Origin: Pseudodesulfovibrio piezophilus C1TLV30
Lineage (GTDB): Bacteria; Desulfobacterota; Desulfovibrionia; Desulfovibrionales; Desulfovibrionaceae
Direction: 5' to 3'
DNA length: 32,000 nt
Assembly: GCF_000341895.1 (NCBI RefSeq)
Contig: NC_020409.1
Location: 660,001 to 692,000 of the forward strand
In this document: one piece after another, positions 1-32,000 of the stretch
Numbering within the stretch: position 1 is the first letter of the stretch
Layout of the letters: every line of letters begins with the position of its first letter
Program-made: the position numbers and the translations under genes
The notes under the pieces: model-generated
What the model saw: the letters and a program-made list of their open reading frames with translations, nothing else
What the model was told of the DNA's origin: nothing
Databases searched by the model: none

Positions 1-2354
1 AGTTTTACGTCACCTATGTTGCGAATTCGGGGAGCAAAACGAAATCCGAGCAAATGGCAAAGAGCAAACACATGGTCCGTAAAACCTGCGGTGTCAGTGT
101 AGTGTTCTTCAATATTGAGATTGCTTTCATGGTAAAGCAAGCCGTCCAGGACATAGGTTGCATCGCGTGCTGTTGCGTTGATGAGCTGGCTGTGAAATGG
201 GGTGTATTGATCCGAGATGTGGGTGTAGAAAATCACACCGGGATCTCGCCCATATCGGGCATTTACATCTCCGAGGCCTCGACCAACACTGCCAAGAGGA
301 AAGTGCTGCCCGTCTGAAGACGAGGTGGAGCCATCGCCCCACTGTCCTGCAAGTGGAATTATGTGGTGGTAATTGGTTATCTCAGCCAACCCTCTGGAAT
401 AGCATTCGCTTCTGACATACCAATCCGAAACCCAAGACAACTGTTTATACGAGGCCCCGGAACTAGCCTCTGCCATCCTTGTCAGTCCAAGATTAATCCC
501 ATCTGAGAGAATCACTGACAAAAGAGATTCCTTGTCTTGAGATGGTTGGCCAGTTCTCAAATGAGTGAATTGTTCGGTGAAACCTGTCCATTGATCTACT
601 TCAATGAGGAGATCGGTAATTTTAATGCGAGGAAGCTCTGCATATACGCGCCGGCTGAATTGCTTGGCTTCATCGGGAACAGAGTTACCCCTATATGGTT
701 GCATTGAAAGCCTACCATTCTTGAGACAAACCGTATCCAAATCATTGCTTCTGAGAAGCCTTTGGAATTCTTCCAACTGACTTTCAAGGAGTTCTTTCCG
801 CTCTGAGATGTATCTTGTGCAATCCGTTTCGACCGCTACAGGTATTTCACGAGACTCCTGAAGCTGACGAAAAGCGGAAGGGCCCATGAGGTATTCGTTG
901 AAATCTTCGAATTGACGGCTGCCTGGTACCCATACATCGCCAGAACGGAGTCGGTTACGGAGTTCGCTTAAAGCGCACAGTTCATAGTACCTACGGTTCA
1001 GGCCATCAGTTTCGAAAATAAATGGTTGCCAGCGTTTTGGGATAAATGAAGTAGGAACTTGGTCGGGCAATTTGCGTTTGCCCGTTTTGTTCATGTCACG
1101 GATGATATCAATAGCTGTAAGAACATCCCGTCCACCAGAGCTTGCACGGAAGTCAAAATGCTCCAACATGGTTGGAGCATACCGCCGAATCTGATTGAAA
1201 CTCGTGTCAACATAATGGAGATAATCGAACCGCTGAGGTTGAGACAGGTTTTCAGCAGCTTCAACCGTTGCACGAAAATCATCCCAGGACAGTTCAGCCT
1301 CGATTAGCTCCCAAGGGTCTAAATGCTCCTCACGCGCTTTGATTAAGGCTTGGCCAAGCTTTGAGAAAACGTTGACGGTTGTTTTGATGTTCTTTGCATC
1401 ATCTTGTAGCTGAGTAGCCTGTTTTCGTTGGCTACGCCGCATTAGGGAGCCAATGATGCGGTCATGCATGTTGACGACCTCATCCATTAAGGAGCGTTGA
1501 ATTTCAAGCAAGCATACGGTCATGATCGTATACCGTCTTTGTTCATTCAACATTCGCAGATTATGCACAGCAATTCGATTACCTTCTTGGGCAAGTTGCT
1601 TGCGGCGAATTGTCGGTACTGCGTCCAAGACCTCGGAAGGAAGACCAAGCAACCGGATAGCGGCCAACTTTTCCATTATCAAAATCACATTTATAGGAGA
1701 AGGACGGCCAGCAGGTTGACGAATCCATGAAAGTCTACTCTGTGATTTCTCGCCTCGTGGATTAAGCCAAAATTTAAGATCAGCCTGGTGCCTGTCGGAC
1801 AACAGGCCGGTCACTTCATTGTAGACTCTGCGATCTGCTTGGATCTTCACCTGGGCAACGAGGCGTTCCACAACTGTCAAAGCAGGATGCAGAATTTTGC
1901 GACGTCTCAATTCATTTAGGGTTGCACCTACAAGGAAAGTACTCTTTGGATTGTCTACAGCAATTGGCGTCAGCCAGCGCACCATCTCTTGATAGTGACT
2001 ATCTCCAAATCTTGAAAGCCGGAAAAACTCTATCAAGGTCTTAAAATGCTCTCTGCGCGTCTGGTCTCTGTCCGCGTAGCCACAGAAGACTTCCGACTCT
2101 TCTTCTATTTGCTCTGCAATGAATTCGACCAAGGAATCGGGAATTTCATCATCGGGTCGTAAGGCCCTTCCAGGGAATTTGATGAGACAGAGTTGTAAAG
2201 CAAATCCGAGCCGATTGCGTGGCCGTCTACATTTGGAAATAAGTGCAAGTTCGTCTTCGTCCAAAACGTAGTACCGTGTGAGTAAATCCGGAACGCTTGG
2301 TAAGACTTCAAAAACGGTTCTCTGGGAAGAGGAAAGGACTGTTCTGCGAGGCAT
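1..2354 (-). CDS. tnpA: Tn3-family DDE transposase TnpA, N-terminal ~784 codons; C-terminus lies beyond the left window edge
   Basis: Not in the ORF track because there is no stop inside the window. Hand translation from ATG at 2354 gives [65 protein letters not shown]. Near the edge it gives [34 protein letters not shown]. Both are hallmark Tn3/Tn21-type TnpA blocks. No fragment ORFs are reported in this minus frame, consistent with one uninterrupted reading frame. Confidence 0.9.
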   Translation of the reverse strand, partial: [784 protein letters not shown]

Positions 2355-2490
2355 TTGAACCCACTTGTATCTTTTCTAGAATCAATAACGTATTGTTAAC
2401 ATAGTTTGTGATACGGAATAAGGTACAGGATATCGTACCTACCTGAACTATATTGGACATGTAACTCAAACGAGGGTTTGTGAACAGCCT
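2355..2490. promoter_or_regulatory. res-type resolution site / divergent tnpA-tnpR promoter region
   Basis: 136-bp region between divergent tnpA and tnpR, where res lies in Tn3-type elements. It contains the dyad AGGTAC-N8-GTACCT (2421-2440), centred on an AT dinucleotide, and the palindrome TGTTAACA (2394-2401). Subsites I-III were not delimited. Confidence 0.55.
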
Positions 2491-3117
2491 ATGAAAATTG
2501 GTTACGCACGAGTGTCAAAAGCTGATGGCTCACAAAATTTAGATCTCCAACGAGATGCTTTGCTGAAGGCAGGAGTTCCTGCTAAGCGCATTTATGAAGA
2601 CATGGCTTCCGGCAAGAAAGGCAAACGTCCAGGTTTGGACGCTTGCCTAAAAGCTCTACGCCAAGGAGACATTCTGTTGATTTGGAAGCTTGATCGCCTA
2701 GGGCGAGATCTCAAGCACCTTGTATGCGTGGTGCAAGAACTTGCTGAGAAGGATATTGGCTTTAAAGTCCTCACAGGGCGTGGGGCAGATATCGACACAA
2801 CCTCTGCAAGTGGCAAGCTGATTTTTGGCATCTTCGCAGCCCTTGCCGAGTTCGAGCGTGAATTGATCAGAGAGCGAACCATGGCAGGGCTTGAAGCCGC
2901 CCGCGCTCGCGGTCGCAAGGGAGGACGGCGATTCGCTCTAAACAAGACCCAAGTACAAATGGCGCAAGCTGCAATGAAAAACAAGACAACTAGCGTGAGG
3001 AATCTCTGTAAAGAGCTTGGGGTAACACGGGTCACCCTTTATAGGTATGTAAGTCCAAGTGGTGCGTTAAGGGGGCATGGCATACAGGTTTTAAATCCAC
3101 ATGCCCCACATGCATAA
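2491..3117 (+). CDS. tnpR: Serine recombinase, Tn3-family resolvase TnpR
   Basis: 208 aa. N-terminal MKIGYARVSKADGSQNLDLQ is the catalytic-serine motif. It also has a GRKGGR hinge and a C-terminal HTH (VRNLCKELGVTRVTLYRY). Divergent from tnpA. Confidence 0.9.
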   Translation: MKIGYARVSKADGSQNLDLQRDALLKAGVPAKRIYEDMASGKKGKRPGLDACLKALRQGDILLIWKLDRLGRDLKHLVCVVQELAEKDIGFKVLTGRGADIDTTSASGKLIFGIFAALAEFERELIRERTMAGLEAARARGRKGGRRFALNKTQVQMAQAAMKNKTTSVRNLCKELGVTRVTLYRYVSPSGALRGHGIQVLNPHAPHA

Positions 3118-3144
3118 GTCGTCAACTTCATTTATTGCGATATC

Positions 3145-3408
3145 TTATTGTCTTGTCAGCACTTCCTTCATTCGTTGGTATTCATCCGCAGTGAGTTCTC
3201 CCTTTGCGAATTTTTCCTTGATGATGTTCAGGGAGTCATCTCTGTCCGGTCGTCCACCTTGTCGGGAGGTGAAGGCTTGAAAGAGTTTGGAGATGAGATA
3301 CACCGCAACCAATGCGAGAAGTATCATCCAAATGAATCCAAACATGCCGCCTCCCATGAACCAGCCGGGGCCACCGCCATTCAATATTCCAAAATTACAA
3401 CTCCACAT
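3145..3408 (-). CDS. Small SHOCT-domain membrane protein
   Basis: 87 aa with a Gly-rich N-terminus and one TM segment (IWMILLALVAVYLISKLF). The C-terminal KFAKGELTADEYQRMKEVL is a SHOCT-type motif. SD AAGGAGA lies 7 nt upstream of the ATG. It lies 70 nt downstream of the ZraP-like gene on the same strand. Confidence 0.7.
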   Translation of the reverse strand: MWSCNFGILNGGGPGWFMGGGMFGFIWMILLALVAVYLISKLFQAFTSRQGGRPDRDDSLNIIKEKFAKGELTADEYQRMKEVLTRQ

Positions 3409-3439
3409 GATTTAATCTCCTTATGAGCATGAGAGGTGA

Positions 3440-3457
3440 GGGGGAGTTTCCTCCCCC
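3440..3457 (-). promoter_or_regulatory. GC-rich intercistronic hairpin between the ZraP-like and SHOCT genes
   Basis: GGGGGAG-TTTC-CTCCCCC: perfect 7-bp stem with a 4-nt loop. No T-tract follows on the minus strand, so it is not a classical terminator. Confidence 0.4.
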
Positions 3458-3477
3458 ATCGAATTCGAGATTCAGAC

Positions 3478-3942
3478 CTACCAACGGGGGCAGTTGTAGC
3501 CGTATCCATTATCGTAGCCATTGTAACCCATCATACCGGGACCCATACCACGCCCCATCATGCCTCGGCCCATTCCGCGTCCCATCATGCCGGGACCCAT
3601 CATGCCATTGGTCGGGAGATTCTGAGCAGCAGCCTTTTCATTGAGGGTGGTGATGCCCTCATTGATCTGCTTTGTCAGGCTGCGGACCTTCTTTGCATCA
3701 GGATTAGGACTGGCCATGATAGCGGCCAGTTCAGCGCGGTCTGCATCAATCTCTGCCCTCAGCTTGGCGGTGGAGTTCAGGAAGTCCTGATACGCCTTGT
3801 TGTTGGTGTCGAAGGATTGTGCATTGTATCCATTGCCATTCCAACCTCCGCAGTTGCCGTATCCCCATGCCATTGCATCGGTTGCGACGAAAGCGAGACC
3901 AACAGCCATAACCAGTGCCAAAGCGATAATGTTCTTCTTCAT
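3478..3942 (-). CDS. zraP: ZraP/Spy/CpxP-family periplasmic stress protein with Gly/Met-rich tail
   Basis: The track ORF is 3478-3984. The signal peptide MKKNIIALALVMAVGLAFVATDAMA begins at ATG 3942, with SD AGGAGA 7 nt upstream. The central helical segment is AKLRAEIDADRAELAAIMASPNPDAKKVRSLTKQINE. The C-terminal tail is GMMGPGMMGRGMGRGMMGRGMGPGMMG. It is divergent from a sigma-54 HK/RR pair, as in E. coli zraP-zraSR. Confidence 0.72.
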   Translation of the reverse strand: MKKNIIALALVMAVGLAFVATDAMAWGYGNCGGWNGNGYNAQSFDTNNKAYQDFLNSTAKLRAEIDADRAELAAIMASPNPDAKKVRSLTKQINEGITTLNEKAAAQNLPTNGMMGPGMMGRGMGRGMMGRGMGPGMMGYNGYDNGYGYNCPRW

Positions 3943-3991
3943 GATAATTTCTCCTATTGAGTGTTTTGTGAACAAGCTTTGCAATGACTAA

Positions 3992-4007
3992 GGCAAGACT
4001 GATGCCA
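3992..4007 (-). promoter_or_regulatory. Sigma-54 (-24/-12) promoter for the ZraP-like operon
   Basis: The minus strand reads TGGCAT-CAGTC-TTGCC. This matches TGGCAC-N5-TTGCW with the correct GG-N10-GC spacing. It lies about 50 nt upstream of the ATG at 3942, and a sigma-54 activator is encoded next door. Confidence 0.65.
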
Positions 4008-4187
4008 AAGAATGAACAAACTCTACAAGTCGCACTTAATATTGGAGAAAAGTATTTTCCAGCGGAATCCGCCGCGTGATCTGGATTGAGAAGGTAGGCG
4101 TGAGTGCTTAAAAAGTGTACACATGAGGCATGCAGAGTGTCTAAATTTTAGCCAGGCTGTCTCGATCTGAAAAAGGAAAGCCGAATA

Positions 4188-6029
4188 ATGAAGAAAAGAA
4201 TCAACAATTTTTTGGGAAATATGTCGCCTTGGGCTGTTATCGGGATGAGCCTTATCCTTGTAATCGTGGTGCTCGTTTTGGCATTCATGAATTACAATCG
4301 CGAAAAACAATATATGGGACGGGTGCTCAGTGAGAAAGGCTCGGCCTTGATCAAAGCCTTTGAAGCAGGAACACGCACTGGAATGATGGGCATGCTCGGT
4401 GAGGGACCCAACCTGCAAGTGTTGATGCAAGAAATCGCGACCCAACCCGACATCCTCTACATTGCCGTGGTAGACTCCTCCGGAGAAATTCTGGCGCATA
4501 GTAATGAAGTTGAAATCGGTCAGCAGTTTATCTCCGAAAAGGATTTGACCGAGTTGGCTGTCACCAAGGATTCTCAGTGGCGTGTCGTAGATGAACCCGA
4601 AGGCACAAAGTCTTTCGAGGTGTTCAAGCGATTCCTTCCTGCTTTGGCACAGCGCACTCAGTCTGGCCTGCCTGCAGCAATGCAGCAAAGAAGAAGCCAG
4701 ATGATGCAGCGTATGATGGGCAGACAGTCAGGAGGCATGTCCGATGATTGGTGCCAACCGGGCTGGATGAGTGGACTTAAACAGGACAGGATATTGGACC
4801 CAGCCGAACGACCTGCCATATTTATTGGTATGGACGTAGCTCCGTTCGAAGAGGCCATTGCCGAAGACGTTTCATTAACATTGACTATGTCAGGTATCCT
4901 GCTGCTCTTGGGCCTTGGTGGCGTGGTGTCTTTGTTCTGGATGCAAAGCCACACACGGTCCAAGAAGCTTTTGCAGGACTCTCAAGCGTTGACCGCAGAG
5001 ATGGTAGCGAACATCCCAGAAGGTCTGGTTGTATGCGATCCTGATGGACGAATCACCTATGCAAACGACATTGCCCTTGCTCTGTTGGCACGTGATTATG
5101 ATGATATCACACGGATTGTGGGACAACAGGCCAAAACCCTCTTGCCCGATGAACTCTGGGTGCTTCGCTCCTCAGTAAATACAGAGCAGCAGGTAGTTGA
5201 GAAAGAAATGGAGCTTGCGTTGAATGACGGACATAAGTTGCCTATAGCGGCGGTTGTAACTGATATCATCACCGAAGAGGGAGTCAATGTTGGCCAGTTA
5301 TTTATGGTTCGCGACCTGAGTCAGGTCAAAGAACTCCAAGAAGAGGTTCGCAAAGCCGATAGAATGGCAGCTATTGGTCATCTTGCCGCAGGTGTTGCTC
5401 ATGAGGTGCGCAACCCTCTGAGTTCCATCAAGGGCTATGCAACATACTTCGGCTCCCTTTTTGATGAAGGCAGCGACAATCGAAAGGCAGCAGAGGTCAT
5501 GACCTCGGAAGTTGATCGACTGAACCGAGTCATATCTGAACTCCTTGAAATGGCCCGTCCTGCTGACGTCAAACTGCGCGATACGGATGTCTCAACGCTT
5601 CTTGAAAGCTCTCTGCGCTTGGTTAAACAGGAGGCCGAAAGTGCGGGTGTGTCCGTGTCCTTGGAGACCTCCAAAGACATTGGAGATGTCATCCTCGACC
5701 CGGATCGGATGACGCAAGCCATGATCAACCTTTACGTCAATGCCATTCAGGCCATGCCGGATGGAGGCACGCTTGCAGTCGATGCCAACAGGCATGGAGC
5801 TTTCTTGCAGTTGACGGTTTCAGATACAGGCGCAGGGCTTTCTGATGCTGATGTGTCGCGCATATTTGACCCGTACTTCACCACCAAACAGACCGGAACA
5901 GGGTTGGGCCTTGCCATCGTGAGCAAGATTGTCGAAGCCCATTCCGGCGAAATCAAAGTTGAATATACCGGGCCAAATGGAACAGCTTTTACCATTCTCA
6001 TTCCGATAGAATCAAAAGGAACGGCGTAA
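4188..6029 (+). CDS. zraS: Membrane sensor histidine kinase, ZraS/HydH-like
   Basis: 613 aa. Two TM segments bracket a ~200-aa periplasmic domain, followed by a PAS-like region. H-box HEVRNPLSSIKG; ATPase boxes NLYVNAIQAM, DTGAGL and GTGLGLAI. Confidence 0.85.
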   Translation: MKKRINNFLGNMSPWAVIGMSLILVIVVLVLAFMNYNREKQYMGRVLSEKGSALIKAFEAGTRTGMMGMLGEGPNLQVLMQEIATQPDILYIAVVDSSGEILAHSNEVEIGQQFISEKDLTELAVTKDSQWRVVDEPEGTKSFEVFKRFLPALAQRTQSGLPAAMQQRRSQMMQRMMGRQSGGMSDDWCQPGWMSGLKQDRILDPAERPAIFIGMDVAPFEEAIAEDVSLTLTMSGILLLLGLGGVVSLFWMQSHTRSKKLLQDSQALTAEMVANIPEGLVVCDPDGRITYANDIALALLARDYDDITRIVGQQAKTLLPDELWVLRSSVNTEQQVVEKEMELALNDGHKLPIAAVVTDIITEEGVNVGQLFMVRDLSQVKELQEEVRKADRMAAIGHLAAGVAHEVRNPLSSIKGYATYFGSLFDEGSDNRKAAEVMTSEVDRLNRVISELLEMARPADVKLRDTDVSTLLESSLRLVKQEAESAGVSVSLETSKDIGDVILDPDRMTQAMINLYVNAIQAMPDGGTLAVDANRHGAFLQLTVSDTGAGLSDADVSRIFDPYFTTKQTGTGLGLAIVSKIVEAHSGEIKVEYTGPNGTAFTILIPIESKGTA

Positions 6030-6031
6030 AT

Positions 6032-7402
6032 ATGAGTGCCAAGATTTTAGTTGTAGACGATGACAAAGCACACCTATCAATGCTTGAAACGATGCTTACG
6101 GGGTGGGGGTATGCTGTTGTGGGCGTGGAAGATGGGGCAGACGCCATTGAGAAGGTGAAGGAGGCTCCCTTTGACGCTGTTCTGATGGACGTCAGAATGG
6201 CAAGAATCGGTGGCATTGAAGCCCTGAGCCAGATCAAGGAATATAACCCGGCCATTCCGGTTGTGATCATGACCGCATACTCTTCCGTTGATACGGCTGT
6301 GGAGGCGATGAAGTTGGGGGCGTATGACTACCTGACCAAGCCCTTGAACTTTGATGAACTCAATATGACTTTGGAGCGTTCTCTGGACCACATGACGCTC
6401 ATCAAGGAAAACCAGTCCCTCAAAGAGAGAATATCGGAAGACTCAAGCCTGACGGACATTATCGGCAACAGCAAGCCCATGAACGAGCTTATCAGTATGG
6501 TTAAGACTGTCGCATCGACTGAGGCCACGATCTTGATCTCCGGCGAGAGTGGCACCGGGAAGGAACTGTTTGCCAAAGCGATCCACGCAAACAGCAACCG
6601 GAAGAAGGCATCGCTTGTGACTGTCAATTGCGCTGCCCTGACTGACACTCTCTTAGAATCAGAACTCTTCGGCCATGAAAAAGGTGCGTTCACTGGAGCA
6701 GACAAGAAAAGGGATGGCCGTTTCATGCAAGCCAACGGTGGTTCCATATTCTTGGATGAGGTTGGTGAAATACCGATGCCAATGCAGGCAAAGTTGCTCC
6801 GGGCAATTCAAGAGCGAGAAATCCAACGAGTCGGCAGTGACAAAGTCTTGAAGGTTGATGTCCGAATCATCGCAGCAACCAACAGAGACCTCTTGGTTGA
6901 AGTCGAAAAAGGGAATTTCCGAGAAGACCTGTATTACAGGCTGAACGTGGTGAACCTCTGGATTCCGTCTTTGAAGGAGCGTGGAGAGGATACACCACTG
7001 TTGGCTACATTTTTCTTGAAGCGTTTCTCCGAGTTCAACAGAAAGCAGTTGAAGGGATTTACCCCCATGGCAATGGATGTGCTCGTGAAATATGATTGGC
7101 CCGGAAATGTCCGTGAACTGGAAAACGCAGTGGAAAGAGCAGTCATTCTTTCCGCTGGTGAATACGTGTCTGAAAAGGATTTGCCTTCAGCACTTACGCA
7201 GCATTTCGAAAATGTTAGTGGCTCCAATGGAGGCCAGCATCACGTAGGCGGCAAGTCGCTGCAAGAGATCGAAAAGGTTGCCATCGAAGAAACGCTGACA
7301 CAGACGGAAGGCAATAAAAGCGAGGCGGCAAAGCTGCTGGGCATCACGCGCACGACGTTGGACAATAAGATCAAGAAGTATGAAATATTTATTAAGAAAT
7401 AA
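6032..7402 (+). CDS. zraR: Sigma-54-dependent response regulator (NtrC family), ZraR/HydG-like
   Basis: 456 aa. Receiver domain (ILVVDDD, DVRM); AAA+ activator core with GESGTGKE and the GAFTGA loop; C-terminal Fis-type HTH (AAKLLGITRTTLDNKIKKY). The start codon is 3 nt after the kinase stop. Confidence 0.9.
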   Translation: MSAKILVVDDDKAHLSMLETMLTGWGYAVVGVEDGADAIEKVKEAPFDAVLMDVRMARIGGIEALSQIKEYNPAIPVVIMTAYSSVDTAVEAMKLGAYDYLTKPLNFDELNMTLERSLDHMTLIKENQSLKERISEDSSLTDIIGNSKPMNELISMVKTVASTEATILISGESGTGKELFAKAIHANSNRKKASLVTVNCAALTDTLLESELFGHEKGAFTGADKKRDGRFMQANGGSIFLDEVGEIPMPMQAKLLRAIQEREIQRVGSDKVLKVDVRIIAATNRDLLVEVEKGNFREDLYYRLNVVNLWIPSLKERGEDTPLLATFFLKRFSEFNRKQLKGFTPMAMDVLVKYDWPGNVRELENAVERAVILSAGEYVSEKDLPSALTQHFENVSGSNGGQHHVGGKSLQEIEKVAIEETLTQTEGNKSEAAKLLGITRTTLDNKIKKYEIFIKK

Positions 7403-7491
7403 CGATCGCGTTTTTTTACTGTCTCGCAATTAGAAATTATTATTACAACAGTCAGACATTTAAGAGGAGGGGGAACCACTTGGGGCGCTTT

Positions 7492-7530
7492 CTAAGCGTG
7501 CGTTTTTTCCCTTTCTATGGAGTGTCCCCC
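7492..7530 (-). repeat. Terminal inverted repeat (right end) of the Tn3-family transposon
   Basis: The reverse strand reads GGGGGACACTCCATAGAAAGGGAAAAAACGCACGCTTAG. Outer GGGG and inner ACGCT(T)AG are the Tn3-family IR signature. From memory, the Tn501/Tn1721 IR is GGGGGAACCGCAGAATTCGGAAAAAATCGTACGCTAAG. With GGGGG outermost at 7530, the element lies to the left. Confidence 0.75.
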
Positions 7531-7541
7531 TGAAGACGACT

Positions 7542-7573
7542 AAACGGAGGCGGCTTTCAAGCCGCCTCCGTTT
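7542..7573. terminator. Strong symmetric hairpin (possible bidirectional terminator)
   Basis: AAACGGAGGCGGC-TTTCAA-GCCGCCTCCGTTT: perfect 13-bp stem with A/T-run ends. It starts 12 nt outside the transposon IR. Confidence 0.5.
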
Positions 7574-7583
7574 ATGTGCCCCT

Positions 7584-7620
7584 AAACAAAACGGCCCGAC
7601 ACTTCCCCAAGTGTCGGGCC
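7584..7620 (-). terminator. Rho-independent terminator of the island operon
   Basis: GGCCCGACACT-TCCCCA-AGTGTCGGGCC: perfect 11-bp stem. On the minus strand it is followed by GTTTTGTTT. It lies 30 nt downstream of the stop of the 195-aa gene. Confidence 0.7.
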
Positions 7621-7649
7621 ATTCAAGGAGAAAGGGGCAACGCTGAAAG

Positions 7650-8237
7650 TTACCACCCCATGAAATTGCGAATTCTCAACTCTTCCTGTCGAGCTTGCTC
7701 ATGAGTGCTCATTGACAAAACCTGTTCAGGTTTGGCTCCAGCCCGGAAAAACAAATGCAAAGTTCCTTGGGAAAAATTAGAGCTACCAACAGAGTGGCTC
7801 CTTTCTCCTGCACCAACGTCACGCAAATCTGAAAGCCGGTACATCTCCCCGCCGAAATAGATAGCGTCGGCCCCACGATCAATCACCAGGTAGCCTCCAC
7901 GTCGATACTTAGCCGGCACGTAGAAATCGACCTGGATCTCACCGCACTCAATCGCTCGTTTAATTCTATTGTAGGTAGGCACAGCGAATATGTGACTGAA
8001 TGCAAATAAAAGCGTGATAATGCCCACCGGAACGAGAAACCAAAAGGCTATAAGAGACCAAAAGGCAGCAATATCATTCATGCCGAGTGCAGCAGACACG
8101 ATCAGTAGAGTAACAACAACTCCTAGCCCTTTTAAATCCCTGACCACAGGGTTTAGGCCAATGATATCCTTCAGCTGATCCTTGACAGAATTACCCCCTT
8201 CTTGACTGAAGGGAATACTGTTCGTGCTAAAATTCAT
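7650..8237 (-). CDS. Hypothetical two-TM membrane protein (candidate entry-exclusion-type protein by position only)
   Basis: 195 aa. SD GGAGG upstream of the ATG. Two adjacent hydrophobic helices (VVVTLLIVSAALGM and AFWSLIAFWFLVPVGIITLLFAF) are followed by a ~110-aa soluble domain. I recognised no family motif. Confidence 0.6.
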   Translation of the reverse strand: MNFSTNSIPFSQEGGNSVKDQLKDIIGLNPVVRDLKGLGVVVTLLIVSAALGMNDIAAFWSLIAFWFLVPVGIITLLFAFSHIFAVPTYNRIKRAIECGEIQVDFYVPAKYRRGGYLVIDRGADAIYFGGEMYRLSDLRDVGAGERSHSVGSSNFSQGTLHLFFRAGAKPEQVLSMSTHEQARQEELRIRNFMGW

Positions 8238-8273
8238 ATGGCCTCCATTTCAGAATTGATTTCGAACTCTCAA

Positions 8274-8294
8274 ATACGTATAAAGTATACGTAT
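8274..8294. promoter_or_regulatory. Operator-like palindrome upstream of the 195-aa gene
   Basis: ATACGTATA-AAG-TATACGTAT: perfect 9-bp arms. It lies 37-57 nt upstream of the ATG at 8237 and 35 nt downstream of the stop of the 761-aa gene. Confidence 0.35.
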
Positions 8295-8328
8295 GATTGT
8301 TAAAAAAATCAATTTCATTCTATGAGTC

Positions 8329-10602
8329 TCAATCTCGGTCAAGCAAATTCGAGCCAGCCCCTCCCGTCCCTTCAACCACTTCTGACACCTCTCCAGGCCT
8401 ATTGGGGTTATATCCAGAGCTTCCTCCAGAGGATTCACCACCTCCCTTCTTACCTTGGTTATCACCTCTCTGAGGCTTGCTACTAGGCTTAGGGGAACTA
8501 TGCGTCACATTCCCCACACCTCCCATAATTATTTGCCTCATAGAATCAGCATGTCCTGCGAGGCCCATTGTAGAAGCCTGATGACCTATCCAACTCATAA
8601 CTTTACGCGGCAGGTGAGAATAGCCTTGGGAGCAAAGGAAAGAAAACATATAGACGAAAAGTACACTCATGATAATACACATGAAGAAACTAGTTAAAAT
8701 GCCTGTATGGGATGAAACCGAACTAATATCTGCATTCGAATAACTGTAATAAAATGCTTCAAATATTCTAGCGACAATCCAGCCCATCACTCTCATGATC
8801 ATAAATATAATTATAAAACCAGCGACATAGAGAGGTGGTTTAAAAAGAATCTCAAGGAATTGGTAGTATCCCTGACTACCCATTTCGCCTGCAAGGCCGT
8901 CTGCTTGAGTACTCCATGCATGGGCAGCCACCCAAAAAGGTGCGGCTACCATCACTTCTACGACAAGCAACAGAAATCCAACCATAGCAATACACCAATA
9001 CAACATAGGCATAAGAGGTATTACATAGGCAAATATAATTCCGATTGTGTACAGTCCATCAGTAATTTTAACCACCGATTCGGCTATGTACTTTGCCCCT
9101 TCTATACCGGCTCCAGCAGCTCCTTCAAGCTGTCCACCTGTGAAGACACCAACAACTTTCCCAAACAAACTCTCGGTAAAGCCCTCCCCGTAACCTGAGG
9201 CCATGCGCAATCCCAGCCCTGCACTCCAAAGCATGGCACTTGCATCCATTATTCGATGTCCAAATTGCGCGACTACGAGCGTAGGATCTTCATTTTCAAA
9301 GCGATTCAACAGATCTTGGAGGAAAAAACGCCCAGAAAAAGCATATAACGCATCTTCAACCATGCTAGACACATCTCCAGCTAGCATAGCTTGCTTGATG
9401 GACGTACCTACTTGTGATGGATCGGGTTGCGCATTAAATTTCGCATCGCCTACGGATAAGGCTATTCCCAGACCACCAAAAAGAAAATCTTCGGCTTGTC
9501 GGCTAACAGCCTTGGTATCCATTCGGCTCAAGTTAACCGGGCTAGCAACTATATCTCGTGCTTCCCTAGAAAGCTGAGACATCATCAACGGCCATGCGCC
9601 AGCTGCCATCCAGCCAAGTTCTTTAGTCTTGCCAACAAACTTCTGAGAATCTTGTGTGATCTGATATTGAGGGTAGTATGACGCAAAGTTTTGAATGACC
9701 GGCATGACGGAACTTTGATACGCATTAACAGCTGAAATCAGCCAATTGGAATCAGTTTGCTCTACACCGTATACGATTCTGGAGGCAGCCGGGAAAATCA
9801 CATTATTCATAGCTATGATGCCGTTCACTTTCGCCAACATCATAGGGTCTTTGACATCACCAGGGATTTCGATAGTGCCGAGATCCTCTGAATCTAGACC
9901 ACGCCCTGGAGGAACCGCGAATTTAAAAATCCACTTTGGCCTGTCGTTTGAAAACAAGCTGAAGTCATTGGACTCAAGGGTTGAACTATGGGCACTGGTG
10001 GAAAACGGTAAAAAGCCTACCCACACCGGAGAAATTGGCTGGGAACCTCGTTTCAAAAATTCCCTATTCTCATCAATGGACTCTTTGCTAATGTAATTCT
10101 GAACCAAGCCTGCCTGCATCAAAACACGCGCGATATTCTTGGCCTCCTCTTGCATCTGTGGAGGCATTTCAGCCGTGACTGCAGCAAAATTGGATTTAGC
10201 CAAATGATCCATGGAAAAGTAATAGATGCTATTTGCCCAGGTGCATGCCCAACCGAGGCATACAAGAATTCCAGCTTGAAAAAGGGAAATCCCCCCCGAA
10301 AGCATAGGAGTCGTCATGGTCATTCCAAACATGCAACGGATCGGCCACCACACACCATTGAAACGCCTACCTCCGACCGTGCCCTCCTGGGCAGTTCCAC
10401 CCAGAGACATAACAAAGGTCCATATCGACCAACCAACAACCGCCGCCATGAGCAGCGTGTTGATCTCGGAGAGAATTTTGAAAAAGGGGGTGTTGACCGA
10501 GGCGTGCTCTGTAATCGCCCACCAGTTCTCTCCAAATATCTTCGAGAATGCGATCGCGGACATGTCGGTTGGGGAAAGGTCAGGAGAGATAGGTATGGCC
10601 AT
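8329..10602 (-). CDS. Polytopic membrane protein, DotA/TraY-family-like (type IVB secretion / I-type conjugation)
   Basis: The track ORF starts at TTG 10614; ATG 10602 (MAIPISPDLSP) is the likelier start. The N-terminal block SPTDMSAIAFSKIFG...TAQEGTVGGRRFNGVWWPIRCMFGMTMTTP parallels, from memory, the conserved DotA N-terminus PPPTDLSVVFLGNLFG...TAHEGQMLGQKWSSIWVPVRSTIGLALLIP. Topology is an N-terminal TM pair, a ~350-aa extracytoplasmic region and a C-terminal TM bundle. Size is close to IncI TraY. Confidence 0.55.
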   Translation of the reverse strand: MAIPISPDLSPTDMSAIAFSKIFGENWWAITEHASVNTPFFKILSEINTLLMAAVVGWSIWTFVMSLGGTAQEGTVGGRRFNGVWWPIRCMFGMTMTTPMLSGGISLFQAGILVCLGWACTWANSIYYFSMDHLAKSNFAAVTAEMPPQMQEEAKNIARVLMQAGLVQNYISKESIDENREFLKRGSQPISPVWVGFLPFSTSAHSSTLESNDFSLFSNDRPKWIFKFAVPPGRGLDSEDLGTIEIPGDVKDPMMLAKVNGIIAMNNVIFPAASRIVYGVEQTDSNWLISAVNAYQSSVMPVIQNFASYYPQYQITQDSQKFVGKTKELGWMAAGAWPLMMSQLSREARDIVASPVNLSRMDTKAVSRQAEDFLFGGLGIALSVGDAKFNAQPDPSQVGTSIKQAMLAGDVSSMVEDALYAFSGRFFLQDLLNRFENEDPTLVVAQFGHRIMDASAMLWSAGLGLRMASGYGEGFTESLFGKVVGVFTGGQLEGAAGAGIEGAKYIAESVVKITDGLYTIGIIFAYVIPLMPMLYWCIAMVGFLLLVVEVMVAAPFWVAAHAWSTQADGLAGEMGSQGYYQFLEILFKPPLYVAGFIIIFMIMRVMGWIVARIFEAFYYSYSNADISSVSSHTGILTSFFMCIIMSVLFVYMFSFLCSQGYSHLPRKVMSWIGHQASTMGLAGHADSMRQIIMGGVGNVTHSSPKPSSKPQRGDNQGKKGGGESSGGSSGYNPNRPGEVSEVVEGTGGAGSNLLDRD

Positions 10603-10603
10603 A

Positions 10604-11464
10604 CTATTCACCAAGCTCCTTCATCGTCTTTACAACCATGCTTCTAGCTACATCAGTATCAAAACTTAAGCCGCCTATTGTAATCATTGGGGTACTCGTT
10701 GCGTCTAAGAAATGAATGAAGTCTTCCCCCCGCCCCTCAGAAATCAACTTTTCAATCACTGCTCGATGCTGACTTGAGGAGCTTCCCCTCTCTCCTTGAG
10801 CCACTTTCTCGGCCTCCTTCTCAAGTAAATCCAAATTCAATTTTCCCTGTTCGCCAAGAAGCACCATTTTTGCTTTATATGCATCGGCATCTTTTTTGAT
10901 TACCGAACATATATCAATCCACCTCAAGACCTCAGAAGAAAGACAACCACTACTGCCTTTTCTCTTTTTTGTTCTTGTTCTCTTTTGGGGGTTCTCTTCA
11001 AAGAGGTACTGATTCTCTTTGGGTGACATCTTGTCACCGTTGGAGGGGTGACTTTTTGTCGCTCCTAGGGGTGACTTTTTGTCATCCCTAGGGCGACTTT
11101 TTGTCACCCTGTCAGACTCTTGCTTTGTCCGAGTCAAAGCTGAATCAAAAATTGGATGCCAAAGGAAATAATAACGATTGGTTGTCTGCAGACGACTTTT
11201 CTTTCTGAAGCAACGCTCAACTTCAATGAACTTTTTTTCAATCAACTCATTGAGACAGCGTTGTACGGTTCGTCCGCTACAGCCGAGCCCTTCTGCAATG
11301 GTATCAACACCAGGAAAACAATCACCGGTTTCACCTGCATGTTGTGCTAACTTCCCCCAAACAAGTTTAGATGAAAGCTGTAACCCATCGAAACTCGCTA
11401 CAATATCAGGAATAAATAACCCCACAAAAAGCTTGTAAGGCAAAAAGCGCACACCGGGTTGCAT
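10604..11464 (-). CDS. Winged-helix/HTH (HTH_36-like) protein, putative replication initiator of the element
   Basis: 286 aa. The N-terminal LSSKLVWGKLAQHAGETGDCFPGVDTIAEGLGCSGRTVQRCLNELIEKKFIE is the pattern seen in phage/plasmid replication-organiser HTH domains. A basic low-complexity linker is encoded by the iteron-like repeats. The start is 4 nt after the alpA stop. Confidence 0.55.
   Translation of the reverse strand: MQPGVRFLPYKLFVGLFIPDIVASFDGLQLSSKLVWGKLAQHAGETGDCFPGVDTIAEGLGCSGRTVQRCLNELIEKKFIEVERCFRKKSRLQTTNRYYFLWHPIFDSALTRTKQESDRVTKSRPRDDKKSPLGATKSHPSNGDKMSPKENQYLFEENPQKRTRTKKRKGSSGCLSSEVLRWIDICSVIKKDADAYKAKMVLLGEQGKLNLDLLEKEAEKVAQGERGSSSSQHRAVIEKLISEGRGEDFIHFLDATSTPMITIGGLSFDTDVARSMVVKTMKELGE
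11021..11108. repeat. Four phased iteron-like direct repeats (candidate ori) inside the rep-like gene
   Basis: GGGTGACATCTTGTCACC (11021), GGGGTGACTTTTTGTCGC (11045), GGGGTGACTTTTTGTCAT (11068) and GGGCGACTTTTTGTCACC (11091). The period is 22-25 bp. Each unit has the internal dyad GGTGAC/GTCACC. An A/T-rich homopurine tract (about 10950-11000) lies alongside. Confidence 0.6.
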
Positions 11465-11468
11465 AACT

Positions 11469-11672
11469 TTAGCTGGCTGCCGTTTCAGATAGGGAGTCTA
11501 TCAACTCAAGGATATCCTCAACACGCCAAGCCCTTGTTCTTTTCGTCAACTGCACAGGTTTTGGATATTTTCCAGACTTAACCCCACGCAACCAAGTACT
11601 GCGACTGAGGGGAATAACGGCAAGGACTTGAGGCAGGCGAACAAAGCCCACTTGCGGAAAAGGTTGTTTCAT
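11469..11672 (-). CDS. alpA: AlpA-family transcriptional regulator / excisionase-like HTH protein
   Basis: The track ORF starts at 11684 (MEEHM). ATG 11672 has SD GGAGGA upstream. The sequence FVRLPQVLAVIPLSRSTWLRGVKSGKYPKPVQLTKRTRAWRVEDILELI matches the AlpA/MerR-like excisionase pattern. Confidence 0.8.
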   Translation of the reverse strand: MKQPFPQVGFVRLPQVLAVIPLSRSTWLRGVKSGKYPKPVQLTKRTRAWRVEDILELIDSLSETAAS

Positions 11673-11691
11673 ATGTTCCTCCATAGATTAT

Positions 11692-11709
11692 GGCATTCAC
11701 ATGAATGCC
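11692..11709. promoter_or_regulatory. Palindrome immediately upstream of alpA
   Basis: GGCATTCA-CA-TGAATGCC: perfect 8-bp arms, 8-25 nt upstream of ATG 11684. No T-tract follows on the minus strand. Confidence 0.3.
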
Positions 11710-11795
11710 TTTACTCTTGGTGAAACCTTATGGAACAAAATCGATTATTAGTAACATTACAACTACCTCTATTATGAGGTGGTTAAAATGTAGAA

Positions 11796-12563
11796 TTATA
11801 ACTTGAGGTTATTTATAACAAGAGCCCCCAAAGTAGACTCGGCAAAAGGGTTACCAGTAAGACCAAGGGGTTTTTTAGTGTAATCAAGAAACAGTTTAGC
11901 AAACGTTAAAAATGGCCCACTGAACCCTGCGCCATCTGAACGTTTAGCACCACGGCCTTCTCCTCCAGCCTTATGATAATACTTCTGAAGCCATTTCAAG
12001 CAACGTTCAATTGCAAAATTTTCAGGACGCCCAGAAGGATATGGCAAGCTTCTCTCATCCATGATTTTTTTCCTACAAAGAGCAAGATAGTCGCTGACAT
12101 TTTTCCCATCTAGGGCGATTTCTCCGACTTCATCGTCGAATAATTTACATTCTTTGACAACCAACCGAGGAAAACCATCCCCTTCACCCCTATCTACAAA
12201 ACAATTCACAGATGGACGTACATGCTCGTACAGATACAACTTAATTGGATCATATTCATCTTCGCCTAAGGTTCCCGGGGAATCCCACTCGAGAAAAGAC
12301 TCAAGTAATCTACATGCTTTCTCAACATGTTTGAGCAACTCTTTTCTTTCGTCAGCTAAAGGCCTGTCCACACAACCTCTCAGCTGACAAACATATCCCG
12401 CGAGTGCCCTTTTTATACCTTCACGAATGTCTTCGTTTAGCTTTAGGCCTGTCTGTCCCTCTATTGCCTCAAAATTGATCTCAGGAAGGACGTCTAGATT
12501 AACACCGCTCCAAGACTCCCCTTTCCGACCAACAAAAGTATTTAATTTCGACCTTTCGCTCAT
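11796..12563 (-). CDS. Hypothetical protein, ~255 aa, translationally coupled to the integrase gene
   Basis: The track start GTG 12569 overlaps the int stop (GTGA). ATG 12563 has SD AAGGTGGGG inside the int 3' end. The protein is acidic and soluble-looking, and I recognised no motif. Confidence 0.6.
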   Translation of the reverse strand: MSERSKLNTFVGRKGESWSGVNLDVLPEINFEAIEGQTGLKLNEDIREGIKRALAGYVCQLRGCVDRPLADERKELLKHVEKACRLLESFLEWDSPGTLGEDEYDPIKLYLYEHVRPSVNCFVDRGEGDGFPRLVVKECKLFDDEVGEIALDGKNVSDYLALCRKKIMDERSLPYPSGRPENFAIERCLKWLQKYYHKAGGEGRGAKRSDGAGFSGPFLTFAKLFLDYTKKPLGLTGNPFAESTLGALVINNLKL

Positions 12564-12565
12564 AC

Positions 12566-13786
12566 TCACCCCACCTTCTGAGAAAACAATGGAACAACCT
12601 TCCCGCCAGCCTTCAAACTATCCAAATAGTCTGCCCAAGCTTGCATCATTAGTTTACGCTCCGGCAGATGCTCAGCGTAATTGTAGCTCGCCCTCACCTT
12701 GTCTTTAGGCGTGTGGGCCAACTGCCGCTCAATGGCATCCTTATGCCAGCCATGCTCATTTAAAAGTGTTGAAGCCATAGACCTGAAGCCATGCCCTGTC
12801 ATTTCGGTTTTGTCGTATCCAATACGCCGAAGAGATACATTGATCGTATTTTCAGACATCGGGCGTGCCGACGTTCGCACACTTGGAAAGACATACCCAG
12901 AGGGGCCAGTAAGTGGATGAAGTTCTGTTAAGACCTCCACGGCCTGAGTGGACAGGGGGACAATATGGGGACTTCCTCCTTTCATTTTCTCCGCAGGTAT
13001 CCGCCACTCGCTCCCCTCCAAATCAACTTCACCCCATTCTGCGTTCCTGAGTTCTCCTGGACGCACAAAAACCAAGGGAGCGAACCGAAGAGCGCAATGC
13101 ACCACCAAAGTCCCTGAGAAGCCATCTACAGCCCTTAAGAGGGGGCCGATTTCCTTAGGGTCGGTTATCGAAGGATGATGTTTCACCTTCCTCGCAGGAG
13201 GGAGCGCACCCTTGATATCCGCAGCAGGATCTCGCTCAGCTCGTCCGGCAGCCACTGCATAGCGGAAGACCTGGGACATTATTTGACGAATACGCCGAGC
13301 TGTCTCTACGGCTCCTCGTTTCTCGCATCGTTGAACGACTCCAAGCATATCCTCAACGCCAAGCTCCGATATGGGCCTGTCTCCAATGAAGGGGAAGATG
13401 TTCTTCTTCATCCGTTCCATTGTGGTTTTCGCGTGGCGCTCACTCCACCCTGAGCCTACCTGTTTCCCGAACCATTCCCTTGCAATGGCTTCAAATGCCT
13501 CACTTGCACTTGCTTTCCTCTTGTCCTCCTTGCGCTTCCGAGAAGGATCATGACCTTGAGCAATGAGGGTTTTCAGGTCTCCCCGCTTAAGTCGTGCTTC
13601 TTGCAAACTGATGTAAGGATATGGCCCCAGAGACAGCATGGTCCGCTTGCCATTGATTTGGTAGCGAAATCGCCACCACTTACGCCCTTTCGGGTTAACG
13701 ACTAGAGATAGGCCTTCACCATCATTCAGGGTGAATTCTTTGGATTTCGGTTTGGCTGCTTTGATCTTGGCATCTGTCAGCGGCAT
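12566..13786 (-). CDS. int: Tyrosine recombinase, P4-type phage/island integrase
   Basis: 406 aa. The N-terminal MPLTDAKIKAAKPKSKEFTLNDGEGLSLVVNPKGRKWWRFRYQINGKRTMLSLGPYP is the arm-binding domain typical of P4-like integrases. The C-terminal catalytic region includes HGFRSMASTLL and ASYNYAEHL. SD AGGAGAA. It lies 180 nt from a tRNA 3' end. Confidence 0.92.
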   Translation of the reverse strand: MPLTDAKIKAAKPKSKEFTLNDGEGLSLVVNPKGRKWWRFRYQINGKRTMLSLGPYPYISLQEARLKRGDLKTLIAQGHDPSRKRKEDKRKASASEAFEAIAREWFGKQVGSGWSERHAKTTMERMKKNIFPFIGDRPISELGVEDMLGVVQRCEKRGAVETARRIRQIMSQVFRYAVAAGRAERDPAADIKGALPPARKVKHHPSITDPKEIGPLLRAVDGFSGTLVVHCALRFAPLVFVRPGELRNAEWGEVDLEGSEWRIPAEKMKGGSPHIVPLSTQAVEVLTELHPLTGPSGYVFPSVRTSARPMSENTINVSLRRIGYDKTEMTGHGFRSMASTLLNEHGWHKDAIERQLAHTPKDKVRASYNYAEHLPERKLMMQAWADYLDSLKAGGKVVPLFSQKVG

Positions 13787-13803
13787 GTAGTCTTCTCCTG
13801 AGA

Positions 13804-13860
13804 GTGGTATAATGAAAAATGGTATATTTCGATTTATACCATTTTTTGTACCTTTATACC
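13804..13860. repeat. Four TGGTATA/TATACCA heptamers (candidate arm-type recombinase or AlpA sites)
   Basis: TGGTATA at 13804-13810 and 13819-13825; TATACCA at 13834-13840 and 13854-13860. They lie between the int start and the tRNA 3' end. Confidence 0.4.
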
Positions 13861-13902
13861 AGCCATCTCAAGACACCCTATGACACCGCAAGGCACACAA
13901 AA

Positions 13903-13931
13903 AGAAACAAAAAAGCCCTCATTTTGAGGGC
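13903..13931 (-). terminator. Rho-independent terminator downstream of tRNA-Ser
   Basis: AGCCCTC-ATTTT-GAGGGCT hairpin, followed on the minus strand by TTTTTGTTTCTT. Confidence 0.55.
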
Positions 13932-13967
13932 TTATGACACTTTATGAACCAAAGTGATTTTATTCTA

Positions 13968-14059
13968 TGGCGGAGAGGGAGGGATTCGAACCCCCGGACG
14001 AGTTGCCCCGCCTCTGGTTTTCAAGACCAGCGCATTAAACCGAGCTCTGCCACCTCTCC
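13968..14059 (-). tRNA. tRNA-Ser (anticodon UGA), CCA encoded
   Basis: The minus strand reads GGAGAGGTGGCAGAGCTCGGTTTAATGCGCTGGTCTTGAAAACCAGAGGCGGGGCAACTCGTCCGGGGGTTCGAATCCCTCCCTCTCCGCCA. It has a 7-bp acceptor stem, anticodon stem CTGGT/ACCAG with loop CTTGAAA, a long variable arm (class II) and T-arm GGGGG-TTCGAAT-CCCTC. Length 92 nt. Confidence 0.9.
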
Positions 14060-14101
14060 GTGAACTGATTGTTATTTGTTACAATCGAATCCGGGAGAAA
14101 C

Positions 14102-14130
14102 TTTGTAGGAGTGACTCCAAGAATTGTCAA
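14102..14130 (-). promoter_or_regulatory. Sigma-70-like promoter for tRNA-Ser
   Basis: The minus strand reads TTGACA-17 nt-TACAAA, about 40 nt upstream of the mature tRNA 5' end. Confidence 0.35.
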
Positions 14131-14483
14131 GATGAAAACCATGTTAAATGCTTGGGGGTATAAGAATTGGGTTCTCAGAACTTCTTTTGAACAAAATAAC
14201 ACCTACTAAGAGTGAAGAGACACGCTATTGGGTCCTGAAAGTTCATAATTCTAGATGAATATGAACACATTCATCCATGATAAGAGCATGGACATAATTG
14301 TCTTAACAAAACCGATCTTAGTTGTTAGAGAATATTCCATTAAACATGTCAGCAGGTTCGAATCTAGGCGACCTCAAAAGGACTTGATCACGTCCTTTCT
14401 CGTAGCCCCCCCCTTTGACATGTTTCATGGCATATCGTAAGTGAAAAATGAGCAACTATTCATACAAACCGATTGGATAGAGA

Positions 14484-14921
14484 ATGAAAAATCCGCAAGA
14501 TGTTTTTGCAGACTACCTTTCGAACAAGAGTCTCAAGATGACCCCCCAAAGGCGACTCATTTTGGACACGTTCATTAAACAAAATGCCCATCTTTCTTCT
14601 GAAGAACTGTATATCAAGGTCAAAAGAAGAGATAAATCGGTTGGGCAAGCAACGGTCTATAGGACCCTCAAGCTACTCAATGAAGCAGGTCTTATAGAGC
14701 CATTGGACTTTGCAGACGGTGTTACCAGATATGAGCTATCATATGGTGAAACTCACCATGACCACCTCATTTGTGAACAATGTGGGCAAAACATAGAAAT
14801 TCTCGATACGATGATTGAAAAACGCCAGGAAGAGTTGGCGCAAGAGCATGGATTTGCCCTGCTTCGGCACAAGATGTACCTCTATGGTTATTGCAAAGAT
14901 TGTCGTTCGAAGAAAAAATAA
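14484..14921 (+). CDS. Fur-family metalloregulator (Fur/Zur/PerR type not resolved)
   Basis: 145 aa with a winged helix (MTPQRRLILDTF...VGQATVYRTLKLL). It has the HHDHLICEQCG and YGYCKDC metal-site motifs. Confidence 0.85.
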   Translation: MKNPQDVFADYLSNKSLKMTPQRRLILDTFIKQNAHLSSEELYIKVKRRDKSVGQATVYRTLKLLNEAGLIEPLDFADGVTRYELSYGETHHDHLICEQCGQNIEILDTMIEKRQEELAQEHGFALLRHKMYLYGYCKDCRSKKK

Positions 14922-14925
14922 TCTA

Positions 14926-15915
14926 TTAGCGAGTTGTATCGTGTAAAAATTGTTTTAAAGCCTTCATTTCACCATGAAGGCTTTTCCAACTGTACCGTCC
15001 ATCCAGCTTCTCCCCTTCAGCTGTAAATTGAATCCCAAGCCCGATAGCCCCACCCCGTCCACGAAAGCGACTTCGAATGACACCAACAACTGTAAAATAT
15101 GAAAATTTTTTACTTTTTGGGTTCCAGACACTAACCCGTAGAATCAATTCATTTCCTTGATTTAGAGTGGGCAAACCTCCTTTGGGATGTAAAATAAACA
15201 TGCGCATCCCACCCGCAGAGATATTCTCTACGCTTAATCGCATTTTTTCCCCATAGCGTGCTGGATTATTTATAGTTTGCAAATCCGGTTTTGCCATCCA
15301 GAATGATTTTCGCTTGTTCCCCTCCCAAGCCTTGACCCTGATAGCTCCTTCCCGCGTAACTCGCTGTCGACTATGTTTTCGTCTGACAATAAATCGATAC
15401 CGAACCGGAGTCATCAATGACAATGCTTTGATAACCGAACCTCGTTTACTCACCGATGCAACAAAAGTAGAAAAGGAATTCAACTTCTTGCCGGAATAAG
15501 TAAAAGGGTTGGTATAACAGATCACACGGGTGTTCTTAAGATTCAATGCAGTAGGTTCAACTTTAATTAGCTGCAATTTCATCATGCCATTAACAACTTC
15601 TTCCACACGCGCAGTCGCTATTTTTCGCCCGCTCCCATCTGTAGAATACTTATACACATTAACGATAATACCTTTTTTAATCAGGTAATTTTCGACAATA
15701 CTATGAGTACGAGGGGCAAAAACACGATAAAAAAGTCTGAGAATGGTAAAACCGATAATATGACGATAGTGCCAAAGCGCCATCACGAGTATAAGGGGCA
15801 CTGTAATCAACAGAATTTTGGAAAAAACAACAACCAAATCAATTCGGTCGGACCCACTGCCGAATGTCCGCTGGACATCACGCAAATATTCAAGTTGAGC
15901 AGTAAAATCCAACAT
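14926..15915 (-). CDS. Membrane-anchored PilZ-domain protein (putative c-di-GMP receptor)
   Basis: The track start is TTG 15930; the first ATG is at 15915. It has an N-terminal TM segment (ILLITVPLILVMALW). PilZ motifs are RRKHSRQRV and ENISAGGMRM. Confidence 0.7.
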   Translation of the reverse strand: MLDFTAQLEYLRDVQRTFGSGSDRIDLVVVFSKILLITVPLILVMALWHYRHIIGFTILRLFYRVFAPRTHSIVENYLIKKGIIVNVYKYSTDGSGRKIATARVEEVVNGMMKLQLIKVEPTALNLKNTRVICYTNPFTYSGKKLNSFSTFVASVSKRGSVIKALSLMTPVRYRFIVRRKHSRQRVTREGAIRVKAWEGNKRKSFWMAKPDLQTINNPARYGEKMRLSVENISAGGMRMFILHPKGGLPTLNQGNELILRVSVWNPKSKKFSYFTVVGVIRSRFRGRGGAIGLGIQFTAEGEKLDGRYSWKSLHGEMKALKQFLHDTTR

Positions 15916-16137
15916 AAGAACAACTTCCAAAGTTCAAATAGTTATAAATAATGGGCACTCACAGCAAACTATCGAAGATGATTTCGAATAAAAACAATCT
16001 GTCATACAGTCAATACAATAGATATCAAGTCGTTAGCATGCTGGCAATGAGATGTCTTAATGAGCAGGCTCGCATTACCTTAGGTACTGTTAACTCAACC
16101 TTCTGAAAAAGAGTCATCCCCTTACGGGGTACGAAAC

Positions 16138-16154
16138 TTGCCAATCGATGGCAA
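16138..16154. promoter_or_regulatory. Inverted repeat upstream of the HdrD/GlpC-like gene
   Basis: TTGCCA-ATCGA-TGGCAA: 6-bp arms, 37 nt upstream of ATG 16191. Confidence 0.25.
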
Positions 16155-16190
16155 ATGGTTAGTTACTGAGAAACGAGAGACACCGGCACT

Positions 16191-17489
16191 ATGAAGAAAA
16201 AACAAGAAACACAGCACACCCAATTTCTGAATACCTGCGATTTTTCCAATTGCCTCGTCTGCGGAGCGTGTTCCAATGGTTGCCCGACTACAGGAGCACC
16301 TGATTTAGCAGGCTGGGACACGAGGAAAGTCATGCGTATGCTGGCAAATGGTCTTATTGATGAGGTCATTGCATCAAAGTTCCCCTGGCTTTGTACCGGA
16401 TGCGGTCGGTGTACCAGCACCTGCCCTGGCGGTCTTGATATACCCTCGATCATGACACACCTCAAGAGTCTGCGGCCGAAGGAGGATATCCCCGGCACAC
16501 TGTATCAGGGTATGATCAACAACCTCGAAACCGGCAACAATTTGGCTATTTCCCCCAAAGATTACCTTGAAGGCATGGCTGAACTTGGCCACGATTTGGC
16601 AAAAGAATGTCCCGGCTTCTATGTTCCTGTTGACAAAGACAATGCCGAAATACTTTTCTTCCCCAACTCCAAAGAAGTCTATGGGGATTTTGAGGATCAA
16701 TTCTGGTGGTGGAAAATATTTTACGCAGCCAAGGAAAACTGGACGGTTCCTGGAAACAATTGGGAAGCGGTTGATTGGGCTCTTTTCACAGGGAACGATA
16801 AAGCAAATGAGGAGCTTGCCAGACGAAAAATAGCCTACATGAAGGATCATTCCATCAAAAAGATGATTATGCCCGATTGTGGTGGCGGGTCCTACGGCTG
16901 CCGGAAAGGAATGTCCAAACTGAATACACTGGACCCAGCGAATGAAGTGGGCTTCTTGTACCTGTATGACTATCTCATCGAAATACTTAAGACTGGCCGT
17001 ATCAAACTGGATAAATCGGTCCATAGTGGCAAAAAATTTACATATCATGACTCGTGCAAACATGGTCGTGAGTTGGCCAGGACCTATGGCAAAGGCTATT
17101 TTGATGAGCCTCGGTGGATTCTCAACCAATGTGTGGATAATTTCGTAGAGCTGACTCCCAATCGTGAAAAGAATTATTGTTGTGGAGCTGGTGGAGGTCT
17201 CTGGCCCATGCCCTTTGAGGCGCAGTCAGCATGGCATGCCCGATACAAACGTCGCCAGATTAAAGAAAGTGGAGCAGATGTCGTTGTCGTGGGGTGTTCC
17301 AACTGTCGCGATCAAATCATGAAACGTATACCCAGGTATTTTGAGGGATGTGAATTTGAAGTCAAATATATATGGCAGTTGGTTGCCGAAGCACTGATTA
17401 TTGAACCGTGGTCCCAAGAAGAGATCTCGCAAGGTGAAAAGCAAGCAGTGACCCAATGGAAAGCGCTTGATATTTCTCTTGAATCTTAA
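16191..17489 (+). CDS. HdrD/GlpC-type (Fe-S)-binding protein with two CCG domains
   Basis: 432 aa. Two ferredoxin-type motifs (CLVCGACSNGCP and CTGCGRCTSTCP). Two Cys-rich CCG-type regions (DSCKHG and NYCCGAGGG...VGCSNCRDQ). Confidence 0.8.
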   Translation: MKKKQETQHTQFLNTCDFSNCLVCGACSNGCPTTGAPDLAGWDTRKVMRMLANGLIDEVIASKFPWLCTGCGRCTSTCPGGLDIPSIMTHLKSLRPKEDIPGTLYQGMINNLETGNNLAISPKDYLEGMAELGHDLAKECPGFYVPVDKDNAEILFFPNSKEVYGDFEDQFWWWKIFYAAKENWTVPGNNWEAVDWALFTGNDKANEELARRKIAYMKDHSIKKMIMPDCGGGSYGCRKGMSKLNTLDPANEVGFLYLYDYLIEILKTGRIKLDKSVHSGKKFTYHDSCKHGRELARTYGKGYFDEPRWILNQCVDNFVELTPNREKNYCCGAGGGLWPMPFEAQSAWHARYKRRQIKESGADVVVVGCSNCRDQIMKRIPRYFEGCEFEVKYIWQLVAEALIIEPWSQEEISQGEKQAVTQWKALDISLES

Positions 17490-17519
17490 ATGATACCCCC
17501 CTTGTATTCTTTTTATAAG

Positions 17520-17540
17520 GCCCGGTTTTTCCGGGCTTTT
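17520..17540 (+). terminator. Rho-independent terminator
   Basis: GCCCGG-TTTTT-CCGGGC followed by TTTT, 30 nt after the stop at 17489. Confidence 0.7.
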
Positions 17541-17735
17541 CTGTTGCTGCTTTGGCAAAACAATTGTAAAGGATGGAAGGGAATATACAGAATCACAACT
17601 TTGGAAAACATGCTCATTCTTTGCAGATTCAGAATATTTTTTACGCTCATTTAAACTTTCGTTGCGTAAACAATTTGCGAGTTCCCCTAATGAAAAGAAC
17701 TCCCCACTTTCAGACAGACTTATCAAGGTACAATC

Positions 17736-18881
17736 ATGAATTTCGAATTCAGCACAGCCCATAGAATCATTTTCAAACAAGGAGCCTCCCAGCAAATACC
17801 AGCTCTTGCAGCCCAATTCGGAGAACGACCATGCCTGGTTATTGGAAGTAATCCGAACAGGACTGCATGGCTTCGCGATGCATTCAACGAGCCTCCATTG
17901 ATCATTCAAATGGCAACAGAACCGGATACTGACAGCATGGTCAAAGCCGTGGCTGCGGTACGTGATGGCAACTGTGATGTGGTCGTTGCTTTAGGCGGGG
18001 GGAGTGTTCTTGACACGGGCAAAGTCCTGTCGGCACTGGCTACGAATAAAAAAGATATATTTGAGTATCTTGAAGTCGTTGGAAGAGGCACGCCACTGAC
18101 GAATCCACCTCTTCCTATGATCGCAGTTCCCACAACAGCCGGTACTGGTTCGGAAGTTACAGCCAATGGTGTTCTTCTCTCAAACAAGCATGGCGTCAAG
18201 GTCAGTCTTCGCTCATCTGAAATGATTCCGAACATATCAGTCATTGACCCGGAATTGACACTCTCAATGCCCCACTCAGTTACAGCGTCAACCGGAATGG
18301 ATGCCTTAACCCAACTGATTGAAGCCTATGTTTCCAACAAATCGAATCCCATTACAGACGCTCTGTGTAGAGAAGGCATAATGCGCGCCGCCACCTCCCT
18401 CCATGCGGCATGTGAAGACGGAAAAAACATAGCCGCCCGTGAGGATATGTGCATCGCAAGTCTGTTTTCCGGGATCGCTCTTGCCAATGCAAAGCTTGGA
18501 GCCGTGCACGGATTCGCCGCCCCTATGGGAGGAGAATTCAAAGCTCCCCACGGGATGATCTGTGCCAGCCTCCTGCCTCATGTCATACGTGCAAATATCC
18601 AAGCTCTTCGTCTGCGAACACCGGAATCATCCACTTTGTTCAGGTATACTGAAATAGCGGTCATGCTTACTGGTGACGTTACCAATGAGGCAGAAGATGG
18701 CGCTGACTGGATTCAAAATTTATGTTCCGAGTTGGGAATCCCTTCACTGGCAGGCTTGGGTGTACCATCAAAAGACTTTGACAAATTGGCTCAAAAAGCC
18801 GCCCAAACCAGCAGTATGAAAGGGAATCCGATAGAATTAACCCATGAAGAATTGATTAAAATTCTTGAGAGTGCAGCCTGA
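17736..18881 (+). CDS. Iron-containing (group III) alcohol dehydrogenase
   Basis: 381 aa with the GGGSVLDTGK nucleotide-binding motif. It has PTTAGTGSE and the conserved His-containing helices (GAVHGFAAPMG, HGMICASLLPHV). Confidence 0.85.
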   Translation: MNFEFSTAHRIIFKQGASQQIPALAAQFGERPCLVIGSNPNRTAWLRDAFNEPPLIIQMATEPDTDSMVKAVAAVRDGNCDVVVALGGGSVLDTGKVLSALATNKKDIFEYLEVVGRGTPLTNPPLPMIAVPTTAGTGSEVTANGVLLSNKHGVKVSLRSSEMIPNISVIDPELTLSMPHSVTASTGMDALTQLIEAYVSNKSNPITDALCREGIMRAATSLHAACEDGKNIAAREDMCIASLFSGIALANAKLGAVHGFAAPMGGEFKAPHGMICASLLPHVIRANIQALRLRTPESSTLFRYTEIAVMLTGDVTNEAEDGADWIQNLCSELGIPSLAGLGVPSKDFDKLAQKAAQTSSMKGNPIELTHEELIKILESAA

Positions 18882-19997
18882 TCAAAGAAATGACGAAAGC
18901 AGAGGTCCTCGTCGGGTGGGTTTGCCCACAAGTTGTGGAACGTACTTATTCAGCAGAAAAATACAAGGAATACAAGAGACAAGGCTCACAACCGTAAACC
19001 CTATTCCAGCGGTGGTCACAAAGAACCAATGGGCAGGAAGAGTAGTATGGACCCATGCGGCGTATGGCCCATTCAGAAAATGATAAAAAACGCCGTTAAG
19101 ACAGAAAAGAATCAAAGCATTCTCTCCCATGAACATGAAGAAAGAGTTTGCTCCAAAACTCTTTGCCAAAAGAAAAACCATGAAACTTCCCATGAGAGCT
19201 GTCAGTGGAAAAAGGAAAATATGACCATGGCCGGATGCAAGGATGACTACAGCATCAAACACTCTGAAGGGGCCGGTATTTTCGTCATATGTGAAAATAA
19301 TTCCCAGCAGACATAGCACACACATTGCCAGGAGCTTCCAACGTGGCCGAGTTCCCAGCAAAACAGATTCTCGCCGAATAATGACACCAACCAGGTAAAA
19401 AGAATACACAACCGGTAATTCATGAAGAACCCAGAAATTATATTCCGGAAAGAATCGGAAAGACAATGTGATAAAATATCCTGTAAGATAGAAAACCACT
19501 ACAGCCAAAAGAAGTCGTGGTGTGGAATTCAAAAACCGCCCTATACAATAATGCAGGATTTCCACTGTTACTAGAGAAGCAAGAAACCAAAGAGGGACAT
19601 TGAAGAGAGGAAATCCTCGCAAAGTCGAAATAAAAGCCGCCAGATAACCAAAAAATGAAGACAGATCTGTGAGTGGGAAATCTCCTGGAATAACAAAACT
19701 TGCCAAAGCCATAAGAAGAGAAAAAAAACAATATGGAACCAATCGGGAAGCACCCAATCTCTTCAAATATTTTTTTACCGGCAACAATATCTTTTCAGGA
19801 GCAAGAGTAACACCTGCCAAGATATAAAAGAATGGCATATGAAATGAATAAATGAATTTGTATTGAGAGCTGGCAATCGGATTATTTAAGTACATAATCC
19901 GCTCAATAATATGACCATAGTAGACAAGTGTTATGCCAATAAAGCGGGCAACGTCCAGCACCGGAATACGCCGGGATGAAGTGGTATGAAACTGCAT
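18882..19997 (-). CDS. Acyltransferase family 3 integral membrane protein
   Basis: The track start is TTG 20003. ATG 19997 has SD AAGGA 6 nt upstream. The N-terminal RIPVLDVARFIGITLVYYGH motif and ~10 TM segments are typical of OafA/acyltransferase-3 proteins. Confidence 0.72.
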   Translation of the reverse strand: MQFHTTSSRRIPVLDVARFIGITLVYYGHIIERIMYLNNPIASSQYKFIYSFHMPFFYILAGVTLAPEKILLPVKKYLKRLGASRLVPYCFFSLLMALASFVIPGDFPLTDLSSFFGYLAAFISTLRGFPLFNVPLWFLASLVTVEILHYCIGRFLNSTPRLLLAVVVFYLTGYFITLSFRFFPEYNFWVLHELPVVYSFYLVGVIIRRESVLLGTRPRWKLLAMCVLCLLGIIFTYDENTGPFRVFDAVVILASGHGHIFLFPLTALMGSFMVFLLAKSFGANSFFMFMGENALILFCLNGVFYHFLNGPYAAWVHTTLPAHWFFVTTAGIGFTVVSLVSCIPCIFLLNKYVPQLVGKPTRRGPLLSSFL

Positions 19998-20055
19998 AAT
20001 CAATCCTTGAGGGAAAAATTCCTTTGATCATCCAAAGAATTTAAAACAGCCACAG

Positions 20056-21567
20056 TCACTCAACCCAATCAAGCGTTCTCTTTACAGCTTTACCCCATCC
20101 TCTATATCCAGAACTTCGTCTTTCTTCATTCATATCCGGCTGCCAAGTTTTGTCCTCTTCCCAATTATTATACAATTCTTCACGCCCTGACCAAAAGCCG
20201 ACCGCGATCCCAGCCGCATATGCCGCCCCAAGGCAGGTTGTTTCGGCAACCTTGGGTCTAACAACCGGAACATTAAGGATGTCAGACTGAAACTGCATGA
20301 GAAGCTCATTGTAAACCATGCCCCCATCAGCTTTGAGAGTTTCAAGAACTACCCCCGAATCCTTATTCATTGCCTCAACGATATCCTTTGTCTGATAGGC
20401 TGTGGCTTCAAGGACAGCACGTGCAATATGGTTCCTGTTAATATATCGTGTCAGCCCCACCATGACACCACGAGCATCCGGTCGCCAGTATGGAGCATAC
20501 AACCCGGAAAAAGCCGGGACAATATACATGCCACCGGTATCTTCAACCTTGCTAGCCATGGCCTCTATTTCCGGGGCGGATTGAAACATTTTGAGATTAT
20601 CTCTTAGCCACTGTACCAAAGCACCGGCAATGGCAATGGAACCTTCAAGACAGTATGACGGTTTACGCCCGCTAAACTGGTACGCCAGAGTTGTAATCAA
20701 CCCATGTTGAGACTGAATTGGCTCGTGACCGGTATGCATCAAGAGGAAACACCCGGTCCCGTATGTATTTTTGGCCTGCCCCGGAGCAAAACACGTTTGC
20801 CCGACCAAGGCTGCCTGCTGATCTCCAACAGCACCACAAACAGGAATTCGAGCACGAAGAGGGCCGCTCTCCGAAGTTGGTCCCCATGTCCCTTCATCTG
20901 ACGAAGGCACGATCCGAGCCAAACCGGAAGCAGGGATTCCCAGTATACCAAGAATCTCTTCATCCCATTGCAATGTCTCCAAATCCATGAGCATGGTCCT
21001 GCTGGCATTCGTGACATCCGTGACATGCGCTCCCCCCCGTGGCCCCCCAGTCAGCCACCAGATAATCCATGTTTCAATAGTGCCAAACATGGCTTCACCC
21101 CGGTCTGCCGCAGACTTTGCTTCCGGGACATTCTCCAGAATCCATTTTATCTTTGGCCCGGAAAAATATGTTGCGATGGGAAGCCCTGTCTTGGACCGAA
21201 ACCAATCCTGGCCACCTTCGGCTGTCAGGTCCTTGCAAATGTCGTGAGTTCGGGTGCATTGCCAAACAATGGCATTATAAAAAGGTTTTCCTGTATAACG
21301 ATCCCAAACAACAGTTGTTTCCCGCTGATTCGTAATACCTATGGCTGCCAGTTCCTTCCCTTTGATCCCGGATTTAGTGAGTGCCCCTCGAATCACTTCT
21401 TGAGTATTATTCCAGATTTCCATGGGATCATGCTCCACCCATCCCGGCCCTGGATAAATCTGCCTGTGCTCTTTTTGATCAAGACCGACAATACGCCCTT
21501 TTTCATCAAAAATAATAAAACGACTACTAGTTGTCCCCGAATCCACTGCTCCAATATACTTTACCAT
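20056..21567 (-). CDS. glpK: Glycerol kinase
   Basis: 503 aa. [34 protein letters not shown] and [10 protein letters not shown] are full-length FGGY glycerol-kinase motifs. SD AAGGAAGGAG. Confidence 0.95.
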
Positions 21568-21637
21568 GACAGACTCCTTCCTTACCCTATCGAATAGCTA
21601 CCATAAGAGTCGTGTACCCTTATCGTAAAATTTTTCA

Positions 21638-22495
21638 CTACAACACAGGCCGCCTCCACGGGATACTGTTTTCCTTCACCCCTAAAACGGTCTCATCCAA
21701 TCCCAAAGCTGTTCCAATTAACTGTGTTACCAAAACAGCAGGAGGAGCTAAACGCAAAGAGGCATTGACCGGAAGTTTTGCGCGGCTACGATCAAACTGC
21801 AATTGACAATAGGTGCACGCAGTTGCAAGTACATCCGCTCCCGCAGAGGCGGCATCTTCCAACTTCTTCCGCATGAGAGCGTCCGAAATTTTGTCATCCC
21901 GCCCTCGAAGTGGATGCCCACAACACTCCAGACGAAGGTCCCATTTAACACTTTCAGCACCAATCGACTCAACGAGACGTTCAAAAAGAGTTGGAGCCAA
22001 AGGGTCATCAAACCCGGTGACAATACCGGGACGCAAGGCATGACACCCATAATGACAGGCCACCCGCACTCCTGACAGAGGGGTTTTCGTCATTCCGGTC
22101 AGGACTTGGAATCCCACATGGCTCTCCAACACATTCAGAAGGTGGAAAACTGGTACCGCTTCGGGAAAAACAAGCCCCTCCCGATGGAGTATCTGAAGCA
22201 CTCGTGTTCTCTGCTCAACATCCTCCTGCATCCGGGACTGAGCATATTTGAGATTGCCAAAACAACACTTGCAAGGGGTAAGAATAGGAAGTCCCGCCCG
22301 GTGCGCAATAATGAAATTGCGAACAGCCGAGTAAAGAGACGCCACTTCACTCTCATGCCGAACAGGCCAACCGCAACAGGAGAACTCCAACTTGACCAAC
22401 TCAATGCCCACAGCAGCACAAACAGCTTCCAGAGAAGATCCGTACCAAGGAAGATGATGGGCAATCTTGCACCCGGGAAAATAAGCAAACTTCAC
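21638..22495 (-). CDS. HdrB-like CCG-domain protein (heterodisulfide-reductase subunit B family)
   Basis: 285 aa with a GTG start preceded by SD GGAGAG. MKFAYFPGCK...FSCCGWP and LECCGHP are the two CCG motifs. It immediately follows the HdrC-like fusion gene. Confidence 0.8.
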   Translation of the reverse strand: MKFAYFPGCKIAHHLPWYGSSLEAVCAAVGIELVKLEFSCCGWPVRHESEVASLYSAVRNFIIAHRAGLPILTPCKCCFGNLKYAQSRMQEDVEQRTRVLQILHREGLVFPEAVPVFHLLNVLESHVGFQVLTGMTKTPLSGVRVACHYGCHALRPGIVTGFDDPLAPTLFERLVESIGAESVKWDLRLECCGHPLRGRDDKISDALMRKKLEDAASAGADVLATACTYCQLQFDRSRAKLPVNASLRLAPPAVLVTQLIGTALGLDETVLGVKENSIPWRRPVL

Positions 22496-22504
22496 ACTCT
22501 CTCC

Positions 22505-24109
22505 TCAGCTTCTTTCTCGCTTGCGAGCTGCAACGATATTTCGCAGTTCATACAACACATCAGCAACTTTGATATTCTGAGGACAATGTTCCTGACATTT
22601 ATAGCACGTGGTGCAGCTCCAAACCATCCGCACCCCCAGAGCCTGATCCTTCAATCCCATGCGCAACAAATTCATTATCTGCTGTGGAGTCATATCCAAA
22701 TCTCGCGAAGGATCTTCACTCACCGCCACGACCGGACACACGCTGGTACAGGTAGTACACTGTACACAGTCCCAAAAGGATTCGGCGTTATCCGCAAGTC
22801 CCGATAACGAAGAAGGAGCACTCGAATCCGCATAGACTGCGATTCGTTCCTCACTACGCATTTGACGTATTGCACGGTTGGAGTCAGGGAATTGTTCGGA
22901 AACAAGTGGCTTGGATGCCAGCCAAAGATTCTGAAGGTTGATGCCAGACGGACAAATATCCGTACATCGTAGACATTCCGTACAGATCCTGCTCCCTTCG
23001 GAAAAATGATTCATTTCCTGCCAGGAAAACCTCTTTCCCTGAACAAATCGTTTTAAAGAGACCAGTTTTTCAGATGGTAAAATATCTGGAGTGCCCAACA
23101 CGGTAAAAATGGGAGCGACACTGCAATGCAAACTACATATTCCGCAACGAGTACACGCATCCATGCCCACCCCTTGAGCAATAAAATTTGTCTCGGTATT
23201 ACCGTCTCGACGCCCGTGCCTAAAAAGAAGATTGATGGGAACAGAGAGAGGATGCAGAAATTTTCCGAATGGAAGCGCCGCAAGACCGACAAAACAAAAG
23301 ATAATATGACAGTACCAAAAGACCTGATCCGCTCGACTTCTGTTTAATGCCTGAGCAAGTGGTCCCAAAACAGATGCCATGTAACGAGAAACAAAAGCCG
23401 ACTCGGTCGGAGAATGACAGGTGGAACAGTTTTCCTCGGACAACTGCGCTCCTTTGCTCACCATATCATCCCCTAGCGGAAGGGGAATGGAAAAAACGAC
23501 ACCATTTTCCTTGCTCCAAAATGCTTTCAGCGCCGTTAAATCACTGCCCTCCTCTGCGATAAAATATTCATTCGTCATCCTATCAAAGACGGCGGGAGAA
23601 ATGACCTTTGATGTCTCTAGTAAAAAACCTGAAAGAATTATTCCTCCAACAACGAAGAGGAGAGTCCAATCCTGAGTACGGCTCAAACTTCTCAAGCGGG
23701 GGAATATTACCCGACGTAGAATCATAAGCCCAAGTCCGACCAAGGTTATCAGCCCAAAAAGATTCCGCAACAATTGCCATGGATCAAGAGGAGACTCGTA
23801 CGCTGGGAAAAACCGGGCAGTGACCAAATCGTCAAGAGCGTGAAAGAAAAGCAATCCCATAAAACCAAAAAAAACAAGACAATGAGCAAGCCAACGAACG
23901 CCGCTTCCACGCAACGTGCGGGAAAGCATAAGGATGTCTTGTACCCCTTTCCCGATTACGCCAAGCCAGTTTAGCGGTATGGGAGGTTGCTCCAGGCATT
24001 TAGCATCCTCAAAAACACGCTTGACACACCCCCATTGCACGAAACGGAAGACCAAGCCTACAGCACAGATAGTCAACGCCAAAATCAATCCCAGATTGAA
24101 AAACGTCAT
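22505..24109 (-). CDS. Fusion protein: NarI/DsrM-like heme-b membrane domain plus HdrC-like 4Fe-4S domains
   Basis: The track start is TTG 24127; ATG 24109 has SD GAGGGGAGG. The N-terminal ~300 aa carry about 5 TM segments with conserved His (WLAHCLVFFG, FFHALDD, WYCHIIF, FLHPL). The C-terminal half has four Cys clusters (CTRCGICSLHC, CTECLRCTDICP, CVQCTTCTSVCP, CTTCYKCQEHCP). Confidence 0.72.
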   Translation of the reverse strand: MTFFNLGLILALTICAVGLVFRFVQWGCVKRVFEDAKCLEQPPIPLNWLGVIGKGVQDILMLSRTLRGSGVRWLAHCLVFFGFMGLLFFHALDDLVTARFFPAYESPLDPWQLLRNLFGLITLVGLGLMILRRVIFPRLRSLSRTQDWTLLFVVGGIILSGFLLETSKVISPAVFDRMTNEYFIAEEGSDLTALKAFWSKENGVVFSIPLPLGDDMVSKGAQLSEENCSTCHSPTESAFVSRYMASVLGPLAQALNRSRADQVFWYCHIIFCFVGLAALPFGKFLHPLSVPINLLFRHGRRDGNTETNFIAQGVGMDACTRCGICSLHCSVAPIFTVLGTPDILPSEKLVSLKRFVQGKRFSWQEMNHFSEGSRICTECLRCTDICPSGINLQNLWLASKPLVSEQFPDSNRAIRQMRSEERIAVYADSSAPSSLSGLADNAESFWDCVQCTTCTSVCPVVAVSEDPSRDLDMTPQQIMNLLRMGLKDQALGVRMVWSCTTCYKCQEHCPQNIKVADVLYELRNIVAARKRERS

Positions 24110-24139
24110 GCCTCCCCTCTTTGCCAATAGAACGGTCGT

Positions 24140-25405
24140 CTACAATTGCAACTCTTGAACAGCTTTATATGCTGTTGATATGGCAAGCCCGGCACCACAT
24201 TTCATGCGCATCCAATCATGATGTGCGAGAATGGTCCCTGCGGCGTACAAATTTTCATAAAGAACTCTTCCACCGGAAAGAGGACGTAGGTGTATATCAA
24301 CCTCGACCCCAGCCATATTAAGCGGATGGCCTTTGGCTGTAAAAAAGGTATCGCCATGCCAATTATTTCTATTTTCAGGCTGAATAACAGGAACACCAAA
24401 AACAGCCTCTATCACATTATGCCTTTGAGCCTTGAGCCCTTTTCCAAAGAATCGCCCTGTCGCCAGAATAACATTTTTAGCCGCCACGGTCACGATGGCC
24501 GCTCCTTTGCCTGCTTCGAGTAGAAAAGTTCCATCTTCTCGAACCTGCACTTTTTCAACCATCTTTTGCGACAAGGTACGGACTCCGCGATGGGGAAGAC
24601 TTCGATCAAAAACTGCCCGAAGGCGAGGCCCGGCAATGGAGGGAGGGAGAGTTGGGATTTCAAAAATCTGCTTTCCTGTCATGTCTTCAAGATGACGGAT
24701 GACCATACGAGGATCATTCAGGCCCAAAACCGCTGGAAACCCTATATACTCTGCTGAATGGATGTGAGGAACAACTGATTCGGCAAGCTTGACTCGATTC
24801 ACTGGATCAGCCAAAGCCCAGGCCATGTGTTCCGGATAAAGTTCTCCCCGACTCCCGGGAAAATCAAGCCGCACAGTTCTGAGAGCTGGCCAATCATGGA
24901 TATGGGACTCAACTAATTGAGTTCCGCTAAATCCTTTGAGCCCATGAAAATCAACTATCAATGTCGCAGATCTTTTTGTCAGAGCCTCTGTTCCCTTCCA
25001 GGCTGAGCCCGGCACACGGTACGTTCTTTTCACGGTTCCGGCGGGAGTTAGGGCGCAGATATTATGATCATTAGCCCCTACATAATCCAAACCCATTTCA
25101 TTTAAAAAATCAGTAAACTCATCAATACCGTTGCGAATCTCAGCATCAGAGAGCAAAGCGTACGGATGGTCGGGCCGATCATGAACCACAGCTTTAATCG
25201 CTTTCCAGGGATTCTTCCATCGTCTTCCCTCTTCGATGGGATGGACTCCCATCAAATCGATGAACCCGGTGCTGAAATCAATGCCACCGGTCGAGCCAGC
25301 TTGAACAACGCTCAGCCCCCTATTCGAAGCAAAAAGAGCGGCAGCCATCCCGGCAAAACCGCTTCCTATGACCATCACATCATATATTTGATGCTCCTGT
25401 GTCAT
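24140..25405 (-). CDS. glpB: Anaerobic glycerol-3-phosphate dehydrogenase subunit B
   Basis: 421 aa with the FAD fold YDVMVIGSGFAGMAAAL. Its length and N-terminus are collinear with GlpB. The start overlaps the glpA stop (ATGA). Confidence 0.85.
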   Translation of the reverse strand: MTQEHQIYDVMVIGSGFAGMAAALFASNRGLSVVQAGSTGGIDFSTGFIDLMGVHPIEEGRRWKNPWKAIKAVVHDRPDHPYALLSDAEIRNGIDEFTDFLNEMGLDYVGANDHNICALTPAGTVKRTYRVPGSAWKGTEALTKRSATLIVDFHGLKGFSGTQLVESHIHDWPALRTVRLDFPGSRGELYPEHMAWALADPVNRVKLAESVVPHIHSAEYIGFPAVLGLNDPRMVIRHLEDMTGKQIFEIPTLPPSIAGPRLRAVFDRSLPHRGVRTLSQKMVEKVQVREDGTFLLEAGKGAAIVTVAAKNVILATGRFFGKGLKAQRHNVIEAVFGVPVIQPENRNNWHGDTFFTAKGHPLNMAGVEVDIHLRPLSGGRVLYENLYAAGTILAHHDWMRMKCGAGLAISTAYKAVQELQL

Positions 25406-26985
25406 TCATCCTCTCCGCATTGGGCCGTGGTCTGATCCAGCTCCAAATCCAATGCCCCACAATACAAAGCCTCCTGCAAATCGCCCTGAATGGCTCCGAG
25501 TCCCCAGAGCACTGGTCGAAAGCCACGCCATCGCCTATCCACAAACTGCCGCAATTCATCTAACCCACATTGTCCATGCAGCAGTCCCTGGTCATAAAGA
25601 TGCCCTGTGACTCGAAGACCACAAAACCCTCCCTGACATGGACCTTTGCCAACCCGGCTCCGAACTCCCACACTCTGCATCATGGATTCGCCGTGCATCG
25701 CGCCCATATTCTCGACAATGGTATCTATTGCACTCTTTGCCACCATTTCACATTCGCACATGATAAGATCATCCTCATTACGATTGCCAATCCACGATTT
25801 TGGCGCAAATCCAGCCTCTGTCCAACGCCCCATGGTGGAAGGAGGCAATGGTTCAAAACGGGTTTGACAAGGGACATCCACACCAAGTTTAGCACACACC
25901 ATATCGGCAGTTTGCTCTGCCATCAGGCGATACGTGGTCAATTTTCCCCCCGTAATAGTCACGAAATTTTCCACGTTGTCACGGCTATGATCTATGAGCG
26001 AAAACCCCCTACTGACACTTCGAGCATCACCATGCTCACTTGAAAGAACCAGAGGACGAACACCTGCATATGCACGAATATAGCGAGTTGTTTCCAGCAT
26101 GGGGATCATGGCCCGAGCATCATCGATGATAGCATCAGCCTCCTGAACCGTAGGGCGACACAAGTCAGGATTCTCCACAGTGATCGAAGTCGTCCCCAAA
26201 ATGGACACAGTCCCTCCCGGCACAAGGATATCGGAATCAGCTGCCTGTCGCAGACGGTTAATAACCCTTGTGGCAAGCCTGTCCTGTGTCACCAGCAGAC
26301 TCCCTGATGAATACAATATATGGATATCGGCTCCTGCAAGCGCAGCGACAATTCCTGCCCAAGCTCCGGTGGCGTTGACGACCACCGATGCTTCAACTTC
26401 AAACAACTCGCCTGTGGCTTCATTAAGGAATCGTGAGCGTTGAATATGACCGTTCTCAATCATAAAACTGATAAGCTGAGCCTTTCGAAGAAACCGTGCC
26501 CCCAACTCCTGAGCCTGAGAAAGGTTGTCGAGAGAGAGCATGAAAGGATCGATCGCACCGTCTTCCACTTCATATGCCGCGATCAGATGTTCGGACAAAA
26601 CAGGTTCAAGAGCTTGAGCCTCTGCCAAATCCATTTCGCGAACCGAGACGGAACTTCGATCACACATACCCTGGAAGTCAGCTATATAATTTTCATCATC
26701 CCCTTGTACCGCGACAAACAACCCTCCGGTCTCCTCCACACACTGAGGTGCCAGTCTCCTCATTATAGCCCCTTCTTCTGCACACTCAACAGCCGCTTCC
26801 ATGTCGGATGCGACATAGCGCGCTCCACTATGCAAAAGGCCATGATTGCCGCCGGAAGCACCGGAATTAATATCCCGACGTTCCGCGAGAAGGCACTGCA
26901 CACCCCTCAGAGCCAGGTCCCTAGCCAAACCTGTTCCAGTGGCTCCGCCACCCAAAATAAGAACCGTGGTCTGCAAAATCTTCAT
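25402..26985 (-). CDS. glpA: Anaerobic glycerol-3-phosphate dehydrogenase subunit A
   Basis: The track start is TTG 27015; ATG 26985 gives MKILQTTVLILGGGATGTGLARDLALRG...GNHGLLHSGARY. A C-terminal BFD-like Cys motif (CECE...C) is present. Confidence 0.9.
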   Translation of the reverse strand: MKILQTTVLILGGGATGTGLARDLALRGVQCLLAERRDINSGASGGNHGLLHSGARYVASDMEAAVECAEEGAIMRRLAPQCVEETGGLFVAVQGDDENYIADFQGMCDRSSVSVREMDLAEAQALEPVLSEHLIAAYEVEDGAIDPFMLSLDNLSQAQELGARFLRKAQLISFMIENGHIQRSRFLNEATGELFEVEASVVVNATGAWAGIVAALAGADIHILYSSGSLLVTQDRLATRVINRLRQAADSDILVPGGTVSILGTTSITVENPDLCRPTVQEADAIIDDARAMIPMLETTRYIRAYAGVRPLVLSSEHGDARSVSRGFSLIDHSRDNVENFVTITGGKLTTYRLMAEQTADMVCAKLGVDVPCQTRFEPLPPSTMGRWTEAGFAPKSWIGNRNEDDLIMCECEMVAKSAIDTIVENMGAMHGESMMQSVGVRSRVGKGPCQGGFCGLRVTGHLYDQGLLHGQCGLDELRQFVDRRWRGFRPVLWGLGAIQGDLQEALYCGALDLELDQTTAQCGEDE

Positions 26986-27199
26986 AATATTAATTCCAAT
27001 GATACCAGCATACAATCATGCTCGGAAGAGCTTTGCCTTATGGCAAACTTTTCTTTTCTCTTGTAGCAAAAAAATTGAAATGCTATATTCTAAAAAAGAC
27101 TTTTTTGTATATTCCAATGAAGAGAATATCCAAATGTTACTCAAATTCAAACTTTGCGTCATTATTTTTTTCACTTTCGATCAGAAATCACTGCCTTTT

Positions 27200-27219
27200 T
27201 ATTTTCAATAACGAACCTT
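27200..27219. promoter_or_regulatory. GlpR-operator-like site in the glpA/glpR divergent region
   Basis: TATTTTCAATAACGAACCTT matches 17 of 20 positions of the E. coli GlpR operator consensus as I recall it (WATGTTCGWTAWCGAACATW). It lies 20 nt upstream of the glpR ATG. Confidence 0.35.
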
Positions 27220-27238
27220 CTCAAGGATAAAAATCTCC

Positions 27239-28057
27239 ATGTCATATATGGACAAGAAGCAGGAGCACAGGGGAAAGCATGCCTCAGTTCGCACCCGACA
27301 CAACCAGATAATAGAGCTTGTCAGGGAACAGGGTTTTATTGCCATAGGGACCTTGGCAGGCCACTTCTCCGTCACGCCGCAAACCATCAGACGAGATATC
27401 AATACCCTGAGTAAACGAGGACTTCTCCAACGTCATCATGGTGGGGCAGGTCCCATATACAGTACCGAGAACGTGGATTACACGGATCGCAAGGTTCTCT
27501 GCCTCAGAGAAAAACAAATCATTGCACAGCTCGTGGCAAAGCACATTCCCTCACGGTCATCCCTCTTCATTAATATGGGAACCACTACCGAAGAAGTTGC
27601 TAAGGCACTGATACACCATAAATGGCTCAGAGTTATTACCAACAACCTCAATGTGGCAAAAACATTAAGTGGTAACAGTGATATTGAAGTCATAGTAACC
27701 GGAGGACTGGTTCGCCCCAAAGACTGCGGTATAGTCGGAGAGGCTGCAATTGATTTTATACGCCAGTTCAAGGTGGACTATGGCATCATCGGCATCAGCG
27801 GAGTCGATATGGACGGCACTCTCTTGGACTTCGACTACAGAGAGGTTACTGCAGCAAGATCCATCATTGAAAACTCACGAAAAGTATTCCTTGTGACCGA
27901 CCATACGAAATTTGGCAGAAATGCCATGGTTCGTCTTGGCAATATCCAGGAAGTTGATGCCATGTTTACAGACAAACATCCTCCGCTCGAATTGATGGAG
28001 GTCATGCGGCATCACGACATAGATCTGCATGTCGGGACAGGTGAGAGAAGCCTGTAG
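27239..28057 (+). CDS. glpR: DeoR-family repressor, GlpR-like
   Basis: 272 aa with an N-terminal HTH (RHNQIIELVREQGFIAIGTLAGHFSVTPQTIRRDINTL). It has a C-terminal DeoR sugar-phosphate-binding domain and is divergent from glpAB. Confidence 0.85.
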   Translation: MSYMDKKQEHRGKHASVRTRHNQIIELVREQGFIAIGTLAGHFSVTPQTIRRDINTLSKRGLLQRHHGGAGPIYSTENVDYTDRKVLCLREKQIIAQLVAKHIPSRSSLFINMGTTTEEVAKALIHHKWLRVITNNLNVAKTLSGNSDIEVIVTGGLVRPKDCGIVGEAAIDFIRQFKVDYGIIGISGVDMDGTLLDFDYREVTAARSIIENSRKVFLVTDHTKFGRNAMVRLGNIQEVDAMFTDKHPPLELMEVMRHHDIDLHVGTGERSL

Positions 28058-28090
28058 TCTTTTTTTAAGCCGAGAAGCAAGGTATATGGC

Positions 28091-28108
28091 ATATTCGCTT
28101 GCGAACAT
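28091..28108. promoter_or_regulatory. GlpR-operator-like palindrome upstream of the ABC transporter operon
   Basis: ATATTCGCTTGCGAACAT has the dyad core TTCGC-TT-GCGAA. It matches 14 of 18 positions of the recalled core ATGTTCGATAACGAACAT. It lies between the glpR stop and the ABC start. Confidence 0.45.
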
Positions 28109-28185
28109 TTTGTAGCAATGATATGTCGAATACTGATAAACATATTCCTATTTTGACCAGAACCGATCATCGGGGAGACTCAATT

Positions 28186-29265
28186 ATGGGCTTGCAACTT
28201 CACGGCGTCAGCAAAAGAGTAGGACAAGAAGTCCACCTTAAAGACATTGATCTCGAGTTTGAATCGGGTTCACGATATGTCATTCTTGGTCGAACACTCG
28301 CTGGAAAAACATCCTTACTCAGAATCATGGCCGGTCTTGATCGCCCAAGCACCGGTCGAGTCCTGGCCGACGGTCAAGATGTCACTGGTGTCTCAGTTCG
28401 TAAACGCAGTGTAGCTATGGTCTACCAGCAATTCATCAACTACCCTTCCCAGACTATATACGAAAACATCGCCTCTCCCTTGAAAATTCATGGTCTGGAT
28501 AAGAGCGAAATAGACAACCGAGTCCGGAATACCGCCCGCATGCTTCACATAGACGGCATGCTGGGCCGACTCCCTGCGGAATTATCAGGAGGTCAACAGC
28601 AACGGACAGCCATAGCTCGCGCACTGGTCAAAAATGTCGACCTTCTCTTACTGGACGAACCTTTGGTTAATTTAGATTACAAACTTCGAGAAGAATTACG
28701 TGATGAGCTACAAAAAATTTTCATCCAACGTGACTCTGTGGTGGTCTACACCACGACAGAACCGACTGAAGCATTAATGCTCGGGGGACATGTCATCGTC
28801 ATGCATGAAGGTAAAGTGCTCCAAGTTGGGCCTACTGCTGAGGTATATCAAAATCCAGCAACCACTCAGGTTGCCGAAGTTTTCAGTGATCCACCAATCA
28901 ATTTCATGCATGGTGACATCCATCAAGGTCAGGTCAATATAGGAGAAAGTCTTAGCTTCAAAGCTCCCCCTGCCATGAATGACTTACCTCCGGGAAGTTA
29001 TACTTTTGGTATCCGGTCAAGCCAACTGAATCTCACCTGTCCAAGTGACAAATGTGCCTCCATTGCTGGTGAGATCGGATTAAGCGAAATCAACGGCTCC
29101 GAAACCTTTATCCATTTTACTTATGGGAAAGATTCTCTTGTCGTTCAGGAGAACGGCATTCACTCCGTCAAAGTGGGGAATCGGGTCAAAGCATATATCA
29201 ACCCCGGATCCTTTTATGTCTTCAACGGAGCAGGCAAGCTTATGACTTCGCCTGACAATGCATAA
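28186..29265 (+). CDS. ABC transporter ATP-binding protein 1 (glycerol/sugar importer type, MalK/UgpC-like C-terminal domain)
   Basis: The track start is 28099; ATG 28186 has SD GGGGAGA. Walker A GRTLAGKTS, signature LSGGQQQR and Walker B LLLLDEP. The H-loop position reads TTTEP rather than THD. Confidence 0.85.
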   Translation: MGLQLHGVSKRVGQEVHLKDIDLEFESGSRYVILGRTLAGKTSLLRIMAGLDRPSTGRVLADGQDVTGVSVRKRSVAMVYQQFINYPSQTIYENIASPLKIHGLDKSEIDNRVRNTARMLHIDGMLGRLPAELSGGQQQRTAIARALVKNVDLLLLDEPLVNLDYKLREELRDELQKIFIQRDSVVVYTTTEPTEALMLGGHVIVMHEGKVLQVGPTAEVYQNPATTQVAEVFSDPPINFMHGDIHQGQVNIGESLSFKAPPAMNDLPPGSYTFGIRSSQLNLTCPSDKCASIAGEIGLSEINGSETFIHFTYGKDSLVVQENGIHSVKVGNRVKAYINPGSFYVFNGAGKLMTSPDNA

Positions 29266-29277
29266 GCAGGGGATACC

Positions 29278-30363
29278 ATGGCGCGCATCGAACTCAATGA
29301 AATTAAGCACAGTTACCACTCTCATCCATCGAATGAAGATGATTTCGCTCTAAAACGCATCCACACAACATGGGAAGACGGTGGCGCATACGCTCTGCTC
29401 GGCCCTTCCGGTTGTGGTAAAACAACGATGCTCAATATCATCTCAGGCCTTCTCAAGCCATCACATGGATCAATTCATTATGATGATGTCGATGTCTCAT
29501 ACATGCAACCGGAACAAAGAAACATTGCCCAAGTTTTTCAATTCCCTGTTTTGTATGACACAATGACCGTATATGAAAATTTGGCCTTCCCGTTGAAGAA
29601 TAGAAAGGTTCCCTCTGAAGAAGTGAACAATCGAGTTCTGGAAATAGCAGAAGCGCTTGATTTGACACAAGACCTTCATAAAAGGGCAGCGGGACTTTCC
29701 GCTGATGCAAAACAAAAAATATCGCTTGGCCGGGGCTTGGTGAGAAAAGATGTTGCCGCAATTCTATTCGACGAACCTCTGACAGTGATCGATCCACATC
29801 TCAAATGGGATCTTCGTCGCAAACTCAAAGAGATACACAAAGAATTCAAGCTTACCATGATCTATGTCACCCATGATCAGGTAGAAGCAATGACCTTCGC
29901 AGATCAGATAGTCGTCATGTATGAGGGTGAGATCGTTCAGATGGGTACCCCTGAAGAATTATTTGAGAACCCGGAGCACACCTTTGTTGGGTATTTCATC
30001 GGCAGTCCAGGAATGAATTTTATTGAATGTACACTCGATGGTACTTCAGCTCAACTCGAAGAAACCGTCATCCCTCTCTTACCTGCCTATGCCGAGAAGG
30101 CTACGAAAAAAGGCGGCAAAATCAAAATAGGCGTTCGTCCCATGTATGTTGAAATCTTTGATAACATTATCGAAGGCGGCATCCATGCTGAAATTATAAG
30201 CATTGAAGATCAGGGATTTTGCAAAATCATTACAGCCCAATTCGGTGAAAATCAGGTCAAAGCTCGTGTTGATGAGAACAGAATCCTTTCAAAAGGTCCT
30301 TGCTGTCTTTTCTTTCCGCCGGAAAAAACAAAACTCTACTGTGACGAACGTCTGATCAAATAA
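29278..30363 (+). CDS. ABC transporter ATP-binding protein 2
   Basis: 361 aa. Walker A GPSGCGKTT, Walker B ILFDEP and H-loop VTHDQVEA. The signature position is degenerate (LSADAKQK). Confidence 0.85.
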   Translation: MARIELNEIKHSYHSHPSNEDDFALKRIHTTWEDGGAYALLGPSGCGKTTMLNIISGLLKPSHGSIHYDDVDVSYMQPEQRNIAQVFQFPVLYDTMTVYENLAFPLKNRKVPSEEVNNRVLEIAEALDLTQDLHKRAAGLSADAKQKISLGRGLVRKDVAAILFDEPLTVIDPHLKWDLRRKLKEIHKEFKLTMIYVTHDQVEAMTFADQIVVMYEGEIVQMGTPEELFENPEHTFVGYFIGSPGMNFIECTLDGTSAQLEETVIPLLPAYAEKATKKGGKIKIGVRPMYVEIFDNIIEGGIHAEIISIEDQGFCKIITAQFGENQVKARVDENRILSKGPCCLFFPPEKTKLYCDERLIK

Positions 30364-30375
30364 AGAGAGGAAATC

Positions 30376-31248
30376 ATGAATAAATGGGAAAACAATAGAG
30401 CATGGTTCCTCGTCCTTCCCGTCTTCGTCATTGTCGCTTTCAGTGCAATTATACCACTCATGACGGTCGTCAATTATTCCGTTCAAGATATTTTCGGGCC
30501 AGGCCAACGGCTTTTCGTTGGCATAGAGTGGTTTAAAGAAGTTCTTCTCGACCAACGTCTTCATGACGCTTTATTCAAACAACTCGCTTTCTCATGTTTG
30601 GTATTACTCATTGAAATGCCCCTTGGGATCATTATCGCACTGATGATGCCCAAGAAAGGATGGGCTTCATCAGCCTGTCTCGTCATCCTTGCCCTTCCGC
30701 TCCTCATTCCCTGGAATGTAATCGGAACTATATGGATAATATTCACTCGACCCGACATCGGACTTTTCGGCGCTCTCATCAACAGCGCAGGAATTACCTT
30801 CGATCATACTGCAAGTTCCGTTGATGCCTGGATAACACTGATGCTCATGGAGGTCTGGCATTGGACACCTCTTGTTGCCCTACTAGCCTATGCAGGACTT
30901 CGAGCCATTCCCGAAGCATATTATCAGGCAGCCAAAATCGATGGAGCTTCCTCGTGGGCAATCTTCCGTTTTATCCAATTACCAAAGATGCGTGGAGTAC
31001 TCACTATTGCTCTTTTACTTCGTTTCATGGACAGCTTTCTCATCTATGCCGAACCTTTTGTCCTCACTGGTGGGGGACCGGGGAATGCAACAACATTCCT
31101 ATCCATTTATCTGGTCAAAATTGCGGTCGGACAATTCGACCTCGGTCCGGCTGCAGCATTCTCTCTCATTTACTTTCTCATAATACTACTCTTCTGCTGG
31201 CTCTTCTATCAAGCATTGCAGGCAGTTGGTACGGGGGACAAATCATGA
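30376..31248 (+). CDS. ABC transporter permease (UgpA/MalF-type)
   Basis: 290 aa with 6 TM segments and the EAA-loop region AAKIDGASSWAIFRFIQLP. Confidence 0.85.
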   Translation: MNKWENNRAWFLVLPVFVIVAFSAIIPLMTVVNYSVQDIFGPGQRLFVGIEWFKEVLLDQRLHDALFKQLAFSCLVLLIEMPLGIIIALMMPKKGWASSACLVILALPLLIPWNVIGTIWIIFTRPDIGLFGALINSAGITFDHTASSVDAWITLMLMEVWHWTPLVALLAYAGLRAIPEAYYQAAKIDGASSWAIFRFIQLPKMRGVLTIALLLRFMDSFLIYAEPFVLTGGGPGNATTFLSIYLVKIAVGQFDLGPAAAFSLIYFLIILLFCWLFYQALQAVGTGDKS

Positions 31249-32000
31249 CATTCAAAAAACGCCACATAGGACTGTTATTCTATCTGATCCTGCTTTTTTT
31301 GCCCATCTACTGGATGCTCAACATGTCATTGCGCACAAATGCTGACATAATGAACACCTTTGCCTTGTTCCCAGGTCACCCGACCCTTGAAAACTATATG
31401 AAGATTTTTACGGATTCTTCATGGTATTCCGGCTATATCAACTCGATCATTTATGTAACCATCAACACTGTTATTTCTCTTCTGTCCGCTTTACCTGCCG
31501 CGTACGCGTTTTCACGCTACAAATTCATAGGCGACAAACATGTCTTCTTCTGGCTTCTGACAAATAGAATGGCCCCGCCTGCTGTCTTCCTGCTGCCCTT
31601 CTTCCAACTCTATTCCACATTCAATCTCATCGACACCCACTTCGCCGTCGCTCTTTCGCATTGCCTGTTTAATGTACCTCTCGCAGTCTGGATTCTTGAA
31701 GGATTCATGTCTGGTGTTCCACGCGAAATAGACGAAACCGCATTCATCGACGGATACAGTTTCCCTCGCTTTTTCATCCGGGTTTTCATTCCCCTCATCC
31801 GAGCAGGAATTGGTGTGACTGCATTCTTTTGCTTCATGTTCAGTTGGGTGGAACTGTTACTCGCCCGGACGCTCACAACCACTGCGGCAAAGCCCATAGC
31901 CGCAACCATGACACGGACAGTCAGCGCAACTGGTCTTGATTGGGGATTATTGGCAGCAGCCGGAATCCTGACCATCGTTCCTGGTGCACTTGTCATCTGG
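31245..32000 (+). CDS. ABC transporter permease (UgpE/MalG-type), 3' end beyond the window
   Basis: Not in the track because there is no stop inside the window. ATG 31245 overlaps the upstream stop (ATGA). Hand translation gives MTFKKRHIGLLFYLILLFLPIYWMLNMSLRTN...IDETAFIDGYSFPRFFIRVFIPL (EAA loop). The frame is open to the window end. Confidence 0.85.
   Translation, partial: MTFKKRHIGLLFYLILLFLPIYWMLNMSLRTNADIMNTFALFPGHPTLENYMKIFTDSSWYSGYINSIIYVTINTVISLLSALPAAYAFSRYKFIGDKHVFFWLLTNRMAPPAVFLLPFFQLYSTFNLIDTHFAVALSHCLFNVPLAVWILEGFMSGVPREIDETAFIDGYSFPRFFIRVFIPLIRAGIGVTAFFCFMFSWVELLLARTLTTTAAKPIAATMTRTVSATGLDWGLLAAAGILTIVPGALVIW

Follow-up and report, generated by a model that had tools for sequence, protein, structure and literature searches.

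Positions 1-7529 of the window, by which we mean the whole 32,000-nucleotide stretch of Pseudodesulfovibrio piezophilus C1TLV30 DNA that was analysed, carry a pair of transposition genes, a four-gene module with putative regulatory sites, and a terminal inverted repeat (IR) (Table 1).

Table 1. Features of the transposon and its right flank in the window (UAS, enhancer site; TSD, target-site duplication; TM, transmembrane helix).
Feature	Position	Strand	Remarks
tnpA, Tn3-family DDE transposase	1..2354	-	ATG at 2354, runs off the left edge; DUF4158 and DDE_Tnp_Tn3
tnpA-tnpR intergenic region, 136 bp	2355..2490	.	presumed res site and divergent promoters; position as in Tn3-type elements
tnpR, serine resolvase, 208 aa	2491..3117	+	Pfam Resolvase (148 bits) and HTH_7; N-terminal motif YARVS
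SHOCT protein, 87 aa, cargo gene 2 of effector operon	3145..3408	-	one TM helix, C-terminal SHOCT
ZraP/Spy/CpxP-family periplasmic protein, 154 aa, cargo gene 1 of effector operon	3478..3942	-	homology to ZraP
sigma-54 -24/-12 promoter of the zraP-like/SHOCT operon	3992..4007	-	TGGCAT-N5-TTGCC; TGGCATCAGTCTTGCC
two candidate enhancer (UAS) palindromes for the sigma-54 activator	4106..4153	-	conserved blocks in alignment A1
sensor histidine kinase, 613 aa	4188..6029	+	TM, periplasmic sCache_3_2, TM, PAS, HisKA, HATPase_c (Pfam)
sigma-54-dependent response regulator, 456 aa	6032..7402	+	REC, AAA+ Sigma54_activat, Fis-type HTH (Pfam)
right inverted repeat (IRR), 38 bp	7492..7529	-	inward sequence GGGGACACTCCATAGAAAGGGAAAAAACGCACGCTTAG
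right flanking pentamer CTGAA	7530..7534	.	expected TSD of the window copy; left partner beyond the window

The tnpA fragment comprises the N-terminal 784 of 974 codons and covers Pfam DUF4158 and the first 206 of the 389 positions of DDE_Tnp_Tn3. Over these 784 aa its product shows 100% identity with the full-length 974-aa ORF found in another copy of the element (L001); that ORF reaches 1099 bits with the model NF033527, 'Tn3 family transposase' (cut-off 500). The original prediction of a divergent tnpA/tnpR arrangement agrees with the Pfam domain calls for the two genes on either side of the intergenic gap. A res site is presumed to lie in this gap; the region contains an imperfect palindrome, CGTAT-N17-ATACG (2389-2415), and an inverted repeat (2398-2406/2446-2454). 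In a recombinant copy (L005), the tnpA-side allele changes to that of the window within the same region, between 2440 and 2445. The exact TnpR protein was found on 20 contigs of a public collection. Among 72,556 plasmid records there was no TnpA relative of at least 50% identity, and the TnpA relatives in metagenomes were either ≥93% or ≤57% identical, a gap which argues that this is an isolated lineage.

In its transposition functions the element is an ordinary member of the Tn3 family. It shares with Tn3 and gamma-delta/Tn1000 a ~1000-aa DDE transposase with DUF4158 and DDE_Tnp_Tn3, a divergent serine resolvase, 38-bp IRs, 5-bp target duplications and the location of passengers between tnpR and one IR. 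It differs from these elements in its hosts, which are marine or anaerobic sulfate reducers, and in its cargo, which is a sigma-54 stress circuit and not a set of mer, antibiotic-resistance, catabolic, toxin-antitoxin or effector genes.

Ends, target duplications and copies

Comparison of copies defined the ends of the transposon. The IRR is identical in L001-L004, L007 and L091-L093, where it stands beside different flanks. The left repeat (IRL) is visible in L001, L005, L006, L008, L009 and L012, and the left and right repeats agree at 28 of 38 positions; they are 38 bp long, begin with GGGG and end with TAAG or TTAG. In L001 (IRL, GGGGGCACTCCATAGAGCGGACAAAGTTGCACGTTAAG) the full copy, with both IRL and IRR, occupies positions 6907-14997, i.e. 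8,091 bp. Aligned on L001, the window copy should have the start of its IRL ~604 bp to the left of position 1, in keeping with the 0.6-0.8 kb originally estimated to be missing. The original prediction had placed a 39-bp repeat at 7492-7530. A repeat is indeed present there, but base 7530 varies among nine copies and therefore belongs to the flank, which leaves an IR of 38 bp. It follows that the flanking pentamer is CTGAA, and the candidate duplication TGAAG (7531-7535) has to be abandoned. The assignment of CTGAA was made by register with three copies whose two flanks form 5-bp direct repeats. These three represent independent insertions with perfect target duplications, namely TAGCA (L001), TACAC (L009/L092) and TGAAA (L008/L093); for the two that were assembled from paired contigs, L009 and L092 share a sequencing run and L008 and L093 share a sample. 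Both the matching left repeat and the target duplications that had been predicted were thus found, in other copies.

The search for the element in other contexts, suggested by the original prediction, returned identical or near-identical copies at no fewer than eight different flanks (window, L001, L002, L005, L006, L008, L012 and L094). Over the parts in common, the DNA of the window copy is 100% identical to that of L006, L008/L093 and L009/L092, and the spread of the element is therefore recent. In L001 the transposition module, SHOCT gene and zraP-like gene are identical to those of the window except for a 42-bp indel, and the kinase-regulator genes are 90-98% identical. One genome, GCA_000375485.1, harbors two copies (L005 and L006), which is compatible with replicative transposition via a cointegrate, with target immunity, without proving it. 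The window copy itself lies within an island whose integration site is tRNA-Ser and whose genes include an integrase and DotA/TraY, so that both intra- and intercellular movement are plausible. The transposon is thus a real and recently mobile element of marine sulfate-reducing bacteria.

Origin of the cargo

The SHOCT, ZraP-like, kinase and regulator genes also occur together without tnpA or tnpR, in genomes of Desulfovibrio, Desulfopila, Desulforhopalus, Desulfobulbaceae and Pseudodesulfovibrio; in the Desulfobacter loci the module was present and the SHOCT gene was not detected. The closest resident block has 75% DNA identity and is colinear over exactly the four genes, and L011 is colinear with window positions 3155-7380 alone, i.e. 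these same genes. The cargo was therefore captured from such a locus, the four-gene module having been taken whole from a Desulfovibrionaceae-type chromosome.

That the module is common as a chromosomal unit in Desulfobacterota, and that the left end of the window copy lies beyond the available sequence, would also suit a different history, in which the transposase and resolvase genes inserted beside resident zra-like genes and the four genes are chromosomal neighbors rather than cargo. The original prediction had named zra-like genes lying at this locus in related genomes without tnpA/tnpR as the sign of such an event. What we found instead was a cargo-IRR junction that is base-for-base identical beside five unrelated right flanks. 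Moreover, the IRR lies beyond the response-regulator gene, and the 5-bp duplications of three copies enclose everything from tnpA to the cargo. The tnpA-less modules encode kinases that are at most ~76% identical to that of the window, and they stand in other contexts and lack the IR. An insertion beside resident genes is thus refuted by the IR and target-duplication evidence together with the identity of copies across flanks, and we give it hardly any probability at all. We hold with considerable confidence that window positions 1-7529 make up the rightmost 7.5 kb of a presumably replicative Tn3-family transposon, 8.09 kb in length, with a captured four-gene ZraPSR-like module.

The cargo genes, their control and their likely function

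Domain calls with Pfam and NCBIfam confirmed the predicted passenger set of a ZraP-like protein, a SHOCT protein, a sensor kinase and a sigma-54 activator. The SHOCT protein scores 29.5 bits on Pfam SHOCT (cut-off 27), and its gene adjoins the ZraP-like gene also in the resident Desulfobacterota modules and in a second transposon, L108, described below. The ZraP-like protein combines a signal peptide with a helical hairpin and a tail rich in Met and Gly, and it bears CPRW at the C terminus. Its sole PDB relative is Salmonella ZraP (3LAY; E 1.2e-6, end-to-end alignment), while its scores of 39 bits on NCBIfam ZraP (NF008584) and 23 bits on Pfam Metal_resist fall below the respective cut-offs of 200 and 29.2. 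ZraS and ZraR are the top NCBIfam models for the kinase and the regulator. The kinase reaches 477.8 bits on ZraS (NF007688; cut-off 479) in two stretches, the best of which covers the catalytic half only, and the regulator reaches 581.9 bits on ZraR (NF007689; cut-off 760). All three proteins thus resemble ZraPSR while remaining below the equivalog cut-offs, ZraS by a mere 1 bit. The module further departs from ZraPSR in an effector devoid of His, in the additional co-transcribed SHOCT gene and in a kinase to which Pfam assigns a Cache-type sensor and an extra PAS domain.

The -24/-12 promoter claimed originally lies ~50 nt upstream of the zraP-like ATG. Matches to this motif are not above chance across the 32 kb (20 found, 18.6 expected); the promoter is credible because 17 of 24 related loci keep the element equally far from the kinase start. 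In a 12-sequence alignment (A1), the TGGCA and TTGC columns are invariant and the spacer is variable. The kinase side had no -24/-12 element in any of the 24 loci scanned. In E. coli and Salmonella, the effector gene is likewise divergent from the kinase-regulator operon and has a sigma-54 promoter (PMC4987338). Salmonella ZraR, however, drives divergent sigma-54 promoters of both zraP and zraSR, as part of an envelope stress response that depends on zinc (PMC4987338), whereas the conserved element is found here on the effector side only.

Some 100-150 bp upstream of the -24/-12 element lie two 15-bp candidate enhancer palindromes, GGCTAAAATTTAGAC (4153-4139) and GTACACTTTTTAAGC (4120-4106), which are 33 bp apart and have the consensus GTCTAATnTTTAGAC and GTCTAATTTTTAAGC in alignment A1. 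A similar arrangement is known in another sulfate reducer, D. vulgaris Hildenborough, where DVU3381 (ZraR), DVU3382 (ZraS) and DVU3384 have the same divergent layout. The DVU3381 regulator binds 15-bp palindromes, of which a pair spaced by ~32 bp precedes the effector gene and another lies toward the kinase gene (PMC3333781); those with the sequence GTATA-N5-TATAC at -225 and -193 of DVU3384 were validated by EMSA/DAP-chip (PMC3333781 Tables S6/S7), and the regulon is labelled 'envelope stress response' (PMC4641369). The likeness to the window is one of site layout, with the same 5-N5-5 geometry and a spacing of ~32 versus 33 bp; the half-sites differ, being GKCTA/TAGAC in the window and GTATA/TATAC for DVU3381. 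The D. vulgaris system is also chromosomal, with no report of mobility. In the Nitratidesulfovibrio loci of our set, the kinase is ~37-38% and the regulator 60% identical to those of the window.

From homology with the ZraPSR system of Enterobacteria and with DVU3381-3384, the module may be pictured as follows. The Cache/PAS kinase would detect a periplasmic signal, presumably metal or envelope damage, and phosphorylate the sigma-54 activator, which would then bind the two palindromes upstream of the -24/-12 promoter. This would turn on the divergent operon, whose products are the small SHOCT membrane protein and a ZraP-like chaperone or metal-binding protein that is secreted and rich in Met; the latter probably exerts feedback on the kinase. 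The host would contribute RpoN only. In this scheme the signal, the biochemical role of the effectors and the negative feedback are proposed by analogy.

The composition of the ZraP-like protein bears on the nature of the signal. The window allele has no His, which makes E. coli-type zinc binding doubtful, and it has 14 Met, in GMMG repeats, and two Cys, close to either end. Its gene contains a tandem repeat (period 27/15, 3526-3606). The tail varies rapidly among alleles, being Met-only in the window, Met plus His in L002 and shortened by a 14-residue repeat deletion in L001. Periplasmic proteins for Cu(I)/Ag(I), among them CusF, PcoE and SilE, typically contain Met-rich motifs. As judged from its residues, the tail points to a Cu(I)/Ag(I) or non-metal role rather than to zinc. 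These features are those expected if the module were a methionine-based defence against Cu/Ag or oxidants rather than an equivalent of the zinc/envelope ZraPSR system: the kinase would detect Cu(I)/Ag(I) or damage by oxidation, and the secreted Met-rich protein would bind soft metals or serve as a sacrificial methionine sink. We consider such a defence possible but less likely than not, in that the module is not accompanied by a copper ATPase, a multicopper oxidase or an RND pump, its relative in L108 comes with a CDF exporter, a family usually tied to divalent cations (Zn, Cd, Co), and the nearest characterised systems answer to Zn or envelope stress.

Precedents, a second element and a possible link to transposition

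The original prediction regarded the cargo as unusual, which holds only in part, namely for its type. In a literature search, no paper was found linking Tn3-family elements with zraPSR-type cargo. Self-regulated circuits as such have been carried by the family before: Tn1546 bears a two-component-regulated envelope module, vanRS-vanHAX (vanRS-vanHAXYZ), and Tn4651/Tn4653 bear xyl genes with the sigma-54 activator xylR. These transposons likewise transport their own sensor or regulator together with the genes it controls. In the present element, by contrast, kinase and sigma-54 activator belong to one two-component pair, and what is regulated is a periplasmic chaperone or metal-binding protein together with a SHOCT membrane protein, in place of resistance enzymes or a catabolic pathway. 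Given these precedents, the novelty lies in the cargo type and not in the principle; a ZraPSR-like module on a Tn3-family transposon appears to be unreported.

L108 (JGI contig Ga0302253_1001775) is an independent, undescribed Tn3-family transposon with 38-bp IRs and the target duplication GAGTA, inserted in an ISL3-type transposase gene. Its IRs enclose tnpA and tnpR along with genes for a ZraP-like protein, a SHOCT protein, a Cache/PAS kinase and a sigma-54 regulator. Identity to the window is 43% for TnpA, 35% for TnpR, 43% for the kinase and 61% for the regulator, and the two elements are alike in how promoter and enhancers are laid out and in the direction in which the module faces tnpA. 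Two lineages with 43% TnpA identity thus hold homologous modules in the same orientation.

The sigma-54 promoter faces tnpA by way of antisense tnpR, with no intervening terminator predicted, and stress could therefore raise transposase and lower resolvase expression. The zraP-SHOCT operon (3942 to 3145) and tnpA (2354 to 1) share the minus strand, and the stop codons of the SHOCT gene and tnpR are only 27 bp apart. A crude pattern scan of 2300-3400 predicted no minus-strand terminator, and no significant structure was detected in that region. From this, and from the common relative orientation in the distant L108, it could be argued that the cargo mainly serves the transposon, stress-induced readthrough coupling stress to transposition. 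The argument is purely topological, however: ~800 nt of antisense tnpR and a TnpR-bound res region would have to be crossed, the terminator scan was crude, simple inheritance may account for the shared orientation, and the module is equally conserved in chromosomes that lack the transposase. We therefore think it very unlikely that service to the transposon is the main role of the cargo. Slightly less so, and still improbable, is a broader proposal in which Tn3-family elements and ZraPSR-like modules form a recurrent, possibly ancient partnership in anaerobes, the module perhaps coupling stress to transposition. If true, envelope or metal stress sensing would be coupled to transposition and the module would not be passive cargo.

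The effector side of L108 differs from that of the window. The operon order is SHOCT, small Met-rich protein, ZraP-like protein, the small secreted Met-rich protein being one of two extra products; the other is an HMA-CDF cation exporter, which places the homologous module next to a metal-related function. The ZraP-like protein of L108 passes the Pfam Metal_resist threshold.

Ends, gene content and setting of the transposon

The gene layout was read from a six-frame ORF listing with translation, and domains were assigned with Pfam (see the table). The kinase and regulator ORFs are only 2 bp apart. The top-ranked NCBIfam models are ZraS for the kinase, ZraR for the regulator and ZraP for the 154-aa periplasmic protein, all three scoring under the curated equivalog cut-offs (477.8/479, 581.9/760 and 39/200, respectively). 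In the PDB, the 154-aa protein has Salmonella ZraP (3LAY) as its sole relative, with an end-to-end alignment (E 1.2e-6). The Pfam domains, the NCBIfam ranking and the 3LAY match therefore bear out the gene-by-gene description in the original prediction.

Features of the transposon and its surroundings, in window coordinates
Feature	Position	Strand	Size	Domains or remarks
tnpA	ATG 2354, past left edge	-	784 codons visible	DUF4158, DDE_Tnp_Tn3
tnpA-tnpR gap	2355-2490		136 bp
tnpR	2491-3117	+	208 aa	Resolvase, HTH_7
SHOCT gene	3145-3408	-	87 aa	SHOCT
Intercistronic hairpin	3440-3457	-		GGGGGAG-GAAA-CTCCCCC
ZraP-like gene	3478-3942	-	154 aa	good RBS; Metal_resist below threshold
Tandem repeat in ZraP-like gene	3526-3606			period 27/15 nt
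-24/-12 match	4007-3992	-		TGGCAT-N5-TTGCC
Gap, ZraP-like gene/kinase gene			245 bp
Conserved upstream block	4120-4106			GTACACTTTTTAAGC
Conserved upstream block	4153-4139			GGCTAAAATTTAGAC
Kinase gene	4188-6029	+	613 aa	sCache_3_2, PAS, HisKA, HATPase_c
Regulator gene	6032-7402	+	456 aa	Response_reg, Sigma54_activat, AAA_lid_14, HTH_8
Terminator-like hairpin	7485-7509			GCGCTT-TCT-AAGCGT, then T-run
Right terminal repeat (IRR)	7492-7529			inward reading GGGGACACTCCATAGAAAGGGAAAAAACGCACGCTTAG
ORF right of IRR			195 aa	no family matches
DotA/TraY-family type IVB protein	8329-10614			TIGR04346, 227 bits
HTH_36/DnaD-like protein	10604-11464
P4-type integrase	12566-13786
tRNA-Ser(tga)	13968-14059

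Searching public assemblies for exact matches to the TnpR and regulator proteins gave 13 loci. The IRR was identical in all loci that reach it, and base 7530 varied between them. The repeat is therefore 38 bp long and the window flank begins with CTGAA, which corrects the 39-bp repeat (7492-7530) and the flanking pentamer TGAAG proposed originally. The left repeat (IRL), GGGGGCACTCCATAGAGCGGACAAAGTTGCACGTTAAG, agrees with the IRR at 28 of 38 positions and sits 33 bp past the tnpA stop in six loci (L001, L003, L005, L006, L008 and L009). Because the two repeats differ at 10/38 positions, an IRR-based search allowing up to 8 substitutions gave no left repeat; the IRL was identified by direct reading of the tnpA-distal ends. 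The element occupies 6907-14997 (8,091 bp) of L001, a Tara Oceans contig of 262 kb, and has TAGCA on both sides. The pentamer TACAC abuts both the left end on contig L009 and the right end on contig L092, which come from one sequencing run, and TGAAA abuts the element on both L008 and L093, from one JGI sample. Thus, there are three independent insertions with perfect 5-bp duplications, enclosing everything from tnpA through the cargo. The left repeat and the duplication that had been predicted were found in these other copies; the window's own left end is out of view, with its IRL expected to start ~604 bp left of position 1, in register with L001. Further distinct flanks were read in the window and in L002, L005, L012 and L094. 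All testable hallmarks of a Tn3-family transposon are present, save for the identification of the res subsites.

The inner end of the IRR is overlapped by the terminator-like hairpin listed in the table. The kinase-regulator operon may terminate there, inside the IRR, on the strength of a single pattern match that is statistically not distinctive.

Exact look-up of two proteins encoded right of the IRR (7650-8237 and 10604-11464) gave a record for neither. Beyond the tRNA gene lie chromosomal genes for Fur, glycerol kinase, GlpABC-like oxidoreductases, a DeoR regulator and an ABC transporter. The order of DotA/TraY gene, integrase, tRNA-Ser and then chromosomal genes places the transposon inside an island integrated at tRNA-Ser, and this island holds at least one conjugation-type gene.

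Origin of the cargo and diversity of the copies

To trace the origin of the cargo, each GTDB species was represented by one genome and scanned with the kinase, after which all six window proteins served as tblastn queries. The SHOCT and ZraP-like genes, reading leftward, and the kinase and regulator genes, reading rightward, form a common resident unit of Desulfobacterota that lacks tnpA, tnpR and the terminal repeats. Identity to the window proteins is highest in resident loci of Desulfovibrio (kinase up to 76%, regulator 85-88%); for the kinase it ranges from 43% to 66% in loci of Desulfopila, Desulforhopalus, Desulfobulbaceae and Pseudodesulfovibrio. Desulfobacter loci (46-47%) have the ZraP-like, kinase and regulator genes, and no SHOCT gene was detectable in them by tblastn. 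The existence of such resident units would speak for the alternative that had been set against the passenger reading, namely that a transposase had merely inserted beside resident zra-like genes. The closest resident locus, L011, matches the transposon in a single colinear block (window 3155-7380, 75% identity) that covers exactly the four genes and nothing else. Given the duplications that enclose tnpA through the cargo and the absence of the repeats from resident units, insertion beside resident genes is excluded and the passenger reading is upheld. From the extent of the L011 block we infer that the four-gene module was captured whole from a resident-type locus.

Copies were compared in pairs, with DNA identity calculated per 250-bp bin. 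Over all shared sequence, the copies in L006 (assembly GCA_000375485.1), L008/L093 and L009/L092 are 100% identical to the window copy. In L001, a 42-bp indel in the Met-rich repeat is the only difference from the window across tnpA, tnpR, SHOCT and zraP; its kinase and regulator genes are only 90-98% identical. In L002/L091 (5380-10702) the kinase and regulator genes are identical to the window's and, despite this, SHOCT and zraP are only ~80% identical; the cargo is therefore mosaic. There tnpA is a 63-aa remnant beside an MCP (chemoreceptor) gene and IS66, with tnpR, cargo and IRR intact, so that this copy is decayed and immobilised. A variant represented by L012 and L095 has ~92% identity in the transposition module and ~75% in the cargo. 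A second copy in GCA_000375485.1 (L005) combines an L012-type tnpA (~91% identical) with a window-type tnpR (100%), the alleles switching between window positions 2440 and 2445, within the tnpA-tnpR intergenic region. This position fits either homologous recombination in the region or an exchange at res or close to it. On contig L094 (3098-5333), the IRL of an L012-type copy directly adjoins, and is in frame with, a resident paralogous kinase (residues 323-612, 45% identical), which is followed by its sigma-54 regulator (67% identical); the contig ends in res, before the cargo. Here the transposon has broken into a resident system of the same family as its cargo.

Full-length TnpA reaches 1099 bits against NF033527, is <50% identical to anything in PLSDB and has JGI metagenome relatives that are either >=93% or <=57% identical; the lineage is isolated. 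Megablast of window 1-7600 against the PLSDB plasmids gave zero matches; the transposon is consequently not one already known from plasmids. One locus, L012, bears the label 'Planctomycetaceae bacterium UBA12365', which at face value would imply spread between phyla. That reading was rejected: the 9,070-bp contig contains nothing but the variant transposon (IRL 24-61, IRR 9032-9069, with masked N runs), so that binning is unreliable and the label is probably an artefact rather than evidence for spread.

Promoter architecture and effector proteins

A -24/-12 match lies ~50 nt upstream of the ATG of the zraP-like gene. Since this single match is by itself not above chance in the window, we relied on conservation across loci. 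Of 24 loci, 17 have the element at a nearly constant spacing from the start of the kinase gene, and in an alignment of 12 sequences (A1) the TGGCA and TTGC columns are invariant, with the spacer and surroundings varying. The same alignment contains two more conserved blocks ~100-150 bp upstream, with consensus GTCTAATnTTTAGAC and GTCTAATTTTTAAGC; their window versions are spaced 33 bp apart. In D. vulgaris Hildenborough, DAP-chip and EMSA placed the sigma-54 regulator DVU3381 (ZraR) on GTATA-N5-TATAC at -225 and -193 of DVU3384, which encodes a zinc-resistance-associated protein and is divergent from zraS (DVU3382) (PMC3333781, Tables S4/S6/S7), and the DVU3381 regulon is listed as envelope stress response (PMC4641369). 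The window enhancer shares with these sites the 5-N5-5 palindromes and a roughly three-turn spacing. Whereas Salmonella has sigma-54 promoters at both zraP and zraSR (PMC4987338), a -24/-12 element ahead of the kinase gene was found in none of the 24 loci.

The effector operon, predicted to be driven from the sigma-54 promoter, shares its strand (-) with tnpA, and the stop codons of the convergent genes SHOCT and tnpR have only 27 bp between them (3117-3145). A pattern scan predicted no minus-strand terminator in 2300-3400; its terminator and sigma-70 promoter counts were near shuffled expectation, hence it gives a hint only. The SHOCT-tnpR junction showed no significant RNA structure (z-score -0.95). 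With the shared strand and no predicted terminator, read-through transcripts would be antisense across tnpR and sense across tnpA. Stress-coupled transposition by this route would be conceivable, though we consider it improbable.

Members of the ZraP-like family have a signal peptide, a Gly/aromatic N-terminal segment, a conserved helical core (…DRAEL-AIMAG-NPD-KK-R-L…), a low-complexity tail and, at the C-terminus, Cys-x(1-2)-Trp. The window allele has 14 Met and 0 His, with a tail of GMMGRGMG repeats encoded by the tandem repeat; 14 repeat residues are missing from the L001 allele (42-bp deletion), and the L002 allele has GHG/GMMGHG (His/Met) repeats in place of the Met-only ones. The rapid evolution of these Met/His tails suggests that they bind metals with a shifting specificity. 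That His is absent speaks against zinc sites of the E. coli type in the window protein, for which Cu(I)/Ag(I) binding or a chaperone-only role could each be envisaged. Its SHOCT partner is a single-pass membrane protein, whose gene is found together with the ZraP-like gene in the majority of those resident modules that most resemble the window's. Between the two genes lies a perfect 7-bp GC-rich hairpin without a T-run, which may be an intercistronic stabiliser or attenuator; the RNA fold of the zraP-SHOCT spacer was not significant (z-score -0.34).

Relation to known systems and a second lineage

The cargo is predicted to work like ZraPSR yet is not its equivalog; in design it is closest to the Desulfovibrio DVU3381-3384 module. 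The original prediction called such cargo unusual. A literature search found no publication on a Tn3-family element with zraP, zraS, zraR or sigma-54 cargo, which agrees, but self-regulating two-component or sigma-54 circuits are already known on Tn3-family elements, as in Tn1546 (vanRS-vanHAX) and Tn4651/Tn4653 (xylR). Overall, the finding is confirmed and its interpretation supported: a complete sensor/activator/promoter/effector circuit is movable as one replicative-transposon cassette among sulfate-reducing bacteria and has reached an integrated island with conjugation-type gene(s). This widens the Tn3-family cargo range past resistance, catabolic and virulence genes, and offers a naturally occurring case of a sigma-54 regulatory module that is portable and predicted to need only RpoN from its host. 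Since the transposition mechanism is standard, the advance is more incremental than conceptual.

Among 80 metagenomic tnpA relatives, we picked out a second, distant Tn3-family element on JGI contig Ga0302253_1001775 (L108:127-9765), with TnpA 43% and TnpR 35% identical to those of the window element. Its 38-bp repeats (GGGGTCACCGCACC…ACGCTAAG) are flanked by a GAGTA duplication, and it is inserted within an ISL3-type transposase gene. The cargo encodes a Metal_resist protein (61.8 bits, above threshold), a small Met-rich secreted protein, a TM+SHOCT protein, a Cache/PAS kinase (43% identical), a sigma-54 regulator (61% identical) and an HMA-CDF cation exporter. The CDF gene strengthens the metal-related reading. 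Together with the allele-variable Met/His tail, this exporter in a sister element would suggest metal selection in sulfidic or marine settings, of relevance to metal tolerance, corrosion or bioremediation biology of sulfate reducers. Because L108 carries a homologous module, the association of this module with Tn3-family elements is recurrent or old. The intergenic region of L108 contains TGGCAT-N5-TTGCT and two GAGTA-N5-TACnC palindromes, 33 bp apart.

Follow-up and report, generated by a model that had tools for sequence, protein, structure and literature searches.

An orphan traY gene and a candidate entry-exclusion partner on a small island of Pseudodesulfovibrio piezophilus

Positions 7530–14059 of the window, as we call the whole 32,000 nt stretch of DNA analyzed here from the deep-sea sulfate reducer Pseudodesulfovibrio piezophilus C1TLV30 (NC_020409.1, positions 660,001–692,000), are best read as the visible portion of an integrative mobilisable element (IME) in which conjugation is represented by a cassette of only two genes: a DotA/TraY-family gene and the gene for a 195-aa inner-membrane protein, a candidate for its entry-exclusion partner. 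We put at about 0.5 the probability that this is an IME equipped with a VirB6-type subunit and its cognate exclusion gene to remodel the pore of a helper type IVB system.

Organization of the island

The visible island extends from the tRNA-Ser gene, whose 3′ end is the integration site, to a Tn3-family transposon; the features, with the transposon included, are the following:

1–7529, Tn3-family transposon inserted directly after the traY and partner pair (Pfam Resolvase; IR sequences)
7541–7640, minus strand, two strong terminator-like hairpins following the pair, with conserved counterparts in L004 and L001 (alignment)
7650–8237, minus strand, 195-aa inner-membrane protein, candidate entry-exclusion partner (AF2 model; family neighbours traY)
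8274–8312, minus strand, intergenic control region (sequence, scan, alignment with L004 and L001)
8329–10614, minus strand, full-length DotA/TraY-family protein, predicted VirB6-type channel subunit of type IVB/MPF-I (TIGR04346, DotA 9ngy)
10604–11464, minus strand, replication initiator, 286 aa, HTH_36 + DnaD_N, lambda-O-like (Pfam; PHROG replication-initiation families, down to E 1e-15)
11021–11109, inside the rep gene, four iterons of ~23 bp, GGGTGACTTTTTGTCAC-like, putative origin (repeat search)
11469–11684, minus strand, AlpA-like excisionase/regulator, 71 aa (Pfam Phage_AlpA, E 6e-8; PHROG excisionase)
11796–12569, minus strand, 257-aa product, function unknown, stop codon overlapping the integrase start
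12566–13786, minus strand, P4-type tyrosine integrase, 406 aa (Pfam Arm-DNA-bind_3 + Phage_int_M + Phage_integrase; NCBIfam PRK09692, 289 bits)
13968–14059, minus strand, tRNA-Ser, anticodon TGA (ARAGORN)

A distance of 180 bp separates the integrase gene from the 3′ end of tRNA-Ser, of which there is no second copy anywhere within the window. The 257-aa protein had no match in Pfam, NCBIfam, PHROGs or PADLOC, and alpA matched the beginning of contig L004 at 93–95% nucleotide identity. An earlier note on this DNA had claimed that no other secretion genes lie between the integrase and the transposon, and searches of Pfam, NCBIfam and PHROGs over 7529–14059, from the tRNA to the transposon end, indeed retrieved no ATPase, coupling protein, relaxase or other T4SS protein. 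Likewise, the visible island yielded no recognisable oriT, relaxase or T4CP, and no similarity to the non-coding DNA of related T4BSS loci.

The transposon carries tnpA, tnpR, a sigma-54 two-component pair and genes for a SHOCT and a ZraP-like protein. Its right IR ends at 7529 and its left end lies ~610 bp before window position 1, which falls inside tnpA. Copies with 94–99.97% identity occupy other insertion sites in L006–L011, with homology stopping at 7529; the transposon is not part of the traY and partner module and bounds the visible island at this position. As the window begins within it, one could suppose an interrupted ICE, with the remaining type IVB transfer genes beyond the insertion and traY not an orphan. 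This is the explanation to which we give least credence: in complete T4BSS clusters traU/W/X-like genes precede traY, the last gene, whereas here the preceding genes up to the tRNA are rep, alpA and int. Moreover, what follows the conserved terminators in L004 and L001, relatives with no such interruption, is a small convergent ORF and parA, not T4BSS genes, and the genome paper describes one chromosome with seven islands of 8–30 kb, none larger, and does not mention conjugation.

An orphan member of the TraY branch

Both ORFs of the pair are present at the coordinates reported earlier, on the minus strand. The 761-aa ORF, which had been called DotA/TraY-like by eye, scored 227.6 bits (E 3e-67) against NCBIfam TIGR04346 (DotA_TraY; cut-off 100 bits), and a profile of this ORF and its relatives matched Legionella DotA (PDB 9ngy, E 2e-11), with colinearity in four blocks: the N-terminal block, the GWMAAG motif, the C-terminal TM bundle and HLPxKVxxWIG. 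Judged by these matches, it is a full-length DotA/TraY protein and a true member of the family. The true start is likely the ATG at 10602, for a product of 757 aa: it lies 1 nt past the rep stop codon with AGGAG upstream, the starts of homologues align to it, and the NCBI annotation gives the same length.

Colinear homology in the first three of these blocks links the window protein to DotA of Legionella and Coxiella (NF033886; 9ngy), but it is ~290 aa shorter and scores 100.6 bits on NF033886, whose equivalog cut-off is 500 bits. It is 43–46% identical, over its full length, to TraY from complete T4BSS clusters, and only ~20–25% identical to enterobacterial TraY. It is a member of the conjugative TraY branch, not of the effector-translocating DotA branch.

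The partner protein and its control region

The earlier note had described the 195-aa product as a two-TM protein, unrelated-looking to ExcA, and both descriptions held. Its AF2 model (pLDDT 84) shows a two-TM hairpin, an amphipathic helix and a C-terminal PH-like beta-sandwich. The top Foldseek matches were all PH, FERM-F3 or PTB folds, none of them significant (E ≥ 0.057), and the C-terminal domain is a candidate PH-like domain, predicted to be cytoplasmic. No sequence homology to ExcA was detected with Pfam, a family HMM or hhalign (probability 1.4%), and by sequence the protein is not a member of the ExcA family PF27689; the structure model of ExcA (pLDDT 46) is too poor for a fold comparison.

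The palindromic operator-like site announced for this gene is the 9-3-9 palindrome ATACGTATAaagTATACGTAT (ATACGTATA-aag-TATACGTAT) at 8274–8294, nearly conserved in L004. A promoter-like TTGATT-17-TATACT (8312–8284, minus strand) shares part of its -10 hexamer with this palindrome; the number of such sites in our scan was not above chance. Downstream of the pair, the terminator-like hairpins consist of a perfect 16-bp inverted repeat at 7541–7574 and of GGCCCGACAC...GTGTCGGGCC followed by a T-run (~7594–7622).

The pair in complete clusters and on small backbones

The databases searched held only a handful of related loci. In L002/L003, L005 and L017, a TraY with 43–46% identity closes a DotH/DotG/DotI/TraU-like cluster and has next to it a protein from the 195-aa family, which is rare and unnamed, with 18 representatives in 1.84e9 proteins. 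Family members adjoin traY in L002, L005, L017, L018 and L027, the last with two tandem copies after traY. That they flank traY in complete T4BSS clusters makes the idea of an exclusion partner stronger than position alone would.

Whether the pair is conserved in homologous islands, as the earlier note had asked, could be answered positively, for both genes occur together on three other backbones with no visible mating-pore genes: beside a tyrosine-recombinase-like gene in L001; with alpA, Rep3 and ParA in L004; and on the 12.5-kb Rep3/ParA contig L018 together with NikA, a relaxase and a T4CP. Homology of the window to L004 and L001 runs from the traY start codon through the conserved terminators. 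Both genes are under strong purifying selection, with dN/dS of 0.07–0.11 for TraY against its orphan relatives and of 0.16–0.28 for the partner, synonymous sites being near saturation in both cases. The partner evolves faster than TraY, which contains hypervariable segments; this pattern fits the divergence of exclusion pairs, as between IncL and IncM, where ExcA (35% identity) and TraY (59%) differ on backbones that are ~94% identical (PMC4416936).

The pair might instead be all that survives of a decayed type IVB ICE or plasmid, brought into small elements by recombination and with no current role. Fragments of IncI with excA-traY do exist in mosaic plasmids, such as the IncI1 fragment oriT-nikAB-trbABC-excA-traY-traX-delta-traW of pST1023 (PMC9412624), and the elements compared here are clearly mosaic (alpA 95% identical, traY ~76%). 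Decay is nonetheless quite improbable, as both ORFs are intact and full length in four of four elements, with low dN/dS at saturated synonymous sites, the two genes form a unit with clean boundaries on different backbones, and tblastx against complete clusters revealed no flanking T4BSS pseudogenes.

An exclusion factor works in the recipient without a resident copy of its donor target, and solo members of the 195-aa family on other mobile elements, as we found on a plasmid and in prophage-like contigs, are therefore expected. The same solo members would also suit a role in recipient-side protection only, in which the two genes act against conjugation or confer immunity, shielding the host of the island from type IVB elements, and TraY, instead of replacing a channel subunit in donors, assists the exclusion protein as a co-factor or decoy. 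We consider this unlikely, albeit an explanation to be reckoned with: no helper is evident from the genome paper, and exclusion in some systems depends on having the exclusion protein in donor and recipient alike (PMC12282955). However, protection alone gives no reason for a polytopic TraY of 757 aa to be kept at dN/dS ~0.1 on four backbones, its conservation being unaccounted for because exclusion proteins act without a resident donor target; additionally, in L018 the pair comes with two donor functions, a relaxase and a T4CP, and PADLOC gave no match. We favor the 195-aa protein as a candidate cognate entry-exclusion partner of TraY, with its exclusion activity inferred.

Comparison with known systems

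TraY, a VirB6 homologue, is the MPF-I donor partner of exclusion (PMC12282955). The adjacency of traY and exc that the earlier note gave for R64 is correct, as in an IncI-type plasmid record traY is followed by excA on the same strand, and so is the recognition of TraY by ExcA (PMC12282955, PMC4416936). As in the island, traY of IncI1, IncI-gamma and IncL/M precedes the gene for an inner-membrane protein of ~200 aa, and the two co-diverge and behave as an exchangeable cassette (Sakuma 2013 as cited in PMC12282955; PMC4416936). The enterobacterial pairs are, however, on conjugative plasmids, and the pair described here is on a non-conjugative island.

The novelty that had been claimed for subunit substitution was overstated, since IMEs with a VirB6-type subunit and an exclusion gene are known for MPF-T, as well as the MPF-F element SGI1 (PMC5704250). 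GISul2 and the IncP island, which carry trbJ-trbK-trbL, resemble our island in being integrated, with no complete mating pore and with a VirB6-type subunit and an exclusion gene as nearly their sole conjugation genes; they are proposed, and there too only proposed, to reshape the helper pore and invade helper-bearing cells (PMC5704250). They differ in being MPF-T rather than MPF-I/type IVB, in carrying a VirB5 homologue, whereas the island has no TraW/IcmX homologue, and in their TrbK, a 69-aa lipoprotein unrelated to the two-TM/PH-like protein.

SGI1 is likewise an IME with its own integrase, replication functions and VirB6-family subunit, and it replicates when its helper is present (PMC7433901). 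Its TraG is a diverged subunit that replaces that of the helper and disables IncC entry exclusion (PMC5389848), a mechanism shown experimentally, that of our island being proposed. SGI1, from Gammaproteobacteria, is of the MPF-F type, is regulated by AcaCD of the helper and contributes three subunits (traN/traH/traG) with no adjacent exclusion gene; the island has one subunit and a candidate exclusion gene.

A lone DotA/TraY gene also occurs on small Pseudomonas plasmids with no mating pore, such as p14057B (35 kb) and NZ_CP107550 (22.5 kb), where it adjoins MobC and an LPD7-domain protein on a plasmid typed MOBP; the original paper does not comment on it (PMC6205034). All plasmids of this clade (11/11) were typed as non-conjugative. 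The clade is very distant, tblastn aligning only the C-terminal TM region to the window TraY, and the gene has no detected neighbour from the 195-aa family. Such a separate orphan clade with no detected partner could speak for an autonomous function, in which TraY-like protein and partner make up a stand-alone membrane channel, for instance for export, uptake or signalling, that has nothing to do with a helper T4SS. We hold this to be highly improbable, because DotA acts as a pentamer with IcmX, the central channel of a large machine (PMC12857230), and orphan TraYs are 43–50% identical, over their full length, to those embedded in clusters; furthermore, relaxosome genes adjoin the orphan traY in L018 and p14057B, which points to conjugation.

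Proposed remodelling of a helper pore

Under the reading that we prefer, the island would excise and replicate when a helper type IVB conjugative element is in the same cell, and the island TraY would take the place of that of the helper in the mating channel. Transfer might then escape the exclusion protein of the helper in recipients already holding it, while the partner protein would exclude redundant entry through channels with island-type TraY. Subunit substitution and helper dependence are what we infer here. Judged from the genome paper, no resident helper type IVB element was identified, which fits an IME stranded without its helper but gives no positive support.

If this explanation is true, the island would be the MPF-I/type IVB counterpart of SGI1, with its TraG, and of the GISul2/IncP islands, with their TrbJ-TrbK-TrbL. 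The strategy itself is known from MPF-T and MPF-F IMEs; what would be new is its type IVB version.

Genetic organization of the island

The visible part of the island occupies positions 7530–14059, between a tRNA-Ser gene and the right inverted repeat of a Tn3-family transposon, and contains the following features:

13968–14059 (−), tRNA-Ser(TGA), the island junction
12566–13786 (−), P4-type tyrosine integrase
11796–12569 (−), 257-aa protein without family, between the integrase gene and alpA
11469–11684 (−), AlpA-like excisionase
10604–11464 (−), replication initiator, lambda-O/DnaD-like
11021–11109, four iterons of ~23 bp, GGGTGACTTTTTGTCAC-like, within the O-like rep gene
8329–10614 (−), 761-aa DotA/TraY ORF
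7650–8237 (−), 195-aa membrane-protein ORF
7541–7640, two strong terminator-like hairpins, 3′ of the pair formed by the two preceding ORFs

The integrase, AlpA and the tRNA-Ser junction are all present in the visible 6.5 kb, and the second att repeat and the far end of the island lie outside the window. As claimed in the earlier note, traY stands alone: no other T4SS component, and no relaxase or coupling protein, was found between the tRNA and the transposon (7530–14059) with Pfam, NCBIfam and PHROGs, so that the usual type IVB gene-cluster context and any further MPF genes are missing from this stretch. The 257-aa ORF retrieved no matches in Pfam, NCBIfam, PHROGs or PADLOC, and was not found in the related loci L001, L004 and L018 described below. 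Because the iterons lie within rep, which is a lambda-ori type of arrangement, the island probably replicates after excision. When its non-coding DNA was compared by blastn-short with T4BSS loci and mobilisable loci related to it, only alpA and the terminators matched, and therefore no oriT mimic or other oriT-like similarity was detected. According to the genome paper, P. piezophilus has one chromosome, in which seven islands of 8–30 kb were reported, and conjugation is left unmentioned; none of the seven was matched with the present island from Table S1. We identified no helper element for the island.

The TraY protein

The earlier note had placed the 761-aa ORF in the DotA/TraY family by eye, and HMM searches bear this out: the ORF scored 227.6 bits (E 3.2e-67) with the NCBIfam DotA/TraY model TIGR04346, whose cut-off is 100, and a profile of the ORF and its relatives matched Legionella DotA (PDB 9ngy) with an E value of 2e-11, in four colinear blocks. 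Its architecture is colinear over the full length, with a conserved block at the N-terminus, a large central part, several TM segments bundled at the C-terminus and the motif HLPxKVxxWIG; TM segments are located at the N-terminus and in residues 514–665. Divergence among TraYs is greatest in residues ~158–237, 351–430 and 471–510 and the C-terminal tail, the TM bundle being highly conserved. Over its full length, the protein is 43–46% identical to TraYs embedded in type IVB clusters, and it is 100% identical to an NCBI entry named DotA/TraY family protein from P. piezophilus. Judged by these sequence comparisons, it is a TraY-type relative from the conjugative TraY branch. Its designation as a DotA orthologue was rejected, with 100.6 bits for the equivalog model NF033886 versus a 500-bit cut-off.

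The probable true start of traY is the ATG at 10602, which would yield a product of 757 aa. This codon is found 1 nt past the rep stop codon and is preceded by an AGGAG; co-transcription of traY with rep and coupling of their translation are therefore probable.

The partner protein and its family

The 195-aa protein belongs to no family in Pfam, NCBIfam, PHROG or PADLOC, and no solved structure is related to it by sequence. A profile search among 1.84 billion representatives retrieved only 18 relatives at E ≤ 1e-3. Together with the 195-aa protein, the founding member, they form a family of two-TM/PH-like proteins, whose alignment (A4) shows in common two TM helices and three motifs, ILG-xP, GEIxPDF and, at the C-terminus, RLxNFLGW. 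A confident AF2 model obtained with the family alignment as input (pLDDT 84) has two long TM helices and an amphipathic helix, together with six beta-strands and one further helix at the C-terminus. The best Foldseek matches of this model in the PDB all had the PH superfold (Rtt106 PH, FERM F3, Sin1 PH and PTB), none of them being significant (best E 0.057; TM-scores of 0.2–0.4), and neither the protein nor its relatives matched bPH_2 (PF03703 type) in Pfam. It is thus reasonable but unproven, on the basis of the model, that the C-terminal domain is PH-like.

The earlier note had proposed structural and profile searches of this protein against both ExcA and bacterial PH-like membrane proteins; the second kind of similarity surfaced only in these non-significant fold matches, and the first was negative by BLASTP (E 4.4), by hhalign (probability of 1.4%) and with the family HMM, which gave about 0.5–0.9 bits to the ExcA proteins of IncI and IncL/M plasmids. 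Homology to ExcA was rejected at the sequence level, and the 195-aa protein and its 18 relatives have no match to PF27689, the Pfam family of ExcA itself. The partner resembles ExcA in its modeled layout, in which a small protein of the inner membrane begins with a TM hairpin and ends in a C-terminal domain; the ExcA sequence has the same order of elements, and the ExcA model (pLDDT 46) is too poor for a comparison of folds. The position of its gene immediately downstream of traY is also that of excA in IncI and IncL/M records, and the order that the earlier note gave for IncI, in which excA comes after traY in the same direction, agrees with an annotated plasmid. The palindrome noticed before the gene is real: the control region at 8274–8294 contains ATACGTATA-aag-TATACGTAT, overlapping the −10 of a promoter-like site, and L004 has a nearly conserved version of it.

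The traY-partner pair recurs on small elements of different backbone

A survey of homologous islands, a check that the earlier note had suggested, found traY and the partner gene together and co-directional on three other backbones without visible mating-pore genes, this small number of related loci being what underlies our comparisons. In L001 (TraY and partner 73 and 53% identical, respectively, to those from the window) the pair is found directly 3′ of a tyrosine-recombinase-like gene. In L004 (78 and 70%), a Rep3 initiator replaces the O-like one and parA is located downstream. The more divergent L018 (38 and ~30%) is a 12.5-kb Rep3/ParA contig that also encodes NikA, a relaxase and a coupling protein, with no other mating-pore genes. 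One tblastx match, linking L018 to the region of the tRNA, was discarded as an artefact of sum statistics. In metagenomes, the TraY profile recovered L001 once more and a single partial locus but nothing else, and viral contigs yielded no more relatives.

Homology at the DNA level between the window and L004 or L001 starts at the traY start codon and spans both genes and the terminator hairpins, up to the transposon. With 93–95% DNA identity between the window (11488–11653) and L004 (1–166), alpA is much closer than the traY cassette (~76%), and the initiator genes next to it bear no relation to each other (O-like in the window, Rep3 in L004), a case of recent modular recombination among these small elements. 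The dN/dS ratios of the orphan copies are 0.07–0.11 for traY and 0.16–0.28 for the partner gene, with synonymous sites near saturation, and therefore selection keeps both genes in the orphan state. A decay remnant of a former conjugative element, for which the mosaic plasmid pST1023 offers a precedent (PMC9412624), is consequently improbable, being at odds with the intact ORFs, the low dN/dS and the clean module boundaries. We are highly confident that the pair is a functional and portable TraY-plus-partner module residing on elements without visible mating-pore genes.

The transposon probably does not conceal the remainder of a conjugative element, as far as the relatives indicate. Its right inverted repeat ends at 7529, beyond the hairpins; past these hairpins, L004 and L001 continue with a small convergent ORF, followed in L004 by parA, and not with T4SS genes. 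Both the gene order and these uninterrupted relatives disfavour the possibility that the island is an ICE interrupted by the Tn3-family insertion, to which we assign a very low likelihood. Besides tnpA and tnpR, the transposon itself (window 1–7529) encodes a SHOCT protein, a periplasmic protein of the ZraP/Spy type and a sigma-54 two-component pair similar to ZraS/ZraR. It is also inserted elsewhere, at 94–99.97% identity, in contigs from TARA and further marine metagenomes and, with two copies, in assembly GCA_000375485.1, which implies an independent and later insertion into the island; the transposon appears to be recently active and of an envelope- or metal-stress type. Its ZraP-like gene includes three tandem 27-nt repeats (3527–3607) coding for the Gly/Met-rich motif GMMGRGMGP.

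Members of the partner family accompany traY in complete type IVB clusters

The complete type IVB clusters L002/L003, L005 and L017 contain genes for DotH, DotG/TrbI, DotI and a 1000-aa TraU-like protein as well as TraW-like genes, with traY in the last position. In all of them, the gene after traY is convergent and codes for a member of the partner family. The neighbor from L002/L003 is 31% identical to the 195-aa protein over 108 aa (BLASTP, E 1e-10), that from L005 is identical to family member P0025, and the A4 family HMM recovers the traY neighbors from L002, L005, L017 and the small contig L018 at E values of 1e-47 to 1e-59. Another locus, L027, contains a traY 49.5% identical to that from the window followed by two tandem, diverged family members (P0013 and P0018; 2231–3516), which suggests duplication and diversification of a putative exclusion function. 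By its position and its association with traY, the partner family corresponds, in this type IVB branch, to the exclusion gene. The family HMM found no match among the traY neighbors in Desulfosarcina, IncL/M and Pseudomonas plasmids.

Three further family members that we examined are situated away from traY. Members without traY were seen beside NfeD/stomatin genes in a Geoalkalibacter plasmid (L012, 11800–12372), adjoining lysis genes in prophage-like contigs (L021, 10001–10561; also L022 and L023), and on plasmid- or phage-like contigs (L019, 8477–9013). These traY-less members may act by themselves in exclusion or defence. Members found singly also fit a recipient-only role, in which the pair would merely protect its host cell; we consider this rather unlikely for the island, since it leaves unexplained both the selected full-length TraY and the link with a relaxase and a T4CP in L018.

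A possible role in remodeling the pore of a helper element

In MPF-I (type IVB) plasmids, recipient ExcA recognises donor TraY, and VirB6-type proteins are the donor-side targets of entry exclusion across T4SS classes (PMC12282955; PMC4416936). The traY-excA genes of IncL/M plasmids behave as an exchangeable specificity cassette (PMC4416936), and the central pentameric channel of Dot/Icm is formed by DotA with IcmX (PMC12857230). Given this mode of function of DotA, it is highly improbable that the island TraY operates as an autonomous channel. Precedents for the exchange of subunits come from other T4SS classes. SGI1 (MPF-F) puts its own subunits in place of the TraG, TraH and TraN of IncC plasmids, and its TraG_S disables IncC exclusion (PMC5389848). 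Additionally, GISul2 and an IncP island (MPF-T) hold only trbJ-trbK-trbL, coding for VirB5, an exclusion protein and VirB6, and were proposed to reshape IncP pores as SGI1 does with those of IncC (PMC5704250).

By analogy with TraY-ExcA, DotA, SGI1 and GISul2/the IncP island, the most likely reading is that the island TraY would be supplied to the type IVB machine of a helper, whose exclusion would be escaped through this subunit, and that the partner protein would then exclude channels bearing the TraY type of the island. Like these integrative and mobilisable elements, the island has a diverged but intact VirB6-type subunit; its adjacent gene is from a family that flanks traY. Likewise, the replication of SGI1, which is triggered by its helper (PMC7433901), finds a parallel in the integrase, excisionase and replication module of the island. 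For this complete mechanism, combining remodeling of a helper pore by the island TraY with exclusion by the partner, we estimate a probability of about 0.5. The re-programming of a helper system had been put forward in the earlier note from the sequence of the window; it is plausible and the comparative data favour it beyond what could then be known, although it is still unproven. Conceptually, this reading carries the strategy of SGI1 and GISul2 over to type IVB systems and brings in a family of proteins as new candidates for exclusion. In the literature searched, whose coverage was incomplete, we found no description of an orphan traY as a hijacking device.

Lone traY genes on other plasmids and significance

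A distant DotA/TraY clade occurs in small Pseudomonas plasmids that lack a mating pore and any other T4SS genes. Plasmid p14057B (35 kb, typed MOBP), which carries tet(A), has a lone DotA/TraY gene (L026, 23117–25516) adjoining genes for MobC and an LPD7-domain protein; the paper reporting it states that there are no transfer or mobilisation genes (PMC6205034). The lone gene from the 22.5-kb NZ_CP107550.1 (L013, 7456–9726) is also near that for an LPD7-domain protein. All 11 PLSDB plasmids from the Pseudomonas TraY clade are typed as mobilizable or non-mobilizable; PLSDB mobility typing is unreliable for non-enterobacterial MPF-I plasmids, because Desulfosarcina ovata plasmid Do28_1 (136 kb) is typed by MOB-suite merely as "mobilizable" and possesses an evident type IVB cluster with DotD, DotH, TrbI, DotA/TraY, DotI and T4CP (L024; DotA/TraY at 14998–17574).

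A broader and more tentative possibility, which we regard as doubtful at present, is that lone traY genes, whether or not a PH-like exclusion partner accompanies them, define a class of type IVB parasites that is widespread and has gone unrecognised, from islands of deep-sea Desulfovibrionales to resistance plasmids of clinical Pseudomonas. These elements would exchange the DotA-type subunit at the center of their helper's channel and so escape entry exclusion, and the two-TM/PH-like family would constitute a new type of entry exclusion, also borne alone by prophages and plasmids as a defence against conjugation.

If confirmed, these results would extend the piracy of helper pores by means of a VirB6-type subunit and an exclusion gene from MPF-F (SGI1) and MPF-T (GISul2) to the type IVB/MPF-I class, which takes in IncI and IncL/M (pOXA-48) plasmids and Dot/Icm-like machines, and would add a family of exclusion proteins unrelated to ExcA by sequence. 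A lone traY would then mark as mobilisable a number of elements now typed as "non-mobilizable," such as resistance plasmids of Pseudomonas, and the diverged, exchangeable TraYs could show which segments determine exclusion specificity and which are required to assemble with IcmX/TraW.

Follow-up and report, generated by a model that had tools for sequence, protein, structure and literature searches.

A putative iteron-type replication origin embedded in an initiator gene of a tRNA-Ser-integrated island in Pseudodesulfovibrio piezophilus

Introduction

What does a short, regularly spaced repeat do when it lies inside a protein-coding gene? We encountered this question in the genome of Pseudodesulfovibrio piezophilus C1TLV30, where the gene for a helix-turn-helix (HTH) protein carries four copies of a dyad-containing repeat. 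The gene belongs to an integrated island within the window, by which we mean the whole 32,000-nucleotide stretch analyzed here (contig NC_020409.1, positions 660,001 to 692,000). An initial annotation had likened the arrangement to the replication origin of phage lambda. Origins housed within an initiator gene are a design familiar since lambda; here it is described in a large and little-described protein family. We infer that the four repeats are probably the iterons of a theta-type oriV embedded in its own initiator gene.

Results

A repeat search retrieved four copies of GGGTGAC-N5-GTCACC at 11021-11108, with start-to-start distances of 25, 23 and 22 bp (Table 1), and TRF described the array with a period of 23, 3.8 copies and a score of 97. 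This is the sole tandem array between 7500 and 14100, and all four matches to GTGACTTTTTGTCAC (up to 3 mismatches) in the 32-kb window fall within it. In dinucleotide-preserving shuffles of the gene (n=300), with a cluster defined as the local copies of a 15-mer with at most 2 mismatches, the largest cluster was one copy in 276 cases and two copies in 24, compared with four in the real gene. In an iteron theta replicon one expects three or more direct repeats, each 17-24 bp long and spaced at roughly helical phasing; here there are four at 22-25 bp, the number and phasing that the initial annotation had given. Each iteron has a central A5 tract. The same annotation had assigned a GGTGAC/GTCACC dyad to every copy, which holds for the copy at 11021-11038, where the dyad is perfect, but not for the other three, each with one mismatch in one half-site. 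Its statement that the repeats sit in the HTH gene and encode the linker of the protein agrees with the peptides that we obtained, RVTKSRP, DDKKSP, ATKSHP and GDKMSP at aa 119-149 of the ORF at 10604-11464 (minus strand). Successive iterons fall in two frames, yielding TKS[RH]P and DK[KM]SP; with one stretch of DNA giving two peptides according to its frame, what is repeated is the DNA.

Table 1 Features of the iteron array, the surrounding gene and the island (window positions)
Feature	Position	Strand	Remarks
Iteron 1 (gene order)	11091..11108	-	Coding strand GGTGACAAAAAGTCGCCC, reading frame 2
Iteron 2	11069..11086	-	GATGACAAAAAGTCACCC, reading frame 0
Iteron 3	11046..11063	-	AGCGACAAAAAGTCACCC, reading frame 2
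Iteron 4	11021..11038	-	GGTGACAAGATGTCACCC, reading frame 0, perfect dyad
Conserved AAGAGAATCA box	11010..11019	-	2 bp past last iteron; single exact copy in the 32-kb window
Second, degenerate box copy AAGAGAACAA	10975..10984	-	Within the purine-rich tract
Tract, purine-rich on coding strand, moderately A/T-rich	10950..11009	-	Encodes basic linker end NPQKRTRTKKRKGSS
Initiator (rep / O-like) gene, 286 aa	10604..11464	-	Pfam HTH_36 + DnaD_N; AF2; BLASTP to mEp044 O
alpA-family gene	11469..11684	-	Directly upstream, 4 bp from rep; Pfam Phage_AlpA 32.9 bits
orf257, conserved island gene	11796..12569	-	72% identical to same-position gene in relative L001
Tyrosine integrase	12566..13786	-	Pfam Arm-DNA-bind_3, Phage_int_M, Phage_integrase
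tRNA-Ser(TGA), integration target and island boundary	13968..14059	-	ARAGORN; Rfam
DotA/TraY-family type IVB secretion membrane protein	8329..10614	-	TIGR04346 227.6 bits (cut-off 100)

We also searched for the other signals expected around an origin. The stretch 10950-11020 is 62% A+T, compared with 56% for the gene, and its plus strand is 73-82% pyrimidine; of the A/T-rich homopurine tract that had been placed beside the array, the strong strand asymmetry is thus real, but the A/T-richness is modest. The AAGAGAATCA box that heads this tract, standing where an A/T-rich unwinding element and a DnaA box would be looked for, is a candidate unwinding or helicase-loading element. A full-text literature search for the box returned merely unrelated primer and miRNA matches among the matches listed. 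The duplex-stability profile contained no pronounced unwinding minimum adjoining the iterons, the least stable DNA being intergenic (about 11720-11820, 70-78% A+T). DnaA boxes (at most 1 mismatch) were absent from the island and at chance level over the whole window, and Rfam matched the tRNA alone in the window, with nothing for the array.

The protein encoded around the array matched Pfam HTH_36 (51.1 bits, cut-off 25) and DnaD_N (28 bits, cut-off 27), as well as HTH_11, and no further Pfam families. Its AF2 model (mean pLDDT 78.4) consists of a winged helix (aa 1-118) and a helical C-terminal domain (aa 177-284), joined by a disordered linker (aa 119-171, pLDDT <50) that coincides with the iterons and the box. 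With the full model, Foldseek retrieved nothing at E<=0.001; the best matches, all weak, were DnaD-N (2v79) and RepA_N-type winged helices (4pql, 5kbj), with a TM of about 0.5 and E of about 0.01. A search of PDB sequences with the family profile gave only generic winged-helix regulators and DnaD (E of at least 0.005). The C-terminal domain, modelled separately by AF2 (pLDDT 85), had no structural relative in the PDB or BFVD (E of at least 0.6), and neither structure nor sequence yielded a relative that could indicate how it would recruit a helicase.

BLASTP and tblastn identified the 'DNA replication protein O' of coliphages mEp044, mEp010 and mEp013 as homologues. The closest annotated relative is mEp044 O (34% identity over 119 aa, aa 33-151, E=2e-13 by BLASTP), whose label 'O' is a computational annotation. 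Membership in the lambda O family, Phage_rep_O (PF04492), was considered and rejected: the Pfam scan did not return PF04492, against which lambda O itself scores 123 bits, and hhalign of the family profile with lambda O gave a probability of 0.9%. From this negative profile comparison, the parallel with lambda is one of architecture and not of family membership. HTH_36 proteins have been described as plasmid Rep proteins (PMC3832669), and in some Stx phages they are found in the region beside cI, where replication genes occur (PMC8951638).

If the repeat mattered only as peptide, homologues should conserve the protein sequence and let the DNA drift. We compared six homologues with 41-64% amino-acid identity and found third-codon-position identities of 0.72 in the iterons and 0.59 in the tract, compared with 0.38 in the N-terminal and 0.34 in the C-terminal domain. 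The synonymous scrambling that would have spoken against the initial annotation is not seen, and the repeats are kept at the DNA level beyond the need of the protein. Amino-acid identity over the iteron codons was 0.44, lower than in the N-terminal domain (0.62), and four GTGAC-type units plus CCCAAAGAGAATCA are retained in all six homologues. Judged by these sequence comparisons, the repeat is selected as DNA rather than as peptide.

The protein family is large, with about 2,500 clusters, and we surveyed 33 unique ORFs from genomes, viral contigs and metagenomes. TRF-detectable arrays of 22-24 bp, mostly dyad-symmetric and lineage-specific, lie just past the wHTH in 19 of the 33, and the AAGAGAATCA box is found at the matching relative place, right after the arrays, in 29, often as tandem copies of 13-15 nt. 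The density of the box is 4.4 per kb, a 60-fold enrichment over the 0.074 per kb of the flanks, and its copies are distributed over the frames as 30/15/3. Genes for DnaB-like helicases adjoin distant homologues (strong matches in L006 and L047, weak ones in L012 and L015), as do those for a DnaC/IstB-like loader (L014), a terminase (L010) and a MobA relaxase (L031). As a side observation, 'S-x-R-T' recognition helices accompany GTGA-type half-sites in the family, yet a non-RT member, L028, has a GTGAAG half-site too, and for this reason the association carries no weight in our argument.

The genomic context of rep is that of an integrated island. The alpA product is probably an excision or regulatory factor. 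The traY ATG lies 1 nt past the rep stop codon, from which the two genes probably share an operon; a sigma-70 promoter scan of 10500-12000 gave no matches. The best plasmid relatives of the DotA/TraY protein are from Desulfosarcina and Nitratidesulfovibrio. No family was matched by orf257 in Pfam, NCBIfam or PADLOC, or by orf195 in NCBIfam or PADLOC. Relative L001 shares the island core of orf257, alpA and rep, relative L067 has VirB5-like and TrbL genes, and islands of relatives bear immune cargo, including CBASS, AbiE-like and NACHT/STAND-like systems. Two further points of the initial annotation, a Tn3 insertion and the lack of primase and helicase genes between int and the insertion point, were confirmed. 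A transposase ORF runs off the left end of the window, followed by a resolvase at 2491-3117 and a 38-bp IR-like end at 7492-7529, which we take to be a Tn3-family IR; the Tn3-type segment had no megablast match to plasmids. Neither helicase, loader nor primase genes occur in the visible 6.4 kb of the island, and neither helicase nor loader genes between 7530 and 13786. Iteron replicons ordinarily lack such genes, so their absence does not speak against an origin. The far end of the island lies outside the window. The element may be decayed, given the Tn3-family transposon some 3 kb downstream of rep. A second att site, sought as a repeat of the 3' part of tRNA-Ser, was not found in the window at 12 nt or more, and neither a relaxase nor an oriT was seen in the visible part of the island. 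With its tRNA-Ser, int, orf257, alpA, rep and DotA/TraY genes, the host element resembles the replicative integrative mobilizable elements of the SGI1/PIME kind, and it appears to be mobilizable, not self-transmissible as an ICE would be.

Discussion

An embedded oriV suggests a mechanism in which the N-terminal winged helix of the 286-aa protein would contact the dyad-symmetric 18-bp iterons, with one protein dimer bound to each. The four sites, with their 22-25 bp phasing and central A5 tracts, could then form a bent nucleoprotein complex that stresses the adjoining purine-rich tract, and the DNA would open there, at the stretch headed by the AAGAGAATCA box. Like plasmid iteron replicons, SGI1 and PIMEs, the element encodes no helicase here, and the replicative helicase of the host would be recruited, presumably by the C-terminal domain. 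The coding stretch for a disordered linker would be a suitable place for such an origin, being tolerant of constraint at the DNA level, as in lambda ori/O. As the origin would lie inside the alpA-rep-traY operon, inducing the operon would link excision of the island to transcription across the origin and to replication of the excised circle in the manner of a plasmid. Several observations speak against this reading: three of the four dyads are imperfect, the flanking tract has a modest A+T content and is not where the duplex is weakest, the island has no DnaA box, and the oriV of the studied PIME lies outside repA.

A reading in which the DNA itself has no role, the array being a mere peptide repeat or a duplication produced by recent slippage in a low-complexity linker, seems to us extremely improbable. 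The linker encoded there is indeed disordered, basic and rich in Ser, Pro and Lys, and two units make up 45 bp, a multiple of three; yet adjacent units lie in different frames and encode different peptides, the DNA is kept down to 41% amino-acid identity, with third-position identity of 0.72 compared with about 0.36 elsewhere, and the phage homologue at 34% identity retains four GTGAC-N5-GTCAC units. Arrays of 22-24 bp, with periods that are not multiples of three, moreover recur across the family. Conservation of the DNA does not by itself specify a function, and the array might instead have another DNA- or RNA-level role, as a packaging or recognition site of a helper phage or plasmid, as a recombination site or as antisense terminators. 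We regard such a role as very unlikely. A terminator scan did report four hairpin plus T-run matches on the plus strand within the array, where the dyad is followed by T5, but in mEp044 the spacer is ACAGA, and the array is still kept there without a T-run. The contigs of some family members carry a terminase; att, however, is 2.9 kb off, at the tRNA, no Rfam family matched, and the array always lies in the linker of a DNA-binding protein, with lineage-specific dyads, as expected if that protein is its ligand.

The remaining explanation accepts that the encoded HTH protein binds the repeats but gives binding a regulatory purpose (autorepression, an operon roadblock, or copy-number 'handcuffing' or incompatibility), the protein being a transcription factor or the true origin lying elsewhere, possibly beyond the window. 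Because iteron replicons regulate and initiate at the same sites, this overlaps with an origin function; as an alternative to it, we think it unlikely. At the expected autoregulatory operator upstream of alpA, the promoter of the operon, there is no iteron copy (up to 3 mismatches) but a different palindrome; the conserved box and purine tract resemble an origin and not an operator, and family members are annotated as phage protein O or adjoin DnaB-like helicases or DnaC-like loaders. Set against these points are the generic nature of the HTH_36 winged-helix model, with weak matches to MarR/SlyA/Lrp-type regulators, the position of oriV outside repA in the studied PIME, the location of the distal part of the island beyond the window, and a tract beside the repeats that is not strongly A/T-rich.

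If the array is an oriV, most of the 33 relatives sampled, which come from phages and from plasmid-like and integrated elements, share its plan: a winged helix, dyad iterons of 22-24 bp that are lineage-specific and lie in a disordered linker, and an invariant AAGAGAATCA box. Genes that now bear only the label 'helix-turn-helix domain-containing protein' could then be annotated for origins by a simple rule, and the family would form a natural series of initiator-iteron specificity pairs. The plan would also point to a concrete origin, open to testing, in a family of small islands integrated at tRNA genes; should these replicate after excision like SGI1 and PIMEs, the amplification, stabilization and transfer of their anti-phage and conjugation-subunit cargo would be affected. 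A bolder, twofold proposal, which we put forward as speculative and rather doubtful, is that the invariant 10-nt AAGAGAATCA box, paired with lineage-specific iterons in most of the family, is a universal signal for origin opening or helicase loading, not described before, which a conserved part of the initiator and not a host factor would recognize, and that the island replicon is the engine of a new replicative mobilizable element with a substitute TraY/DotA that would let it take over type IVB (IncI-like) conjugation machines. Reading by the initiator might take the form of strand-specific ssDNA binding, for example, and the substitute subunit might act like the TraG/TraN or TrbJ/TrbL proteins of SGI1 and PIMEs for other T4SS types.

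Origins inside the initiator gene are also found in the RepA_N plasmids of Firmicutes and in phage replisome organisers (SPP1 G38P, DnaD-like). As in those systems, the direct repeats described here fall in the middle of the initiator gene, where it is variable. The winged helix bears a weak resemblance to theirs, and DnaD_N is just above the Pfam cut-off; unlike them, the protein has no RepA_N or Phage_rep_org_N match in Pfam, and the structural matches are weak.

The closest parallels to the island itself are PIMEs, islands with int, alpA and repA whose excised form replicates from an oriV of four iterons (bioRxiv 10.64898/2026.01.12.698999), and SGI1, reported as a precedent for post-excision replication of integrated islands (PMC7433901, PMC7826253). 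Like these, our element has an int-alpA-rep core at a chromosomal att site (here tRNA-Ser). The part of the island inside the window shows a single T4SS subunit gene beside rep and no complete T4SS; relative L067 has VirB5-like and TrbL genes, comparable to the trbJ and trbL by which PIMEs are searched for, and the immune cargo of relatives is a further likeness. In contrast, the oriV of PIMEs occupies an intergenic region downstream of repA and comes with a DnaA box and a region of 75% A/T, whereas here it would lie inside rep, with no DnaA box, and the T4SS gene in the window is of the type IVB DotA/TraY family and not TrbJ/TrbL.

Among phages, mEp044, mEp010 and mEp013 belong to the mEpimmI group of Nus-dependent non-lambdoid coliphages, described in PMC11893012; in a term search of that paper, neither iterons nor a replication origin turned up. 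The mEp044 O protein has the same Pfam domains as ours, and its gene contains, at the same position (aa 94-123), four 23-bp GTGAC-N5-GTCAC repeats, GGTAGTGACACAGAGTCACCGGG, followed by AAAGAGAACA. The C-terminal domains, however, are unrelated, and the mEp044 gene is part of the early region of a phage, where cI precedes it and Bro/ANT genes come after it. With respect to lambda ori/O, the array here is carried not by a phage but by an island that is integrated at a tRNA and has alpA and a T4SS gene; the tract has a lower A/T content, and rep is followed by the DotA/TraY gene and not by a P-like loader gene. The layout itself is nonetheless the one that the initial annotation had recognized: in both, four iterons of about 18 bp with dyad symmetry and an A-rich centre, spaced at 20-25 bp, are encoded between the N-terminal DNA-binding and the C-terminal domain, at aa 117-145 of lambda O and aa 119-149 here, and a tract that is purine-rich on the coding strand comes next.

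The iteron array and its conservation as DNA

The four repeat copies phased at 22–25 bp that the initial annotation had placed within a helix-turn-helix gene are borne out, and their interpretation as an origin inside an initiator gene is supported by the sequence comparisons reported here. Four 18-nt units (GGGTGACATCTTGTCACC, GGGTGACTTTTTGTCGCT, GGGTGACTTTTTGTCATC and GGGCGACTTTTTGTCACC, plus strand) lie within rep, a minus-strand HTH_36 gene, with start-to-start distances of 25, 23 and 22 bp (TRF period 23, 3.8 copies, score 97). The GGTGAC/GTCACC dyad ascribed to every copy is perfect in one iteron only, while the remaining iterons carry one mismatch each. Searching the whole 32-kb window with the pattern GTGACTTTTTGTCAC (up to 3 mismatches) returned 4 sites, all of them the iterons, and the island DNA covered by the window has no second tandem array. 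A local 15-mer cluster (up to 2 mismatches) reached at most 2 copies in 300 dinucleotide shuffles of rep, compared with the 4 observed. On the strand antisense to rep (11033–11093, plus), the iteron dyads, with the T5 runs behind them, are scored as resembling intrinsic-terminator hairpins; the iterons accounted for 4 of the 8 matches in a 1.5-kb hairpin and T-run scan, against 1.6 expected. These hairpins are probably a by-product of dyad plus A-tract, and could block antisense transcription.

The array period is not a multiple of three; iterons 1 and 3 share one reading frame (V/A-TKS-R/H-P) and iterons 2 and 4 are read in a second (D/G-DK-K/M-SP). All five homologues recovered with their DNA (L001, L002, L065, L066 and L067; amino-acid identity 41–64%) retain four GTGAC-N5-GTCAC-like units at 22–25 bp, followed by CCCAAAGAGAATCA. 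A check for synonymous scrambling among these homologues, which the initial annotation had named as grounds for refutation, found none, as third-position identity is far higher at the iterons than in either domain (Table). Reading frames, retention in homologues and third-position identity thus agree in supporting selection on the iterons at the DNA level.

Mean pairwise identity by region in the codon alignment of six rep genes
Region	Amino-acid identity	Third-codon-position identity
N-terminal domain (aa 1–110)	0.62	0.38
Iteron codons (aa 118–149)	0.44	0.72
Tract after iterons (aa 149–172)	0.45	0.59
C-terminal domain (aa 175–286)	0.34	0.34

The A/T-rich homopurine tract reported beside the repeats is confirmed weakly: the coding strand is strongly purine-rich there, but A+T content is 62% compared with 56% for the whole gene, and the stability profile placed the local minimum of duplex stability outside the tract. 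Over rep codons 165–185, third-position identity is 0.59–0.68 at an amino-acid identity of ~0.29 (six homologues), so that high third-position identity extends past both the conserved box described below and the purine tract; here, where the C-terminal domain begins, another conserved DNA element may lie.

Features of the island and of the coliphage array (window coordinates unless stated)
Feature	Position	Strand	Remark
tRNA-Ser(TGA)	13968–14059		first in minus-strand order
Tyrosine integrase (int)	12566–13786	-	after tRNA-Ser
257-aa gene (orf257)	11796–12569	-	between int and alpA
A/T-rich DNA	11720–11820		70–78% A+T
Palindrome	11692–11709		8 bp upstream of alpA start codon
AlpA-family gene (alpA)	11469–11684	-	directly before rep
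rep	10604–11464	-	286 aa
Iteron array	11021–11108		four units
Box, exact	11010–11019	-	no other exact match in 32 kb; 2 nt from iteron 4
Box, degenerate copy	10975–10984	-
Purine tract	10950–11020
Conserved third positions	about 10910–10970		rep codons 165–185
DotA/TraY-family type IVB secretion gene	8329–10614	-	TIGR04346, 227.6 bits (cut-off 100)
195-aa gene (orf195)			after DotA/TraY gene in minus-strand order
38-bp transposon end	7492–7529
Tn3-type transposon	1–7529		transposase ORF continues past left edge
Resolvase	2491–3117		within transposon
mEp044 four-iteron array, unannotated	L003 2723–2810 (PP180004.1, about 8821–8908)		inside 'replication protein O' gene

Rep and its relatives

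Rep matches Pfam HTH_36 at 51.1 bits (cut-off 25) and DnaD_N at 28 bits (cut-off 27). In the AlphaFold2 model, for which 19 sequences were used (mean pLDDT 78.4), Rep has a winged helix-turn-helix at aa 1–118 (10-residue block means mostly 85–97), a disordered stretch at aa 119–171 (pLDDT <50) that coincides exactly with the iterons and purine tract, and, at aa 177–284, a helical domain that includes a small hairpin. Foldseek against the PDB retrieved only weak winged-helix matches, the replication-related ones being DnaD-N (2v79) and RepA_N plasmid initiators (4pql, 5kbj and 4pt7; E ~0.01, TM ~0.5), and matches from a sequence search of the PDB were equally weak. For the C-terminal domain modelled alone (pLDDT 85.4), neither the PDB nor BFVD offered a structural relative.

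In an exhaustive HMMER search, 2,479 cluster representatives passed E≤0.001; 747 of these reached E≤1e-10 and only four E≤1e-30, of which three are close to full length. In most relatives the similarity is confined to the N-terminal domain and a portion of the linker. Short peptide repeats abound in these linkers and are followed by KENH, KENQ, RESV or KESQ motifs. HTH_36 proteins have been reported as Rep of Paracoccus plasmids (PMC3832669), and in some Stx phages they adjoin cI, the site of replication genes (PMC8951638).

In annotated collections, coliphages mEp044, mEp010 and mEp013 supplied the best matches, namely their 'DNA replication protein O'. The mEp044 protein, likewise HTH_36/DnaD_N, is 34% identical to Rep over aa 33–151 (E=2e-13), and its gene carries, at aa 94–123, four 23-bp repeats GGTAGTGACACAGAGTCACCGGG followed by AAAGAGAACA, with the same GTGAC-N5-GTCAC dyad and intragenic position as in rep. 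This array probably serves as the phage origin, and mEp010 and mEp013 would, by similarity, carry it too. Downstream of the mEp044 O gene lie Bro-N and ANT/Rha genes, without a P-like gene. These phages form the Nus-dependent, non-lambdoid mEpimmI group; searched by terms, the paper on this group gave no mention of iterons or a replication origin (PMC11893012).

A family-wide plan with a conserved box

The survey covered the close homologues and 64 loci on contigs of genomic, viral and metagenomic origin, which together yielded 33 unique, reasonably complete ORFs. A tandem array directly after the winged helix (TRF period 22–24 bp, 2–7 copies) was detected in 19 of these; the arrays are mostly dyad-symmetric and vary in sequence by lineage. 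Within 330 bp after the winged helix, 29 of the 33 ORFs contain the 10-nt box AAGAGAATCA (up to 1 mismatch), usually beginning 2–12 bp past the last iteron and often in 13–15-nt tandem copies. Its density there (4.4 per kb) exceeds that of the flanks (0.074 per kb) 60-fold. The box always lies on the coding strand and occurs in all three frames (30/15/3), encoding KENH/KENQ, RESV or EES-type peptides, and is therefore a DNA element rather than a peptide motif. We regard it as a candidate unwinding or helicase-loading element; a full-text literature search gave no relevant description of it among the matches listed.

Among the genes lying a few kb or less downstream of ten distant homologues are DnaB-like helicases (strong matches at L006 and L047, weak ones at L012 and L015), a DnaC/IstB-like loader (L014), a large terminase (L010) and a MobA relaxase (L031), a synteny that is as expected for a replication initiator serving phages, plasmid-like elements and islands.

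Proposed mechanism and alternative explanations

We propose that Rep would use its winged helix to bind each of the four dyads as a dimer, the phased iterons with their A5 centres giving a bent complex, and that DNA would open in the adjoining purine tract from the conserved box onward. The host helicase would be recruited by the C-terminal domain. By crossing the origin, transcription of the alpA-rep-traY operon would couple excision to replication. The absence of a helicase or primase gene from the visible part of the element, to which the initial annotation had drawn attention, is usual among iteron replicons and does not count against the proposal. The weak points of the origin reading are the modest A/T content, the uninformative C-terminal domain, the lack of any DnaA box found and the possibility that the island is decayed.

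That the iterons are purely regulatory sites is improbable, given that no copy lies at the promoter and that rep homologues show synteny with helicases. Some other role at the DNA level, for which the antisense hairpin and T-run matches might speak, is very unlikely, as mEp044, with its ACAGA spacer, lacks this combination. That the array is no more than a peptide or slippage repeat is scarcely credible and is contradicted both by the two-frame reading of the units and by their third-position identity. Overall, the earlier observation is confirmed and the origin reading supported.

The island and its cargo

The DotA/TraY ATG lies 1 nt past the rep stop codon, and the nearest plasmid relatives of this gene, in Desulfosarcina and Nitratidesulfovibrio, are 24% identical. 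Entry exclusion in IncI plasmids is directed at TraY. The orf257 product matches no Pfam, NCBIfam or PADLOC family, but is kept at 72% identity in homologue locus L001 (281–1048), which makes it a conserved core gene of unknown function. The perfect palindrome upstream of alpA (GGCATTCA-CA-TGAATGCC) adjoins the most A/T-rich DNA of the region and is a candidate operator of the alpA-rep-traY operon. The window contains no repeat of the 3' part of tRNA-Ser, and the far end of the island therefore falls outside the visible sequence. Just beyond the terminator hairpins of orf195 falls a 38-bp end that we take to be a Tn3-family inverted repeat. Besides transposase and resolvase, this transposon holds a 174-aa ORF without assigned function and a ZraS/ZraR-like sigma-54 two-component pair (4188–7402); the plasmid collection contained no near-identical DNA.

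In L001, orf257, alpA and rep are followed by AbiEii and kinase/PP2C genes (7196–10823). In the other three loci, the genes after rep are a STAND-like ATPase and Trypco1 (L065, 2695–6313), a CBASS operon of SMODS, E2-CBASS and SLATT_4 (L066, 1062–4501), or, in L067, a VirB5-like gene and TrbL in the slot of DotA/TraY (1369–3326), then RloB/AAA_21 (6463–8428) and an integrase. With anti-phage cargo after rep in all four loci, the int-alpA-rep core seems to serve as a carrier of defence systems.

Comparison with known systems

Replicative int-alpA-rep islands have already been described. PIMEs are int-alpA-repA-trbJ-trbL mobilizable islands with immune cargo that excise and replicate up to eight-fold with an IncP helper plasmid, and whose four-iteron oriV has been cloned and proven functional (bioRxiv 10.64898/2026.01.12.698999); SGI1 is reported to behave similarly (PMC7433901, PMC7826253). 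The present island appears to fit this kind, except that its origin would lie inside rep and its T4SS gene is of type IVB. The lone T4SS subunits beside rep, here and in L067, recall SGI1 and PIMEs, which remodel the helper's conjugation machine. Two features go beyond the iterons themselves: the TraY-bearing island type and the family-wide plan with its invariant AAGAGAATCA box.

Initiator genes that contain their own origin are a classical arrangement, found in P22, SPP1 and RepA_N plasmids as well as lambda. The layout of lambda ori in gene O, invoked in the initial annotation, held up on direct comparison: lambda (NC_001416) has four annotated iterons of the ATCCCTCAAAACGAGGGA type, spaced 20/24/23 at aa 117–145 of O and followed by AAAAGAAAAAAGAAAAGA, and shares with the rep array its position, number, dyad form with A-rich centre, and purine tract. 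Lambda O belongs to the Phage_rep_O family, to which Rep is not detectably related (hhalign probability 0.9%). The element would thus work like lambda ori/O without membership of the lambda O protein family.
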